Below are positions 1 to 64,000 of a stretch of DNA of 64,000 bases, piece by piece. The stretch covers positions 62,001-126,000 of the forward strand of contig NW_020844976.1 of NCBI RefSeq assembly GCF_003704095.1, written 5' to 3'. Both the position numbers and the translations under genes were made by a program. Below the pieces are notes generated by a model. It was not told the DNA's origin and did no database searches. It saw only the letters and a list, made by a program, of their open reading frames with translations. How positions within the stretch are numbered: the stretch's first letter is position 1; every line of letters begins with the position of its first letter. The DNA comes from Pocillopora damicornis (taxonomy: Eukaryota).

Positions 1-5
1 TTCAG

Positions 6-1116
6 AGGTATGTCATCTCCGATGAACAAGGAACAGTTCCTGAAGCAGTTTGACAAAATCGTGACGGGAATTGTGGACAACAAACAAAGGGTACGAGATG
101 CTTAAGAGTTAAGCGAATTACATTCCCAAGGAACGCAAAGCGCTTTAAACCAGATACACGAGATAGTCTATAACATGTTTAAATCGTTATGTTATCTTGA
201 CCGTCTCAATAATTCTGCACCATTATTTCCCGAGCTTCCCGCTGGGGTTGCGCGGTTTCCTACGTTTGTTGCTGTTACCTGTTTTCCCGCCAATTTCTCT
301 TTTGATTTGTGTTCCCAATCTGAGCAATCATATATCTTTGTTTCAGATTGAGAAGAAGAAAGCTGTTGAGAAACAGCGTAGAGACGCCTTGAATCAAAAA
401 TATCTAGAGATAGTGGAGCAAGAGAGATTGTACTTCAAAACAGTTAAAGATTTTACGGAGGTAGGCTTTGGCGTGGTTCCACTGTGTTTTGTTTTCGCGC
501 GATTTAATTTTAAAAAGACGCTTGCGTTTTAAGCGCGGGAAAATTGGCACGTGAACCAATTACGATTGGTTTTGGGAATACAACGGTCGAACGTTGAGCA
601 TGCGTAGCTGTTTCAATTTTTCCCAACCGTGCGCCACGCGCAAAATATTGCAGGAAAACAGAAACCACTGTTTCTCACAAACTTCACGATAGAAATTAAA
701 GACTTACAGAAATCTGTAAAAGAAAACAAAGGTTTCCTGTTACTTAATATTTTGTTTTGAGCTGTGCTTAAAAAGGTTCCTAAACACCGTGTCTCGCTGG
801 CTTGTGCGCATGTTTCCAACTTCTTTCAGACAACTTGGTTGTGACAGCCTTAGAGCACTATGTTCGCCCGCTATTTTGGCTCTCTTGTAGCTATGTCAAC
901 TTTTGCTCATGCGCATTCATTTGACCGCTGTGTATGTTTTAGATTTGTGCCTAGTTGAGGAAAACCACAACATTTCTTGTCAGCTCATTGAGCTAAGCTA
1001 GCGTTGTATAAATGATGCAAATTGTCTTGATCGATTTTTGCGTCTTTTTTTACTTGTAGGAATGTCGCAAGAATGAGGTCCTCTTATCCAAGTTCAAAAG
1101 TCTTCAGATTTCTTAG
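6..1116 (+). CDS. CCDC93: Coiled-coil domain-containing protein 93 (CCC/Commander complex), last three exons; 5' part lies outside the window
   Basis: GT-AG exons 6-90, 347-460, 1060-1116 give [84 protein letters not shown]. This matches the recalled CCDC93 C-terminus ([34 protein letters not shown]). Confidence 0.9.
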
Positions 1117-1965
1117 TTCCTAAAAGGTGTTTACCATGTTTACAAAAATCTGATCTGTTTTAAAACTTGCCTTGTAAAAGGACACGAGAAGCCAAGTTTG
1201 GTACACAGTGCTGTTTCGGAAAAAGTACAGTTTAATTTTATTATTGGAGTAAAAGACGAGGGTAAAGTCATTCACAAGAACGAAATACTTCATTAAAGAT
1301 TTTTATTCAATTAATGTTTTCATCAGTCTTGGTTTATTTTGTGTGCCTTTTTACAACGTCAAATACCATGGCCAGTGTATCATATTTTCTGCCATTTTCA
1401 GCAAAACACGTTAAAGGAGAAGAATCTGATTAAATATAGAGCCAAAAAGGTAACCATGTTACTGATTTATAGAATATAACGAAACTATAATAGAATCGGT
1501 ATCTACCATAATGTAATCATCTGATCATCATTCGGCGAAAAAATATCCAACATAATGAAATACTCAACTGAACGTTTTGATTCTGTTACTTCCCTTGGAA
1601 ATAACTTTGCTGATTTTACATCTTTGATCGTCTTTATATCCTTAATATAAGGAACGAGAGCCAGTTACAAGATCAAGTTAGCCATTAAACTATTTGTTTC
1701 AGAGGGTCATGAAGTCATGCAACGCATTGAGTCGGACAGAAGTTCTATGGGATGTCACGCAGCGCCCCAACTAGTTTTGGGAGCGTTTTGAGACATCCTA
1801 AAGGACGATTGCGAAGGAGACCAGTTGCACAGTTGTTATTGTTGTTTTTTTTTTTTTTATCGATTTTGGAAATCACCCTCAAATTCAATTGTATTGGAAG
1901 ATTGATCACGTTTTTCTCTTGTATCGTTCTGTTTTTGTAAAACTAACATGAAAACGTTCACGGGT

Positions 1966-3678
1966 TCACACAATGAAAATCTTGTTACGCGATTTGCTTG
2001 CTATGGCCACGTGACCATCTCTGGTAATAGTTGCTCCCCCGGAAGAATATTTCTCGTAAAAGTAAACTTTCCTGATGAAGTGACCTCTAGTGTCAAACAT
2101 AATCAAACTGTTACTCGCTCGATCAACTACAGAAATTTCGTCCGTATGAGGGTTAAACGCGATTCCTGACGGATTAAACAAATTGGGGATATCCCTGTGC
2201 GGCATGCTAAACCGGGTTGGGTGGACTGTGCGCGATTTGAAACTTGTGTCATTGGCAGCCCGTTTGGAAACGCAGAACACTCCATTATTGGCCGTGATGA
2301 TTAAATTGCCAGCAGTTGTCACGCAGAGGTGTGACTCATTCGCCTGAGTGAACTCTCCTGTCAAAGTAAAACTACTCAGGAGGGTTCCATCTGTAGTTAG
2401 CACAAAAACTGTTTTCTGACAGAGAGTAAAAACCCTCTCTCTGTTTTTATCCACTGCAATGCTGGTGAGCTTTCCTTGATTGAAGCCAGACACGCCCCGT
2501 CCGAAGCTCCAGAGGAATTCCCCTTGTTCATTAGTAGAGATGACTTCGTTAATGTAATGACCACTGAGCGCCGACTTGTAGCTGCTGCAGATGTACAGCC
2601 GATCCAATTTATCAACATCGATACTCTGCGGGTGAATAAGGTTTGCATCCACTAAGTCTTCGTGAAAAGTTTGTAAGAAAGCCAATTCGCACATTCGTTG
2701 GCTCAAATTACCATCTTTTGAAAACACTTTCACCTGGAAGTTGTAACGATCAGCGATGATGAAAGATCCACTGCTGTTTATAGCAACATCTACAGGACCG
2801 TTTAATTGCGCCGGGCCACCGCCAAATTCACCAAACGTCCAGAAATAACCGCGACAGACCTCCCAATTCTGAACTGGATGGATTTTGTGCCATGAATCTG
2901 CGGGAATAGCTGGCCAGTTTCGTAACACATCATCACCCTTGGACGAAAGATGTAAATACTCCCACAAAATGCGATTTATGGCAACCACTGCCCCAATAAC
3001 AGCTTCTCGTCGCATCTCACAAAACAGCCTTCGCATGTTGAATCGACCAAAACGCACAGAAAATGCCTCGCGAACTTCCGGTAAACCATTCAGTTGCTCA
3101 ATGTAATTCTTGCACAACACAACGGCGACTTCCGGTTCACTAATGTAATGAAGCATCGTCGCCGCAGCTCTAAATTTCATCGCCAAAACTCTGTCGTAGA
3201 TATCCAATGCTTCGTTACTGAAAGCTTTGGTGGCACTTTCGGCTGCCTTTTTGAAGAAATCCTTTGCTTCCACAAAAAACTTGTTTTCGCAATCGATTTT
3301 GTTAAACTCCAAGCCATCGGAAATCAAGTGTAGAACTTCCCACTCGTCTAACTCGATATTTGTAACATCAGTGTTCACGAGACTGATGTTATCAAACTCG
3401 TCCCTGTAGACTTCAGTTTGAATGCTTGAACTGGCATTGGCGAAGCTCTGGTACATCAAGCTCACTCCGTCCTTGAAGAAATTGGCAGAGGTGATCAGAT
3501 CTACTTTACACAATCCCTCAAGCTTCTCACGAATATCCGTGAGTTCACGAACGATGAATTCTCTAAATCGCTCATCGCTTACATCTCCATGTCTAAGATT
3601 CTCCGCGCCCTTATCTCTTATCTTGCTAAGCAAAAGTCTAAATGTTAATCTCAGAGTATCACCGACTACAGACGCCAT
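1966..3678 (-). CDS. Intronless 570-aa protein: uncharacterised helical N-terminal domain plus C-terminal NHL-repeat beta-propeller (TRIM71/brat-like repeats, no RING or B-box)
   Basis: Single long ORF. NHL-type repeats include FGEFGGGPAQLNGPVDVAINSSGSFIIADRYNFQVKVF, HPQSIDVDKLDRLYI, and LFNPSGIAFNPHTDEISVVDRASNSLIMFD. The N-terminal ~270 aa look helical. Confidence 0.85.
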   Translation of the reverse strand: MASVVGDTLRLTFRLLLSKIRDKGAENLRHGDVSDERFREFIVRELTDIREKLEGLCKVDLITSANFFKDGVSLMYQSFANASSSIQTEVYRDEFDNISLVNTDVTNIELDEWEVLHLISDGLEFNKIDCENKFFVEAKDFFKKAAESATKAFSNEALDIYDRVLAMKFRAAATMLHYISEPEVAVVLCKNYIEQLNGLPEVREAFSVRFGRFNMRRLFCEMRREAVIGAVVAINRILWEYLHLSSKGDDVLRNWPAIPADSWHKIHPVQNWEVCRGYFWTFGEFGGGPAQLNGPVDVAINSSGSFIIADRYNFQVKVFSKDGNLSQRMCELAFLQTFHEDLVDANLIHPQSIDVDKLDRLYICSSYKSALSGHYINEVISTNEQGEFLWSFGRGVSGFNQGKLTSIAVDKNRERVFTLCQKTVFVLTTDGTLLSSFTLTGEFTQANESHLCVTTAGNLIITANNGVFCVSKRAANDTSFKSRTVHPTRFSMPHRDIPNLFNPSGIAFNPHTDEISVVDRASNSLIMFDTRGHFIRKVYFYEKYSSGGATITRDGHVAIASKSRNKIFIV

Positions 3679-3743
3679 GATCGAGCGTAATTCAAATGCA
3701 TACTAAATAAGGGCAGGGGATATATGTATATATCCCTTGATAA

Positions 3744-3870
3744 GGGGAACCCCTTACTGGTTAAGAAACATATGTCATGTTTTTGAAGGGGAACGCCCAC
3801 TTATTTTGGTCTAAGAAAAGAAACTGGAATAGAAAGGTGAGCAGGAGATCTATTTTCAGTTTTCATTTTC
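3744..3870. promoter_or_regulatory. Candidate kB and IRF-element motifs upstream of the NHL gene
   Basis: GGGGAACCCC (3744-3753) fits GGGRNWYYCC. A second near-kB site GGGGAACGCC lies at 3788-3797. Minus-strand GAAAATGAAAACTGAAAA (3853-3870) contains GAAANNGAAA. Motif match only. Confidence 0.35.
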
Positions 3871-4403
3871 ATATGAAAGTTTCTTTGATGATCAAAAAAT
3901 TTCCATTTGTTTACGAAGCTGAACGGTCTAGCGGCGACTTTTCTGATTATTTTCCTACGGTGGATACGGTGGATACGGTGGATTACCCAGTAAGGGACTC
4001 GCACTTTGACCTTGAGATTACGTCACAGGTCGTAACAAGTCTGGAACAGCTACAATGTTTAATTCATTTGTAAATTTCCTTATTTGGTCGTGGGGCTTGA
4101 AATAAGTTTGTATTTGACAAGAAGTCCCCGTGATTCGAACTGGGAGGGTAGGGTAGAAAATGACCAGAATTTCAAAAGTTCTCCGACATGGCTCAGAAGT
4201 TACAAAAAATATATAAAGAGAAAAATAGAAAATAAAGAAGATACATATTTCATATAGTTTTCGGTCTCTTGCATCAGAATCAAGTCACGCTAAGTCACGC
4301 GATTTACTCTTCAATGATAATCCTTACCCGAGAAGACTGGGACGAAAGTTGGTCTAGGAAGTACAGACTAAACCCTCGCGTGAAACAATACATTTTATCT
4401 AAC

Positions 4404-7400
4404 ATGGAAAAAGTTGCTCTGGTAGGTTTTTTGTCTGTCCTTATATAAAAAAAAAAGTGTAGCTGATCTTTTTTACTTTCAGATGAGTACATTCGTTTTG
4501 TTTTTTATTCAAGAGGCAGTCATCTGTTTTGTAACCTTCCACCTACATCGATTAAGGGGATGCAACGAGGCCTGTTCTGGATGTTTAACTTGATCCTAAA
4601 ACTTTCCACTTCGCGAACTTTCATATTTGTCGCAAATGCACATTTTGGCCGTAGGAAATGGCATTATGCGTTTGGTAGCCATGCTTGTCAAATTTCAAAA
4701 GCTGATGGTTATAAATTATATCCTTGCTTGCTACTGTATTAGTGTCGTTCGTGATTTTTGTGATTCAATCCTCTTTACTTTACAGGTGACAGGCGGTAAT
4801 CGTGGCATTGGCTATGCTATTGTTAAGAGATTGTGCAAAGAGTTTGATGGAGTAGTTCTCTTTACTGGTAAATTAGTTTCACGAGTAATTTGTCTTATGA
4901 GATATTCCAATTTTTCCAAATTTTATAATGTTGTCAGGATAATATTTTTTGTTAGTCTACATGTGAGTGGAATTGGCTGTATTATCTAGCAGGTTGAGAA
5001 TCAAAAGATATAACTATAGCCTTGGTTCTACTAGCTCGTGGACCTTGTTTAAGGTTTTTTAATTAATAGTTGATAATGATAATGGTGATGATGGTTATTA
5101 AATGATGTTGATGACAATGAACATATCATACCGGATCTTTACTTAACCAATGAGGGCTAAAGATAAATCACATGTATTACCCAATTTTTACAGCAAGGGA
5201 TGAGACTACTGGTTCAAAAATCTGTGGTGAACTTAATAAGGTATTAAATGTAACAAATATTCAGCACCATCAACTCGATATCACATCCCAGGACAGTATC
5301 AACAAACTCTACACTCACGTTCAGAAGACATTTGGGGGATTGGACATATTGATAAACAATTCTGGTGTCTTGCTCAAGGTGGGAACTTAATGTATTGTAA
5401 GGTATTGGCATTGGCCCATGTTAACCCCTTAACTCCTGAGATCTGATTGTTAGTTCTCTCTTCTAGCTGCCACACATTTCCTTGTAAATAAGTTCTGAGA
5501 ATTTGGTGTTAGATCAAGATAACAACTTTTACCTAAGACATTTGAGTATTCTCATTACCATGCACACTGGATAATGCATGGATATTGTAGGGAGAAGTTA
5601 CTTGTTAATCACTTCTGGGAGTGAAAGGGTTTAGTAGTTTTTCTAGACATTTTGTTTATCATCAGTAACCTTCATTTGGTGCTAAAATTTGTGCAGGTGT
5701 TTGTCCATAGAAGTGTAGAAACAAATAGTTTAGCAGGAGTGAAGCTCAAGGAAAACTGTGAGCTTTGCAATTATATCAGCATTTTCTATTATCTTCAATT
5801 ATATTTCAAACAAAGCCTTCTCCCAAATCAAATGTTAAGTTTGTAAATTTATTAATATAAACTGAGAAATATCTCTGGTGTTCCCCTGTTTTCGTTGGGG
5901 CACATTCCTCCATGTGACGCATTTAGACCAATAGCATTGGAGTAAAGCTATTTTATGGATAGCAATGAATAATGTATAATTTCCAGATATTTAATTGAGT
6001 TTAATTCAGTTTACTGGTGTAATGGGAGGATGTTGGGAGAACACAAGAAAAGTGTTGTCATGTTGAGTCCATCAGGAGGTTAGTCCCCTCCCCCCCCCGC
6101 CCTCCTGTCCCTTTCTAACATTTCATCAATATTTCCATGACATTCCACTGGTATCCATTAATTTTTCTGGGTATAGGAAGGCAATATAGGAGTAAGGAGT
6201 CAGAGACAGTCAAAATCAGAGTAAATATTCAAAGTTATTGATTGAATCCAACAACAGAAAACTGTGCCGTATGTTGAAAGAGCTGAGACAACTATAGAGA
6301 CAAACTATTTTGGAACACTGAACATGTGTAAGAGCTTCTTCCCTCTCCTTCGACATCATTCCAGGTATTCTTTCTAACTAAGTGATATTATTCTTTATAA
6401 CAGCTGTACAGAATTTTTACACAGGCCAAAATGGCCAGGAATCACATTTTATGTCACTGTCAACTTTGTTGGTTGAATAGTTCTTATTAAGTGACTGCAA
6501 GGTCTGTACTGCAAGTAACAGACCTAGTTATTCCACCTTCAGTTTATGACCCAAGAGCACTGCATGCTCAGCATGTTTTCAAGGAACATCGTAGTTCATG
6601 GTTTACTGTTTTTCCTTTTTGTTTGTTCCATTTTAACTTGTCAGGGTGGTTAATGTATCCTCTGGGCTTGGAGACTTGCGTTGTGTTTCACCAGCACTGC
6701 GAAAGAAATTTTCCTCCCCAAATCTAACTGTTACAGAGATTACATCTCTCATGGAAAAATACAGGAGGTACTTTTCAAGTTTATACGAGACAAATTAAAA
6801 TCACTTTAACCTGTTGATGCAATGATAATTTTGATCATGCATTATTTAGAAGTTGTTTGCTCATTAACTTGGAGTTATTATTTAAATTAGTGTCCCATGC
6901 AAGTTCAAACCCACATTCAGTGTGTTTATTGGTAATAACATGAATAATTGTCTGGCTATTCCACACTGTGATGTTTTATATTTGGATGTGGAGGATGTTC
7001 TCTTGTCTCTTTTTACTATTCTCTTTTGACTATATTTCATCATAAAAACCCTGCACAGATGATGTTAGAAATCAGTAGCAGTGTTCAGCCCCACTTTGTG
7101 ATCTTGTTGAACATTATTAATATTGTTCAAAGACAATATTCACATTCTTTCTACAAAGGGTTTTTCAATTTTAAGTCTTCCTCTCTGGCACAGGACAGAG
7201 CCATGGGGTGACTTAGAGTATTGCTACCTTCTCTATCCCTGGATAGGATGCTAGTTCATCATAGGTTAAACCCCCCATCCCCACCCCACCCATAGCTTTT
7301 TGTCAGATTTCCTAGACAGTTCCCCAGTATCCATTTCTACTTCAGGGTGTAGAGAGGGACTGAAAGAGTTAAGTGTCTTACCCAAGAACATAACACAACA

Positions 7401-8563
7401 ACTCCAGCCTGGACTGGAGGGAGACTTTTAAATTGGAAACCTTATTTGAAAGCTATTATGGCCACAAAGGCTTCTTAGTGGAATTTACAGTTACTCTTTC
7501 CCATGGGGTATTACATTTGCATACTGTCCTTTCAGTAACTGCACAAATGGCATTAATTCTGACTAGCATATATTTTCAATTCTGAGGAAATTCTTATTTT
7601 CTCCCATAGGGATGCTAAGGAAGGGAAGGTGACAGAGAATGGTTGGCCAGATGATTCTTCCTCATTCACTCCAGGTGAATGATATATATATATATATTAA
7701 TTTACTTTCTAAACTGACTTGAACACACTACAACTTCAAACACTATTCATCTCTCTACATTGTTGTCATAAAAAGTTCAAAATCAATATTTTCTCATATC
7801 TGGCAACAATCACAACTGAACTGATTTTGAAAATAATTCTCAACTCAGCTTACAGTGTCTCCAAGATAGGCGTAACAGCTTTGAGTATGGTACAAGCAAG
7901 AGAATTAAAAAATGATCAGCGTGAAGGAATATTGGTTAATGCTGTGAGTATTGAAAAGATAGACAGATCCCTTTTTCTGTGCCTAAATTGTGCTAAGAAA
8001 TTTGTGTGTTCTCTAAATCCTGTTATAACATAACGGCCAATTTATGACAAATTTAGGTCTGTCCTGGCTGGGTGCGAACTGACATGGGTGGCCCTAATGC
8101 AGAGCGAAGCCCAGAAGAAGGTTAGTTCACTATTTATATAAACTTTTTTCACAATTTTCCTTTCCATTCTCTTTTACTCTTTCCCTTTTTTTGTTTTTTT
8201 TTGTTTTTTTTTTGGTCCCATTTTCTTTCTTTGGCTTTCACTCTGTATTTTTTTCTCTATTCTCTCTCCAACCCTAGTGGCAGGCAACCTGCGATGAATA
8301 ATCATCCCTTTAGGAGAAGTCGACATTTTTCTTGTTATTCCAAGCTACAGAAACCACAGATAAGCATTCTCAGTGATGGGAAATAATGTCCTAAAGATTT
8401 ACCCCCATTTTTAATCCATTTATACCTGTCCAATTCTATTTACTTTTCCTCAGGAGCAGACACTCCAGTTTATTGTGCCCTTCTTCCCAAAGGAACAACA
8501 AGTCCTAATGGAGAGTTTTTGCAAAACAGGAAAATTGTCCCTTGGCTTGCAGGCAAATTATAG
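4404..8563 (+). CDS. CBR1: Carbonyl reductase [NADPH] 1-like SDR (CBR-A), 9 exons, ~282 aa
   Basis: Exons 4404-4421, 4786-4867, 5194-5378, 6258-6364, 6645-6767, 7610-7674, 7849-7943, 8057-8120, 8454-8563. Motifs: TGGNRGIG, LDILINNSG, RVVNVSS, catalytic YSVSK, VCPGWVRTDMGG, EEGADTPVY. The symbol indicates family, not one-to-one orthology. Confidence 0.9.
5421..5633. mobile_element. ~210-bp MITE with TTAA-CCC(C/T)T termini (piggyBac-like, non-autonomous)
   Basis: Starts TTAACCCCTTAACTCC and ends GGAGTGAAAGGGTTTA. Internal sequence is shared with copies at 8619-8831, 27537-27740 and 63500-63686. Confidence 0.75.
7200..7415 (-). mobile_element. Degenerate SINE-like interspersed repeat in a CBR-A intron
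   Basis: CCTGGATAGGATGCTAGTTCATC...GAGAGGGACTGAAAGAGTTAAGTGTCTTACCCAAGAACATAACACAA resembles, from memory, the reverse complement of tRNA-derived SINE cores. A more decayed fragment lies near 6065-6200. Confidence 0.45.
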
Positions 8564-8618
8564 TAATTTGTTTGAAAAGCCATACTTAGGTTTTTGCATA
8601 ACATGCTTGCTAAAGAGA

Positions 8619-8831
8619 TTAACCCTTCAACTCTCATGATCTGATTATTGATTCTCCCCTGTAGACTGCTACACATTTCCTTATAAATCAGTTATAAGAA
8701 TTTGGTGTTGGATCAAGACAAAAACTTCTACCTGTTAAGTTTGAGTATTCCTATTACCTGTTTGCTGGGTAGTGTATAGATATTGTTGGGAGAAGTTGCT
8801 TGTTAATCACTTCTGGGAGTTAAAGGGTTAA
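8619..8831. mobile_element. piggyBac-like MITE in the CBR-A 3' region
   Basis: TTAA-CCCTTCAACTC...GAGTTAAAGGG-TTAA, with intact TTAA at both ends. Same family as 5421-5633. Confidence 0.8.
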
Positions 8832-10766
8832 ACTTGATTCATCTGTACCAGTTAGTTCGTTTTGATTGGCAGTTGAAATGTGAACGATAGCATTTTTGTT
8901 TATCATTATTCGGGAATTTTTAAAAATTTATTTTTTAGGGGGGAGGGGTAGGGGTAAAAACTACTTAAGGAAGATAGCGATAGAATGTGACCGAAGAGTA
9001 GTTTCTCACTTCAGTGTGTGGTACCAATAAGTGTCAAATAAACTTTTGGAAAACAAATATTCTCGCAGCATAATGAAACACGCTAAAGACAAAATGGAGG
9101 CTTGATTACTAGAGCTCAAAAGCTTGGTTTGACCATAAATGGATGTAGCTTTGTTATAAATTGTTAGGAGGATTCTTGCGTGTGTATGTGAAGTGTTGTT
9201 GTTTGAAATAACCATTCACTTTCCATTTGTCACTTACAACTGTTTTGTGTAACAGATACCTTCCTCAGAAAATAAAACTTTCGCTTCAATATTAAGAATT
9301 CTTTTCTTAAGTAAAAACCATCTTTTGTAGACTCAACAATAAATGAATCATGCTCGTACAACACTTCCGAGAAGACTTTGGTGGTAAATTTGTTCTGTTT
9401 TCTCTCTTAATTCTTACGAATGTCTTCTTTGCGTTTGTATCAAAACCTAGAAGAATTTTTTGTCTCGTCGACTGAGACTTACTTTGTATTTGGTATTTCA
9501 GTTACCAAGTTGAATTTTCATGTACGCTGCCGCTGTGATTCGATATGATTTGACTTTAGACGAGCTAATCCCTCGTATTCGCTGGTAAAATAATTTCGAT
9601 CGCAAAACTGAGGAGATTTTTATTATGCACTTTGGTTGTAACCAACAAACATGCCCTGTCAAATGAGAGTACCTTCAACGAAAACTGAGTAATAATAACA
9701 AAGAAAAGTACCAAGAAACGAGTAGCGAAATAACAAATTCTGGAATCGTTTATTTGCTTGAGTTTTGTGTTATGGCACAGTTAGGCAGATGATGTAACGA
9801 TTTAATTCCCTGTCGTGCGTCAAAAACATGTGGTATTCAACTTTAGAAAACACCCGGCAACTTCGGTGATACAGAACAGTCGAACGCACAAACGTTATGA
9901 CTTTTGAAACATTGAGTTTGCCTTGGTTTTTAGCGAGATATCGATAAATGATTGTGTCGCGCAAAAAGAAAGTTTATTTGCTTCTGTCGTGGATGAAAAC
10001 GTTATCAAATGACTTGGAACTTAGAGACGTGAAAAAGGTGGGGGCAGCTTGCCTTTAAAACGAGTTGCTGTAAACAGTTCAGTGTGCTGAAATCGCTTGA
10101 TCAATAAATAATGTAATACGTACTTGCGAAACGTTTCTGACGACTTTAGCGATTGAATGAACCAAAAAGAAAGGAAATATTGGTCCAATATCACTCCCAG
10201 AATGTCCTTAACGATGTGATTTGATGAGGTTAAAACAAACCGATTAATTTACGAGCACAATGCGAGGAAACGTCTGCGAAACAATACGTCCATCTGCTGA
10301 ATGAGTTCTGTTTTTTTTTATCTTCTAGTTGTTACTCCTTTTTCTTCCATGTGGTATATCTTTAAAAATTACATTACAGCATTTTGTTTAATTAAGAGCA
10401 CTTTGTTTTCTTATGAGAATTTTCCGCCCAATTTCCGGCAGGAAAACTGGAATGAAAGCAAATTAACTTCGAAATGGTTATTTTGCTATTCATTCGTAAC
10501 AAGTTAAAAATTGTTTAACTTTACAGCGCGAGGAAATTTCCTCGAACTTTTTTTATTTAAACCTTTAGCCAGCATGGCACCGGGATTAATTAGACGGGAT
10601 GTAACAAAGACTGAAGGATTAGTGGGCAAACAAAGTGCAATTTTTATGTTAATAGTTTTCAGATTTAATATTGCCCTGAAAACTGCTTTGTTTATTTTAA
10701 ACACTTGTGAATATAGACCTCTCCGCTTACATCGTAGCCATTTCGTTTTATAGTTCTCCTATTCTT

Positions 10767-13700
10767 ATGGAAAAATCTTCGACTTCTCCCTTAGTTCGTT
10801 GCCTAGACGAAGTACCCGGCTACGAGGAACGAAAGAACGACGTGGTGTTTTGCGGTTCAGACGCTCAACAACATGTTGTATTTTTCCCTGGTGATGTTCA
10901 GGTAAGGTCAACAGATTTTGTAGTTGGAAGCGTTAGGCTGAAAACGCCGAAGAATACTTGATCAGAACACAAGCCATTCAACTGTGATGTAAGCGCGTGC
11001 AACTTCACGCCATTTCCAATTTCTCTATTTTTCGTTTGTGCGCTAAGTTGCTTAAGAAGTATTTTTCACGGTAATGTGATTCTGTTGTCTTCCATCGCGC
11101 AGTTCTGCTTTGAATTTTTTCCTCAATCCGACTTCTTTTCAGTTTCCATACCGACTCGAATTTTGGTTTGAACAGAATGCAGACCATCGCAAAATGTTTA
11201 AGAAACTCTGCATATAGTGTAACTCTTTATATTTGAATGAGACATAAATGTAATGAACTGAACTAAGATGCTTTGTTTATCGAGCTGTTGAGTTTAACAG
11301 CTTCAAAATGGAAAGCTCTGTACCGAACGATTGGTTCATCAAGCACTATATTCGATAAAAAGCAGATTTTATCAAACTGCATCATTGACAACGGAGCACA
11401 AACTGCTGACACAATGCAATTGATATTTTTTCACTGGTTGAATTAGTTTTCAACACATTCATCGAACTATCAGTACACTGTTCACTCCTTCAAACAAAGT
11501 CGTTTGTTTTGTGTTTTATATGTAATCCCTCAAGGCTTTGAAATACGTCAGTTTATTGTGTCAGATGTTCTTGTTATATCTTGTGGGTTTACAACATTTT
11601 ACCATCAATGCACGAATTTCCGAAATGATAGATTTCGCTCGAGAAACCTTAACGATTTGAAAGTAAAACTTCACTTCCGTAAAACGAGCTGAACGCAACT
11701 TCTGAAAAAATAAACAAAATTTGAAAGCACCTAATTGATGGGTGTAGAATTACGCATCTCTCGTTTTGAATTTCCTTGTTCGCGACCTCAATTTTTTCAG
11801 TGCTATTTCGAAAGACAATTTTATTGTTTTCAAAACGGAACGTTTAAGCAGAGGTTAAAAGGATGAAATTCAGGCATCGAGTTTGAATCGCACGAGACAA
11901 TCGTCTATTGTGAAATCCTGTGTCTCCTTTCCCTTTTCATGGCTTAGATTATTTTGCAAATGAAAATATAGTTCTCCTTCTTTCTACAATCCCACTCCAA
12001 TTCATTTTACATCGTGTCTACTTTTCTGCTTTGTCTCGAAAAGTTACCGAACAATCGGTTTATTACCTTTGTCCAAGACGGTGTCCAACATTGACAACGA
12101 TGTTGGCAGTTCAGAAAACAAGAGTAAGAATTTGAAACTTTTCTTAATTATCTTTGAGCGTTCGATTGCCATACTTAAAATTTTGACAAATGTTGATCAA
12201 AGATGACAATCAAGAGAATAAACGCTAAAAGGTATTAATAAAGGTTAATACCTATATACACAGTCTTCGCGGCAATTTGTGCTCCTCAAACATTCCGCTT
12301 TCAGCCTTACAAGCTCGATATGCGCAACAGGAACTGTCATCAATAGAGCGTTTTCAACTCAAATTTCTTGATTTTCAGGATTATGAAGAAAACATGGAGA
12401 GTCACAGAGATAATAAGAAATGGAAGCAGTGGAGTTTGGAATCTACGGCGAAAATATTAGAAAGAAGATTTCCAAATAGCTTTGTATGGGTCATTCGTCC
12501 TTCAAGATATCATCAGAGCACTTTCGCGTGTTATCATAACTTTGTTGAAGCTAACCTGCTCGGTGTCCCTGATCATACAAATCACGATTACGGAGCTTTG
12601 TTTCACTTAAGAGCATTGCTGGAGTCTGCGGTGAAAAAGCGTAAGTATTCAGAGTCCTTTTGTTTAGATTAATTTCCGCCAAACGAACAAGCCCAGATTT
12701 GTGTTTGTTCGCTTACTGTCCAGTGGCGATTAGTCTTGGAAATTTGTGTCACATTCAAACCAATCAGAATCAAATTGTGCTCCACTCGAAACTTGATCAC
12801 GTGCTCTTTCCCGCGCTCGGAACAGTTTACATGTTTGTACTAAGAGCTGTCCTTGACTTCTTCTTTTTCTTCCTCTGTTCTGATTGGATTAGCTCTCCCT
12901 ATTTTTTGTAGCTCAGATTTCTCTGATGTTCCTTGTCTACGTGTTTTTTGTGGAAAACTTACCCCTGACTTTCCCAAAAATACTAGTTGCAAATTTTCAG
13001 CAATTTTCAATTTAGTGTCAAAGGTAATCCGGGATTGCTTTGATTTTACTTACCTTTGCTCTGTGATTGGTCCGGAAATCTCGCACCATCCTCTCAACCA
13101 ATCAGATGCAAAACTAACAACAATCGCAACCTGGTCATAGGCGTTTTCCCGCGCCTCAAGCAGCGCGCTCGTTTTCACTTTATGTTCTCATTGGCTGATG
13201 ATAATGTAAACCTGTGTTCTGATTGGTCGATGGGATTACTTTGGTTTTGGTTTTTCGACATTTGATTGAAAACTGTTCGCTTGTCAACCAACGCAACCTG
13301 TTTACTCACCATATTTTTTAATTGAGGACGTTGGCATGTGTTCTCTCTTGACATTTATCTTTTTTCCGATGGTCGTTGCAAATTTTTAAGCTATACAATA
13401 ATCTGGTCATAATTGAAAACTCGGACTAATTTTTCCTAGAATTATCAACCCAACCTTTAAATTCCTTTCCTTTTATCCATGCAGTTTTAGATGTCCCGAA
13501 AGAAGAGGAGGACCCCACGTTTGATTTCCCGGTGATTCTTGTTGGTTTTAGTAAGGGCTGTGTTGTTCTAAATCAAATTATTTACGAGCTCTACATGGTG
13601 TCCGCTGGAGTGGACTCACGTCTCAATGAATTTGCATCGCGTATTAGTGCCATGTATTGGTTGGACGGCGGCCATAGTGGCGAGTCGAACCTGTGGGTAA

Positions 13701-13924
13701 CAGATGAAAAATTTCTTTACCACCTGGCTACTCACGTGCCAAGAATTCGTGTGCACGTGACGCCTTATCAGATCGGGGAAGAAACGCGGCCGTCGATTAA
13801 AAAGGAGCTGAAGAAGTTTGAGGACAGTCTTCGTTCGCTTGGCGCGAATATCAAGGTCAAATCTCATTTTCAAGGCACGCAGCCATATCTCGCTTTCCAC
13901 TTTAAACTTCTTGAAAGTTTTTAG
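10767..13924 (+). CDS. C2orf69: C2orf69 (UPF0565) homolog, alpha/beta-hydrolase-like, 3 exons, ~278 aa
   Basis: Exons 10767-10901, 12379-12640, 13485-13924 join in frame. Family motifs: HVVFFPGDVQ/DY, WSLESTAKILERRFPNS, LVGFSKGCVVLNQ, MYWLDGGHSG, VHVTPYQ. The start codon is less certain. Confidence 0.88.
12998..13275. mobile_element. MITE-like element in C2orf69 intron 2
   Basis: Imperfect terminal inverted repeats: AGCAATTTTCAATTTAGTGTCAAAG ... TTTTCGACATTTGATTGAAAACTG. Confidence 0.55.
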
Positions 13925-16232
13925 TGGAATTTGCAAATTGATTTGAAATATCTGGTTACTTAAACAGAACGACAAAAACTCCTGAAACATCAGGTGATGG
14001 TGAGAGTTATTGAGTGTTTTTGAGAAGCTCCAGGGTTGAAAGAAAGAATGGGATTTGCACCGAAAAAAACAGATACAGCAAATGGGACCGGAAGATATCA
14101 CAAGCGGAAATAATGGGTGTGAAAATGATGTCCTATGATCAGGAAACACTGCAGCCCCTCACTTGAACAAAGACACACCTACAGCTTATTTTGATACAAC
14201 TATTAAGCCATTGATATTTCAAGTTGCGTTCACGTTGCAATTACCCTGAAGGGCATACACGTTCTAGATTAAAACATGTGACGATTCTAATCGATAAAAG
14301 CAAATGTTTTTCGGCGAAATTGTAAATAACATTTGCTTAAGGATTGCTGTGAGCCCCTCAGCACCCTGCTTTTTTTTTATTTACTGAGGGTTAATGGAGG
14401 GAGATTTGAAAATAATCCAGGGATAAGCAAAACATGTAAACCTTGGCAACACAACCCTTTCACTCGTGTAATTTTTGTGATGAAGGCCGCAAGCGAGCCC
14501 TCGTTCCCAGTGTTTGAGCGACTGGCGAAGATATCGCCTTAGTGCACTTGTCCAACTAACAAAACAAAAAAACCAAAAAAAATTGATAATTAGGAGACTG
14601 AAAAAATTATTAACATAAGAACTTTCAGCTTGCTTTATTTCTCCCTAGAAAAGAAGAGTTTGTTTTCAGACGATCTAGTAACATATATCAACGAAATGAA
14701 AACAAAACACAAAGCTTTCAGGCCTTGTTCACCTCTTGCAAGAATGAGTCTGTTACAGGCTTTGTAAAGCCAAATAGTTTGGCATTGAAAATGAAATATT
14801 ACGTTTATCAGTAATACAATGACTAAGGCAAAATATCTTCCTAGAATGTTTCGTATAGTATATTTTCAAGTGAAGCCAGCGAACATTTTTTGCAAATATT
14901 TACAATTGACTTTTGCTTGTTTGTTGTACAAAGACGGCGGAAATGAATGTACGCAAGAGAAATTACAGAATGTAAAAGAAGACCTTACAAGCAATATTTC
15001 GTTTCAATGAAGTGTCCCAATATGTTTTGCATTTAGCAACTTACGCTCAATTAAAGGCTCTGCGGAATGATCTGGAAGCAAAAGAATGCGTTTTTTCCTT
15101 CTATTTTTATGTTTTACAAGCCTTTTTCTTCTACAAAAGGTCGTTCTGAACTACTCGACTTAGCACGAAGAACACGTTCAGTCTTAGATCACTACGTTGG
15201 AAAACATTCTTCTTCAATGCATATAACAATCGGTCTTGTGATAAATTGATTCTCTCACTAAAAGCTACTGGCCGTAAATGTCAGTTTTGCTTTCTTTCCT
15301 CCATTGCTAGAAAAAATTACTGTTAAGTAATTTATCTATTGCACCAAAACCTCTTCAATTTTGTTTGCAAATCCTCGTTTACAAACTCAAAAAACAGATG
15401 TAATACAAAAAGTGAGATATGATATCATACTTGTTTTATCGCGAAGTTAAACTGGATGGCAGTGAATTGGATATTACAGCATGTACATAATTTTCTTTCA
15501 TCGTTTATATATAGTTTTTCTCTTAGGATCTGTCTGCATTTTACGTTGAAGTTTTGAAAAATGTACTTATAAAAAACAATCTTTTGTGTACCTCATCGAT
15601 TCGTATGACTTCCAACTTGTTAATTTTGATTAAATGTACACGATAATATACTAATTTAACCTTTTTACATAGCAAGTCTCGTTTAGTGACGCGGCAATTT
15701 TCATCGTTTTGACGCTAATCAGATTCAAGCTGTTTGCCTTATTAGAGTGTTTTGCTTTCCCCCGACAGATGCTTAATGAATTTCCGCTAGATAACCGAGA
15801 TATTTGTTTTCAATTGTGATTTCGGTAATGGGAACTCTCAATTTTCCTGCATGCCCCTGGCCGGGCGAACTTCCTTTAAATGCTGCTAAGAAATGCTCTT
15901 GTCCTGGTCTTTATGCCTAACTGTTTGCGATGCCAAAACAAAATTGCACTTCAATGAAATTCTTACTTTACAATTTATCCTATATTATCCTATATCAGAC
16001 AACAAATTTGATCCGAACCTGCGAAATTGTCCAAGTTTTTGTTTACATGCAGATTATCTATTTTCGCGATTAAAAAAATTAAAAAATTGGTTTAGGTTGT
16101 GACTCGAATCACGTTTGCCGACGATCTCACCTGAAGCAACAAAAATCACATTTTTGCCTCCATTTTCTCTACTTATCAGTTTTTGGATGCTGGAGGCAAT
16201 CCATTTTGTTAGCGTTTAGCTAAATGCCGATT

Positions 16233-18056
16233 TTAGAAGAAGTTGACTGAAAGTAAGAAACAAATATTTACCCAAAACAACATGAGACATAAGAGCCAAT
16301 GGGAAACTTTGTGTAAATAGCTGCTGTGACTTTGCGTTGCCTTAACGTCCGGGCCTGAGCATTTACTGAGTTTCTCTAACAAAGAGTTTGAGAGTTCAGG
16401 AAGGTAATCATTCCAAAATGCAACTTTTAAAGGCTTTAAATCTTTTGACATCTCAGGGTTGGCTTCCACGCGGAGATACATTTGGTCATTTGGAAGGAAT
16501 TGACTCCATTTGATTCCATGAACAGGATGCGGTGTTGTATTGCCAAACTTGACAAAATTTGTGTAGACTGTTACCATGAAGTCACTGATGTTTCTGTCGA
16601 CCTCATTGTAAGGGTGTGGCGAAGATCCATTCAGAAGCGGAACTCCAAATACATACGCTGTGATGTCACCATGAGCTACCCCTTCCCAGCCTTGTTTGGG
16701 GCTGTGATCAGAACGATGCTGGAACTCATAGAGCCATGTTGGAGATTCCTGGCTTTGGTAGAGAAGGCTTGCATATGTCGGTGCCACAATGTAGTAGTCT
16801 GTCAGGGCATCGATAATACTTTGGCGAATCTTCACTGAATTGTTTTGTCCTGGCCAGTGGGTGTACTGAAATTCGATAGCGTCAACTATAAGTGGCTTAT
16901 GGTCTTTGGAAGGCCCCATCCCAATAATTATATGTTTTTCAATGCTCTCTTTAAAAATCTTGTTATTGTATTTTGATAAGGATTTGTTCAGCAAGAAAGA
17001 ACCTTCATCGCTCACGAACCCAGCAATGGTTGGTAATTTTTGAAATTTTCCAGCCCTTCTGAGGTTTATTGGAGAATCTTCCAGGAAATGTTTGTCAACT
17101 ACAGGGAAGTAAAACAAAAAATCGTGTGCCTTTTTCAAGATATCTTGCGCTGATTTTGAGCGGAGACACGCTAACATGTGGTTCTTTTCCTTAACACAGC
17201 TTAACTCCTTAGCAAGCCTCATCGAAGCCTCGGTCACACCTGATTCTGCGTGGAAGGCAAATGGGGATAGATCGCTTCCACTCTCGCTTATAACTCGATG
17301 AAAAAGACCCTTTGACAGGGTCGAAAGAAGATGAAGATTAACGCTAGCACCTCCTGCGCTCTCGCCAAGAAGCGTCACCTTAGAAGGATCGCCACCAAAG
17401 GCTTCAATGTTCCCCTGGATCCATCTCAGTGCTTCAACTTGATCCAACATTCCATAATTTCCTGGTGCAGTGGAATCGCCAGTTGAGAAGAAACCAAAGG
17501 GGCCCAAGCGATATTGAATACTGACAAGAATGATTCCACGAGTAGGTAAATATTCCCCAGGTGACACGACGCGTACGGGTGTCCCAGCGAAAAACCCTCC
17601 GCCATGAATGTAGGCGAGCACTGGATAACGCTGACGAGATATCGTTGCATTGTGGGGTGTATAGATATTAAGATACAGGCAGTCCTCCCCAATGTTTTCT
17701 TCAGCCTCCGCGAATCCTTCCCAAGCCTGCCGGATAGAAACATTGTAATGGTGTATCATCTGCATACAGATGCTTCTAAATTGTGTCGCTTGGCGGACGC
17801 CTTCCCATCCCGGGTGCGGTTGAGGTGGTGCAAACCGTAGCTCATCAATTGGCGGTGCAGCGTAGGGAATTCCCAGAAATTTATGGATGGCTGTTACAGA
17901 CCCGTGGGCGTTTGGAATTACCTGAGTTAGCCCCTGAAGGGCGCCTAGCTTAGTATTGATGACAACACCTGGGTCTACGGCTTGATTCGCGGGAAACAGC
18001 ATCGCCAAGAACACCGTAAACAGTATTCCGCGCGGAGCATGGATTTTCAACGCCAT
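16233..18056 (-). CDS. Type-B carboxylesterase / cholinesterase-like enzyme (CES-A), signal peptide and probable GPI anchor, intronless CDS
   Basis: First ATG at 18056 (MALKIHAPRGILFTVFLAMLF). Motifs: FLGIPYAAPP, EDCLYLNIY, oxyanion HGGG, catalytic GESAG, SDEG, VAHGD. Hydrophobic C-terminal tail. Confidence 0.93.
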   Translation of the reverse strand: MALKIHAPRGILFTVFLAMLFPANQAVDPGVVINTKLGALQGLTQVIPNAHGSVTAIHKFLGIPYAAPPIDELRFAPPQPHPGWEGVRQATQFRSICMQMIHHYNVSIRQAWEGFAEAEENIGEDCLYLNIYTPHNATISRQRYPVLAYIHGGGFFAGTPVRVVSPGEYLPTRGIILVSIQYRLGPFGFFSTGDSTAPGNYGMLDQVEALRWIQGNIEAFGGDPSKVTLLGESAGGASVNLHLLSTLSKGLFHRVISESGSDLSPFAFHAESGVTEASMRLAKELSCVKEKNHMLACLRSKSAQDILKKAHDFLFYFPVVDKHFLEDSPINLRRAGKFQKLPTIAGFVSDEGSFLLNKSLSKYNNKIFKESIEKHIIIGMGPSKDHKPLIVDAIEFQYTHWPGQNNSVKIRQSIIDALTDYYIVAPTYASLLYQSQESPTWLYEFQHRSDHSPKQGWEGVAHGDITAYVFGVPLLNGSSPHPYNEVDRNISDFMVTVYTNFVKFGNTTPHPVHGIKWSQFLPNDQMYLRVEANPEMSKDLKPLKVAFWNDYLPELSNSLLEKLSKCSGPDVKATQSHSSYLHKVSHWLLCLMLFWVNICFLLSVNFF

Positions 18057-20857
18057 CTTTTCCGTGACTGGGGCGGCGATCAAATGGCTGTCTGGTAAAA
18101 AGCTTGTGATCTTTGAGCGTCGCTCACCTGTCGACTTGCTGACGAAACAATCTTTAAATGCCCTGACAAGGTAATTTCAATCGGTTAGTTTGTTTTGCAA
18201 CTTCGCCAATTTAACGGAAATTGTCGTATATCTATCCTATTGATCTGACCGACAGGGGGTACCAAACAAATGTTAAGCAATCGCGTCGATAATTGAATTG
18301 AACACCTTTCCTCAAATCATAATTATTTCAATGCCTCCTGGTAATAAAAAGGAATCATTTAGTTTTTTTTATTTTTCGCCCTGAGTGCTCAATATCGCGA
18401 TATCAATTGTGTTTTTGAGGTGAAGTATTTGAATAAATTACTTACACGAATGACATGGAAAAGTCAACACGTTTTCAAATCTTCCATCTGTCCCATTTTA
18501 TATCTCTTTTTTTTAATGTTAAACTTACTACCTTAATCATCCTGAACTATCATTGGTAGTAACACATTATAAATAGGTAAATGAATGAATTAATATCAAC
18601 AGTAAGGGAAAAATCTGATTGTTTTGTTAAGCAGAACTTACTGCTGGCCAGAAGACAGCAATGTTACAAGTTGCATGCTGTTAAAATGTGTTGACTTGAA
18701 TTGAAGTAATGAATTCAAATGCACGGTGTGAGTTCCGGAATTGTAAAAAATGTTTGTGTTAACTGCAATTAATTCATTGTGCAAAGTGTTTTTAATTACA
18801 ATTCAGCTCTTGGCTGGAGATTTGGCAGCTAATGTTTTTTTCAGTGCCACAGCAACCTCAATTCGGCATCGAAAGAAGCTTGTGTCTGTGCCTTTATTAA
18901 ACGAAGTTGTGTTTGTCACTTCGTTTCCCAATTTTTTTAAACATTGGAAAGGGGTAAATATTCATTCTTTCCAACTTAATGGAGGAGAAATAATTTGATT
19001 TTAAAGTAATAGAGAAATCAAACGTCAGAACACTTTTTCACTAAAACTATCAGTTACAACGCTTAAACAAAAGTTATTCCAGATTGTGCGACAAAATAAT
19101 TAGGGAATATCAATCATTATTTGATTTATAAAACAGTTGTTTGGATAGAACCCACCATAATAACGTTAGGAGCAATAAGGCATTTGTAAAAAGTGGAATC
19201 AAAAGAATTTGCAAACTTTCTGAGCTTCAAAAGTTCACTTGCACCTTGTATAACGTTACTGACGTAACCTTGCTTTTACAACCAATGGAACTGTGATATT
19301 ATTCAAGACACAGTGAAACACTTAGACTACAAGAATAGATGTTAACTATCTAACCCTTTTATTGCATGATATAACCACTAACACATGTATGCAAAGTTCA
19401 TTTAGGCAAAGCACAGAAAACTGAGAGAAGGGTAATTTGTAAGAGTCGGCGACATTTCCGACGGAGGCGTTCTGACGCGGCACGCCACGGGATGTGGCGC
19501 GAAAAGGTACATTCCGCGCGTTTTTTCCCGCCAAAATTGTTATATCGAGTTTCGATTAGTTCAGTCTTTTCTATGCCTTACTATATTTAACTACCGAAAA
19601 AAAAGAAAGAAATTATGATTTTGGTTTCTTGATTTAGTCTGTGTGTTTGCTGTACCAACAACCTCGATTAATCTGCTTTTAAATTAATTCAAAGGTAGAA
19701 ATACATGCATGTGGTTAATAGTCCCGCAGTGGTTGTTACACACAGGAAGGTAATTAATAGTACCACAGCAAACCCACAGTAGGGTGGCTAGTTTTGTTTT
19801 CGTGGGACTTACGACCTGCACTTGCAAAGAGATTATCGGAAGTCATTCACGCCCCCTCAGTTGACGAGAAAAACTATTCATGAAATGAATTTCTGTTTCG
19901 ATGCTCGTGTTTTCAAGGACAATTTTAATGAATCAAAAGGTAATGTTATTAATGTGAACAAACTCTTAAAAACTTTTGAAGAGTTCGAAGTCCCTTTAGT
20001 TATTTGGAATCCTCTATGCCGTCAGAATTCAGAGAATAGTGAAAAATCTGTGTACTCCCAACAGATGTTTTTCTCGTGAAACTGAAGTAAATTAGTGTGT
20101 TTTGAATTTTCATACATTTCTTAGTTTACCGGCCTAAACGATGCGCTTCAGTTAGACTAATTAAATTATGGGCGACTTAATTTCGTGAAGGCAAAAACAT
20201 TTGACATTTTTAACTTAATAAACCTGAAGCCTTCAATACCAAAACATTTTGCCGAACACCCCCGCCAGACTTCAAAGGGCAAATGACGTAAGCACAGCCA
20301 TCCAGAAAGGAGGAACCCTGGGGGCGAGAAATGACGTCTCCGTTCCCAGGGATAGCGGTGCTTGGGAGATCTTGGGATGTAAGCCGACTCCTTGTGAAAA
20401 CCGAAAAAAGACAAAGGGGCTAAGCTCGTGCCAATTGTTTGAGGTGTAAGTGTGAAATTTGATATGCAGGATTTTCGTGGAGATATTTTCAAATTTTCAA
20501 TCAGCTGAGCCCATATCAGACCTGCGGATATTTGTATCACTTTTCTGAAACCAAAATTACTCCAACAATATGAGCGCATATTATTATTCCGTCTATTCAA
20601 CTTAAAGTATTCAAAATTCCTTTTTTTGAAAAATTTTCGGCATATTTAGGTTTGAGGGTAAAGAGAGAATTTTATGTTTTCTGAGTCAAAGTTTAGACCT
20701 CACCCCTCCCCCATTAAAAACTCCTGGATCCGCCCTTCAGTCGTCATGAATTTTCTCGGGCAAGATCACGATGGTGAGCACCACGAACCCTTTCTGTTCG
20801 TAAACATTAAAGGACGTTTTTCTTTCCAATTACATTGAATGAGGATGGTTTTCTTAC

Positions 20858-21013
20858 CGTTTACAAGTCGACCAAAACTTAACGATCCCGATGACTTTCT
20901 TTGGAAAAGATCAGATTCATACTTCGGAAAGATCTGAAAGATTGAGAGATTTCCCTCAGGAATGACGTTCTCAGTCCGGTGCAGCAACTGAGGTGAACTC
21001 GCGCCGATATATA
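20858..21013 (-). promoter_or_regulatory. Candidate core promoter and non-coding first exon of CES-A
   Basis: Minus-strand TTATATAT (~21014-21007), Inr-like TCAGTT (20991-20986) and donor ACG|GTAAGA at 20858. A matching acceptor TTTTACCAG lies at ~18092, just upstream of the CES-A ATG. Confidence 0.4.
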
Positions 21014-24000
21014 AGTCACCTTTGTGCTATGTTAATAAGGCCCTAGACTCAGAATAGTCTTACCATGGATCGAAGCAGACTGTGAGCCTCATTTATAGGA
21101 CAGCCGGAGGAAGAATCATCCGTGTGACGGTTAATAATATTCAGAGCGCGACAAGCGTCCAAGTGGTTGTTTAAAATGCTGAATGATTGCCAGTAAAATG
21201 TTTAAAACGCCCCTAAATGGATTGAAATGTACTTTAAGCACATTCTCGATACAAGCCGCTGTAACAGTTGACGTTTTTGTGTATAACTGATGAGAAACAG
21301 CTGATTTAATAGCAAAATTCAATTTTAAAAAAAAAAAACCCGTGTTGTACCTGAACAAGGATTTGTCTGTTGTATCACTTTTTGTCGTTGAAGCCTGAGT
21401 AGGTCTGATCTACTTCCCTTCGTTCAATACGAGCTAATAAATCAAACAGCTTGCATAAATGTCATAAAGAGAAAATTAGTCACAAGAAAATGATACTCTT
21501 TGAGCAGTACTTAATAAATTTGGGCGTCGCGCAAAACTTTGGGACGAGACGCGCCTCGCTTCCCAGAGTTCACATGACGCCGAAATATTTTTTCGCTGAT
21601 TTCTTTCGACTCACGCGACGGTTTACGCTGAGAAATAAGAACTGTTCGAGGTGTAAAAGAAAATTTATGGCTCTAAGCCGTTCTAAAGAAGTAAGTACTC
21701 ACAAACTATTCCTAGCACTCCCCGAAAGGGGCACAATGACTTGAATAACTCCTTTGTAATTTCCACGAGAGTTGACCGATTGCTTGGCGAGAGGCCGAAA
21801 GTCATCTGTCCATAACACATCGTAACGGTTCGACCTCGGCACGGATACGTTTCCTACGTCAGTTTGCCTGCCTTCGTCAGCACAAGAAACATCGCTGAGC
21901 ATGTCCGTTGACCGGGGAACAACCCCTTGAGAGAGAGGCTGACTAACAGAGCATCAATGTGATTAATGAAAAGTTGCAATTGCGAGTGAAAATTAAATTA
22001 CGTGGACAAGTCAAACGTTGGTTGATTTGTCCAGTTGAATCTCCGCTGCGCCTTGGCAATCGGATTATGCGGAAACTAATCGGATTGTGCGAAAAGGTAT
22101 CTAAAAAATGACGACCATTCCAAGAATACAAAGAAAATTCCTTGGCCAGTCATATTCGTGCTACATCTCTCGAAGTTGATCTTCCCTTTATCTTCCATCG
22201 GTTTGAACTCTCGTAAAATCCCTAAATGAGATACGAGTAAAGTCTCTCTTCTGTTGCAAAAGCGAACCATTAATTCACCACTCAAGACACGTTGGCAATC
22301 GCATGATAATGACAGACATGACAAGAGACACTTGAAAGATTTCATGAACTGCTGTAGATAAAGCAAACAAAGCAGGCTTCCAGTCAAACGTCAGACGAAT
22401 TTACACGCAATGTGTGCGCAGATAATCCGAATCACGAAAGCATGTTTTCGGAATTTGAGAAAAATTTGCAAAACGGTAGGTAAATTTTCATTCTTAAATT
22501 TGGAGAAGAAAAAAATCTGCAATAAGCGAGAGCAGTCCACGTTATTCACGATTTTAATAACGAGATTCGTGTTTTGGTCGATTTCACGTACAGTTCATGC
22601 AGTTATTAATGTGTTTGTAGTTAGGGGCTAACGGTATTGACTGCGTAACAGTCATATTAGTTCCACAAGTTCAAACTATATTGGTGAGATGAGTTTTTAG
22701 AAGAATCATGATTGTTCTCAACTTCATTTAGTCTGTAGCAGAATAAAACCATTAAATGAAGAAGCTCATTGCTGGAGGCATGCAGATATCAAGTTATTCC
22801 TCTCCCTCTTCTAATTATATAATCTTGTCTTGGGCGTGGTATCATGGTTAGTGACATGAAATATGCCATGATCTCTGATCTTTCACTCTGCTAATTAACA
22901 TGATCATTTCAGTTTTTCAAGAAAGAAAGTTATTTACGAGGTGATTAGTCATGTTTCCGTCAATCGAATCTATCGACAAGCTCGTTCATTCTGCAGAGGG
23001 ATGTGGCGTAGCTGTGCTCACAAAGGAATAAGTACCTAGTTAAAGCGAAATTGCCGTTTTTAATTTTCTTTGCATCCTCATTACTGGCAGTCTGATGGTT
23101 TTTCATTCCAATCTGGAAATGACGAGTTTCTTCAAGGGGTCTCTAAACCACAGAAATTGTAACTAATTAAGGTTATTTTCTGGCACTTTCAAACTACAGT
23201 TCCCTGTTAAGGGTTTGACTTTACCATAAAGTTCAAGTTTGTTTCGTTTCTTTTATATCTGAATATCTCGAACACTCGGCGCAAAGTAATTTGGTGGTTC
23301 CTAACATTTGGCAGAGTCTGCTAACTCAATTTCACCGATTTTTTTTTTTTTTTTTTTTTAATATGAGCCGCTGAACTAATCTGTTTTCCATCATCCATTT
23401 GACTGATCACTTTATTGCGTGAAATTAAAGGATCTTAGATAAGCACATTTGAAATTAGAAATATTAAGGTCGAAGGCTATGATCTTAAACTGTTGTCATT
23501 ACATTTCATGTTATAGGGCAATTTCTGAGATTCTTTTCACCTGAGAAGGAGATCGGATGACATTTGAAAAGATGTTACTTTGAAATTGCTTGTGGCTGGA
23601 TTATAATTTGTTTCACACCGCAACTCTTAGTTCAATTTGACAGAAGATGGCCCAACAAGTTCAATTCACACGCTTTAAACTGACAGAGATTACTTCAAAA
23701 AAAAACTCATATATTTAAACTACAACAAAGGCGGTTTGTGATCGATTGTTATGGCATAGCTTTTGTCAAATTTTGACACAGTTTCTTTGGAGGCAACTTT
23801 CAAACATCTAATTTAATTACAGATTTCTTTAAGTGGAGTTTACCATGATAAAAGTTTTCTTCCCGCATCGTTTAAAAGATGCATGTTTTTGCAATAATTT
23901 ACATCTACTTTTCACCTTTCGACGATTAAACTGTAGCAAGCTGACTTAAATATCAGTAGCTGCAATGTCAGGATTTTTGTTATATTTCAAATTAAAATGA

Positions 24001-24491
24001 ATGTAACGATGTAGAGGAGATGAATTATTTTCCATAGTCTTTGCGTGCAATAGAGACAGGAGCCCATTCAAATTTTTTTCTTTAATTATAAAATATGCCT
24101 TTTTGGGCAACTGGTAGTCAATTAGCAAACGATTTTGGGGAAAGCCATAAAGATGTTATCGCTTTAAATCACGCCGAATCAGAGAGAGTTTAGATGCATT
24201 GCCTCAGGGGATGATTCACAAGTGGCTGTCAAAGAAATGACTCGTGACAGCAAATTATGAGCGGCCTCTAGAGAAGGAAAAATGATATTCGCTTGTGGTT
24301 ACACGCAAAGCCACTGAGAGACGCAGCATCTAAACAGAACCAAAAATCTGTTCGCGGCGGATATCGCAGCCATAAAAGTTGTTTTGACGATTGCGTCCAC
24401 TTTTAAGTGGATTTAGCACATAAGACTTGTGTCATTTAGATATCTTCCTCCCCAATGCCTGCAAATTAAGAACTGAAGGGATATATTCAAA

Positions 24492-26393
24492 ATGATCTGG
24501 ATTACACAAGAGAAGAACTGGTCGATTGTGGTCTTCATTGTGGTCGCGTGCTTTTCATTTGGAATCACAAACCTTTCTGCTACAATAATCGTTGAAACGC
24601 AGTATGGCGAAATTATCGGCAAAACGACACAGTTTTTGGATGAAAACGACGGATTTCAAACCGTTTATTCATTTCTTGGAGTTCCTTTCGCCTCGCCGCC
24701 AGTGAATGAACTTCGGTTTGAACCTCCCCAACGCCCAGCTGCATGGAAGCCTCAAACATATAATGCAACCTTTTTCAGGAACGTTTGCCCACAAAAGAAT
24801 TTTTCTTACTTTGAAAAATCAATTCGCAACGTTTGGCCAGAATTTTCGTGGGAAAATGACTCAAATGAAGACTGCCTGTATTTGAATATTTTCACTCCAG
24901 GAAATAAGCCATCAAATGCGGGTCATTTTCATCCGGTTATAATGTTTATTCACGGAGGGAGTTATGCATTTGGGACAACTGCCCGTCATACCACGCCCGG
25001 AGAGGTACTACCCCGCTTGGGCGTTGTCCTAGTCACGATCCAGTACCGCCTCGGTCCATTTGGCTTTATGACTGCTGGTGATGGCGTTGCGCGCGGAAAC
25101 TGGGGCATGTTAGATCAAGTAGAGGCCCTAAAGTGGATAAAAGAAAACATCGAGGTATTTGGTGGAGACCCGAACAGAGTGACCATATTAGGGGTGAGCT
25201 CCGGTGGGGCCAGTGTTGGCCTACACATCTTGTCCCCACTGTCAGAGGGGCTTTTTCATCGAGCTATAACCGAGAGTGGCGTGGAATTTTCACCATTTGC
25301 TTTTAATTCGGTGAAAAAAGCCATCGACAAGACGAACATCACTGCGGGGAAACTTAGCTGTGATACGACCAGTAGTAAAAGAATGATGGACTGTCTTCGA
25401 AGCAAAAGCGCTCAGAGTATCATCGACAAATTTGATTGGCGAAACACGGGGCCCATCATCGACAGGTATTTTATTTATGATACACCCAAAAATCTTCGCC
25501 GGTCTGGCAAATTCAACAAGGTTCCCCTTATAAGTGGCTTTAACAGCCATGAAGGAGCGCACAATACCCCCCAGGAATTTCATCCTCCAAGAGATATTAC
25601 GACTTCTGTCCTGAGAGAATTTATCAACAACTTCGTGGAAAATCATATACTGCAGGACAACAACAAAACCGCTGTGATCATTGAAGACGCAATTGAATTC
25701 CAGTACACTCCATGGAGTAAAACGCCTGACTCACCCTCCCTCCGTCAAGAAATCGTCAACATTATGTCAGACTACTACGTAGCAGCTCCCACTCTGGGGG
25801 TGTTGGGGATCCATAGCGCGCTTGCTCCCACTTACATGTTTGAGTTCAACCACAGGTCTGCAGAAAGCGATACAGATGCCTGGATGGGGGTAGCACATGG
25901 AGAAAACACGCCCTACGTGTTTGGTGCGCCATTTCTGAACAGTACTGCGTTGAATTTCACAAATGAAGATCGGAATATAAGTCGCTTAATCATGACGCTT
26001 TATGCGAACTTTGCCAAGTACGGGAACCCAACACCTCACCGGGTACATGGGGTCATCTGGGACAGGTTCAACACCGCTAGTAAGTTGTACTTACGTATTA
26101 ATAACAGATCTCAAATGGGAGCTTACTACGAATCGCGTAGAATGGCGTTTTGGAACAACTACTACCCAAAGATACTGAACCTAACAAAACCAGAATCGCT
26201 TACGAAACACAGCGGGGATGACGTAAAACCTACGGATAACCCGAGAAACTACACCGGGGAAGACGCAAGACCTACGGATAACCCGAGAAACTATACCACA
26301 TGCTCAAACATCGGTGTCAAACTATTCTTGAACACAGGCTTCCTCGGTTTTCTTTCATCTGTACTTCTTGTGTTGCCAGATGTCTTTATCTGA
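24492..26393 (+). CDS. Type-B carboxylesterase / cholinesterase-like enzyme (CES-B), signal peptide and probable GPI anchor, intronless CDS, 633 aa
   Basis: Motifs: FLGVPFASPP, EDCLYLNIF, HGGSY, catalytic GVSSG, SHEG, VAHGE. Hydrophobic N- and C-termini. Clear paralog of CES-A. Confidence 0.93.
   Translation: MIWITQEKNWSIVVFIVVACFSFGITNLSATIIVETQYGEIIGKTTQFLDENDGFQTVYSFLGVPFASPPVNELRFEPPQRPAAWKPQTYNATFFRNVCPQKNFSYFEKSIRNVWPEFSWENDSNEDCLYLNIFTPGNKPSNAGHFHPVIMFIHGGSYAFGTTARHTTPGEVLPRLGVVLVTIQYRLGPFGFMTAGDGVARGNWGMLDQVEALKWIKENIEVFGGDPNRVTILGVSSGGASVGLHILSPLSEGLFHRAITESGVEFSPFAFNSVKKAIDKTNITAGKLSCDTTSSKRMMDCLRSKSAQSIIDKFDWRNTGPIIDRYFIYDTPKNLRRSGKFNKVPLISGFNSHEGAHNTPQEFHPPRDITTSVLREFINNFVENHILQDNNKTAVIIEDAIEFQYTPWSKTPDSPSLRQEIVNIMSDYYVAAPTLGVLGIHSALAPTYMFEFNHRSAESDTDAWMGVAHGENTPYVFGAPFLNSTALNFTNEDRNISRLIMTLYANFAKYGNPTPHRVHGVIWDRFNTASKLYLRINNRSQMGAYYESRRMAFWNNYYPKILNLTKPESLTKHSGDDVKPTDNPRNYTGEDARPTDNPRNYTTCSNIGVKLFLNTGFLGFLSSVLLVLPDVFI
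26213..26296 (+). repeat. Two 42-bp in-frame tandem repeats in the CES-B stalk
   Basis: Encodes GDDVKPTDNPRNYT / GEDARPTDNPRNYT. Confidence 0.9.
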
Positions 26394-27536
26394 TTTTGAA
26401 ATTCTGTAGTAATCAACCGCAAGGTGAAACAGAATTATTCATTTACTGAAAAGCGGTTGGGGTTTATCTTCTCAAGGGCAACGAGTTTGCAGGACACTTC
26501 ATCGTCAAAAGCTACTCCTAATGGCTCTTGAAGAGCCAAATTTTAATTGAGTTTTCTTTATTTGGAACTGAGCAGAGCTAAAACCAGAAGTCACTGAACT
26601 GTAAAATGCTGGGAATACTGGAAGGAGAGCAAGCGATGCGCATTGTTATATACGGAAATATAAACAATTTATCCCACCAATTTTGAGAAATTTCCACCCT
26701 TGATGCCTGTATTTGACATCGGATACATTTTCCTGCCTGTATAATCCTAGTGATCTCTGGGAAAGCCTTAAATTCTTTTCACGAAAATACTTGATAGTTT
26801 ATCAAAATATATACCGGGAGCATTTATCTCCGAAGGAAATACCGTGCCTCAACGTGTTTTCCTTCTAACCGGCTGTATTTGTGGCTTCGCCTAAATTTAA
26901 ATTTCGATGTTGTTAATAGTACGTATATGTAACCTGAATTTTTAAGGAAAGAGCTTTCTGATGGAGTTTTAATAGTTGAACCGTATTATTACTTTTTGAT
27001 CTTAATTATAGATCTTTTTATGAAAAACTGAAATGTTTAGAGACTGACAACGTATTATTATCAGTGCTGTTATTATCAAGTTCAATTAAAATGTTACTCA
27101 AATGCTAAACACAAGAAATCCTCACTTTAAATTAGTATTTCTCAAAACCAATATACAAACTAAACAAAATAAATGTTTCCGCGGACAAACATATCACATT
27201 CAATTTCGCGCACTTAGTTTCTCCTCCACTACTTTTTTCCTCTCTTCTTGCTCTGAGCTTTTTTTTCCTGCTTAGCGCGATCATTAAATACCTACGCGGA
27301 CGATTTCTTACAAATTAAAGTCAAATTATGCGCTGAATAAACGCGGATTGAGTTGACAAGAATACATTCTACAAAAATATTGGAAACGCTATTAGAAATG
27401 AATTAAATATGAAGGCTAAAGGCACCAATATTAAGTTATTGTGTGCGCGATCTGCTCTTTCGCCCTATATCAACACTTGCAATTTCATCCTAATTTGTGT
27501 TCATCGTTTTATTAATTTCGGATGCTTTTGGCCGTG

Positions 27537-27740
27537 TAACTCTCAAAAGTGATTAAAATGTGACTTCTCCCCGTTAAATCCACACATTACCTGGCAAACA
27601 GGTAATGAAAAAACTCAAAACTTATCAGTAAAGAAGTTGTTATCTTGATCTAACACCAAATTCTCGTAACTACCCATAACGAAATAATTAGCAGCTAGAG
27701 ATGAGAATTAACAATCAGATCTCTTGAGTTAAAGGGTTAA
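27537..27740. mobile_element. piggyBac-like MITE, reverse orientation to 5421-5633
   Basis: TAACTCTCAAAAGTGATTAA...AACAATCAGATCTCTTGAGTTAAAGGGTTAA is the reverse complement of the same family. Confidence 0.7.
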
Positions 27741-28086
27741 ACAGAGAGAAGCCTACTCCTTATCGGTAAAATTTCATATAGAGAGACTGCGGCACTCAAA
27801 GCGAGGACGAGTCTGTAATGTAGTGTGTAAATTACGATTTGGAGACAAGTGAAAAGCAGACAAAGTTTTAATCAAACAAAGTAAATATTTTTTTATTTGA
27901 ATGTTCCTCGTGCTTACACACACCTACGAATGAACTTTCAGCAATTCGTCCTCTCTCTGCCTTCTATTTCATTTGTACAAAGCAAATACAACAAAAAAAA
28001 TCCACTGAAAAAGTACTGTACGAACGCTAAACTTAGAAGTTATTACTAATTCTCGTGCCAATGACGTTGCATCACCACGTGGTCGC

Positions 28087-29654
28087 TTACTTTCTGCCAG
28101 AGCAACACGAGGTCGGGCAGGATGAGACACAGGTATGGGCGCACACTGGAGGACACGGAGGGGGTGGTGGTGGTGGAGGAGCAGGTTCTCCGGGTGGTCC
28201 TGGGGGTCCCTGGGGTCCGGGTGGTCCTGGAGGTCCGGCCTCTCCCATGGGTCCGATAGGTCCAACTGGTCCGGGAGGTCCCATTCTTCCTGAAGGTCCT
28301 GGGGGTCCTGGCTTAGCTGGCTCTGGTGGTGGTGGGGGTGGGGGTGGTGGCGGTGGTGGTGCTGGTGGCGGAGGCATACAACAGGACACCGCACAAGCGG
28401 GCGCACAGCTACCGGGACATCCTGGGGGACACGGGTTAGCGTTTCTTTTGTATGCTGCGGGAGAAAAACGAGAAACAAAAAAGACGTTTAAGTTCATTCG
28501 AGACTTCACAAGATATTGCGCTACTAACTGGTCTCAGACACTACTGTCAATTCCAATATTTGGAGTCAAAAATTTTAATAAGATTTTCATCATGGTCTCC
28601 TAAATAACTTATCATTGTTAATGCCAAAACTTGACATTTTACGAGTTCAAGGTCACAATATTTTATTTACCACGCTTATTGTGAAATATGAATTGAAAAA
28701 TACCCCATACCTTACAAAGTCAGTTTTTGTCTAGTTAAAGATGCAAACAGTCTGATTTATTTCTAGTTATATGATAAGGAACACCTGAAGACACTGTTCA
28801 AATTGTAATCATTTATCGATTAACTCAAAACGACTCGGATATCATTTGTAAAAGTTTGATTTTGGAATGGTAACCTAATTTTGGAAGTTGAATGAATTAT
28901 AAATTGTCCAAAAAATGTTTTCACTTCTCGCTTCACTAACTTGCAGGTTTCGACGGGAACCCGCTTTTAACAAAAACTCACCAACCAATCAAATTTCAGT
29001 TTTTCGTAAATTGAATCACTTTGAGGGTCACACAAGAAGTAAACGAAAAATTACAACTTCTTAAAAAGTTCACAACGCATCTTCGTTTTAGTGTTTTCGT
29101 AAACGACTGCTTGAAGTCAAAGTATTTCGAGAGTAAGTACGAGATAAATGTCACAGCTTCAAATATAATTGAAATACTTTGTTTGATGATTTAATCGTAT
29201 TATCTGGTTACGATACATTCACAACTTTGCGCTCCAATAATCAACTTTAAACAAATATCTTAAGGTTGATCGATCGAGAGCAGTTTTACTTTATAATTCA
29301 CCGATCATCAATTATTCATCACCTGGCCTTTTGTCGGTTCACAGAAGCGGCTTCTGAGAGGGATCTCTCATCGCCTTTTTTTAATATCTTCAAAATCTGC
29401 TCCATTTTAATCACAGATGAAATCCGTTCGGTGTAATAATTTTCCGCAGGCATAGCAAACTCATAAAGGTTATAACCATTTGAAATAATCTTTGATGGTG
29501 TGCCATTGCATTGCTCATATCTAGATTAAATTTTACTACAGCGAAGGTGCTTGACGAGGAAAAAAAATTAAACATGAAAATGTAACTTACTTGATCTAGC
29601 ATAAGTTGATGCTACCATGAGCGCTAAGCATCCTAGGATCAATTTAGACGCCAT
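28087..29654 (-). CDS. Nematocyst minicollagen (single N- and C-terminal cysteine-rich domain, NCol-1 type), 143 aa, 2 coding exons
   Basis: Exons 29654-29591 and 28454-28087. Signal and propeptide [46 protein letters not shown], polyproline, 14 Gly-X-Y triplets, polyproline, [21 protein letters not shown], then SGRK*. Confidence 0.97.
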
Positions 29655-30000
29655 CTGAAAAATAAAGACAGACATATGTCATAAAACTTGTCCATTTATA
29701 TCAAATTCGAGCTGTCTACAATTTTGAACAAATCCTTTAAATGATTTTTAGACTTGCTTCCAAATTTCCTTCCTCTATTTTGTGACTTTACATCGAAGAA
29801 AATTAAGAATCACAAGTTATTCTCTTTGTACGGTTTTTGCTTAAAATTTTTTTATAATTTTCCTGACTTTGAAATAATAGGCGTCAAGAGACCCTATGTC
29901 CCCACCTATAATCATTAAGTTCACCTGGCTATTACCTATGCGAAGATTCTTAGTCAAGGTCAGTTAGGAAATAAAAAAGATTATCCAACTCAATTCCCTA

Positions 30001-30062
30001 CCTCTGGATCCCAGCGAAGCGATCTTGAAATGTGCTTGAATAAAGCTCCTTTCTGATTTATA
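30001..30062 (-). promoter_or_regulatory. Minicollagen TATA box and short non-coding first exon
   Basis: Minus-strand TATAAA at 30062-30057 and donor GAG|GTAGGG at ~30001. The ATG at 29654 is directly preceded by the acceptor TTTTTCAG. Confidence 0.6.
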
Positions 30063-32436
30063 CCCTGGAAGTCATCAATTATACACAAACTCGGACGTGT
30101 TATAGCACGCTCTATAGTTCTCTTTGTTCCTCCCTCTTTTGTTATTTACTGAGGAATTTAACGCAGCTATGCCTTGAGCGCATGCGCTAGAGGACTTGTA
30201 AAAGTCGCGGAAAATAGTGGTATCATTTAGACTGAAATTACTGAAATAAAAAATCGTAATAGAAAATCCGAAAACTCTGTCTAAATGTTGGTTGTAAAGT
30301 TGGTACTTCGGTTAAATATTGTGTTATTTCTGATATCGATTACACCAAAGTAGATAAAAATTCTACCCCTTGGAAACCTGTCAAAAGTGAATTATTTACA
30401 AGTTGCAAAACCAGAGACTCAGTCAAACGAAACGCCATTCTTTATTCTCTATTGGTTGTCTCGCTGCTTTCCCAGGAGCCAAACAGGTGTCAAAAAACTG
30501 GCACCATTATCTTCAATAAACAACAGAGCAAGTGCCCCTTTCTCCTCTCGTGTTACGCTTCAATTCCTTGGAAAAATCACCAGTTGTCAAAATTTTCACT
30601 CCAGCGATTTTGCGTTCCTCTCGATCTGACGAAAAAATGTTTGACAGAAAAAGAAGAATGCATCGCACAATTATCTCTTCTGATCGAGTCGTTTTTACTG
30701 AAGATTCCAGTTGTTTTAACGCGAATTTTTGTAAACATTTCAACCCCATGACGCGGTTTGACGCTTTATTGGTAAACATTCCCCCTAAACTCTGGGACAT
30801 TTTTTTTTGAGGGTGGGGGTGGGGTTTATTTGGAGCCGTCTGACACAAATTTGTGTGGAGTACAACTTTAAAGAAATAAGTTTATTTTGCTTGATTTTCA
30901 TGTTAACTCATTTTATCGGTAACACTGTCAGTTTACTTTTCCAGGTGATAGCTTTTTTGTTAGTTGAACCAAGCAATCCTTTCAGATTGGTCGGAATTCA
31001 GATAAACAAATGTTCCTTGCTTGTGGCCACTTGGTTCTTTACTTAGAACCACACATCAAAGGTAAACGTATATGATTCATCGTTTAATATCGACGACTGG
31101 ATAGTAAACAACACTGAAGTACTCTTCCATAGGAAATTGCGCGCGCTGGGTCGCAAGGTCTCCAGAAAGCCACAGCAAATGTTAGAACGCAGTTTTATAC
31201 ATGCTCAAAGATTTTTCATCGCACGGACTTAGGCTTCGCTGAATTGTGATCAAAATAAACTATGCTATCGACAGATATACACTCAATTTTCATATCCGGC
31301 CATCGAATCTACGTTCAGTGTTTTGAGACTGTGCTTGGTGTTACAGTCAACAGAATTCATCTACCTAAAATTCGAAACAACAAAAAATAAACGTCTTTGT
31401 ATGAGTGAGTTTCCTTTAAATTAACTTCCGTCAAACAATGAAACACCGTACTTTTAAACAGCAAGAACATGTGGACAATTCCTCTCGCATGATCATCCAA
31501 TAAATCACGTTCCCCGTCAATTCAAGCCACTAAAGAACAGGCTGTAATTTTTATCAGCTTTTACTTCTTTAATATCTCGCGTCTTTCAAATGCGAGAAGT
31601 TCCGTCTGGTGGCACACAATTGCCCATGATGACAACAATGTTTTTCACACAGGGTGCATCAAAATTGGTGCATTACACAGCAATTCGTTATGTATCCTTT
31701 GTCTACAGCGTTAAGAACTGTGCAGATGGGTCAATAGATGACGAAAAATACGGATTCTCCTGATCAAGCATTCGCAAAAGCTTTAATCTGTGACAGAAAA
31801 CACTACCAGGCTTCTAGCAGGTGAGCACGTGTGACACCAAAATAACGTATCTCATTGGCTCAGTGGATTTTGCGCCAAATTTGATCAGAAAAACACCCGT
31901 TACCTTAAAAGGCCAGTGGTTAAGGAGAGTGACCCTTGAAATTTTGCTTAAACATGACTAGTGCGGGTAAACCGATTAATATGCCACTCTTTGAAACGAC
32001 GTGACTAATGTATTATTAGGCGTGGACTTTCTGAACAAAGTAAAATATAACAAAAACAAAAGGAAACTGGGATTTTGAAGTTTATTTTCCATTGCTCGGG
32101 CTAGAACTCAATAGATAGAACATATAAATTGGAAAATACATGGAAATTATCGGGTTTATAATACAACGACCTTATTAAAGTGAGCCTCACAAGACTCTCA
32201 AGTAAGTTGGTACATAATATAAAGAGTAAGAGAACGGCGAGAAAACCATATCTAGTTATTCCAACCTTCAGTGATGTTCAAATTGAACTTGGAACAGTCC
32301 CTTCATGACACGCGGTCATACGAGTCCGCGAAACCTGGAGCGAGTTTGTAAACGTCCTGCACTTAACACGTCGTGGTCACGTTCCTTTCATGAGCAAATA
32401 AGCAGAGGCGATCATGTGAATAGCACGAGCCTCGCA

Positions 32437-35400
32437 TTAAGTTCCTCTGATGCCCAGGGCTTGTTCCAGCTCGGCTCTCTTCTGTTGTACCTGAATTATA
32501 TTAACAAAAAGAAATTCAGAACTTTGGCTCTGCAAATTGACAACTACAAAGCATTCTTCTGTGTCATAAGGTGCAAATACTACGAAGAGCAGTCTACGAA
32601 AACAATTTTCAGAGTGCCCTAATAATAATCGTTTGGCCTGAACAGATTAAAAGTTTTTGGGTGATCATTACCTTTCCATAAAAGTAGCGGCAAACTGCTT
32701 CTTGTGACCAGGGAAGATGAAAGAAATCAGCTCTCCGCTCTTCTTCTGGATTTCCGACCACATCAGTCATAACCTGAAAGATGACAGGAATTTCAACACG
32801 TGTCACAGGGAAAACAAAAGGTGCCGCAGGATACCTAACTAATATCACAAAAAGAACAAACTGCAGCCACAAGAAGACCAGCCAATGCCGCACGATAAAC
32901 GAGTGGTGTCACGGAAGAGCCAATCACAGTCACATTATAAAACAACCAATATCTTCTTCAATGAAGATCAACCAGCTCAAAAGAGAGAACTTGAGCACCA
33001 AGCACTCCCACAGTGAGAACAAACACAGTAACCACCGACAAATTTCAGGATACCTATAATAGGCTGAGGTCTTAAATCAACAACATTGCGCAACCTTGTT
33101 GATATATTTACCTTGAGATCTTGACTTTGGGACTGTATCCATTGATTGATAAATTCCTTAAAAACAGATACCAAGGATATGTGTCAGTGCTACAAAACAA
33201 AACTGAATACTATAAAAAGAAAAACAACAAGTTGCAACAGCATAGTCATGGCATTTTTTGTATTGTCATGTACCATTTCTCCCAAAAAAGGAAAAGTGTT
33301 TCATGAAATTGTTTCATACGTAACAGAGCAGTATACTCACTGGAGGATCTCTTGCAAACCCAAGAAAGAATTCCCGGTTAATCTTCAACTGATTGATTGT
33401 CTCAACTGTCTCATAAATCTGCAAAACAAAAAAAAACAAAAAAAAAACAAAAGGAATGATTCAGAAACTTAATTTCAACGGCAGTTTAGCAAGAGTAAAA
33501 ACTAACGATACTGTTGGGTTTATTTTTAACTCTTCAGCTCAATGATGGGAAACTAAAAAATCTCAGCTCACCTTGTTGTCATATGCAGTGATCTCATTCT
33601 GACTTGCAGTAGAAAGAAGAAAAGACTGCATTTGAGCCTTGAGCGTGTCATCCTTCAAAAAGAAATAATTTCAGAAATTATTGAAACAGCAAACCAAGCA
33701 CAACATTTGTAAACACAACCAGTTGATTTATAGATACATAATTTGTAAAAAGGTTGCTGTTACTTAAAGGTTTTCTAAGAACTTATCCCAATAATATCCT
33801 TACATTATCTGGCAAAAAGGTAACAAGAGTACTCAAACTCAAGTGGAAGTTGTTATCTTGATCTAACACCAAATTGTCTGAACTAATGTACAAGGAAATG
33901 TGTAGCAGTAGAGAGAATTAACAATCATATCTTGAGAATTAAAGGATTTAACCTACAATAAAACTTACACGACTAATTACAACAAGAATGACATAACATA
34001 TGATAATAGAGAAAGGTTTCCTTAGAAGTGATTAACATGTAACTGTAACTTCTCCCAAACATATCCTTACATTATCTAGCAACAACAGAGAGGAGAATCA
34101 ACTATCAGATCTTGAGAATTAAAGGGTTAAACCTACATTAAAACTTTAACAATTAATTACAGCAAGAATGTCATGACAGATATTATAACAGAGATATGGT
34201 GCTAAGTAAAATAAAACCAAACTGTTTAACTTACAACTTCTACTTCAATGTCATAGCAAGTTGTTCTCTTGTTTTCAGGTGTTTCTTTGCTATGAGGAAA
34301 AGACAACTGATTAAATTAATGATTCAGTAAAATTTGTGCTTGAAAAATTATGCTAAACTATTCCTGTTGTAGTTTGATTACATTAGTTTTCATTTTGTTT
34401 GAAGTTTTGTTCCCATCCATGTTATACAGGAATGGGAAAAAAATTGAAAGATAACCAGTTTGACAACTCCTAAACAAAAAGGAACTACAGAGCTATCACT
34501 TATACCTCAGCTGATGGAGGATACTATAGTTTACCTTATAAGGTGATGAATAACAATGGGATCTGGAGGTAATAACAAGGAACTCAAACGCTGAGGAATC
34601 TCACTAAACTTCATGCGATTACATTCAAAAATCTGAAAGCAAATAACATTGAATCAGTTACAATACCAATGACCAAATTTGATTTAACAAAACTTGCAGA
34701 GTTTTCATGGTATAAAGAATTAAATGCATAGTCATGTTCTCATAGTATTTCTGAGTAGAAATAGGTGGAGATGACTAAAGAGAGTTTGGAAGTTGAACAT
34801 CAGATCTGACCTGCTGAAAGTATCTGTCACAGTTTATGTACTCCCTCTCATGAGAATCTTGCAAGTTGTGACTCTGAAAGTAATTAAAGAAAAAATAACA
34901 TAACCTAAGGTAGCAGAGACAATTTTAAATCTTAATCAAGAGGTTTGGGTTACAACAAAATCTGTTGAAACTGTTTACCCACAGAGTCAAGCTCACCTTA
35001 ATATACTGCCATAAAGCATTGACAATCACCGGCCTTGTTTGAGTGTGAATACCCATAAGCCTTGCTAATCTGGGATCCAGTTTGTACTGTGGAGGCTAAC
35101 AAAACAGTTTATGCTTTGGTTAGTTACAAGGTTATGATACAGTAATCAATTAATTAATTTACTACTGACATCTGATTTATACCTCTTACCTGGTAATCCA
35201 ACAGGAACATGATAGTGCACTTCACATTTTCTTCTCCAGGCCTTTTAACCTTAAATGAGATCAGATGCTTTAAAAAGGGCATTGAAGAGTGATTCAAGAC
35301 TTTTAATCTGACACAGGCAAACTGCTTTTGTTGATGGTGACACTGACTAATGTTTTGACAACCTGAATGGGAGTCTTTATCAGAGTCCACTTGGTTCTGA

Positions 35401-36033
35401 AAATGACTCCAAGTCAATTCATTGAGATGACTGTCATTGTAGATAACAACAGTACTGTAGAGATTGCAAACCAAGAGAAAACATGATCAAAATTTTCCCA
35501 AGAATTTGGAGGTTGCATTGACAATGCTCAAAAACAACATGCAGTAAGAAGTCCTGGACAAAATTCCATACCTGAAAACCATCAGTCTCTTGAGTTGAAC
35601 TGGTGCGATGCCACTGAAAAAAATTAAAAACAAATATACCCTGGATTACTTGCAGTGCTCAACAAACAAATCTTTCTTAGTACTTTCTACTGATCCAATC
35701 TACTGAATATTTCACATTTTGTTTCACCAAATCCAAGATTGTATCACCTTCATCACTGCTATAATGTACCTCAACTAGGTGATTATCTGGCCCATATAAC
35801 TCCCTGTCCAACTCTATCACAAGACTCTTGAAATATGTTGAGAACTTTCGTTTCTGTCTTGGACCATCAGTCTTGGGAGCCTGCATCTGTGTGCATGACA
35901 CATAACCATTTTGGTAAATTCAGGCAAACATTAATTTTTCTTTGTACGGTGAAACCTGTATAAATTATATACCAACTTGCAACCCAAAATTCACATCCCA
36001 AATTTCTCCAGAAAACCAACCTATATACATATC

Positions 36034-36099
<66 letters not shown>

Positions 36100-38576
36100 A
36101 TACATATCATATATCTTTCATGAGCAAATGTAAACTCTAAAATTGAGACTTTCAACAACCCAAATCTACAAGCGTATTTAGCAGACACTTCAAGAGGTTT
36201 TACCATAGAGTTTGAACATCTCTAGGCTAATGGTATATTCAAAACTTCAATATCCAATATCAGGTCCACTGAATTTTATTTATGTGGTACAATTTAATAC
36301 AGTGGTATGTACTAATTATGTACATTGAACTCCACAGACTTTGATGATGCAAAATGCATCTCAGTTTGTTTCCCACCATATCTGTAATTCCATTTATTTT
36401 CAGGAAACTGGTGTAACAAAGCTTACATGAGACAAAAGAGGCTTAGAACATTTGATCCATCAAAGATGTCAGTTACATTTCTGTTTTACTCTGTCACAAT
36501 CTGAAATACTGCTTGTGGTCATTATGCAATTTTCAAGAAGCTATTTTATATGGACACCCCCTTTTCAGCACAAATTAGCAAGGGTTCTGCATGTGTCTGT
36601 TTAAAATGAGTTTCACTGTATCATGCATTTCACACTTTTATCATACACTTGTACCTCCTCTAGAAGACGACCCTCCACTCTCAGCTCCCATGAAGGAACA
36701 ATATTTTCTTCATCCTGGTGTACAAAAGAATGGTTTGAAGAGTTAGATACATTTATTGCTACTTGACTCTTTGATAATCATGCAGCAAATTCATGTTGGA
36801 GGACCAAAAATAAACCATTATATAGCAAAGTATTAGTGTTATGAACCAGATTTCATACTGTGCTATGAAAATGATGCATGCAAATTAAAGCCATTGCAAG
36901 GAAAATTAACAGCTAAGAAATAACAATGCAGCTTCTTTGCTGAGGATAGATTTTAAGATAACTTACTTCATTCTCTGGTCTCGGCACATAAAAGTTTGTA
37001 GTTAAGTAGATTCGCAACTTCTTCTTTTGCTGGAAAAAGGAAACAACAAAAACAAAATTCTCAGTACATTTATCATACTTACAATAATCCTAGTATAAGA
37101 CAAGCAATTTTAATCATTTTGATTATAATGCAGAGTCTATATTTTACTTTGAAACAAAAAAACCCTCCTACCTTCATTGGCCTTTTCAAAGCTTCTTGAA
37201 TGTCTAACCTCTTGCGCATTATGGTTGCATCCAGTTTCCGTTCAAAGGCAAGGAGGTCCATATATGCTTGTGATTCTGGTACAAGATCTCGCACCTGTCA
37301 TGAACACAAAGTTAGTCAACAAGATTTCTTAGCTCCCTTCAGTGACATAAGTTATACAATGACTTCACTTACTCTTTGAGGAAGGATCTTGTCAGCCATC
37401 TTCTTCTTTCTAAAAAGGAAATTATACATCAAGCTTGATTTAAATTTCCACTTTGTTGGAACTGTTAAAACATAAGGTAGTTTTCAGTTAACCCTGTGAC
37501 TCCCAGATATGAAACATTCTCCTTAATGTTGGCCATACAGTAATCACTTGTTACTGTGTGGAGAAGTTCTTTCTTTTTCACTCATGGGAGTTGAAACACC
37601 AAGCAATTCTTGCAAATTGAGTTGCTTTAGTTCAGACTCACTACAAACCTTCTCCTGTTCTTGGCATCCTGTCTCCGCCTTGCCTGCTCCAGTGCAGCAG
37701 CAGCACCTGGTACCAGTCCTGCCCGAGGCACATTAGGACCATAAGGATGTACTCCTGATGTGCCCTGCATGCGCATTGCCATGGCAGTATTTGAACTGCT
37801 GGCTGGACGCTGAAAAATCACGAAAGTGATTGAAACTAAACTCAACCATGCAAAATTCATTAAAAATATCACAGGCACATTCCAGGGCAAACATGGATAT
37901 TCAATTTATATTTTTTATCATGAATGTTGAGACCATAATATAAAGTATATGATATGCTAAATTATACATGCATTTTGATTGGTTCTTACTAATCATCTCT
38001 AGGAGGAGACACAGAGATGATGTCACCATCAAACACATGTTGCTTTTTATCAATATATCATTTAAACAAATAGATTTTAAGTAGCCTTGGATCTGTACAG
38101 TAATAGGTCACAGAAGACATCAAAATGTGGTAAGAACATCAGTGATAAACTCTATTACTGAACAGACTCTCGGCAACGTGGAATCTACTTGTAAGAAAAA
38201 GAAGTGGATTTGAACAACTTGAAAACTCATAATCGGAACTTATTTGTGCTACCATTCGTTGATTTTCAAAAAAATGTCCTCCAAAACTTGGTTTCCTTGT
38301 CATCGCTGCCGATCGGTAAAAGGGTTTCCTTATAACTTTCAGCAATCAACAGAAATCGTCAACGATCAAATGGAAACAAAGCTTTGGAAACAGACATGAT
38401 CGTCCTCGTGCTTGTTTCAGAAAGATTTTAATTCGTGTTTTATAGTCAATGTGATGTTATCGGTTTAAAGGAAAGCAAAAGGAATCAAATAGTAAAGAAC
38501 TCACCGAAATTCCATATGGTGATTGTTGGAACTGAGAGCGCTGATACATGGAGGACTGCTGCGGGTTATTTGCCAT
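32437..38576 (-). CDS. SMARCD1: SWI/SNF subunit SMARCD/BAF60 (SWIB domain), ~18 coding exons
   Basis: Exons include 38576-38505, 37809-37649, 37409-37373 ([12 protein letters not shown]), 37294-37172 ([41 protein letters not shown]), 37029-36967, 36714-36655 ([12 protein letters not shown]) and 35880-35770 ([28 protein letters not shown]). Later exons read [55 protein letters not shown], and finally [17 protein letters not shown] (32490-32437). Confidence 0.96.
33775..34130. mobile_element. Two tandem partial copies of the piggyBac-like MITE in a SMARCD intron
   Basis: Both end in TCTTGAGAATTAAAGG(A/G)TT(T)AA followed by a duplicated CCTACA..TAAAACTT flank (~33950 and ~34130). This implies a local duplication. 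Confidence 0.6.
36022..36096. repeat. (TA)n microsatellite
   Basis: Long ATATAT run in a SMARCD intron. It is absent at the paralogous position (~41830). Confidence 0.95.
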
Positions 38577-38607
38577 TTTCTGCATTGAAGCAGAAGCTGG
38601 AAAACGC

Positions 38608-38647
38608 GCCGCCATATTGAATGAAGAAAGTTACCCACAATGCAATG
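38608..38647. promoter_or_regulatory. SMARCD promoter motifs: YY1-like GCCGCCATATT and ZNF143/Staf-like TACCCACAATGCAATG
   Basis: They lie 30-70 bp upstream of the SMARCD ATG. The YY1-like motif has decayed to GCTGACATATT in copy 2 (~43300). Confidence 0.5.
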
Positions 38648-40469
38648 CAATTGAGGTAATCTTCACAATTAAGATACATTTACCTAGCTTTTAGTCCACA
38701 TTTATTGCAGCATAATTTGAATTGATTCAGCTGCGTAATTAACGCTCAACAACCTGAAATTTGACTATCGATTGTTCGACAGATAAAAAAAGCGGGAAAG
38801 TCTCTAAATAATTGTAGCGTCGAGACAGTGGGGGGTATTAAGGGGTTGATTTGGTTTTCTAACTGGATTGACAACGTAATTTAATTGGCCACCAAAGAGA
38901 GTTTCAAAAGCTCTTTGCAGTGGCAAATTAACATGATAATCTTAGTTGATAGAACAAATTTTCCGATTGTTTGGTCTCGCTTCTCTCTGCAAATCATTTG
39001 TGCTTTCAAATCCTAGATTATAAGACACTATAGGGCAAAGGCTCGAATTCCGTCAAAACTTGAAAATTTCAAGCTTCTTTTTAGCAATTCAATCAAATTC
39101 AGACCACCTCTGAGGATCGTTTCACTATTTGTTGTCTTACTGGTCTAAATTAAGTAGGATTTATTGCAGTTAAACACTATTTTTGATTAGATGATGTTAT
39201 TAGAAAAACCATGTCCATTGTCTATTAAAAAAAAACTTTCATCAATGATCAACAGAAATCGGAAGAACAATTGCTTGTAAAAGTTGGTATGTTATGGTGG
39301 AGGACTTAATTTCCAAATTTATTTTCGTTTTTGAATGTTTCAACATATTGTACTCATGCAGTATTGTGCAATAGTAATGCAAACAAAAATCGCCGAATTT
39401 TGTTGATTGTTCCTTCGAAAATTCATCGAACTTTCGTGCGAAAGTTCGTGAAGTTTCTCGCTTGCTCTTCGCGTCACTTCGTCGGAAGAAAGAGCGATGT
39501 TTCTTCGAATTTTCGTTACCGAGCAAAAGTTCGCTATGAAAAGCTTGGGAAATACAAAATAATTCTCAGCGCGACATGCTCGATCTTCAATTCATGTGCT
39601 AAGCACAAAACATGAGACTAAATGCTCTTGGCACGGAACTTCGGGTTTCGAACGCTCGTGCGAACTGCGTTCATCGTGTTTTGATTAGAGCTACGAAGCG
39701 ATTGACAAATTAAAATTTTAGATTACAGAAAGAAGGAGAATTCCAGAAATTATTTGGGAAGCGAGTGTGACAAATGTGTCCAACAAATTAAGGATAGCGT
39801 AAAACAGAAGGGTACATTGACTGGACGACGAAAGACATTGAATTTAGTTGGATAAAATCCTGTACGAAATGTTTCTCGTGCAGAGATTCATGGAACTTTT
39901 TTGAGTAGTTATTGAGCTTTTAGATGTTCCCAAGTTCATGGAAATAGTTCTTGCTCTTTTTAAAATTTGTTTCAATGTAATCAACACCGCCTATGCAAAT
40001 GCCAGATATCGGCGATTTTATACGCTGATCGCGACGATCGGCGAATAAAATCGCCAGGTGTATCGCCAGTTTTATCACCAGTTTTAGCCCACCTTCGTTC
40101 TCACGTGGTCGACAAAGTCACGCTTGTCTCTCTTTTCTTCGAGTTGAAATTTGAAGTTACGAGCTTTGCATCGTTTTGCAGTGGTTAATGCGGTCTCATT
40201 CCTTAGTTTGACTTAAATATTTCTGAATAACATCTACAGTTTTTCCACTCTTTGAGTTAATTTCTAAGACGCGACCTTTGAAGCCGTGGCGTCACGGCGT
40301 CAAGTGCTAGCGACTGATTCTTATGATTCTGGAAGTGTAAGGATAAACACACGTATTTCTTTTTCCACACTCACTTTTTTGTAATCGAAAGCATTTATTT
40401 CACAAGAATACGAGAGATAAGTTTCCCAAGTAAGGTATGTCTTGCAGTAAGATATTTCTGGCCGCTTTG

Positions 40470-40573
40470 TAGCGTGCGTGTAGCCCGTACCCTCCCCCCA
40501 AGGTGAAACGGAAGCGAGGGCACTCCTTCCCCTCGCCTCCGTTTCAGGGGAGGGTATGGCTACACGTAGGCTA
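40470..40573. mobile_element. ~100-bp palindromic MITE
   Basis: TAGCGTGCGTGTAGCCCGTACCCTCCCC...TGAAACGGAAGCGAGGG pairs with CCCTCGCCTCCGTTTCAGGGGAGGGTATGGCTACACGTAGGCTA. TA ends. Confidence 0.7.
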
Positions 40574-41610
40574 ACCGATTTGCTTTCGAACTCGACCCGA
40601 TCTATTGTTTAATTCATCGCCACCGTAGTTCAACGTCCTTCCAAACAAATATTTGTATGTATGCTCTCCTATTAAAAATTTCTTGGTTTAGTGTTTTTGT
40701 GTTCCATGCATATGCATTACCAGTGCGCATTTTTTACACTCAACGGTGCATTGTTTTACTTTAAATTTACTAAACATTGTCAAATATATTGCATGTGATT
40801 CATGCAAAAAGCTGGTTATGGCTTTGACTTGCTACTTGACACTATTTTGTTAGGACTTATACACAAGTTTTCTATCACAATTTTTAAACAAAATTTTTCC
40901 AGCTACCAGAGTTTTACTTCTTTTTATACACTACTTTTTTATATACTACTTTTAATACACTGTATTATTAAGATATTTATAGTACCCTACTTGACTTTTT
41001 ATGGTTATTAAGATATAGATATTTTAAGCATATTTATGAGATATGAAGTGATGTCAAACATCATTCATTTCTCATTGTTTATTGTGTTCCATGCATAATA
41101 TACCCATTACCAATAAATATTTTTTATAATCTATGGTCCATTGTTTTAATTTGCTAAACATTGTCAAATATATCATGGGTGATTCATGCATAAAGCTGGT
41201 TATGACTTTGACTTGCTACAAACTATTGAGTGTAAAACACTTAATTAACAACTGGTAAATAGTAAATGTAGCTGTAATCAGTTATCAAATTAGCCATTAA
41301 AAATAGTTTATATTTGGTGATAAGTGACAATTCAGAATTAATTTTCACACATCTTAATTATAAGTGCATGTATATTTTTTTCTATAAGAAGACATACAGG
41401 AAAAGAAGTCTACCATTCTCCAAATCTCAAAACCAACCCGTTGACAACTTGGTCTAAAAATCCAAGTCTGGCCAGGTTCATTTTCCTTGCCAACCACTGT
41501 TGATAAGGAAAATACATCCTACAATTCACTAATTTCCAAACAATCATTAATCTGCCATCAAATCCTTTAAATCTTCCTTCTTTGTGGTCAGTTGTCCATA
41601 AAGAAAATAA

Positions 41611-43340
41611 AACTCCCTGTCCAACTCTATCACAAGTCTCTTGAAATATGTTGAGAACTTTTGTTTCTGTCTTGGACCATCAGTCTTAAAAGCCTGCATC
41701 TGTGTGCATGGAACAAAACCATTTTAGTAAATTCAGGCAAACATTTACTTTGTACAGTGAAACCTGTATAAAACACACACCAACTTGCTACCCAGAATTA
41801 ACATTCTAAATTTTTCCAGAAAACCAACCTATATTCAGTAGACATCTTTGATGAGCTAATGTAAACTCTAAAATCCAACAACCCAAATCTACAGGCATAT
41901 TAGGCAGACACTTGAAGAGGTTTCACTTAAGAGTTTGAACATCTCTCAGTTAACAGTGTATTCAAAACTTCAATATTCAAACTCAGGTCCACTGATCTTC
42001 ATTTACGTGATACAAGTTAATATAGTGGTATGTATTAATGAAGTACATTGAACTCCAGACTTTGACAGTGCTAAATGTATCTTAATTTGTTTCACACTAT
42101 ATCTTTAATTGCATTTCATTTCAGGAAACTGGGGTAACAGAGCTTACATAGGACAAAAAAGGCTTAGAACATTTGATCCATCAAAGATGTGAATTAAATT
42201 TCTGTTTTACTCTGTCACAATCTGAAATACTGCTTGTGATCATTATGCAATTTACTAGAAGCTGTTTCATATGGACACCCCCTTTTCAGCACAAATTAGC
42301 AAGGGTTCTGCATGTGTCCGTTTAAATGAGTTTCACTGTATCATGCATTTCACACTTTTATCATACACTTGTACCTCATCTAGAAGATGACCCTCCATTC
42401 TCAGCTTCCATGAAGGAACAATATTTTTTTCATCCTGGTGTACAAAAGAATGGTTTGAAGAGTTAGATACATTTATTGCTACTTGACTCTTTGATATTCA
42501 TGCAGCAAATTCATGTTAGAGTACCAGAAATAAACCATCATAGCAAAGTATCTGTGTTATGATGTAGATTTCATGCTGTGCTATGAAAATGATGCATGCA
42601 AATTAATCCCATTGTAAGGAAAATTAACAGCTAAGAAACACCATCACAACTTCTTCACTGAGGATAGGTTTTAAGATATCTTACTTCATTCTCTGGTCTC
42701 GGCAGATAAAAGTTTGTAGTTAAGTAGATTCTCATTTTCTTCTTTTGCTGGAAAAAGGAAACAACAAAAACAAAATTTTCAGTACATTTATCATACTAAT
42801 GATAATCCTCATATAAGACAAGTAATTATAATTATTTTGATTATAATGCATTATAAGGATGTATTCCTTATGTGCCCTGTGTGTGCATTGACATGGCAGC
42901 ATTTGAACTGCTGGCTGGACACTGAAAAATCACAAAAGAGATTGAAAACTAAGCTCAATCATGCAAAATTCATTGAAAATATCACAAGCACATTCCAGGG
43001 CAAACACAAGAGATTTAATTTTTTTTTCTATAAAATAAATTAAAATGTTGAGATCATAATGTCTAATATATGATAAGCTGAATTATACAAGCATTTTGAT
43101 TGGTTCTTACTTATCATCTATAGGAGGACAGACGTAGAGATGATGTCACCATCAAACATGTTGCTTTTTATCATATAAAACAAAATATTTTTTATGTTGC
43201 CTTGGTTCTGTATAATAATAGATCACAGAAGACATCAAAATATGGTAAGAACATCGGTGACAAACTCTGCTGCGCCTCGTGAGCAGAAGTTGAAAAACGC
43301 GCTGACATATTGGATGAAAATTTACCCATAATGCAATGCT
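41611..43340 (-). pseudogene. SMARCD partial duplicate pseudogene (remnants of exons 2, 5, 6 and 7; exons 1, 3 and 4 deleted; 3' half absent)
   Basis: The exon 6 copy reads DEKNIVPSWKLRMEGHLLDE versus [20 protein letters not shown]: 5 substitutions, all non-synonymous. Deletions correspond to ~37130-37745 and ~38155-38590. Confidence 0.9.
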
Positions 43341-43425
43341 ACAGGTTGTTTCCTGATCTTTCGTCAGTTCCAACTCGGGTAACTTCGGAAAGATCCGGTC
43401 AATAGATAGACATGCGTTCGGGATT

Positions 43426-43455
43426 CCGGAAGAAAGCGGAAGTGACATATAAAAA
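43426..43455 (+). promoter_or_regulatory. Core promoter of the VOPP1-like gene: paired ETS sites and a TATA box
   Basis: CCGGAAG AAA GCGGAAGTG ACA TATAAAAA, about 90 bp upstream of ATG 43544. Confidence 0.6.
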
Positions 43456-43543
43456 TATCCTCTTACGTGCGTCTAAGTGAGTGGTAACATTCCTGTCTTG
43501 TCCCGTACAAGAGCGTTCGCAAGTTTGCTGTTGGCTTGACATT

Positions 43544-45781
43544 ATGAAGATCGCTTTCGTTTGTCTTATATTTCTGACAGTTTTCATTGAGGTAATCTTC
43601 ACAATTAAGATACATTTACCTAGCTTTTAGTTCACACTTATTGCAGCATGATTTGAATTTGTTCAGCTGCGTAATTAGGGACCTAAAGCAGTCAGGACGG
43701 CAACGCTGAGAAGGACTTGGATTAAAAAAATGAATTTCTGCCTTTAATTAGAAGGTAAAATTTCCGCACAGCCCCATACTACATTATGAATTCAGTTCTT
43801 GAATAGAGAAAACAATGACAAAAACAATACATTTCCATTGGGAAAACAGATTTGTTTTACAATAGTATGGGGCTGTGCGGAAACTTTACCAATTAGAATT
43901 TCAAAAATGGCTGCATGTGTTTACCGTCTCATACGGCGCCAGTCCTCGTTGCCGTCGTCGTCGTGGTTTGCTCAAGATCGCTAATAGCGCCCAACAACCT
44001 GAAATTTAACTATCGATTGTTCGACAGATGACTAGAGCGGGCAAATTTCTAAAGAAATTGTAGCGACGAGACTGTAGGGGGTATTACAAGACAATTTGGT
44101 TTTTCAACCGGGTTGACAATGAAATTTAAATGGCCACCATAGAAAGTTTTAAAAGCTCTTTGCGGTGGCTAATTTACATGATCATTTCAGTTGATAAAAC
44201 AAAATTTTCGATTGTTTGGTCTCGCTTCTCTCTGCAAATCATTCTAGATTATAAGAGACTATAGGGCAAAGATTCGAATCCCAACAAAGCCTGAATGTTT
44301 TCAAGCTTCTTTTTAGCAATTCAATTATAATACAGACCACCTGTGAGGCTTGTTTCGCTATTTGTTGTCTTTCTGGTCAAAATTGAGTGGGATTTGTCAC
44401 CTAAACACTATTTTTGATTAGATGATGTTATTAGAAAAACCGTATACATTGTCTATTGAAAAAACTTTTAGCAATGATCAACAGAAATCTGAAGAACAAT
44501 TGCTTGTAAAAGTTTTGTATGTTATGGTGGAGGATTTAATTTCCAAAATTATTTTCGTTTTTGAATGTTTCAACATGTTGTACTTATATTCATGATTCTG
44601 GTCATCATCATATAATCATTAACATCATCATCATTATAATAAATAGTTAAGATTATTCTTGATGTTATCACCATTATTAGTATAATAAATGTTATTATTA
44701 CACATAATATTCTCATTTCATTGACATTGAAGTCCAATCTCACAAGAAAATGTTCTTAAATGATTTTGTATCAGTCCAATGGCCTCAGATGTTCATACTC
44801 AAGGTACAGGGGTGGCAGGTACACCACTACCTATTACAGGTGGGCAATGTTTAATTTTTTTCACATTATTTGTAAACTTTAAAAGAAATAAAGTAATGTG
44901 ATATGCTTTGATGTTTTGTTTCTATTTATTTGTTTATTTCAAAAGTGAAAATATGAGTCAATGTGAATATGGATAACTCCTATTTGCTGCTATTTTTTTC
45001 ACATAGTTGAAAACACTTGATGTTTTATTTGTCAGTCAAAGACCTTTAACAACAGCATTTCTGTTCTTCTTTTAGATAACTAAAACTGACTAAATTGGGA
45101 AGAAACATGTAAATTAGTGACATTTACATAATGTGCTAGCATTCATGATGATCTTTTGCATTTTGCTGTGAATTAATTTTTTTTTCAATTTTTGCTCCAT
45201 AGCTGTGCTAACAATGAATACTGTTGTGGATCTCGAAGTTGTTGTACATATGTTTATACAAGATGGTACCTCTGGTAAGTGCAAATCAAAATTATTCTGA
45301 ACCTACCTCATTGCATAATTTCTTTGACAAAATGATGAACAGGATGAACCTGACAACATTTTTCCAGGTTGTCTTGTAGATAAAGTTAGTTCACATTTTC
45401 ATTAAAATAAGACATTTTGCATATTGCTCAATTCCTAATAATTTGTTTTCAATTCAAAGGACGGGCATTGTGGCCACTTTTGTGATTAGTTTTATCATTT
45501 GGTGGTACTATCGCTATCGCTATCGTCGCGCACATCAAGTAGTTGTAGCCCAGGTCCGACCCTCTCAGGCTGTGCATACCACAGTCACTGAGAGTGTGAT
45601 GAGGGTACCTGCTGCCTACCCTGTGTACCCCCCACCAGGTCAAGCCACATTCATGCCAGGCACAGGGAATACCCAGTATACAGCATACCCACCACAAGTT
45701 TATGCTTATCAGGATCCACCACCACCATACACAAGTGCTCCTATGGTGAAACAAGGTGCTTTTGTGAGCACTTCTTCTTAG
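43544..45781 (+). CDS. VOPP1/WBP1-like (Shisa-like) single-pass membrane protein with PPxY motif, 4 exons, 168 aa
   Basis: Exons 43544-43591, 44775-44839, 45203-45274, 45460-45781 join in frame. Signal peptide MKIAFVCLIFLTVFIESNG, six-Cys domain LRCSYSRYRGGRYTTTYYSCANNEYCCGSRSCC, WYLW plus a TM helix, a basic stop-transfer segment, and a Pro/Tyr-rich tail with DPPPPY. Confidence 0.87.
43678..43981. mobile_element. PIF/Harbinger-like MITE in VOPP1-like intron 1
   Basis: TTA|GGGACCTAAAGCA...GACGGCAACG ... CGTTGCCGTC...TGCTCAAGATCGC|TAA. The empty site is visible in copy 1 at ~38740 (GCGTAATTAACGCTCAAC). Confidence 0.75.
43754..43890. mobile_element. Nested 137-bp MITE with 28-bp TIRs and an 8-bp TSD
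   Basis: TIRs GGTAAAATTTCCGCACAGCCCCATACTA / TAGTATGGGGCTGTGCGGAAACTTTACC. TSD AATTAGAA at 43746-43753 and 43891-43898. Confidence 0.9.
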
Positions 45782-47563
45782 CTTAGTCATTCAAGGCTCA
45801 GAGCTTAAACATGTTTTAGCTGCAGTGGTGAATAAGAAAAAAAATAGCAATTACATTTGTAGCAAAAGTTGCCAATTTGGCAACCTGCTGGTCTTGAAGT
45901 AAGTTGTGACATTTTTGTCGCTTAAAGTTGAGTAACTTTGTAATGTCATATTGCATAAAATGTCCCTTTTTCATTTTTTGTTTTCTGAGAGAAGTTAGCA
46001 AGGGTATTGTTTTAGCAAGAAAAGTTTGGTGATCCTGATGATGGTCACTATTTTGTTAAGACTTATACACAAGTTTTTTAGCGCAATTTTTTTAACAAAA
46101 TTTTTCCAGCTACCAGAATGTTACTTAAGACTTATTGTATCATATGTTTACTTTCATAAAAGATGAGCCTAGAGCCCAATTATAATTCTTTGGATGAATC
46201 CTTAGCTGGGAACCATTAACCTCTCAAGTCATGGGTATCATTAGTGCATAACTTACTCAGTATCTCACCCTACAAACTGATGACAAGAAAACAAAAATCA
46301 CACATACCTACCCTTTGGAGATGCAATAAGGCAAACTTATACATTTCGGCAGGAATTTTAGGAGTGCAAATGAGTGAAGTCTCAAAAACTACAGTGCGAA
46401 TCCCAAAGGGGGACAGGGTTGATATTTTCCTAGCATCTTGAAAATTAGTCTTGTCATATCAGTTCACTGATGGATGATTTTCTACTCACTAAGAATAGAT
46501 TTTTTAACACACTGTATTATTTAGATGTTTATAGTAACCTTCTTAGAAGGTGTTAGATTATTTCTGACATTAAGATATAGATATTTTAGGCACATTTATG
46601 AGATATGAAGTGATGTCAAACATCATTCATTTTTCATCTATAGTGATCCATGTATATGCATTACCACTAAGCATTTTTAACACTCAGTGATGCATTGCTT
46701 TACTTTAAATTTACTTAACTTTGTCAAATACATTGTAAGTGATTCATGCAAAAAGTTGGTTATTACTTTGACTTGCTTCAAACTGCTGAGTGTAACACAC
46801 TTAACTAAACAACCAATAAATAGTGTGCATAGCTGTAATCAGTTATCAAATTAGCCATTAATAATAGTTGATTTTTTGTGACAAGTGATGATTCAGAACT
46901 AATTTTCACTTGTTATATTTATAAGTACATGTATATCTTTTTTATAGAAAGACATTGTGGGAAGAGAAGTCTACCATTCTCCAAATCTCAAAACCAACCC
47001 TTTGACAACTTGAGAAAAGAACTGCATTCCTTTTCAGTGTCTAAAAATTCAAGTCTGGCCAGGTTCATTTTCCTTGCCAACCACTGTTGATGGGGACAAT
47101 ACTTCCTACCATTCACTTATTTCCAAACAATCATTAATCTGCCATCAAATCCTTTCAATCTTCCTTCTTTGTGGTCAGTAGTCCACAAAGCTCCCATGCA
47201 TCTCCTCCCATCTGCCCCTATCTTTAGCAACTGGACACAACTCCTCTCATGCATCCATCTCTGAGAGTCCCTCTTTTTACAAAATCTCTGCCACTATGTT
47301 TTCCTAGGGCTTGTGACCTTTATTTTCACAACAGATACCATGCTGGGGCTGAGAAACAGTGGTACTTCTTTTGTAAATAAAGTAACCACCTCCACCATCT
47401 ATTCATCACCATCACTCAGACAAACAGTCACTTTTATCTCCACGAGTAGATTAAATTACCACAACATCCCAAACTAATTTTACTGACGATACTCTTCATC
47501 TGTACTAAAGTAACAAGTGAGCCAAAGGAAAAAGTTTTATCATGAGATGTCAAGAGCTAAGAA

Positions 47564-50500
47564 CTATTTTTGTTCCTTCTTGAGTCTCTCCTCAGCTTCT
47601 GAGGCATGAGATCTTGTTGACATCACCTCCCATTCCTGAATCATTTTTTCTTTGAGGAATTCACCATGTGGTTTGCCAACATTTATTGGAAGCAAAGCAG
47701 CATATACTGGAGTCTCTGCACCTTAAAAAAATCAATTATGGATAATGGTTGAATTATTTTATCAACAGAAAAGCATTATCATGCAACACAGTATGCATGA
47801 CAAACTTTCAGTTGGTGATGAAATTAATTCCCAAAGGTTTGTTTGCTTGTGATGTAAATGAAAGAAAGGCATAGATCACCTTCAATTTCAACAAGTGAGG
47901 GAATGAAAAAAGTATTCAAACTACACATGTAAGATAACGAGAGGAGGTAGATGTGGGGAAAATAAAAATTCAGTTGTACCTTCCTCAGGAGATTTTGTTG
48001 CTTTTGGTCCAGCCATGTCTGTGCGTACCCAGCCAGGATCACACTGCAGAATAACGAAAAACATTTTTTAGAAATTGATGAGCTCAAACCTCACTGATGT
48101 CAACAACTTAACCCTCTCACTGGAAGATCTTGGTGATTCAGAGAATTTTGTATTGGGTCAACTAAAAATCCCCTGGATTATATTTGTCTTTATTCTCATC
48201 ACTTAACTGTTTAATATTGTTTTGATACTGTAAGGAGAAATTCTGTCTTGGTCACTGATGTGAGTTAAAGGGTTAAGGAACAAAAGGTAACAAAAGCTCA
48301 CAAAAAACAAAAAAAACACTGCAAGGAAACTGAAAATCATTTCAACACTACTGCTGCACTAAGATAAGTGTAACTTCATAAAAAATCAAGACTGAGTTTA
48401 CATCCAGGACAAAAACTGTCAATTTCATGTGTCCTTTATATGTAAATGTGTAAAATGTTCCCATTGGTTTCATTTTACAAACTTCAGGCATCCATCCCAA
48501 CCTCAACAATTAACATAGCAATAGCATATAGCATATATAACATAGCATTCAATTTAATTTTCATTAATTTTAGTTTTTCCTGCCACAATCATTTGTAAAC
48601 TATCTTATATTAGCCCTTTAGAACCTCCAAGTAACCAGCATCTGACTTTGCCTTGCAGCATTACTGTTGAATCTTCATTAAGATCATGAGAATAAAAGGA
48701 ATAATTGCAAATCTAAGAGGCTTAGATTGTTTACAAAATTCCCCTTGTCATCACCAAAGGGAATGTATAGAGAACAATATGGAGAATATATATAATTTGT
48801 AGAGGGTTAAAACTATGTGGTTGTCATTGTCAGGATGGGGGGAGTGGAAGGTCACACCAAGTCAATTATGAAAAAGACACAGGAATTGACAAAGGAAATA
48901 AACATTGTAAATTAAGATGTCTGTAAATTAATTGTCAATTGCAAATTATATTATGATGATTACATTTCAAATCACTTACAGCATTGATAAGAATGTCCTC
49001 TCTAGAATCTTGTAATGTATTCCTTGCTAGAATCTTGGTTAAAGCAATTATTCCTATATGGGACATTCCATAGGCTGGAAGGCAGAAAGAAAATTAGATT
49101 CAGGAATGCCCAGTTGTTATCAGTTATTACATAGAGACTTAAAATACTGTTTGAGAGTTTGCTTTACCAGAGGTTGACCATCCCTTCTGTGAGTGTGTAC
49201 CATCCTTGACATCTCTGGAAATACATTGTATTAAAAAGAGGAAATATTCACTACAAGAAACAAATGTCCTGTGGTAATATATAGATTTTATTCTGCTTGT
49301 CGTGACCATTTTTGCCATTTATAACACTTGCAAAATTGTATTCCTCACTTCAAATGAATTCTAATTATTCTTATCAACAACATTTACTTGTTGAGTACAT
49401 GCCATTATGGATAAAAAGCTAAAAGCCAGATTTTAATTACCAAAGTAAAGAAACATTTTATCACAGTAACACATTTAACTTTTGTTACAGTATACAAATT
49501 GAGAACACAATGGTTACCAGATAGCACATTCACTTAAAGTTCTTGTTTGATAAAGCAAATTAATAGATCAATTGATCAAGCACTTACTTAACAAACTGAT
49601 CCATCAAGTTAGCAAGATTTTCTTCGGTTAATGTTGGAGAAGAGAACCTCTTCTGAAGGTCTTCTGACAGCTGAGCCAAACCTCCTAAATGGGAGGAAAT
49701 ATTCACCAACCTGGAAAATCAAAGCAAAGATACTCTCTTAGTATCAATAATCCTGAAAGACCTGGAAGTAACAACTGGAAAGACAATTTTCAATATTTAC
49801 AATGGGGACAAACTGTTAGATGGAAAGGGGAGGGGAGGGCAGGACTGGTGCCTCTCTTTTCTATCAAGTGCAGTATTTCTATGCCCTGCCCCAATTTCTT
49901 GTAGTAAAAAAATGTAACACCCCCTCCCTCTCCCTCCTCTATGGCAAGCAATAGCCATTCTTAACTTTATGTTTGATGTGCATCCTACATACTTAACTAG
50001 GATCAGCAATTTAAAAGCATGATATGTCTGAGTAGGTAATTATTCAGATAGAGCGTAGAATTTTCAGGTGTGACATGCAATATTGAAAGATGCAAATTGT
50101 CTTACTCTGTTGTTTGATAGAGGTTAAAGGAGGCTAACAGCAGTAAATAATTTGATAAATGTATCTTAAACCAACCAAGCAAAGTACCATTGGTTTCCTT
50201 TCTGCATGGGAGCTTATGATCCTTACTAACCTTGCATGTGGTTTTAAAATTGGTGACAGTGCTCTGCACACATTAAGCGTACCATGAAAGTTTGTCTGGA
50301 TAGTCACTTCAGCTTGTTCTGGAAAAGGAACTGTAGATGCCCGCTAATTAATATTCAAAAACAAAAAAAACAAATATCAATACTTCACTTTTCAGTAGAT
50401 TTATCTAAGAGGGACATCAGTTTTTTAACAGTTGATGTAGGGACATAGGATAACCCTTTTATCCCTCGGAATGATTAACATCTTATTTCTCCTTACAGAG

Positions 50501-52172
50501 CTGCCCTTAATCAAGCATTTAGGTAATGAGAATAAAGGTAATGATCACTTATGAAAGGGGCTCTAGATCATAAAAAAAAATTCTCCATGTCAATACCATA
50601 GAATATTAGGGTGTAAAGAGGGTTTAACACCTAGCATTATAGCTTAATACCAAGCTTATGATGTGTCCTCAGGTATAGATGCTTTACAGGCACCAATGCT
50701 GAAATATATGTAATACACAATAATTCTGAGCTTGATTCTCAAGTATTTCTCCTCACAACCTAACCCTATCACTCCTAAGATCTCATTAGTAATTCTCCTT
50801 ACTGTATACCATACAATTCTTATGATTTTTCTTCAGAGAATTTGGTATTTGATCAACTTATAATTTACTTATAAGTTATAATATTTTCCTTTATTTCTCA
50901 TCACTTGTCCACTTGATATTCTATTGATATGGAAAGGAAAAATTCTGTCTTGATCATTTGCAGGAGTTTTAGGGTTAACGCTTGTTTCAACCCACCTTAA
51001 AAGCTATCCCGGCATTATTTACAAGAAGATCCAATCCACCATATTGCTCCATGAGATGTTTCTTTATTCTCTCAATGCTTTCTGGTGAAACAATATCCAA
51101 CTGATGAAATACAGGTGAAGCACCTTCAGTGCTTAGTTGTTTGACAGCTTCCAGTCCTCTTTGTTCATCTCTTGCTAAAAGCAAAGTTGTCAGCCAGTCA
51201 AAATGATACAAAACCTTCTGCAGGTAAGGATTATAGATTGACCTAAAAATTAGGTTTCTGATTTTTGGCTGGAAATCTTGTTAAAGTGAAGTACTGTATG
51301 CATCAGATTGGGCTGCTACTCTGATCCACATCAGGTGTTACCAAGTATAAGGAGTCTCATGAATGAGACCAAACAACAAACTTTCCCTCATCCTCTTATC
51401 TCCTTAGCACCAGCCTCAGCATGTCACACAATGCCCCCCCCTCCTCCCCCCGGCAGTAAATCTTAAAAAAATGTCCATACAGGAGAATCCTCAGCCTCCA
51501 GTACGTGAGCTGGGTGTCCTGTGGACTGATCATCCCTAAAAACCATCAGATAACAGAAAACCAGTGGACCTATAATTTTTTTTCTCTGTGGGCAATGTTG
51601 CCCTTCATCTGGATTTACAGAGTATAATGCAGTTGTGCAAAAGCCAAAAGAATGTTTAGGAACCAACCAAATGAAAAGTGCCCATTATTTAATTTCCATT
51701 CCCTAATTAACCCTTTTCACGCCCATGAATGACCAAGAGAGACTTTCTCCTAACAATATCACCTAAGGGATTGTTAGTCGATCCAATACCACGTCCTCCA
51801 AATGAACATTATAGGAATTGTATGGCCGACAGTAAGGAGAATTACTAAAAATCAGATCTTAGGAGTGAAAAGGTCAAGAAATTATTATTTTGTTTAGGTT
51901 AAGGTTATTTTAAGAAGAACTGACCACCTGTTAAAATAACAGTTCCAGAAAATTCTCTACACAACTTTTTGACTATAGCAAATCCTATTCCCTTGTTAGC
52001 ACCGGTAACCTGCAGATTGAATGAAACTTCGTGTTTTGTAGTTTAGAATACTATCAACAAAAAATGAGATTCTCGAGAAGGCTTTAAACTTAACGAATCA
52101 AACTGAATTGCCGAAAAGATTTCCTTATGTAAAGAGTTAAAAAGAATCACTACTCACAACCGCAACTCGCAT
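47564..52172 (-). CDS. Carbonyl reductase 1-like SDR (CBR-B) with atypical YxxxH active site, 9 exons, ~291 aa
   Basis: Exons 52172-52158, 52009-51928, 51174-50996, 50343-50231, 49710-49588, 49214-49168, 49074-48980, 48043-47980, 47721-47564. Motifs: TGANKGIG, LVNNAG, LVNISS, AYGMSHIG, CDPGWVRTDMAG. Confidence 0.9.
48108..48276. mobile_element. piggyBac-like MITE (related subfamily)
   Basis: TTAACCCTCTCACT...GAGTTAAAGGGTTAA. Similar elements lie at ~48610-48811 and ~50450-50628. Confidence 0.65.
50761..50978. mobile_element. piggyBac-like MITE (related subfamily)
   Basis: TAACCCTATCACTCCTAAGATCTC...GGAGTTTAGGGTTAA. A partial copy lies at 53474-53605. Confidence 0.7.
51707..51877. mobile_element. 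piggyBac-like MITE (related subfamily)
   Basis: TTAACCCTTTTCAC...GGAGTGAAAAGGTCAA. Shares CAGTAAGGAGAATT with the element at 54545-54733. Confidence 0.6.
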
Positions 52173-52254
52173 ATTTGGAGACTTTTTCAAGGTTCACTCA
52201 AAAAAGGATTGGACACTAATAGCACAAATGGGGATCGAGATGGTTGGTTAGGAC

Positions 52255-52681
52255 AGGGAGGTACTAAAACATGGAACGACCTAAAACCACCTAAAACCAC
52301 CTACAACCACCTACAACCATCTACAACCACCTCAAAAATTTCAACAACGACCTATTATAGGATATCGACCGAATTATAAAAAATATAATTGGCATGCTCT
52401 CGCATTTCATTTCGTGAGATGGTTGATTATACATGGGACCAGGGAGAGTAAGATTTCAGGGGGAGGTGGAGGTTTCGTTCCATTCTCGTATTTCATGTAC
52501 GTGACATGTTGTCGTTTCGCCTTATTTAAGACATTTATGCTTTGTTTTTGATAGTTTTAGATAGTTTTCGAGTGGCTGTAGATGTTTTTGAGGTGGTTGT
52601 AGGTCGTTGTTGAAATTTTTGAGGTGTAGGTTGTAGGTGGTTTTAGGTGGTTTTGGGTCGTTCCATGTTTTAGTACTTACC
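52255..52681. mobile_element. Mutator-like MITE with ~95-bp TIRs and a 9-bp TSD between CBR-B and CBR-C
   Basis: TIR GTACTAAAACATGGAACGACCTAAAACCACCTAAAACCACCTACAACC...CTCAAAAATTTCAACAACGACCTA, with its reverse complement at ~52599-52676. TSD GGTTAGGAC at 52246-52254 and 52682-52690. Confidence 0.88.
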
Positions 52682-52948
52682 GGTTAGGACTTAGTTAACA
52701 GTGGTTGTGGTTAAAAAAAGAAAAGTTCCCCATTGCATTTGTAACTCTTCTTATAACAACGTTAGCAAATAAATCTTAGAAATCACAAGTAGAACAAGGC
52801 ATTTGTCTCATTGAAAAGAAAGGCAGACCAAACTATCTATCCTCTCACCCCTCCCTTTTTTTTTGCCTTTTTGCGACCGATGCTGCACAAATGGTACCCA
52901 GTCTTTAGGCAGTTTCACACATCACCTTGACGAAACAAAGTGGTCGAC

Positions 52949-55900
52949 ATGTCTTCCTCAAAAGTTGCAGTGGTAAGCTCATTTAACTTTAGAATTTCAG
53001 TATTTCTCCTCGAATCATGGCCACCTATGCAGCTAAGTGCAAAACTTAGGTAGATGCGCGCCCCTTGATGATAGACCAGGGTACTGTTTGCGATGATGTC
53101 AATCGTGCAAAAACCTAGCTACATACCTGATATGTTACCGACTGAGTTCGTGTTTTGTGCTACACTAATGATATTTCAGTCGACAGGGACCACGCTTCAG
53201 AGCCCAAGTTTCAGTATTCTTATCGTTTATGTTTTTATGTGCAACTTTGGTATTTTAAGACGAGAACCATGTGGGAACTGAATTCAACAAAACTGAAAAT
53301 CGAATAATTTCTTTAAGTGTCATTCTCGATTTTAGATTTTTATTTACCTTGCAATTTTCCTCCTAAAAAATATTTAGCTGTTAATTCTAGCTTTGAGTGA
53401 TAATAGTACAGCTACAATTAATTGCTTTCTCTTTTAGTGGGAAGGTTGGGGGCTGGTTTATGAATCCATCAGTTTAACCCTTCAACTCCCAAGATCTCAT
53501 AAGTAATTCTCCTTGCTGTCTGCCAAATTATTCTCATTATGTTAGTCTAGAGAATTTGGTATTGGATCAATTAGTAATCCAATAATTGACATTTTTCTTT
53601 ATTTCTAATCTTGTAGGTTACTGGTGCCAATAAAGGCATAGGTTATGCTATTGTTCAAAGACTCTGCAAAGAATTCCCAGGAACAGTAATTTTGACAGGT
53701 ACACTTTTAGACAGAAATGCTTTGGTAATCTGATGTGAGCTGATTGGTCAGTTTAGCCTTGATGTGGTTGGCTATAAGATTCAAATGGTATTGTTTTGTC
53801 ATTTCTTCTTTAACAGCACGAGATGAGCAAAGAGGCAAGGAGGCTGTCAAACAATTAAGTGGTGAAGGACTCACAGTGTCATTTCACCAGTTAGACATTG
53901 TTTCATTAGAAAGCATTGAAAAGTTTAGAAAGTTCGTTCAGGAACAGTATGGTGGCATTGATGTTCTTGTTAACAATGCAGCAATAGCCTACAAGGTCTG
54001 TTGATGCCTTTTGTTTTCCTATAGTTTTCAATTAGAAGGATGATACAGGGGCTTTTATTTGGTGTCTTAAGTTAATCATTTTAACTTTTGTACATGATGA
54101 CGATGTTACTTTCAACATTTCACCAGAGTGGAAAAGCCAGACAGGAAAAATTTTGGCCATGTTATCCAACCCAACCTTTCTCAGTCAAACAATATACTCT
54201 ATGACTGCTACTTTACCTCTTTCTTCATTTTTACTTTTCTCTTTCTTCTCACCTTTCCATAAATTGAGCTATGAGACTTTTAGCAGCTCTGCTGGTTTCA
54301 TCTTGCACAGCCCTCAAATTGTGATTTTTACTGTTTTTCAATAAAGCAAGCCCCAGGCCATATGCTCATGTGTTTATTACGATAATTGCTATTTTTGTTT
54401 TCGCAGATGGCATCTACAGCTCCATTTACAGAACAGGTTGAAGTGACTCTGCGCACAAACTTTCAGGGCACTCTTGACGTCTGCCGTGCACTTTTCCCTC
54501 TTTTGAGACCACATGCAAGGTAACATCTCTTTTGCTTTATGTAAGCTCTTTCACTCTCAGGTTCAACCAAGAAGTACACTTTCATGTAGACAGGTGATGA
54601 GATTAAAGACAAATATAGACTAGAGGTGATTACGTTAATTATATTAACAGAATTCTCATAACTGATATCAGAAATAATGAGTGCCAGACAGTAAGGAGAA
54701 TTGATATGGAGAATTTAGGAGTGAAAGAGTTAATTGCTAGAAGCATATTCATGAAGTAATAATGTTGTGAATCTAACCAAATTTTATTACAACACACTTC
54801 TTTCAACCATAGTTTGCCAAATCTTGCAGAAAATTTTGTTGTCAGGACAACAACAAAGTTGGTCTGATATCACAAATCAATTCTGTGTGAGCTGTTTTTT
54901 TTTGGGATAACTTATTATTCTTGATATGAATTCTTATTTTCAAGGGTAGTGAATGTGTCCTCCAGGGCTGGACGTTTGGCTCAGGTATCAAAAGAAATTC
55001 AAGAGAAGTTTACTTCTCCAACTTTGACTGAAGAAGGCCTTATTTCCTTGCTGGATCAGTTTATGCAGTAAGTTTGCTTGATGTGTAACTTTCCTACTGA
55101 CTCTACCTTAGAAGCTCAGTATCTAACTTTGAGGATTATTTTAATCATCTTACATTTTTCTTTGCATATAGAATTTCCTTGAGTAAGTGCCCAAGCACCT
55201 AGTCATAATTTTAGTACTTATTAGAAGGAGAGCACTTGTTGAAGGGTGGGAAAATTAAAAAAATTTGAAACCTTTTCTGATTCCGTAGTGGTGGAAACCT
55301 TAAAAGTTATGATTATAGTAGTAGTAGAGGCAGGTTTTCCTTGCATCCCTGTTATTTTAGAAAGTGAAGGAAGAGGAGGGCACTTATTTGAGAGAGGTGT
55401 TTTTATTTGATATTATGGCCAAAGGGAAGGGCACTTATCAGGCTGCAGGCACTTATTCAAGGAAGTATGGTTTATGGAAAATTATCATATTTGTCAACTT
55501 TGAATTGAGAGATTAAAATACATTTAACTCATTATTGCTCTTTAGAGATGTAAAGGATGGCGTCCATAAGCAGAAAGGATGGTCCAACTCAGGTGAGATA
55601 TTATGGAATCATGCTGTATTCTCTTTCGTTCTTCTTGATATATTACATCTAGTTTGAAATCAATAGTGATTAATAATGGTAATTGAACTGAGTGGAGTGC
55701 AATTTGGGCTGAAATCATACGCATGATTTCCAAATAGAACAAGCACATAGTGCAAGTTCGATTTGAAATCACAAGTATGATTTCAGACCAAAACTGCATG
55801 ACACGAGGTTCAATTACCACTTTATTGCATCCATTTTGAAATCACCCAAATACAGGACTTGGTCAGTTCAAATATTTTATTGATGCAGTACTAAGCCGGT

Positions 55901-57210
55901 CTGAAATTAAATTCATCCATTTTTTGGGGGGAAAAAAGTAAGAGTTTTGGAAAAAAAGTTGCAAATTTGCCACATGATACTCTTTGTCTTTCATTTTCCT
56001 GCAATTTGATTGGTTACTTTAAACAAGCCTTGAAATCTGCTGGTTTTTTTGTTGTTAGTGTAGCCTCCTCATTGGCTGGGAAAAATATGCAATTTGAAGC
56101 AAAAAATGGTGCGATTCATGAATAAATTGCATCAATTAGAGCCAATCAGATTACAGGGACCACCAGTGATTTCAAAATGGGTGTAACAAATGCAATTATA
56201 CTGGTTGTCAGCAGTGCAAGTTACTCACATTTATAAAACTCCAGATGAGGGTAATTAGCCTTTAGAAACCCTTCATGCACTCCACTCACTTTCCTTATCA
56301 TTATGTATTGGTATGCTTGAGAATCTTCTATATGATGATAGAGTGCTTTTGATCCACAGCTTATGGTACATCAAAAATAGGTTTGACAGCTCTTAGCAAG
56401 ATACAGGCGAGGGCATTGACAACAGATCCGAGGGAGGACATTTTATTAAATGCTGTGAGCAGATTTCACTGATTATTTTCTCTGCTTTTGATTCAGTGTG
56501 ACCATTGATTAAGATTGATTAATCTTTCTATTAATTTATTTTTGGGTTGGAGTAGTGTTGTCCTGGATGGGTGCGGACTGATATGGCTGGACCAAAGGCT
56601 CCCAAAAGTCCTGATGAGGGTAAGTATTCAAAAAACATCTCATGGCAATTAAATTTCTCTTTTATTAAGGTAAAAAAAGCTGTCCAGTATATTGCCTTGC
56701 TTTTGGCCATTTTTAATTTCAGTTTTAATTTTTAGTTTCTATGTTGATCCCTTTTGTAATATCTTTAGTTAACAATTTTCACAAAATTGTTTAGTCTCAT
56801 GGGATATTTACTTCCAAGTGAGCCATTTGTTTAGATGCTGTAACTTTTGTATGTATTGAATAGTGTAGCAGCTTAACTGTTACTTTTTATGAACCTTTCT
56901 TGACTAAAGCCTGCTTAAACTATCAATAAATAGCAAAATTATTCAGGTGTCTTTGCTAACATTTTTCTCTATGGAAAATCAAAAAGGAAGTAATCAACAG
57001 AATTTTTTTTGGCCACAAACTGGGTAACATACCATTACTGTTTCTCTGATTCTTCAATTTATAACATGCAATTAATTTTTTGGATAAAGTAAATTGGACT
57101 TGTCTTCTTTTTCAGGTGCAGAAACACCTGTCTACCTTGCCCTCTTGCCACCAAATGTTGGCAAACCTCATGGGGAGTTTGTTGCTGAGAAGGCTGTGCA
57201 TGAGTGGTAA
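52949..57210 (+). CDS. CBR1: Carbonyl reductase [NADPH] 1-like SDR (CBR-C), canonical, 9 exons, ~273 aa
   Basis: Exons 52949-52972, 53617-53698, 53817-53995, 54407-54519, 54945-55067, 55546-55592, 56360-56454, 56556-56619, 57116-57210. Motifs: TGANKGIG, LVNNAAIAYK, RVVNVSS, AYGTSKIG, ILLNACCPGWVRTDMAGPKA, GAETPVYLALLPP. Confidence 0.93.
55673..56190. mobile_element. Interspersed repeat beginning with a ~150-bp imperfect hairpin
   Basis: TGGTAATTGAAC...CTGAAATCATAC...ATGATTTCCAAATAGAAC pairs with GTTCGATTTGAAATCA...GTATGATTTCAG...GTTCAATTACCA (55673-55826). The right boundary is approximate. Confidence 0.6.
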
Positions 57211-58169
57211 CCCAGTGCACATCAATAGTAACCTAGTAACCTGCCTGCGCACACTTCAGAAGAGAAGTGCCAACCTGTCATCCTGTGGCTAAATAAGAAA
57301 AAGGCCACTATTTAATGCAAAAAATATGTTGCAATATATATCCATAGACATTATTTCATTGCACAAAATTGGGTTATTGTTTTTAAATCACTCTTGTCTC
57401 TTTCATACCTTTATCTGTGGCAGAAAGTAAATGTGGAACAAGCAATTATTTTAGAGGTGTCTTTGCATGGAAACTTTGTAGTTTGTCAGAAGAATTGGTA
57501 AATAATTTTCTTTTTAGTGGTTTCAAATTGTTTCAGTGTCAAAGAAAAGGTAGATAGTCCATTGTAGTGCAGGGTTCTTAACTAGTCTTTATCAATTAAA
57601 CAGATGTACCAGTAGTTGTAACAGGCTGTTAGTTTTTAAAAGAATTGCCAATAATGTTGTGATGTGATTAGGGAATGATATTGTCAAAGAGAATAAAACT
57701 AGCAATAAATAGTAGATGATGATAAGAGATGATAAATTATTTGATTGCATATTTTGTCTTGTTTGTAGATGTACTACTTCTTTTCTTTGTTAGCCAACAC
57801 ATGCAACACATTCCTTTGTCAATTGCTTAAGGCTAGAAAATCATTGATAAAGAACATATTCAGTTGATTTAGTTTTCATACCAATCCTCCTAGATGTTCA
57901 AATGCATGGCTGCATTACAATCCTTTAATATGTGATTTGCACTTGTGCAAGTTCTCCCAGAACATCTGGTTGCCTGTAGAAGGTCAAAAGTCTGAAAGAA
58001 AATAATCACTTTATGTTTTAACTCTTAGATAATCATAATCTTTCTTAATAAAAAGGGTTGCACTTTTATCAGGTTTCTCTTTTTCTTAAGTTCGTTAATC
58101 ATTTACTGATTTTAAGGAAGTTAATATAGTTCCTTTTATCTCTCCCACCTTCCCCCTCTCTACACTCAT

Positions 58170-58550
58170 TTCTGTCCCATTTCAGACGCTATTATCCCAT
58201 TTTGGACGCCTCCAATCTATTTCAGGCACGTGCGTCCGATCTTCGATACACTCAAGAGACAAATTTTAAACAATTACGCTAAATTTCGTTTTCTTTCGTC
58301 CGCTTTTGGACGTTATTATTGTCCCATTTCGATCAGTTCCGTCCAGTTTCGGGCTCTTCCTTCCATTTTCGGACATCATTGTTTGATTTCAAACGCAACT
58401 GTCCGATGTCGTTCGCGTCCGTCTGATCTCCGACGCTTCCGCCATTTTCGGATGGTTTCGTCTGATTTCGGACGCTTCCGTCCGATTTTATACGGTACCG
58501 TCTGATTCCGGACGCCATCGTCTTATTTCGAACGCATCCGCCCGATGTCT
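58170..58550. repeat. Degenerate ~20-bp minisatellite with a palindromic unit (consensus CGTCCGATTTCGGACGCTTC)
   Basis: About 17 units in two blocks, e.g. CGTCTGATTTCGGACGCTTC, CGTCTGATTCCGGACGCCAT, CGTCTTATTTCGAACGCATC. Confidence 0.8.
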
Positions 58551-58989
58551 CACTTTTGTTACATACTAAAAGAATGGATAGCGTTAAAAGGCGCGCTACA
58601 CTCCAAATATCCTTCACCTCCGAACAACGCGTGCAAGATTTGCCGAAAATATTGTAATCGTTACGGGAATATATGAGTTAAAATCACTATTTTAGTATGT
58701 ACTAAACATTCACCATCCTTCCAGTAGGTAGTGGTGAAAATTTGCCTCGCCATACCGACACTGCATAAAGGAAACGCCCACAGCTTAGTAGCCTGGTATT
58801 TTGTTAAATGCCTGGCTACTGTATAATTAGTTTGCCATGGCTGCCGGACTCTCGCGTCCCCGGTGTCAAATTTGGTGACAGAGAAATTGACCGTTCTCTC
58901 GTTTTGTTTCTTCTGGTCGAAACATCCTTAGGTTGGAAATATAATTCGACGAAGAAGAAAATAATTTTCTTCAAAATCTAAAGTTGGCC

Positions 58990-61900
58990 ATGGTGAGTTT
59001 GTCTCCAGATGTTTGTTGTCTGTACGCTTGAGGCGGCTAAACTCGCTACCACTTTCCTCAAATTTGTCTTCCTCTTTTCAAATCGCAAATGCTTAATTTT
59101 ATCCTGTGGCTGTTTCTTGGTAGCTTTGTTTACTGGGTTTTAAACCGAATTTAGTCCTCCTATAGTTTCCGATTTATAGCTGTCATTATTATGACAATTT
59201 ATTTTGAATTAATAAATTCTCTGATTACTTTCATTTACAGCACCTATCTGATGATCTCTTCAGGGCTTCATGTAATATATCGCACATGAGCTTAAGCTCA
59301 CTGATTAATTTTGATGTCATTTGAATTATTTGGACAATGACGCGAAAATGACGCGCGAAATTATTAATTTTTGTTATCTAAATACTTGATTGATAACAAA
59401 GTCGTAAACATTCTCATGAATATGCGAAAATTATTAAGGATTTTTTTTTACTTCAATCTCATTGATCACTGTTCTGTTATAGGACATTGGATTAAATGAG
59501 CATCATCAACAAATTGTGGTAAACTACCTTAGATTTGCACGTTATGGCCGAGGACAGAGACTCAGGGGAATAGATGCATCTTTTGAGGAACTAAAAGACA
59601 GCAGGTATGATGTAGACAGTATTGTGTCACTCCTAGTCTCATTACAACTAACTGCACCTGGAATGTATCTTATTATCCAACTGCACAAAGGAGAGTACAA
59701 ATAATGCGCCAGTAGAGTACAAATCCTGCAATATTGTACAGTTATTTGGACCATTGGTTATTCTGTACAATTAAAAGAACTTGTTTAACCAGTCAGCTGT
59801 GCATGCTACGCTTCTCTATCCACTTTGCTTTTCCCACCTCATGAGAAACAAGCAGAAAGACTTAACAGAAAAAAAGCAGTCGGATATTAAAAACTTATTA
59901 GATGTCTTGGTGTGTAGTATCGCTGAATATTTTTACTTGCAGTTTGTGTTTTGACTATATTTAGCTATAATACACACCAAAATGTCTAATAAGATATATG
60001 TACTATCAGTGGAATGGTCAGGGTTTGAGGAAGTAGCAAAGGTTTATACACAGACCTCATACTGTAAAGTTCCTGGGCTGGAGTACAAGACCATACCTGA
60101 AAATAGCTCATTAGTTTATCTCCTGCCACTTTAAAGTTGAAAGTTTTATGGTATATATTTCCATTATTTAGAACCTCATTTCAAATTTGTTTTTCTATCT
60201 CCTAATTTTACCAGGATGAGTTAGTGTACATGGGATTTGAGAAAGAGGGAGGGTTGATAGGGGGAATGGAAAGCAGGCAAATAAGTCCTATGAGGGAAGA
60301 ATTATTACCACAGTGAGCACTAGTAACTTATTATTTTGATATTGTTTATCTTTCAGGCCATTTATTTTTAACTGACTTACTTTTAACCTGAAATTCATCC
60401 TTTAGCCAATGATTAATCCAGACCGAAAAAAGGGATTGATACCATAGAATGATTGCTTACACAGACTTGTAGAAGACACATACACTCTTGATGAAGTGAC
60501 AGACATGTTAGATGGCCTTTGTGCAGTGGTTAGAGGAGAAGTTGAATCTGAACTCATTAACGCTGCACACACCAATGTTCTTCTCCTGAGGCAAGTGTTT
60601 AGTCAAGCTGAGAAATGGCATTTGAAGCTACAGGCTGACATATCAGAACTGGAAAATAGGTAAGGAGTATGTTCATTTAATGGCTCTTCAATCTTCAGAT
60701 TTAAATCATCATTTGTTTTTCACCTATTTGCAGAGAGCTTATAAATGAAATTGCAAAGTTTGAAGAAAGGGAATTCTCTCCCGGTGCACAAGGCTCACAG
60801 GTATAGTTTTCATGTCATTATTACAAAATGTACAAGTTTAACAACTACAAATGTCTGTTGAACAAAAATTAAAAAGGTAAAAAAAAGGTAAAAAGTTACC
60901 TTCTGGAAATGAATTTTTCCAGGATGATGCATATCCTGGAAATAATGCATGCTGTGTGCTTTGGAAGTATCCAATCTTTTGGCCATATTATCATTATTGT
61001 AAGGGATGGATATACTGATGGCTGTTACTATCTTGAGAATAATGTACTTTTGCTATGTGGACATTTATCCATTGGATAGCAATTTTACTAATCTTTGGTT
61101 TAGTGTTTACCACCCTGCAGTTAAGTTAGGTGTTAACACAGCAAATGGTTTGAACCCAGTGGTAGTAGAGGTTAGGTGTTAATGTTAAACATCTTACAAA
61201 TTTTTAATTCAAGCCTTTTTTTTTTTTGGTTTTATTTCTAATAAAATTTTATTTTAGTTGTGTTTATAACTACAATGATCTTTCTTCTTTGAAATATTCC
61301 CCCCTTTATCATAACTTAAACCTAAGATTGACAATCCTTGCACAAATAGCATGTATTTGCCACTCCAGAGTCTGATACATGTATATATCCACTTGTCTCA
61401 GTTTTTTTCCCTCCTGTTAGACTAAGCTGTCCAAACTGTCCCAAACCTCAAAGCTTGAACCTTTAAATGAGGGTGGAGGTGCAGCATTACTTCAAATAGT
61501 AAGTTGATAAATTTACTGAATTGTTGCCGTAAGGGGTAAATCTCAGATGGACCTCTTTGCTTCCTCCTCTAGCCCTGACCCCTCCCTTCTTCACTTTGTC
61601 TCAGCATTGTTTCAATATCTTTTGGGATTCATGGTTGTCCCTGAAGAGAAATTGAGGAGGGAGGGGATGATAACATTTCAAATGATTGGGAATGTACTAA
61701 AGGTGATGAAAATTACATCACTCAGTGCTCGCTTGTATCATCTGTTTTGATTATTCTGCTTGCATTTTTTACAATTGATTATAACTGATATTGAACAATT
61801 ATTGTCCATTAGTAGCAGCTTTACAAAATTCAACTAATACGTGACATGTCTAATCTACTTGTATTCATGACAATTCAGAACTTACAAATGTCTAGATTTT

Positions 61901-63963
61901 CATCTACTTCAGTTTTAGTATGGAATCATGAATATCATGACTCCATAGAATGACCCCTGGTCAATATTTGATGAGGTGTTGTGCAACATTATATTATTGG
62001 TTAATTTCTGAAAAAGAGAGCAGGCTTTGTCTAATTTCAAACTGATTATGAATAATTAATGAAACAAGCTTTTTATTGTCAATTGTTCATCATTTATTTA
62101 TTGAGTTGTCTTTCAAATACTTCTAAACTGCATCTTTATTGGTGGGTTCATTATGTTCTATGAAATAATGCCCCTTACCTAAATCAAACATTTAAAGTAG
62201 AGTTTACTGTTCACAGCTCATTTTACAGAGTACAGATTTGTATGGTTTAAACCTTCTTAAATATGCACAACTAATATTTTTTATTATTATTTTTTTTTTA
62301 AGGAAGGTAGAGTTTATTTTCAGATATTTTTTCACCTCAAACATAAACCACAATACACTTGAACCTTTTAATTATTCATTACAAATGACTGTGATGTATC
62401 AGATGTTCTAAATGTTACAAGCATTACACAACTCCATGGAAACAGTTTGTGTATTTACAAGATATATGTACAATGATGATAACCTGCTAAAAGAGTATAT
62501 AAAGTGATCTGTTGTGGATGATTGTGAAGATTGATTACAAAAGTCCGTGCTGTAGAAATGATTCTTTTACAACTGTCAGAAAAAGAACTCCTAACAGAAT
62601 TGATTAGGGATCAGCAAAAGGTAACTACAACTTGGAGTGTTTCACTTCAGATGGATGGATCTAAACACATCACTTTGAAATAGATAGAATTTTAGTTTTA
62701 ACATAAGGTGATATTATTTTATGGCTCTCAATCATGTGTTGGCATTTCAGAAACCTTGCTGCAGCTGATGACTTGAAGCCTTTGCTTTGATGTTATTCAC
62801 CCTCATATAAGTTGAGCTTACTGAGGGGATATAATTTTTATATGATTTATCAGAGTCTAACAAATTTATCTCTGTTATTTTAGGTTGATTACCATTGTTA
62901 TCTGATATTGCTAACACTTTCTATGGGGGCCTTAATTTACCAGTCTATCCTGATCTCTCATAAGAAATATCATCTTACATGTTGTATACAAATTCTTTTG
63001 CAAGATTCTTCAGTTAAGTTATATTTTATAAGCAAAACTTATTATGATGGGCATTCCATTCAGCTGACAAGGTGTTTTGTTTCCTAGGAAATAAACCGCT
63101 TGAATGAGGAAAATTCAAAACTCAGAGATCGCATCAAAGTTTTGGAAGGAAAGGTGTGACTATTAAATCTGAAATAATCTTCCATCATTACAATGGTTTT
63201 TCATTTGGTATTACTTAAAACGCTTTTTAAACAAGATTGATCCCATTTTTGTCTGGTCTTCATAATTTGACAACTTGTAGTCAAAAGCAAAGCAGACCTT
63301 TATGAAAAACTGATCCATGTTTTTCGTTTGCCTTTTTGTTTAGGCAACAAGTGCTATTGGTGAAAAAAGTAAACTTCAAGCTGATCTGGAAAGTACCCAA
63401 GCAGCTTTGAAAGCAAAAGGCAATGTTAAGGTTTGTCCAGTACCTGACATATCTTTAAGATTCGGTCAAATTGTTGAATCATACTCATTTATTTTTTATC
63501 CCTTTAACTCCCAAGATCTGATTGGTAATTCTCCCCTCTAGCTGCTACACATTAAAACTAGTTACAATAATGTGGTGTTAGATGAAGGTAACAACCTATA
63601 CCTGATGAGTCTGAGTAATCTCATTACCTTTTTGTTGGATAATGTATTAATATTATAGAGAGAAGTTACATGTTAATACAGGTTAAAGGAGGAACCTTTA
63701 ATTACAAGTAGCAACTGAAAGCTTCTTTAATTTTCTGATTCTTCTTCTTTCACAGGGACATGGCAAAGAACTTGCTGACCTGGAGGAACAGATGGCTGCT
63801 ACTAAATTAGATCTGAAAATGGTAATGACAAACATGATGATGGGTTTTTATAGAAGTCCATATCAAACAATTTTGTTTTACGTAATTTTCCCTTTTATTA
63901 CAGACAAAAGAAAAGGGCTCTACTCATGCTGCGTCATTGCATGATGAGTTAACAAACACCAAG
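58990..63963 (+). CDS. LZTFL1: Leucine zipper transcription factor-like 1 (BBS17), 5' portion; continues beyond the window
   Basis: ATG-only first coding exon 58990-58992, then 59483-59604 (DIGLNEHHQQIVVNYLRFAR), 60465-60659 (LVEDTYTLDEV...ESELINAAHTNVLLLRQVFSQAEKWHLKLQADISELENR), 60734-60800, 61421-61498 (KLEPLNEGG), 63088-63153, 63344-63430, 63756-63821, 63904-63963. Confidence 0.95.
63500..63686. mobile_element. piggyBac-like MITE in an LZTFL1 intron
   Basis: CCCTTTAACTCCCAAGATCTGATTGGTAATTCTCCCCTCTAGCTGCTACACA... Same family as 5421-5633. Confidence 0.7.
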
Positions 63964-64000
63964 GTGAGATATTCAAATTTGTTACTTAAACACTTATGTG

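What the first reader, a model, noticed from the sequence alone, without database searches (positions are those of the whole stretch)
35798..47183. Head-to-head SMARCD / VOPP1-like pair uncoupled by tandem duplication and reciprocal deletions
Seen in the sequence: a ~5.6-5.8 kb unit is tandemly duplicated. Copy 1 keeps SMARCD exon 1. It lacks the ~250-bp block holding the ETS/TATA promoter and signal-peptide exon of the VOPP1-like gene, with only ATTGAG|GTAATC surviving at ~38650, and it lacks that gene's exons 2-4. Copy 2 keeps the whole VOPP1-like gene but has lost SMARCD exons 1, 3 and 4, and its YY1-like motif has decayed. Merging the copies reconstructs an ancestral bidirectional promoter with the two ATGs about 280 bp apart. 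They are now about 5 kb apart, each with its own part of that promoter. Inference: this is duplication-degeneration acting on a promoter, which could free the two genes from co-regulation without changing gene number.
Basis: partly seen in the sequence, partly recalled or inferred. Interest (0 to 1): 0.8.

Follow-up and report, generated by a model that had tools for sequence, protein, structure and literature searches.

The report
Coral promoter split by duplication
In Pocillopora corals an old 5.7-kb tandem duplication pulled apart two genes that once shared one small two-way promoter, and related coral lineages now carry three further states of the locus, one of them re-fused, which gives a natural test of what a shared promoter does.

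Summary
Copy 1 (35794-41603) and copy 2 (41607-47190) are 81-95% identical. All the diagnostic junctions recur with no mismatches in contigs from three independent DNA studies and in many Tara Pacific scaffolds, so this is not a haplotig.

The outgroup coral Desmophyllum has the SWIB gene (SMARCD) and the VOPP1/WBP1-like gene head-to-head, unduplicated, with the two ATGs 243 bp apart.

- SMARCD was never fully duplicated. The boundary cuts exon 7, so the copy-2 fragment could never have made a protein.
- Only the VOPP1-like gene was truly redundant, and the copy next to SMARCD decayed.
- The 245-bp promoter deletion in copy 1 is late and lineage-specific. Other Pocillopora haplotypes ("type C") still have both promoters complete.
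- The copy-2 promoter still fires both ways. A spliced RNA runs through the SMARCD remnant exons and across the junction.

New here: single-copy head-to-head haplotypes ("S") occur in at least four samples. They are recombinants, copy-1-like on the left and copy-2-like on the right, with one crossover at 43409/43419 inside the promoter. The best reading is that they collapsed from the duplicated state rather than being ancestral.

Uncoupled regulation remains untested.

The parts
35794..41603 (.). Copy 1 of the tandem duplication. It holds the functional SMARCD 5' exons (part of 7, then 6 to 1), a truncated promoter, and the gutted VOPP1-like copy.
   Evidence: collinear blocks at 81-95% identity to copy 2; independent DNA contigs with no mismatches
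41607..47190 (.). Copy 2. It holds decayed SMARCD 5' remnants, the complete two-way promoter and the intact VOPP1/WBP1-like gene.
41603..41607 (.). Duplication junction (J2). The tail of the VOPP1-like downstream region is joined to the middle of SMARCD exon 7, with about 3 filler bases and no long homology.
   Evidence: three-way alignment of the boundaries; contig 41539-42189 in X1, X4 and X6; the junction-crossing ORF is listed in 206 index blocks of the collection
32437..38615 (-). Functional SMARCD (BAF60-type, SWIB domain) gene. E1 is about 38506-38615, E2 about 37648-37808, E3 about 37370-37410, E4 37172-37294, E5 about 36966-37030, E6 36655-36713 and E7 about 35770-35886. Further exons run down to the stop near 32437. 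The SWIB match is at 34997-35089.
   Evidence: and (PF02201, 37.9 bits; exon-by-exon tblastx to the Desmophyllum 462-aa SWIB gene, 82-100% aa identity; RNA joint at the E1 donor, 38505)
38648..38650 (.). Deletion scar J1 in copy 1. The 245 bp holding the VOPP1-side promoter, 5'UTR and signal-peptide exon are missing, and only ATTGAG|GT of that exon survives. About 35 bp of original sequence remain upstream of the SMARCD ATG.
   Evidence: the scar is bridged by DNA contigs 38116-38679 in three studies; the deletion is absent in type C haplotypes
39355..40698 (.). Patchwork of dispersed repeats that occupies the place of VOPP1-like exons 2-4 in copy 1.
   Evidence: parts recur on many contigs at 70-94% identity; no exon remnants in the window; a decayed exon-4 remnant survives at this place in type C; no Pfam hits
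41607..41701 (-). Copy-2 remnant of SMARCD exon 7, cut by the junction. It is the start of the last, read-through exon of the remnant RNA.
42375..42436 (-). Copy-2 remnant of SMARCD exon 6. The frame is open, with 5 amino-acid changes, and it is spliced into the remnant RNA.
42686..42747 (-). Copy-2 remnant of SMARCD exon 5, spliced into the remnant RNA. Type B haplotypes delete it (42518-42731).
42853..42920 (-). Copy-2 remnant of the 5' end of SMARCD exon 2, with an in-frame stop. It abuts the 608-bp deletion scar at 42850/42853 and is skipped by the remnant RNA.
43111..43184 (-). Upstream exon of the copy-2 remnant RNA. It lies in former SMARCD intron 1 and uses a cryptic GT donor at 43110.
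43279..43308 (-). Copy-2 remnant of SMARCD exon 1. The ATG is kept at 43308-43306, the YY1-like motif has decayed, and the roughly 430-bp deletion scar follows at about 43269-43283.
43309..43543 (.). The complete 235-bp divergent promoter, with ETS-like CCGGAAG / GCGGAAGTG and TATAAAAA on the VOPP1 side. The crossover that made the single-copy haplotypes lies between 43409 and 43419.
43544..45781 (+). Intact VOPP1/WBP1-like gene: E1 43544-43591, E2 44775-44839, E3 45203-45274 and E4 45460-45781. All introns are GT-AG and the frame is compatible with 168 aa.
   Evidence: 72% aa identity of E4 to the Stylophora 'WW domain-binding protein 1-like'
43678..43981 (.). High-copy repeat inserted into copy-2 intron 1 after the duplication (target-site repeat TAAT(T)A). 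It is absent from copy 1 and shared by the single-copy haplotypes.

Best explanation
Ancestral state (shown by outgroup). In stony corals SMARCD on the minus strand and a VOPP1/WBP1-like membrane-protein gene on the plus strand sat head-to-head on a promoter of about 240 bp.

Duplication (shown). In the Pocillopora stem a non-homologous tandem duplication copied a 5.7-kb unit. The unit ran from the middle of SMARCD exon 7, through exons 6 to 1 and the promoter, to about 1.4 kb past the VOPP1-like stop.

Consequences (structure shown, order of events inferred).
- Only copy 1's SMARCD 5' half is continuous with exons 8 onward, so SMARCD had to stay functional in copy 1.
- The copy-2 SMARCD fragment was non-coding from birth. 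It then lost exon 1, part of exon 2, and exons 3 and 4.
- The VOPP1-like gene was fully duplicated. The copy-1 gene was the one that decayed, through repeat insertions and deletions.
- As a result the two working genes now have 4.9 kb between their ATGs, each behind its own copy of the promoter.

Later divergence among lineages (shown).
- Type C keeps both promoters whole.
- The window's lineage (types A and B) deleted the 245-bp VOPP1 half from copy 1.
- S haplotypes are single-copy and head-to-head again.

Origin of S (inferred, about 85%). S arose by unequal recombination between the two promoter copies of a type-C-like chromosome, which removed the roughly 5-kb junk segment.

Activity of the copy-2 promoter (inferred from one spliced contig whose library type I could not check). 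It still works in both directions and gives a spliced non-coding RNA through the SMARCD remnants.

Whether separation changed co-expression of the two genes is not known.
For: - Duplication map.
- Independent confirmation of every junction: three DNA studies, no mismatches; ten Tara scaffolds fetched, the junction ORF listed in 206 index blocks, L024 100% identical over 16 kb.
- No second locus in the genome.
- Outgroup arrangement.
- Boundary inside exon 7.
- Age: in both ML trees the copy-1 and copy-2 clades have 100/100 support and lie 0.11 and 0.127 substitutions per site apart, while diversity within each clade and in the flanks is at most about 0.01.
- Type C keeps the 245-bp block, VOPP1-like exon 1 and a decayed exon-4 remnant in copy 1.
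- S haplotypes occur in four contigs from four samples, one of them a 90-kb scaffold, and a fifth short contig (L016) carries the same marker ORF.
- S nests inside the copy-1 clade on the left and the copy-2 clade on the right.
- Of 43 fixed copy-1/copy-2 differences, S carries the copy-1 state at the first 20 and the copy-2 state at the remaining 23, except one site (43554) in three of the four contigs.
- S shares the repeat insertion that entered copy 2 after the duplication.
- Remnant RNA: P0006/L027 joins exon a, E5', E6' and E7' at canonical minus-strand GT-AG sites. It carries copy-2-specific bases and runs about 310 nt past the junction at about 100% identity. An RNA-run contig at 42684-43591 has about 10 times the background depth.
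Against: - The polarity of S rests on a roughly clock-like rate in introns and on one shared repeat insertion. No outgroup could be aligned in the introns.
- The promoter mosaic alone could also arise if S were ancestral and each copy had simply conserved its functional half.
- L016 (673 nt) reads copy 1, then copy 2, then copy 1. It is either a gene-conversion tract or an assembly chimera, so some exchange between the copies besides one crossover is possible.
- L027 switches to the copy-2 tail paralogue after about position 600, which is probably a k-mer chimera. I could not confirm that its run is an RNA library.
- The RNA splice joints at 41699>42375 and 42433>42684 could be true SMARCD mRNA laid on the paralogue, because copy-1 exons 5-7 lay outside the stretch I chose.
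- I could not test whether Stylophora or other pocilloporids have the duplication. The look-up of the Stylophora protein failed.
Confidence: 0.8

Rival explanations
1. The single-copy S haplotype is the original unduplicated arrangement. It has persisted beside the duplicated haplotype as a very old polymorphism shared across species. Ordinary recombination in heterozygotes keeps its left arm like copy 1 and its right arm like copy 2.
For: An unrooted three-taxon comparison cannot place the root. The promoter mosaic would also be expected if each copy conserved only its functional half. The Tara Pocillopora species show some introgression (PMC11332039).
Against: The polymorphism would have to last about ten times the depth of the sampled Pocillopora diversity (0.11-0.13 against at most 0.01). 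S carries the repeat insertion that entered copy 2 after the duplication. In the two trees that can place it, S falls inside the shallow diversity of the duplicated haplotypes, weakly beside C_L022 in the left flank (51/0) and sister to two type C haplotypes in the copy-1-only block 37140-37740 (87/87). The switch at 43409/43419 is sharp, with 20 of 20 sites on one side and 22-23 of 23 on the other, which is what one crossover gives.
Confidence: 0.08
2. Separating and partitioning the promoter released SMARCD and the VOPP1-like gene from co-regulation, and this change in regulation is the biologically meaningful, possibly selected, outcome.
For: The two genes now have separate promoter copies 4.9 kb apart. 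In the window's lineage, copy 1 has lost the ETS/TATA half and copy 2 has lost the YY1-like motif. The head-to-head pairing is conserved in Desmophyllum, so its break-up is a real change.
Against: There is no expression comparison. The outcome needs no selection: SMARCD had to stay in copy 1, and loss of either VOPP1-like copy was an even chance. The partitioning deletion is late and missing in type C. The copy-2 promoter still fires both ways. The locus has reverted to head-to-head in the S lineage without obvious harm.
Confidence: 0.2
3. Assembly artefact. The two copies are haplotigs, or a collapsed or mis-joined repeat, wrongly placed in tandem.
For: The assembly is fragmented (4,393 contigs) and corals are heterozygous.
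Against: The copies differ by 11-13%, far above allelic divergence. The junction and all indel scars are reproduced with no mismatches in contigs from three other DNA studies and in Tara scaffolds of 50-116 kb from other colonies. Word depth is the same over both copies.
Confidence: 0.01

Closest known systems
Partial-gene tandem segmental duplication followed by pseudogenisation, or reciprocal gene loss after duplication of a gene block (described for yeast whole-genome duplicates; from my own knowledge)
   Same: A block of two genes is duplicated, one copy of each gene survives, and the survivors lie in different copies. Gene number stays the same but adjacency is broken.
   Different: Here the block is 5.7 kb and holds one whole gene plus one truncated gene. 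The loss is therefore forced for SMARCD and free only for the VOPP1-like gene. What gets separated is a shared 240-bp promoter.
Duplication-degeneration-complementation (DDC, regulatory subfunctionalisation; from my own knowledge)
   Same: Complementary degenerative losses in two duplicates, including complementary deletions in the two promoter copies of the window's lineage.
   Different: DDC concerns sub-functions of one gene kept in two copies. Here no gene is kept in two copies, one duplicate was non-functional at birth, and the complementary promoter deletions are late and not universal (type C).
Conserved bidirectional (divergent) promoters of animal genes, which carry ETS/GABP-type and YY1-type motifs (motif enrichment from my own knowledge; general properties in PMC3403606, PMC2670823)
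   Same: Two unrelated genes on opposite strands, ATGs 235-243 bp apart, conserved between Pocillopora and Desmophyllum. There is a YY1-like motif over one ATG and ETS-like GGAA motifs on the other side.
   Different: Transcription start sites were not mapped here. The TATA-like box on the VOPP1 side is not conserved in Desmophyllum.
Collapse of tandem duplications by unequal crossing-over (non-allelic homologous recombination), as in classical Bar reversion in Drosophila (from my own knowledge)
   Same: The S haplotype equals the left arm of copy 1 plus the right arm of copy 2, with a single switch point and loss of exactly one repeat unit.
   Different: The only crossover position that restores both genes lies in the promoter. 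The revertant therefore rebuilds a working bidirectional promoter as a hybrid of two copies that had diverged by about 12%.
Pervasive tandem gene duplication in coral genomes (Noel et al. 2023, PMC10236652)
   Same: A tandem duplication in a Pocillopora genome.
   Different: That work concerns amplified, retained gene families. This unit adds no gene and is not an immune-gene family. I found no mention of this locus.

Membership tests
SMARCD / BAF60 (SWI/SNF subunit with SWIB domain) | SWIB/MDM2 domain (PF02201) | tested here: met
   Exon 34997-35089(-) scores 37.9 bits against a cut-off of 25. The Desmophyllum orthologue is marked PF02201.
SMARCD / BAF60 (SWI/SNF subunit with SWIB domain) | Full-length collinearity with a SMARCD-type protein | tested here: met
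Exon-by-exon tblastx to the Desmophyllum 462-aa SWIB gene gives 15 collinear matching exon segments at 78-100% aa identity, from the ATG to the C-terminal exon; the stop-containing last exon (..ALGIRGT*) is matched.
WBP1 / VOPP1 family (Pfam WBP-1, PF11669) | Match to PF11669 above the gathering score | tested here: inconclusive
   The Stylophora orthologue P0003 scores 24.2 bits (E 5.6e-5) against a cut-off of 28.1. The Desmophyllum orthologue and window exon 4 alone give no hit. Database names are 'WW domain-binding protein 1-like' and 'Vesicular, overexpressed in cancer, prosurvival protein 1'.
WBP1 / VOPP1 family (Pfam WBP-1, PF11669) | Architecture: signal peptide, short Cys-rich segment, one transmembrane helix, Pro-rich tail with a PPxY motif | tested here: met
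   Read directly from the exon translations: MKIAFVCLIFLTVFIE; CANNEYCCGSRSCC; IVATFVISFIIWWYY; PPPPY. No signal-peptide or membrane predictor was run.
Bidirectional (divergent) promoter pair | Two genes on opposite strands with starts less than 1 kb apart | tested here: met
   ATG-to-ATG distance is 235 bp (the copy-2 remnant ATG to the VOPP1 ATG), 240 bp in S haplotypes and 243 bp in Desmophyllum. In the window's functional pair the gap is now 4,928 bp, so the present working pair no longer meets the definition.
Bidirectional (divergent) promoter pair | Transcription in both directions from the shared region | tested here: inconclusive
   For the copy-2 promoter: the plus-strand exon 1 has RNA-contig cover, and a spliced minus-strand RNA (L027) begins within 150 bp of the old SMARCD ATG. 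No start sites were mapped, and the contigs are unstranded.
Duplication-degeneration-complementation (DDC) | Both duplicates functional at birth, with complementary loss of sub-functions preserving both | tested here: not met
   The duplication boundary lies inside SMARCD exon 7, so copy 2 never held a complete SMARCD. Neither gene is preserved in two copies.
Collapse of a tandem duplicate by non-allelic homologous recombination (for the S haplotype) | A single-copy product that is a mosaic of the left arm of copy 1 and the right arm of copy 2, with one switch point | tested here: met
   Trees. At 43 fixed differences S reads copy-1 state at the first 20 and copy-2 state at the remaining 23, bar site 43554 in three contigs, with the switch at 43409/43419. 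S shares the copy-2 repeat insertion.

The most novel reading that the evidence does not exclude
Closely related Pocillopora lineages carry a natural allelic series at one conserved bidirectional promoter. The states are shared (S, re-fused by recombination), duplicated but complete (C), and duplicated and partitioned (A/B). The state measurably changes how tightly a chromatin-remodeller subunit (SMARCD) and a membrane adaptor (VOPP1-like) are co-expressed. The leftover half-gene would have been recruited as the promoter's non-coding divergent partner.
Probability: 0.25. Interest if true: 0.65.

Novelty: new member of a known kind. Interest (0 to 1): 0.5.

Why it matters
How much a shared bidirectional promoter actually couples its two genes, and why such pairs are conserved, is usually studied with reporter constructs or correlations across many genes.

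Here one conserved pair exists in four natural states in near-identical genetic backgrounds. Flanks differ by about 1%. Hundreds of colonies of these corals have public metagenomes and metatranscriptomes from Tara Pacific. The coupling hypothesis can therefore be tested directly by genotyping the locus and comparing expression.

The locus is also a clean worked example of three things:
- A partial-gene tandem duplication fixes which copy must survive.
- A still-active promoter turns a dead gene fragment into a spliced non-coding RNA.
- Unequal recombination can rebuild a working hybrid promoter from copies that had diverged by about 12%.

For annotation, the copy-2 SMARCD remnants and the exon-1 scar in copy 1 should not be called as genes.

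Tried and rejected
- **Haplotig or assembly artefact:** rejected.
- **Chimeric metagenome assembly as the origin of the S contigs:** rejected. The two copies share no exact run longer than about 10 nt in the 60-bp overlap where a graph jump would have to occur. The same arrangement recurs in four separately assembled samples, one of them a 90-kb scaffold.
- **The Stylophora locus:** the look-up of protein P0003 found no record, so I could not test the nearest outgroup genus.
- **Look-up of the SMARCD exon-1 ORF:** nothing on record.
- **Search with the junction-crossing ORF for more distant carriers:** only Pocillopora-level hits came back. The age of the duplication relative to other pocilloporid genera stays open.
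- **RNA splice joints as proof of copy-2 transcription:** I first read them that way, then downgraded them. Copy-1 exons 2 and 5-7 lay outside the laid stretch, so true SMARCD mRNA contigs can land on the paralogue. The E1-E2 joint was visibly laid that way. The stronger evidence is L027.
- **L027 beyond about position 600:** it switches to the copy-2 tail paralogue. I treat that as a probable assembly chimera and do not use it.
- **Pfam on ORFs of the copy-1 filler (39245-41008):** no hits.
- Exons were searched by reference only. The only joined step was a local check that the exon phases give an open frame.
- **Organism:** its name is an inference. The nearest named proteins are pocilloporid, and an assembly with 4,393 scaffolds is listed among the coral genomes in PMC10236652.

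Full report
**1. What the window is**

The window is G000:C1611:62001-126000 of a 234-Mb assembly in 4,393 contigs. The nearest named relatives of the proteins encoded here are from the pocilloporid coral Stylophora and the stony coral Desmophyllum. Hundreds of Tara Pacific coral metagenome contigs match at 96-100%. Treating it as a Pocillopora genome is an inference, not a label given by a tool.

**2. The observation**

A self-comparison gives two collinear copies, 35794-41603 and 41607-47190, in blocks of 81-95% identity.

Exon-by-exon comparison with the Desmophyllum SWIB gene, plus the Pfam SWIB hit, places SMARCD on the minus strand:

| Exon | Coordinates |
|---|---|
| E1 | about 38506-38615 |
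| E2 | about 37648-37808 |
| E3 | about 37370-37410 |
| E4 | 37172-37294 |
| E5 | about 36966-37030 |
| E6 | 36655-36713 |
| E7 | about 35770-35886 |
| later exons | down to the stop near 32437 |

The left boundary of the duplication (35794) falls inside E7.

The VOPP1/WBP1-like gene is on the plus strand in copy 2: E1 43544-43591, E2 44775-44839, E3 45203-45274 and E4 45460-45781. All introns are GT-AG and the exon phases are compatible with 168 aa.

- Copy 1 lacks the 245 bp at 43341-43585 and keeps only ATTGAG|GT of VOPP1-like exon 1.
- Copy 2 lacks about 430 bp holding most of SMARCD E1. It also lacks 608 bp holding the rest of E2 plus E3 and E4.
- The GCCGCCATATTG motif over the SMARCD ATG has decayed in copy 2.

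Two corrections apply. The ancestral ATG-ATG distance is 235-243 bp, not 280 bp. Copy 2 also retains more than stated: the ATG with about 10 codons, 68 nt of E2 with a stop, open E5 and E6 remnants, and part of E7.

**3. It is not an artefact**

Logan contigs from three independent DNA studies cover four diagnostic places with no mismatches:
- the J1 scar (38116-38679);
- the duplication junction (41539-42189);
- the 608-bp scar (42748-43242);
- the copy-2 promoter (43219-43615).

An ORF that crosses the junction is listed in 206 index blocks of the collection. Ten Tara scaffolds of 50-116 kb were fetched, and one of them (L024) is identical to the window over 16,153 bp. The genome holds no second locus. 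The copies differ by 11-13%, far beyond allelic variation.

**4. The ancestral state**

In Desmophyllum pertusum (L004) a 462-aa SWIB gene on the minus strand and the VOPP1-like gene on the plus strand are divergent neighbours. By my exon mapping the two ATGs are 243 bp apart. The YY1-like motif and several promoter stretches align. There is no tandem duplicate. An adh_short gene lies downstream, as it does in the window.

**5. What the duplication did**

The junction shows no long homology, only about 3 filler bases, so the origin was non-homologous.

Because the boundary cuts E7, copy 2 received an incomplete SMARCD that could never make the protein. SMARCD therefore had to remain in copy 1.

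Only the VOPP1-like gene was truly redundant. In the window, copy 1 has no trace of exons 2-4, and dispersed repeats fill the space.

This is forced loss plus free loss, not complementation between equal duplicates.

**6. Haplotype diversity**

The ten duplicated scaffolds fall into three types.

| Type | Loci | Difference from the window |
|---|---|---|
| A | L023-L026 | Same structure as the window |
| B | L017, L019, L021 | Extra 214-bp deletion (42518-42731) that removes the E5 remnant |
| C | L018, L020, L022 | Copy 1 keeps the whole 245-bp block, an open VOPP1-like exon 1 (MKIVFVCLIFLAVFIE) and a decayed exon-4 remnant |

All three types share the copy-2 scars.

**7. Single-copy haplotypes**

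Looking up proteins called on related contigs gave scaffolds in which the copy-1-type SMARCD 5' region runs straight into the full promoter and a copy-2-type VOPP1-like gene. The marker ORF is on five contigs from five samples. Four of these are S in structure, including a 90-kb scaffold. The fifth, L016, is the mosaic described under caveats in section 9.

ML trees of an intronic left block and an intronic right block each show two clades with 100/100 support, 0.11 and 0.127 substitutions per site apart. S sits inside the copy-1 clade on the left and inside the copy-2 clade on the right. All crown and flank diversity is about 0.01 or less.

There are 43 sites in 43284-43677 where all copy-1 and all copy-2 sequences differ. 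S has the copy-1 state at the first 20 and the copy-2 state at the last 23. One site (43554) is an exception in three contigs. The switch lies between 43409 and 43419.

S also carries the high-copy repeat that was inserted into copy-2 intron 1, with a target-site repeat, after the duplication.

The simplest reading is one unequal crossover between the two promoter copies of a type-C-like chromosome. That crossover would delete the junk segment and rebuild a hybrid working promoter.

The alternative is an ancient polymorphism with recombining flanks. It cannot be excluded without a rooted intron tree. I give it about 8%.

**8. The copy-2 promoter still works in both directions**

A protein found with the junction ORF (P0006, 87 aa) is the translation of E5', E6', E7' and the junction tail joined together. 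It carries the copy-2-specific residues.

Its contig L027 maps as follows:
- 43184-43111, then
- 42747-42686, then
- 42436-42375, then
- 41701 onward, across the junction to about 41290.

All splice sites are canonical GT-AG on the minus strand. Identity to the window is about 100%, apart from 2 mismatches in the exon-6 remnant (96.8% to the window, 100% to the type A locus L023).

An RNA-run contig also covers 42684-43591 at about ten times the background depth.

**9. Caveats**

- L027 turns into the copy-2 tail paralogue after about 600 nt, which is probably an assembly chimera.
- I could not check the library type of L027's run.
- The splice joints may come partly from true SMARCD mRNA laid on the paralogue.
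- L016 (673 nt) carries the S marker ORF and the same switch point but returns to copy-1 type after the exon-1 donor. It is either a gene-conversion tract or an assembly chimera.

**10. What is not shown**

No data here compare co-expression of the two genes between haplotypes. The start sites of SMARCD in the window's lineage are unmapped, and only about 35 bp of original upstream sequence remain there. The claim of uncoupled regulation is therefore still an inference.

The spliced protein models were not sent to any search. Exons were searched by reference only. The single joined step was a local frame check. No contig looked human. No stretch of N occurs in the window.

**12. Verdict**

The mechanisms involved are all known: tandem duplication, pseudogenisation and unequal crossing-over. 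The case is unusually complete and directly testable with public data.

Noticed in passing
window 27969-28603 (both strands read as open): The ORFs here combine Gly-Pro collagen-like repeats, poly-proline runs and short Cys-rich motifs (for example [18 protein letters not shown]). From my own knowledge this looks like a cnidarian minicollagen gene of the stinging-cell capsule.
   Followed up: no
window 47570-52000 and L004 13487-22471: Short-chain dehydrogenase (adh_short, carbonyl-reductase-like) genes lie downstream of the VOPP1-like gene in both Pocillopora and Desmophyllum. Synteny therefore extends beyond the gene pair.
   Followed up: partly
window about 38000-38150 and 43067-43270; also 43678-43981: These stretches are very high-copy dispersed repeats. 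Word depth is 100 to 500 times the neighbouring sequence in all runs, and dozens of copies lie elsewhere in the genome. They break short-read contigs and cause most of the odd 'joints'.
   Followed up: partly
L016:1-673 (Tara scaffold): This contig is a mosaic: copy-1 type, then copy-2 type from 43419 to at least 43577, then copy-1 type again after the exon-1 donor. It is either a gene-conversion tract between the two promoter copies or an assembly chimera through the identical 46-nt start of intron 1.
   Followed up: partly
window 38650-38741 versus 43586-43677: The first 46 nt of VOPP1-like intron 1 are identical in the two copies, and the first 92 nt are 95% identical, against 81-89% for most of the unit. 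This points to local constraint or gene conversion.
   Followed up: no
L017, L019, L021 (type B), equivalent to window 42518-42731: A further 214-bp deletion in copy 2 removes the exon-5 remnant that the remnant RNA uses in other haplotypes. That RNA must be spliced differently, or be lost, in this lineage.
   Followed up: no
L027:600-1312: The transcript contig changes from the copy-1 tail to the copy-2 tail paralogue. It could be a k-mer chimera with the antisense of the VOPP1-like 3'UTR, or a sign of a further rearranged haplotype.
   Followed up: partly
window 36027-36112: A (TATA/TATAC)n microsatellite sits in a SMARCD intron. It differs in length between haplotypes and interrupts the alignments there.
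   Followed up: no
run X15, window 38650-38989 and 39181-40874: This RNA-run coral seems to have sequence other than 38354-38649 in front of 38650, perhaps the undeleted block. Yet its copy-1 filler is like the window's, not like type C. That hints at a fifth haplotype type.
   Followed up: no

Follow-up and report, generated by a model that had tools for sequence, protein, structure and literature searches.

A six-frame motif scan located three CBR-like genes within the window, that is, the whole 64-kb stretch of Pocillopora damicornis DNA analysed here, and one of these, termed gene B, reads YxxxH at the motif which, as YxxxK, is described as a feature of the SDR family (PMC10288848). The question raised by this locus is whether gene B represents an artefact or decaying copy, a cofactor-binding protein without turnover, a weakened carbonyl reductase, or an enzyme with altered chemistry. 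The three genes and the principal features of gene B are:

4404..8563, plus strand: gene A, canonical YxxxK CBR-like paralog, more divergent (AYSVSKIG; exon 6 at 7610-7674)
47564..52172, minus strand: gene B, CBR1-derived SDR of 291 aa in nine exons, with 98-99% identity to annotated Pocillopora proteins and spliced RNA contigs
52172-52158, 52009-51928, 51174-50996, 50343-50231 and 49710-49588, minus strand: gene B exons 1-5 (exon model)
49214-49168, 49074-48980, 48043-47980 and 47721-47564, minus strand: gene B exons 6-9 (exon model)
51983..52006, minus strand: TGANKGIG cofactor-binding motif of gene B, intact (Asn10, Lys11, Ile13 and Gly14 equal CBR1 Asn13, Lys14, Ile16 and Gly17)
49058..49072, minus strand: YGMSH motif in gene B exon 7 (TAT GGA ATG TCC CAT, Y188-G-M-S-H192)
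52949..57210, plus strand: gene C, canonical YxxxK CBR1-like paralog of 273 aa with 71% identity to B (AYGTSKIG, Lys codon AAA)

Annotated Pocillopora proteins match those of the window with 98-100% identity, which, together with a collagen-repeat gene of the minicollagen kind, points to a Pocillopora-type coral. When the coral's own genome was searched with the Lys paralog as query, close matches were obtained only at these three loci, the remaining matches showing 25-42% identity.

The first-pass annotation of this DNA had contrasted AYGMSHIG in gene B with AYGTSKIG in gene C and AYSVSKIG in gene A, had described nine in-frame exons with canonical splice sites and an intact TGANKGIG, and had argued that a two-base change (AAR to CAT; AAA in gene C) is unlikely to be a single sequencing error. 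The motif scan recovered the three sequences as read, and the exon model confirmed the gene structure, all eight introns being GT-AG and the 291-aa frame open. The Tyr188 codon (49072-49070) is retained and the His192 codon CAT (49060-49058) stands at the position of human CBR1 Lys197; no variant letter was observed across 49058-49072 in the three RNA runs and the one DNA run aligned over the exon, so that the argument against an error in the two-base change likewise held.

Concerning the class to which gene B belongs, its protein matches PF00106 (adh_short) with 117 bits against a cut-off of 26.6, and the classical SDR cofactor motif and Rossmann fold are present. The catalytic tetrad members Asn110, Ser136 and Tyr188 occur in all eight His-clade rows, while the YxxxK signature of classical SDRs is replaced by YxxxH, and Lys197 and the reactive Cys of CCPG, which mark CBR1 and CBR3, are replaced by His192 and C-D-P-G. 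The activity typical of CBR1 and CBR3 is NADPH-dependent reduction of quinones, prostaglandins or GSNO. Residues other than Lys occupy this column in complex SDRs (YxxxN) and halohydrin dehalogenases (YxxxR); gene B belongs to neither group, its residue being His and its nearest relatives CBR1-type. Atypical sensor SDRs of the NmrA/HSCARG type have lost the catalytic Tyr and carry degenerate cofactor and active-site motifs, while gene B has its Tyr, Ser, Asn and glycine motif intact and gave no NmrA Pfam match at E 0.001. As judged from its sequence and a structural model, gene B is an SDR-fold protein derived from CBR1 by descent and is not a canonical YxxxK enzyme. Since it lacks both YxxxK and CCPG, classification among the canonical carbonyl reductases would be inappropriate, despite its database name.

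The very high conservation of the active-site Lys, which the first-pass annotation had asserted, is evident at both evolutionary depths analysed. Among the best 120 listed 90% clusters (of 2,134 hits), 116 have Lys, three have His (all of this clade) and one has Glu, while Lys is present in 153 of 153 more distant domains covering both the Tyr and Lys columns, these having been obtained from 146 of the best 150 50%-cluster representatives listed. The Glu case is a single sequence, P0125, a CBR1-like YxxxE protein of the frog Hyperolius riggenbachi. The Tyr is found in 149 of the 153 domains, and the four relatives without it (P0215, P0268, P0251 and P0310, with Val, Cys, Ser and Met, respectively), which are candidate pseudoenzymes by their sequence, all retain Lys and are therefore the opposite of gene B. 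As clustering at 50% hides variants inside Lys-led clusters, including the present clade, further His cases may exist. An exact-word search of the open-licence literature found no YxxxH SDR and no catalytic Lys-to-His change, and likewise no matching pseudoenzyme report and, among the matches listed, no study of coral gene B.

For gene B itself, the first-pass annotation had proposed three checks, namely whether His is present in orthologs or private to one haplotype, whether the gene is expressed, and whether dN/dS is below 1 rather than near it, and the outcome of each favoured a genuine gene. Histidine is common to four named species (Pocillopora verrucosa, P. meandrina, P. damicornis and Stylophora pistillata) and to a deeper lineage represented by P0019 (77% identity, dS ~0.9). 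A search with exon 7 retrieved the full-length P. verrucosa protein P0003, whose 90% cluster has 33 members; 15 are listed, including P. meandrina, P. damicornis and S. pistillata, and His is present in all 13 that cover the column, the other two being an intron 6 read-through product and a sequence that is too short. Such uniformity, together with the invariance of the codon in RNA and DNA runs, indicates that CAT is not a sequencing error. Histidine was also found in the four covering members of a second, five-member Stylophora cluster, in 3/3 sequences of the JGI cluster P0019, and in two of two further genomic contigs, which carry the His exon with identical intron positions. Contigs L006 and L007, from one data set, each bear a His gene with small differences between them, as would be explained by allelic variation or by a recent duplication.

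In a tree of 31 rows, the seven His rows fall on one side of a branch with support of 100/99. The distance from P0019 to B (0.26 changes per site) is similar to that from the Oculina Lys protein to C (0.23), while the branches of the coral Lys proteins in the same tree are weakly supported and vertebrate rows nest implausibly among them. No His ortholog from Acropora, Porites or Oculina was found among the best 120 listed 90% clusters of the 2,134 matches, nor was a His found for these genera among the six of 65 region matches listed, in a search that also missed paralog C.

Gene B is spliced in RNA from three studies with the His codon unchanged. Six RNA runs from four studies contain the YGMSH stretch, and the exon 5-6 and 6-7 joints were present in 3/3 RNA runs (three studies) and absent from the DNA run, the loose ends of these contigs matching exons 8 and 4. 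A wider RNA alignment, dominated by intronic repeats, added contigs in which exons 3, 4 and 5 are spliced together and others in which exon 1 is joined directly to exon 3. All of this RNA evidence consists of assembled contigs, whose depth says nothing of expression level. Six coding differences were noted among the RNA rows listed, three synonymous and three conservative non-synonymous. Intron-retaining contigs occur in several runs, with intron 6 (49075-49167) or intron 5 (49215-49587) retained, and read-through of intron 6 truncates the protein ahead of Tyr188 (P0014). The Stylophora His gene (P0142, P0034, P0145) has an in-frame isoform from which precisely exon 5 is missing (41 aa, with Ser136 and His137 among them), which is found as the annotated isoform X2 and in two Logan proteins. 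Part of the transcript output is, by reason of intron retention and this isoform, unable to encode the full site.

Genes B and C are arranged head-to-head with start codons ~780 bp apart. Between these divergent starts lies an inverted-repeat element (52253-52684) with arms of 56 nt (52253-52308 and 52629-52684) that are 93% complementary; it is high-copy in RNA contigs and MITE-like in appearance. Gene B RNA contigs from two studies extend to ~52302, just inside one arm, which may be a mere contig break at the repeat. The remaining neighbours are:

1966-3702, minus strand: NHL-repeat protein gene
12229-13924, plus strand: C2orf69 homolog
16233-18176, minus strand: type-B carboxylesterase, long single-frame
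24477-26393, plus strand: type-B carboxylesterase, long single-frame
28087-28533, minus strand: collagen-repeat gene with Cys/Pro-rich ends, which we take to resemble nematocyst minicollagen
45200-45781, plus strand: final exons of a gene for a small membrane protein whose Pro/Tyr-rich tail carries a PPPY-type motif, in convergent orientation to the gene B 3' end

With respect to selection, comparison of B with transcript L002, a deeper ortholog, gave dN 0.114, dS 0.903 and an omega of 0.126 (bootstrap 0.080-0.181) over 265 codons, and comparison of C with the Lys transcript L003 gave an omega of 0.098, L002 and L003 being from different records whose host need not be common. A four-taxon codon model of 238 codons, in our own implementation (not PAML), returned an omega of 0.128 on His branches versus 0.086 on Lys branches (difference p 0.17) and rejected omega = 1 for the His branches (2dL 112) and for B alone (p 0.003). 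A burst of positive selection on the stem received no significant support, the internal branch being just borderline faster in this model (omega 0.23 versus 0.11, p 0.051), and change in conserved columns was barely more frequent in the His clade (8 of 122) than in the pocilloporid Lys clade (6 of 122). The codons of Ser136 and Asn110 have undergone synonymous change while the residues were kept over dS 0.9. The rough neutral chance of retaining a His codon at this depth is ~0.15 for one such site and 0.003 for three, the former value being too high to prove selection on His192 itself. Gene B is an expressed coral CBR1-type duplicate under purifying selection, and the sharing of His, the splicing and the dN/dS of 0.13 support the earlier view that the gene is intact, is not an incipient pseudogene and is functional in some way.

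What that function may be was approached through the active site, where the following features of gene B are relevant:

50290..50292, minus strand: Asn110 (CBR1 Asn113, tetrad), kept
49689..49694, minus strand: Ser136 (CBR1 Ser139), kept, followed by the clade-specific His137 (CBR1 position 140)
48038..48043, minus strand: Cys219-Asp220, where CCPG has its second Cys changed to Asp (CBR1 Cys226, or Cys227 when Met is counted)
50341..50343, minus strand: Arg93, clade-specific (CBR1 position 96, at which the coral Lys proteins have Met, Ser, Thr or Val)
47564..47629, minus strand: residues 271-291, a C-terminal tail that the Lys paralog C lacks, with E-x-M-S-x-x-S-H-A invariant in 8/8 His-clade rows

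In CBR1, Tyr193 is described as the acid/base, Ser139 as holding the carbonyl, Asn113 as setting up the proton relay, and Lys197 as binding the nicotinamide ribose and lowering the Tyr pKa (PMC2741203); the same relay is given in PMC3662788. At 17 of the 21 NADPH-contact positions given for porcine CBR (PMC3960098), gene B has the majority residue of the coral Lys proteins, and the four contacts that differ (Ile134, His137, His192 and Asp220) are each fixed in 8/8 His-clade rows. Lys11, Arg34 and Arg38, which by the same contact list correspond to the NADP(H) phosphate residues Lys14, Arg37 and Arg41 of CBR1, are kept (PMC3960098), as are the substrate-loop residues Trp223 and Ala229 (CBR1 Trp229 and Ala235 equivalents). 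His192 is one of a clade-specific set of changes, together with His137, Asp220, Arg93 and the C-terminal tail, which the earlier annotation had missed. Basic residues of the Lys14/Arg37/Arg41 type have a role in NADP preference, and retention of NADPH binding by gene B is likely, to judge from its residues.

The position of His137 is an NADPH contact in porcine CBR (140 in CBR numbering; PMC3960098) and is variable across the family, His occurring there in one of 153 distant domains. Asp is found at the 220 column in four of 153, all with Lys, and the second CCPG Cys which it replaces is one of two redox-sensitive Cys in mouse Cbr1 (PMC4671598). The contact list from the simulation in PMC3960098, combined with general SDR topology, would place His137 and Asp220 beside the nicotinamide. 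Covariation of the two was absent among the distant relatives, the four Asp domains all being without His137. A further idea, that a water channel was sealed by Thr-to-Ile and similar changes on the helix bearing His192, was rejected, since Lys relatives often carry Ile196 (28 of 153), Thr199 (102 of 153) and Leu202 (62 of 153) as well.

Comparison with known systems places gene B closest to human CBR1 (PDB 1wma, 3bhm, 4z3d), with ~58% identity and equivalents of the glycine motif, Asn113, Ser139, Tyr193, Trp229 and Ala235. The match to 1wma (E 5e-99) has just two short gaps and includes the helical insertion after the catalytic Ser. An AlphaFold2 model, built from an alignment of 97 rows with P0003 (98% identity to B) as its first sequence, has a pLDDT of 96 (71-76 in the tail) and superposes on human CBR1 with an rmsd of 0.8 A over 270 residues (Z 44), its top six fold matches being CBR1 or CBR3. 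Gene B differs from the human enzyme in having His for Lys197, His at 140, Asp for Cys226, Arg at 96 and the 21-residue tail. The coral Lys proteins (C, P0147, P0146 and the Oculina, Acropora and Porites CBR1-like proteins) are 69-73% identical to B, and paralog C shares its nine-exon structure and is adjacent in the genome, but has canonical YxxxK, CCPG and no tail.

A C-terminal tail is also a feature of porcine testicular carbonyl reductase/20beta-HSD (PDB 1n5d), which has the same fold as gene B, the model aligning over 282 residues, to residue 286. In the porcine enzyme the tail reportedly sits close to the active site, where it alters kinetics and hinders substrate approach (PMC3960098). 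The porcine enzyme nevertheless retains YxxxK and CCPG, and its phmmer match to B stops at residue 272, so that no sequence kinship of the two tails is shown; they probably arose independently, and the modelled alignment of one to the other may reflect recall of the porcine structure by the predictor. A rare tetrad substitution is shared with Mentha isopiperitenone reductase (PDB 5lcx, 5l4s; related SDR fold, Z 34, 32-37% identity to B), although there Tyr is changed to Glu and Lys retained. In related plant SDRs, that single change is stated to switch keto- to ene-reduction (PMC4988501), which offers a precedent for altered chemistry in gene B.

In light of these data, we consider it somewhat probable that gene B has neofunctionalised into an NADPH-dependent reductase whose active site is rewired and whose substrate is likely different. 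In such an enzyme NADPH would be bound as in CBR1, Ser136 and Tyr188 would hold and protonate the substrate oxygen, and His192 would hydrogen-bond the nicotinamide ribose and pass protons. If His192 is mostly neutral, the Tyr pKa would not be lowered and the enzyme would operate mainly in the reducing direction, as the little charge on His192 should impair the oxidation of alcohols more than it impairs the reduction of activated acceptors; the substrate may consequently be an activated electrophile such as a quinone, an enone or a glutathione-linked carbonyl. His137 and Asp220 could form a substitute acid-base pair, Arg93 and the tail could reshape the pocket for a polar substrate, and loss of the redox-sensitive Cys might, more speculatively, confer resistance to thiol oxidation. 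It counts against this scheme that His is shorter than Lys and may fall short of the ribose; the absence of a significant rate burst, the lack of His137-Asp220 covariation in distant relatives, the ~0.15 neutral chance for a His codon and the transcripts unable to encode the full site weigh in the same direction. More tentatively, and more probably wrong than right, the clade may perform SDR catalysis without the tetrad Lys, through a new acid-base set (Tyr188 with His192, and His137-Asp220) on a CBR1 scaffold, with a new reaction or a coral-specific substrate, such as oxidation-proof detoxification in tissue that houses symbionts or the ene-reduction of a quinone or oxylipin.

The alternatives to the rewired reductase differ in how well they accommodate these observations. 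That the locus is a sequencing artefact, a private allele or an incipient pseudogene might be suggested by the intron-retaining and exon-skipped transcripts, but at the level of the gene this is refuted by the occurrence of His in four named species and a deeper lineage, splicing in three studies and an omega of 0.13 with omega = 1 rejected, and we regard it as scarcely credible; a working enzyme with altered chemistry is likely, on the residues retained, rather than a dying gene. Gene B might also be an ordinary carbonyl reductase in attenuated form, His being a tolerated, weaker stand-in for Lys and the chemistry that of C, carried out more slowly or in other cells as a split of dosage or expression. 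Its 71% identity to C, the common fold and substrate-loop residues and the lack of a significant rate burst are consistent with this, and Lys mutants of some SDRs retain residual activity, although an exact-word search of the open-licence literature found no K159A report of such activity. We nonetheless deem attenuation distinctly unlikely, since none of the other relatives examined has His at the Lys column, a number of two-base changes that brought polar residues to cofactor contacts became fixed together and are kept in 8/8 rows, and the new tail is conserved.

Somewhat less unlikely, but still improbable in our estimation, is a pseudoenzyme whose binding of NADP(H), and perhaps of a ligand, leads to no turnover and which acts as a carrier, a redox sensor or a regulator, the last possibly of its neighbour C, with which it is divergently paired. 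The lost Lys is otherwise near-invariant (153/153) and is needed for ribose binding and the Tyr pKa (PMC2741203), the cofactor motif and loop are intact, purifying selection is possible without catalysis, and a tail of the porcine kind may hinder the approach of substrate (PMC3960098). Against this, Tyr, Ser and Asn have persisted across dS 0.9, the Ser and Asn codons having changed synonymously, and new ionisable residues are fixed at the nicotinamide. CBR1-type proteins are monomers (PMC2741203), which also weighs against this reading. From a cofactor sensor one would expect the Lys that binds the ribose to be retained and the Tyr to be lost, as in the four Tyr-less relatives, whose pattern is the expected one if Lys serves cofactor binding; gene B is the reverse and fits a rebuilt enzyme better than a dead one. 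Given the retention of Tyr, Ser and Asn and the fixation of further polar residues at NADPH-contact positions, we lean, of the two possibilities offered by the first-pass annotation, towards altered chemistry over a pseudoenzyme.

The reach of this finding is limited to a single coral lineage. Within it, should gene B prove inactive, it would represent a well-conserved and unusual SDR pseudoenzyme in which Tyr is kept and Lys lost. In classical SDRs the YxxxK Lys is regarded as all but indispensable, and gene B beside the 71%-identical C offers a matched pair in which to examine the role of this Lys and the rebuilding of a proton relay. If gene B is active, it would point to a redox reaction specific to corals, and a different enzyme would lie hidden behind the name 'carbonyl reductase [NADPH] 1-like' that these proteins bear.
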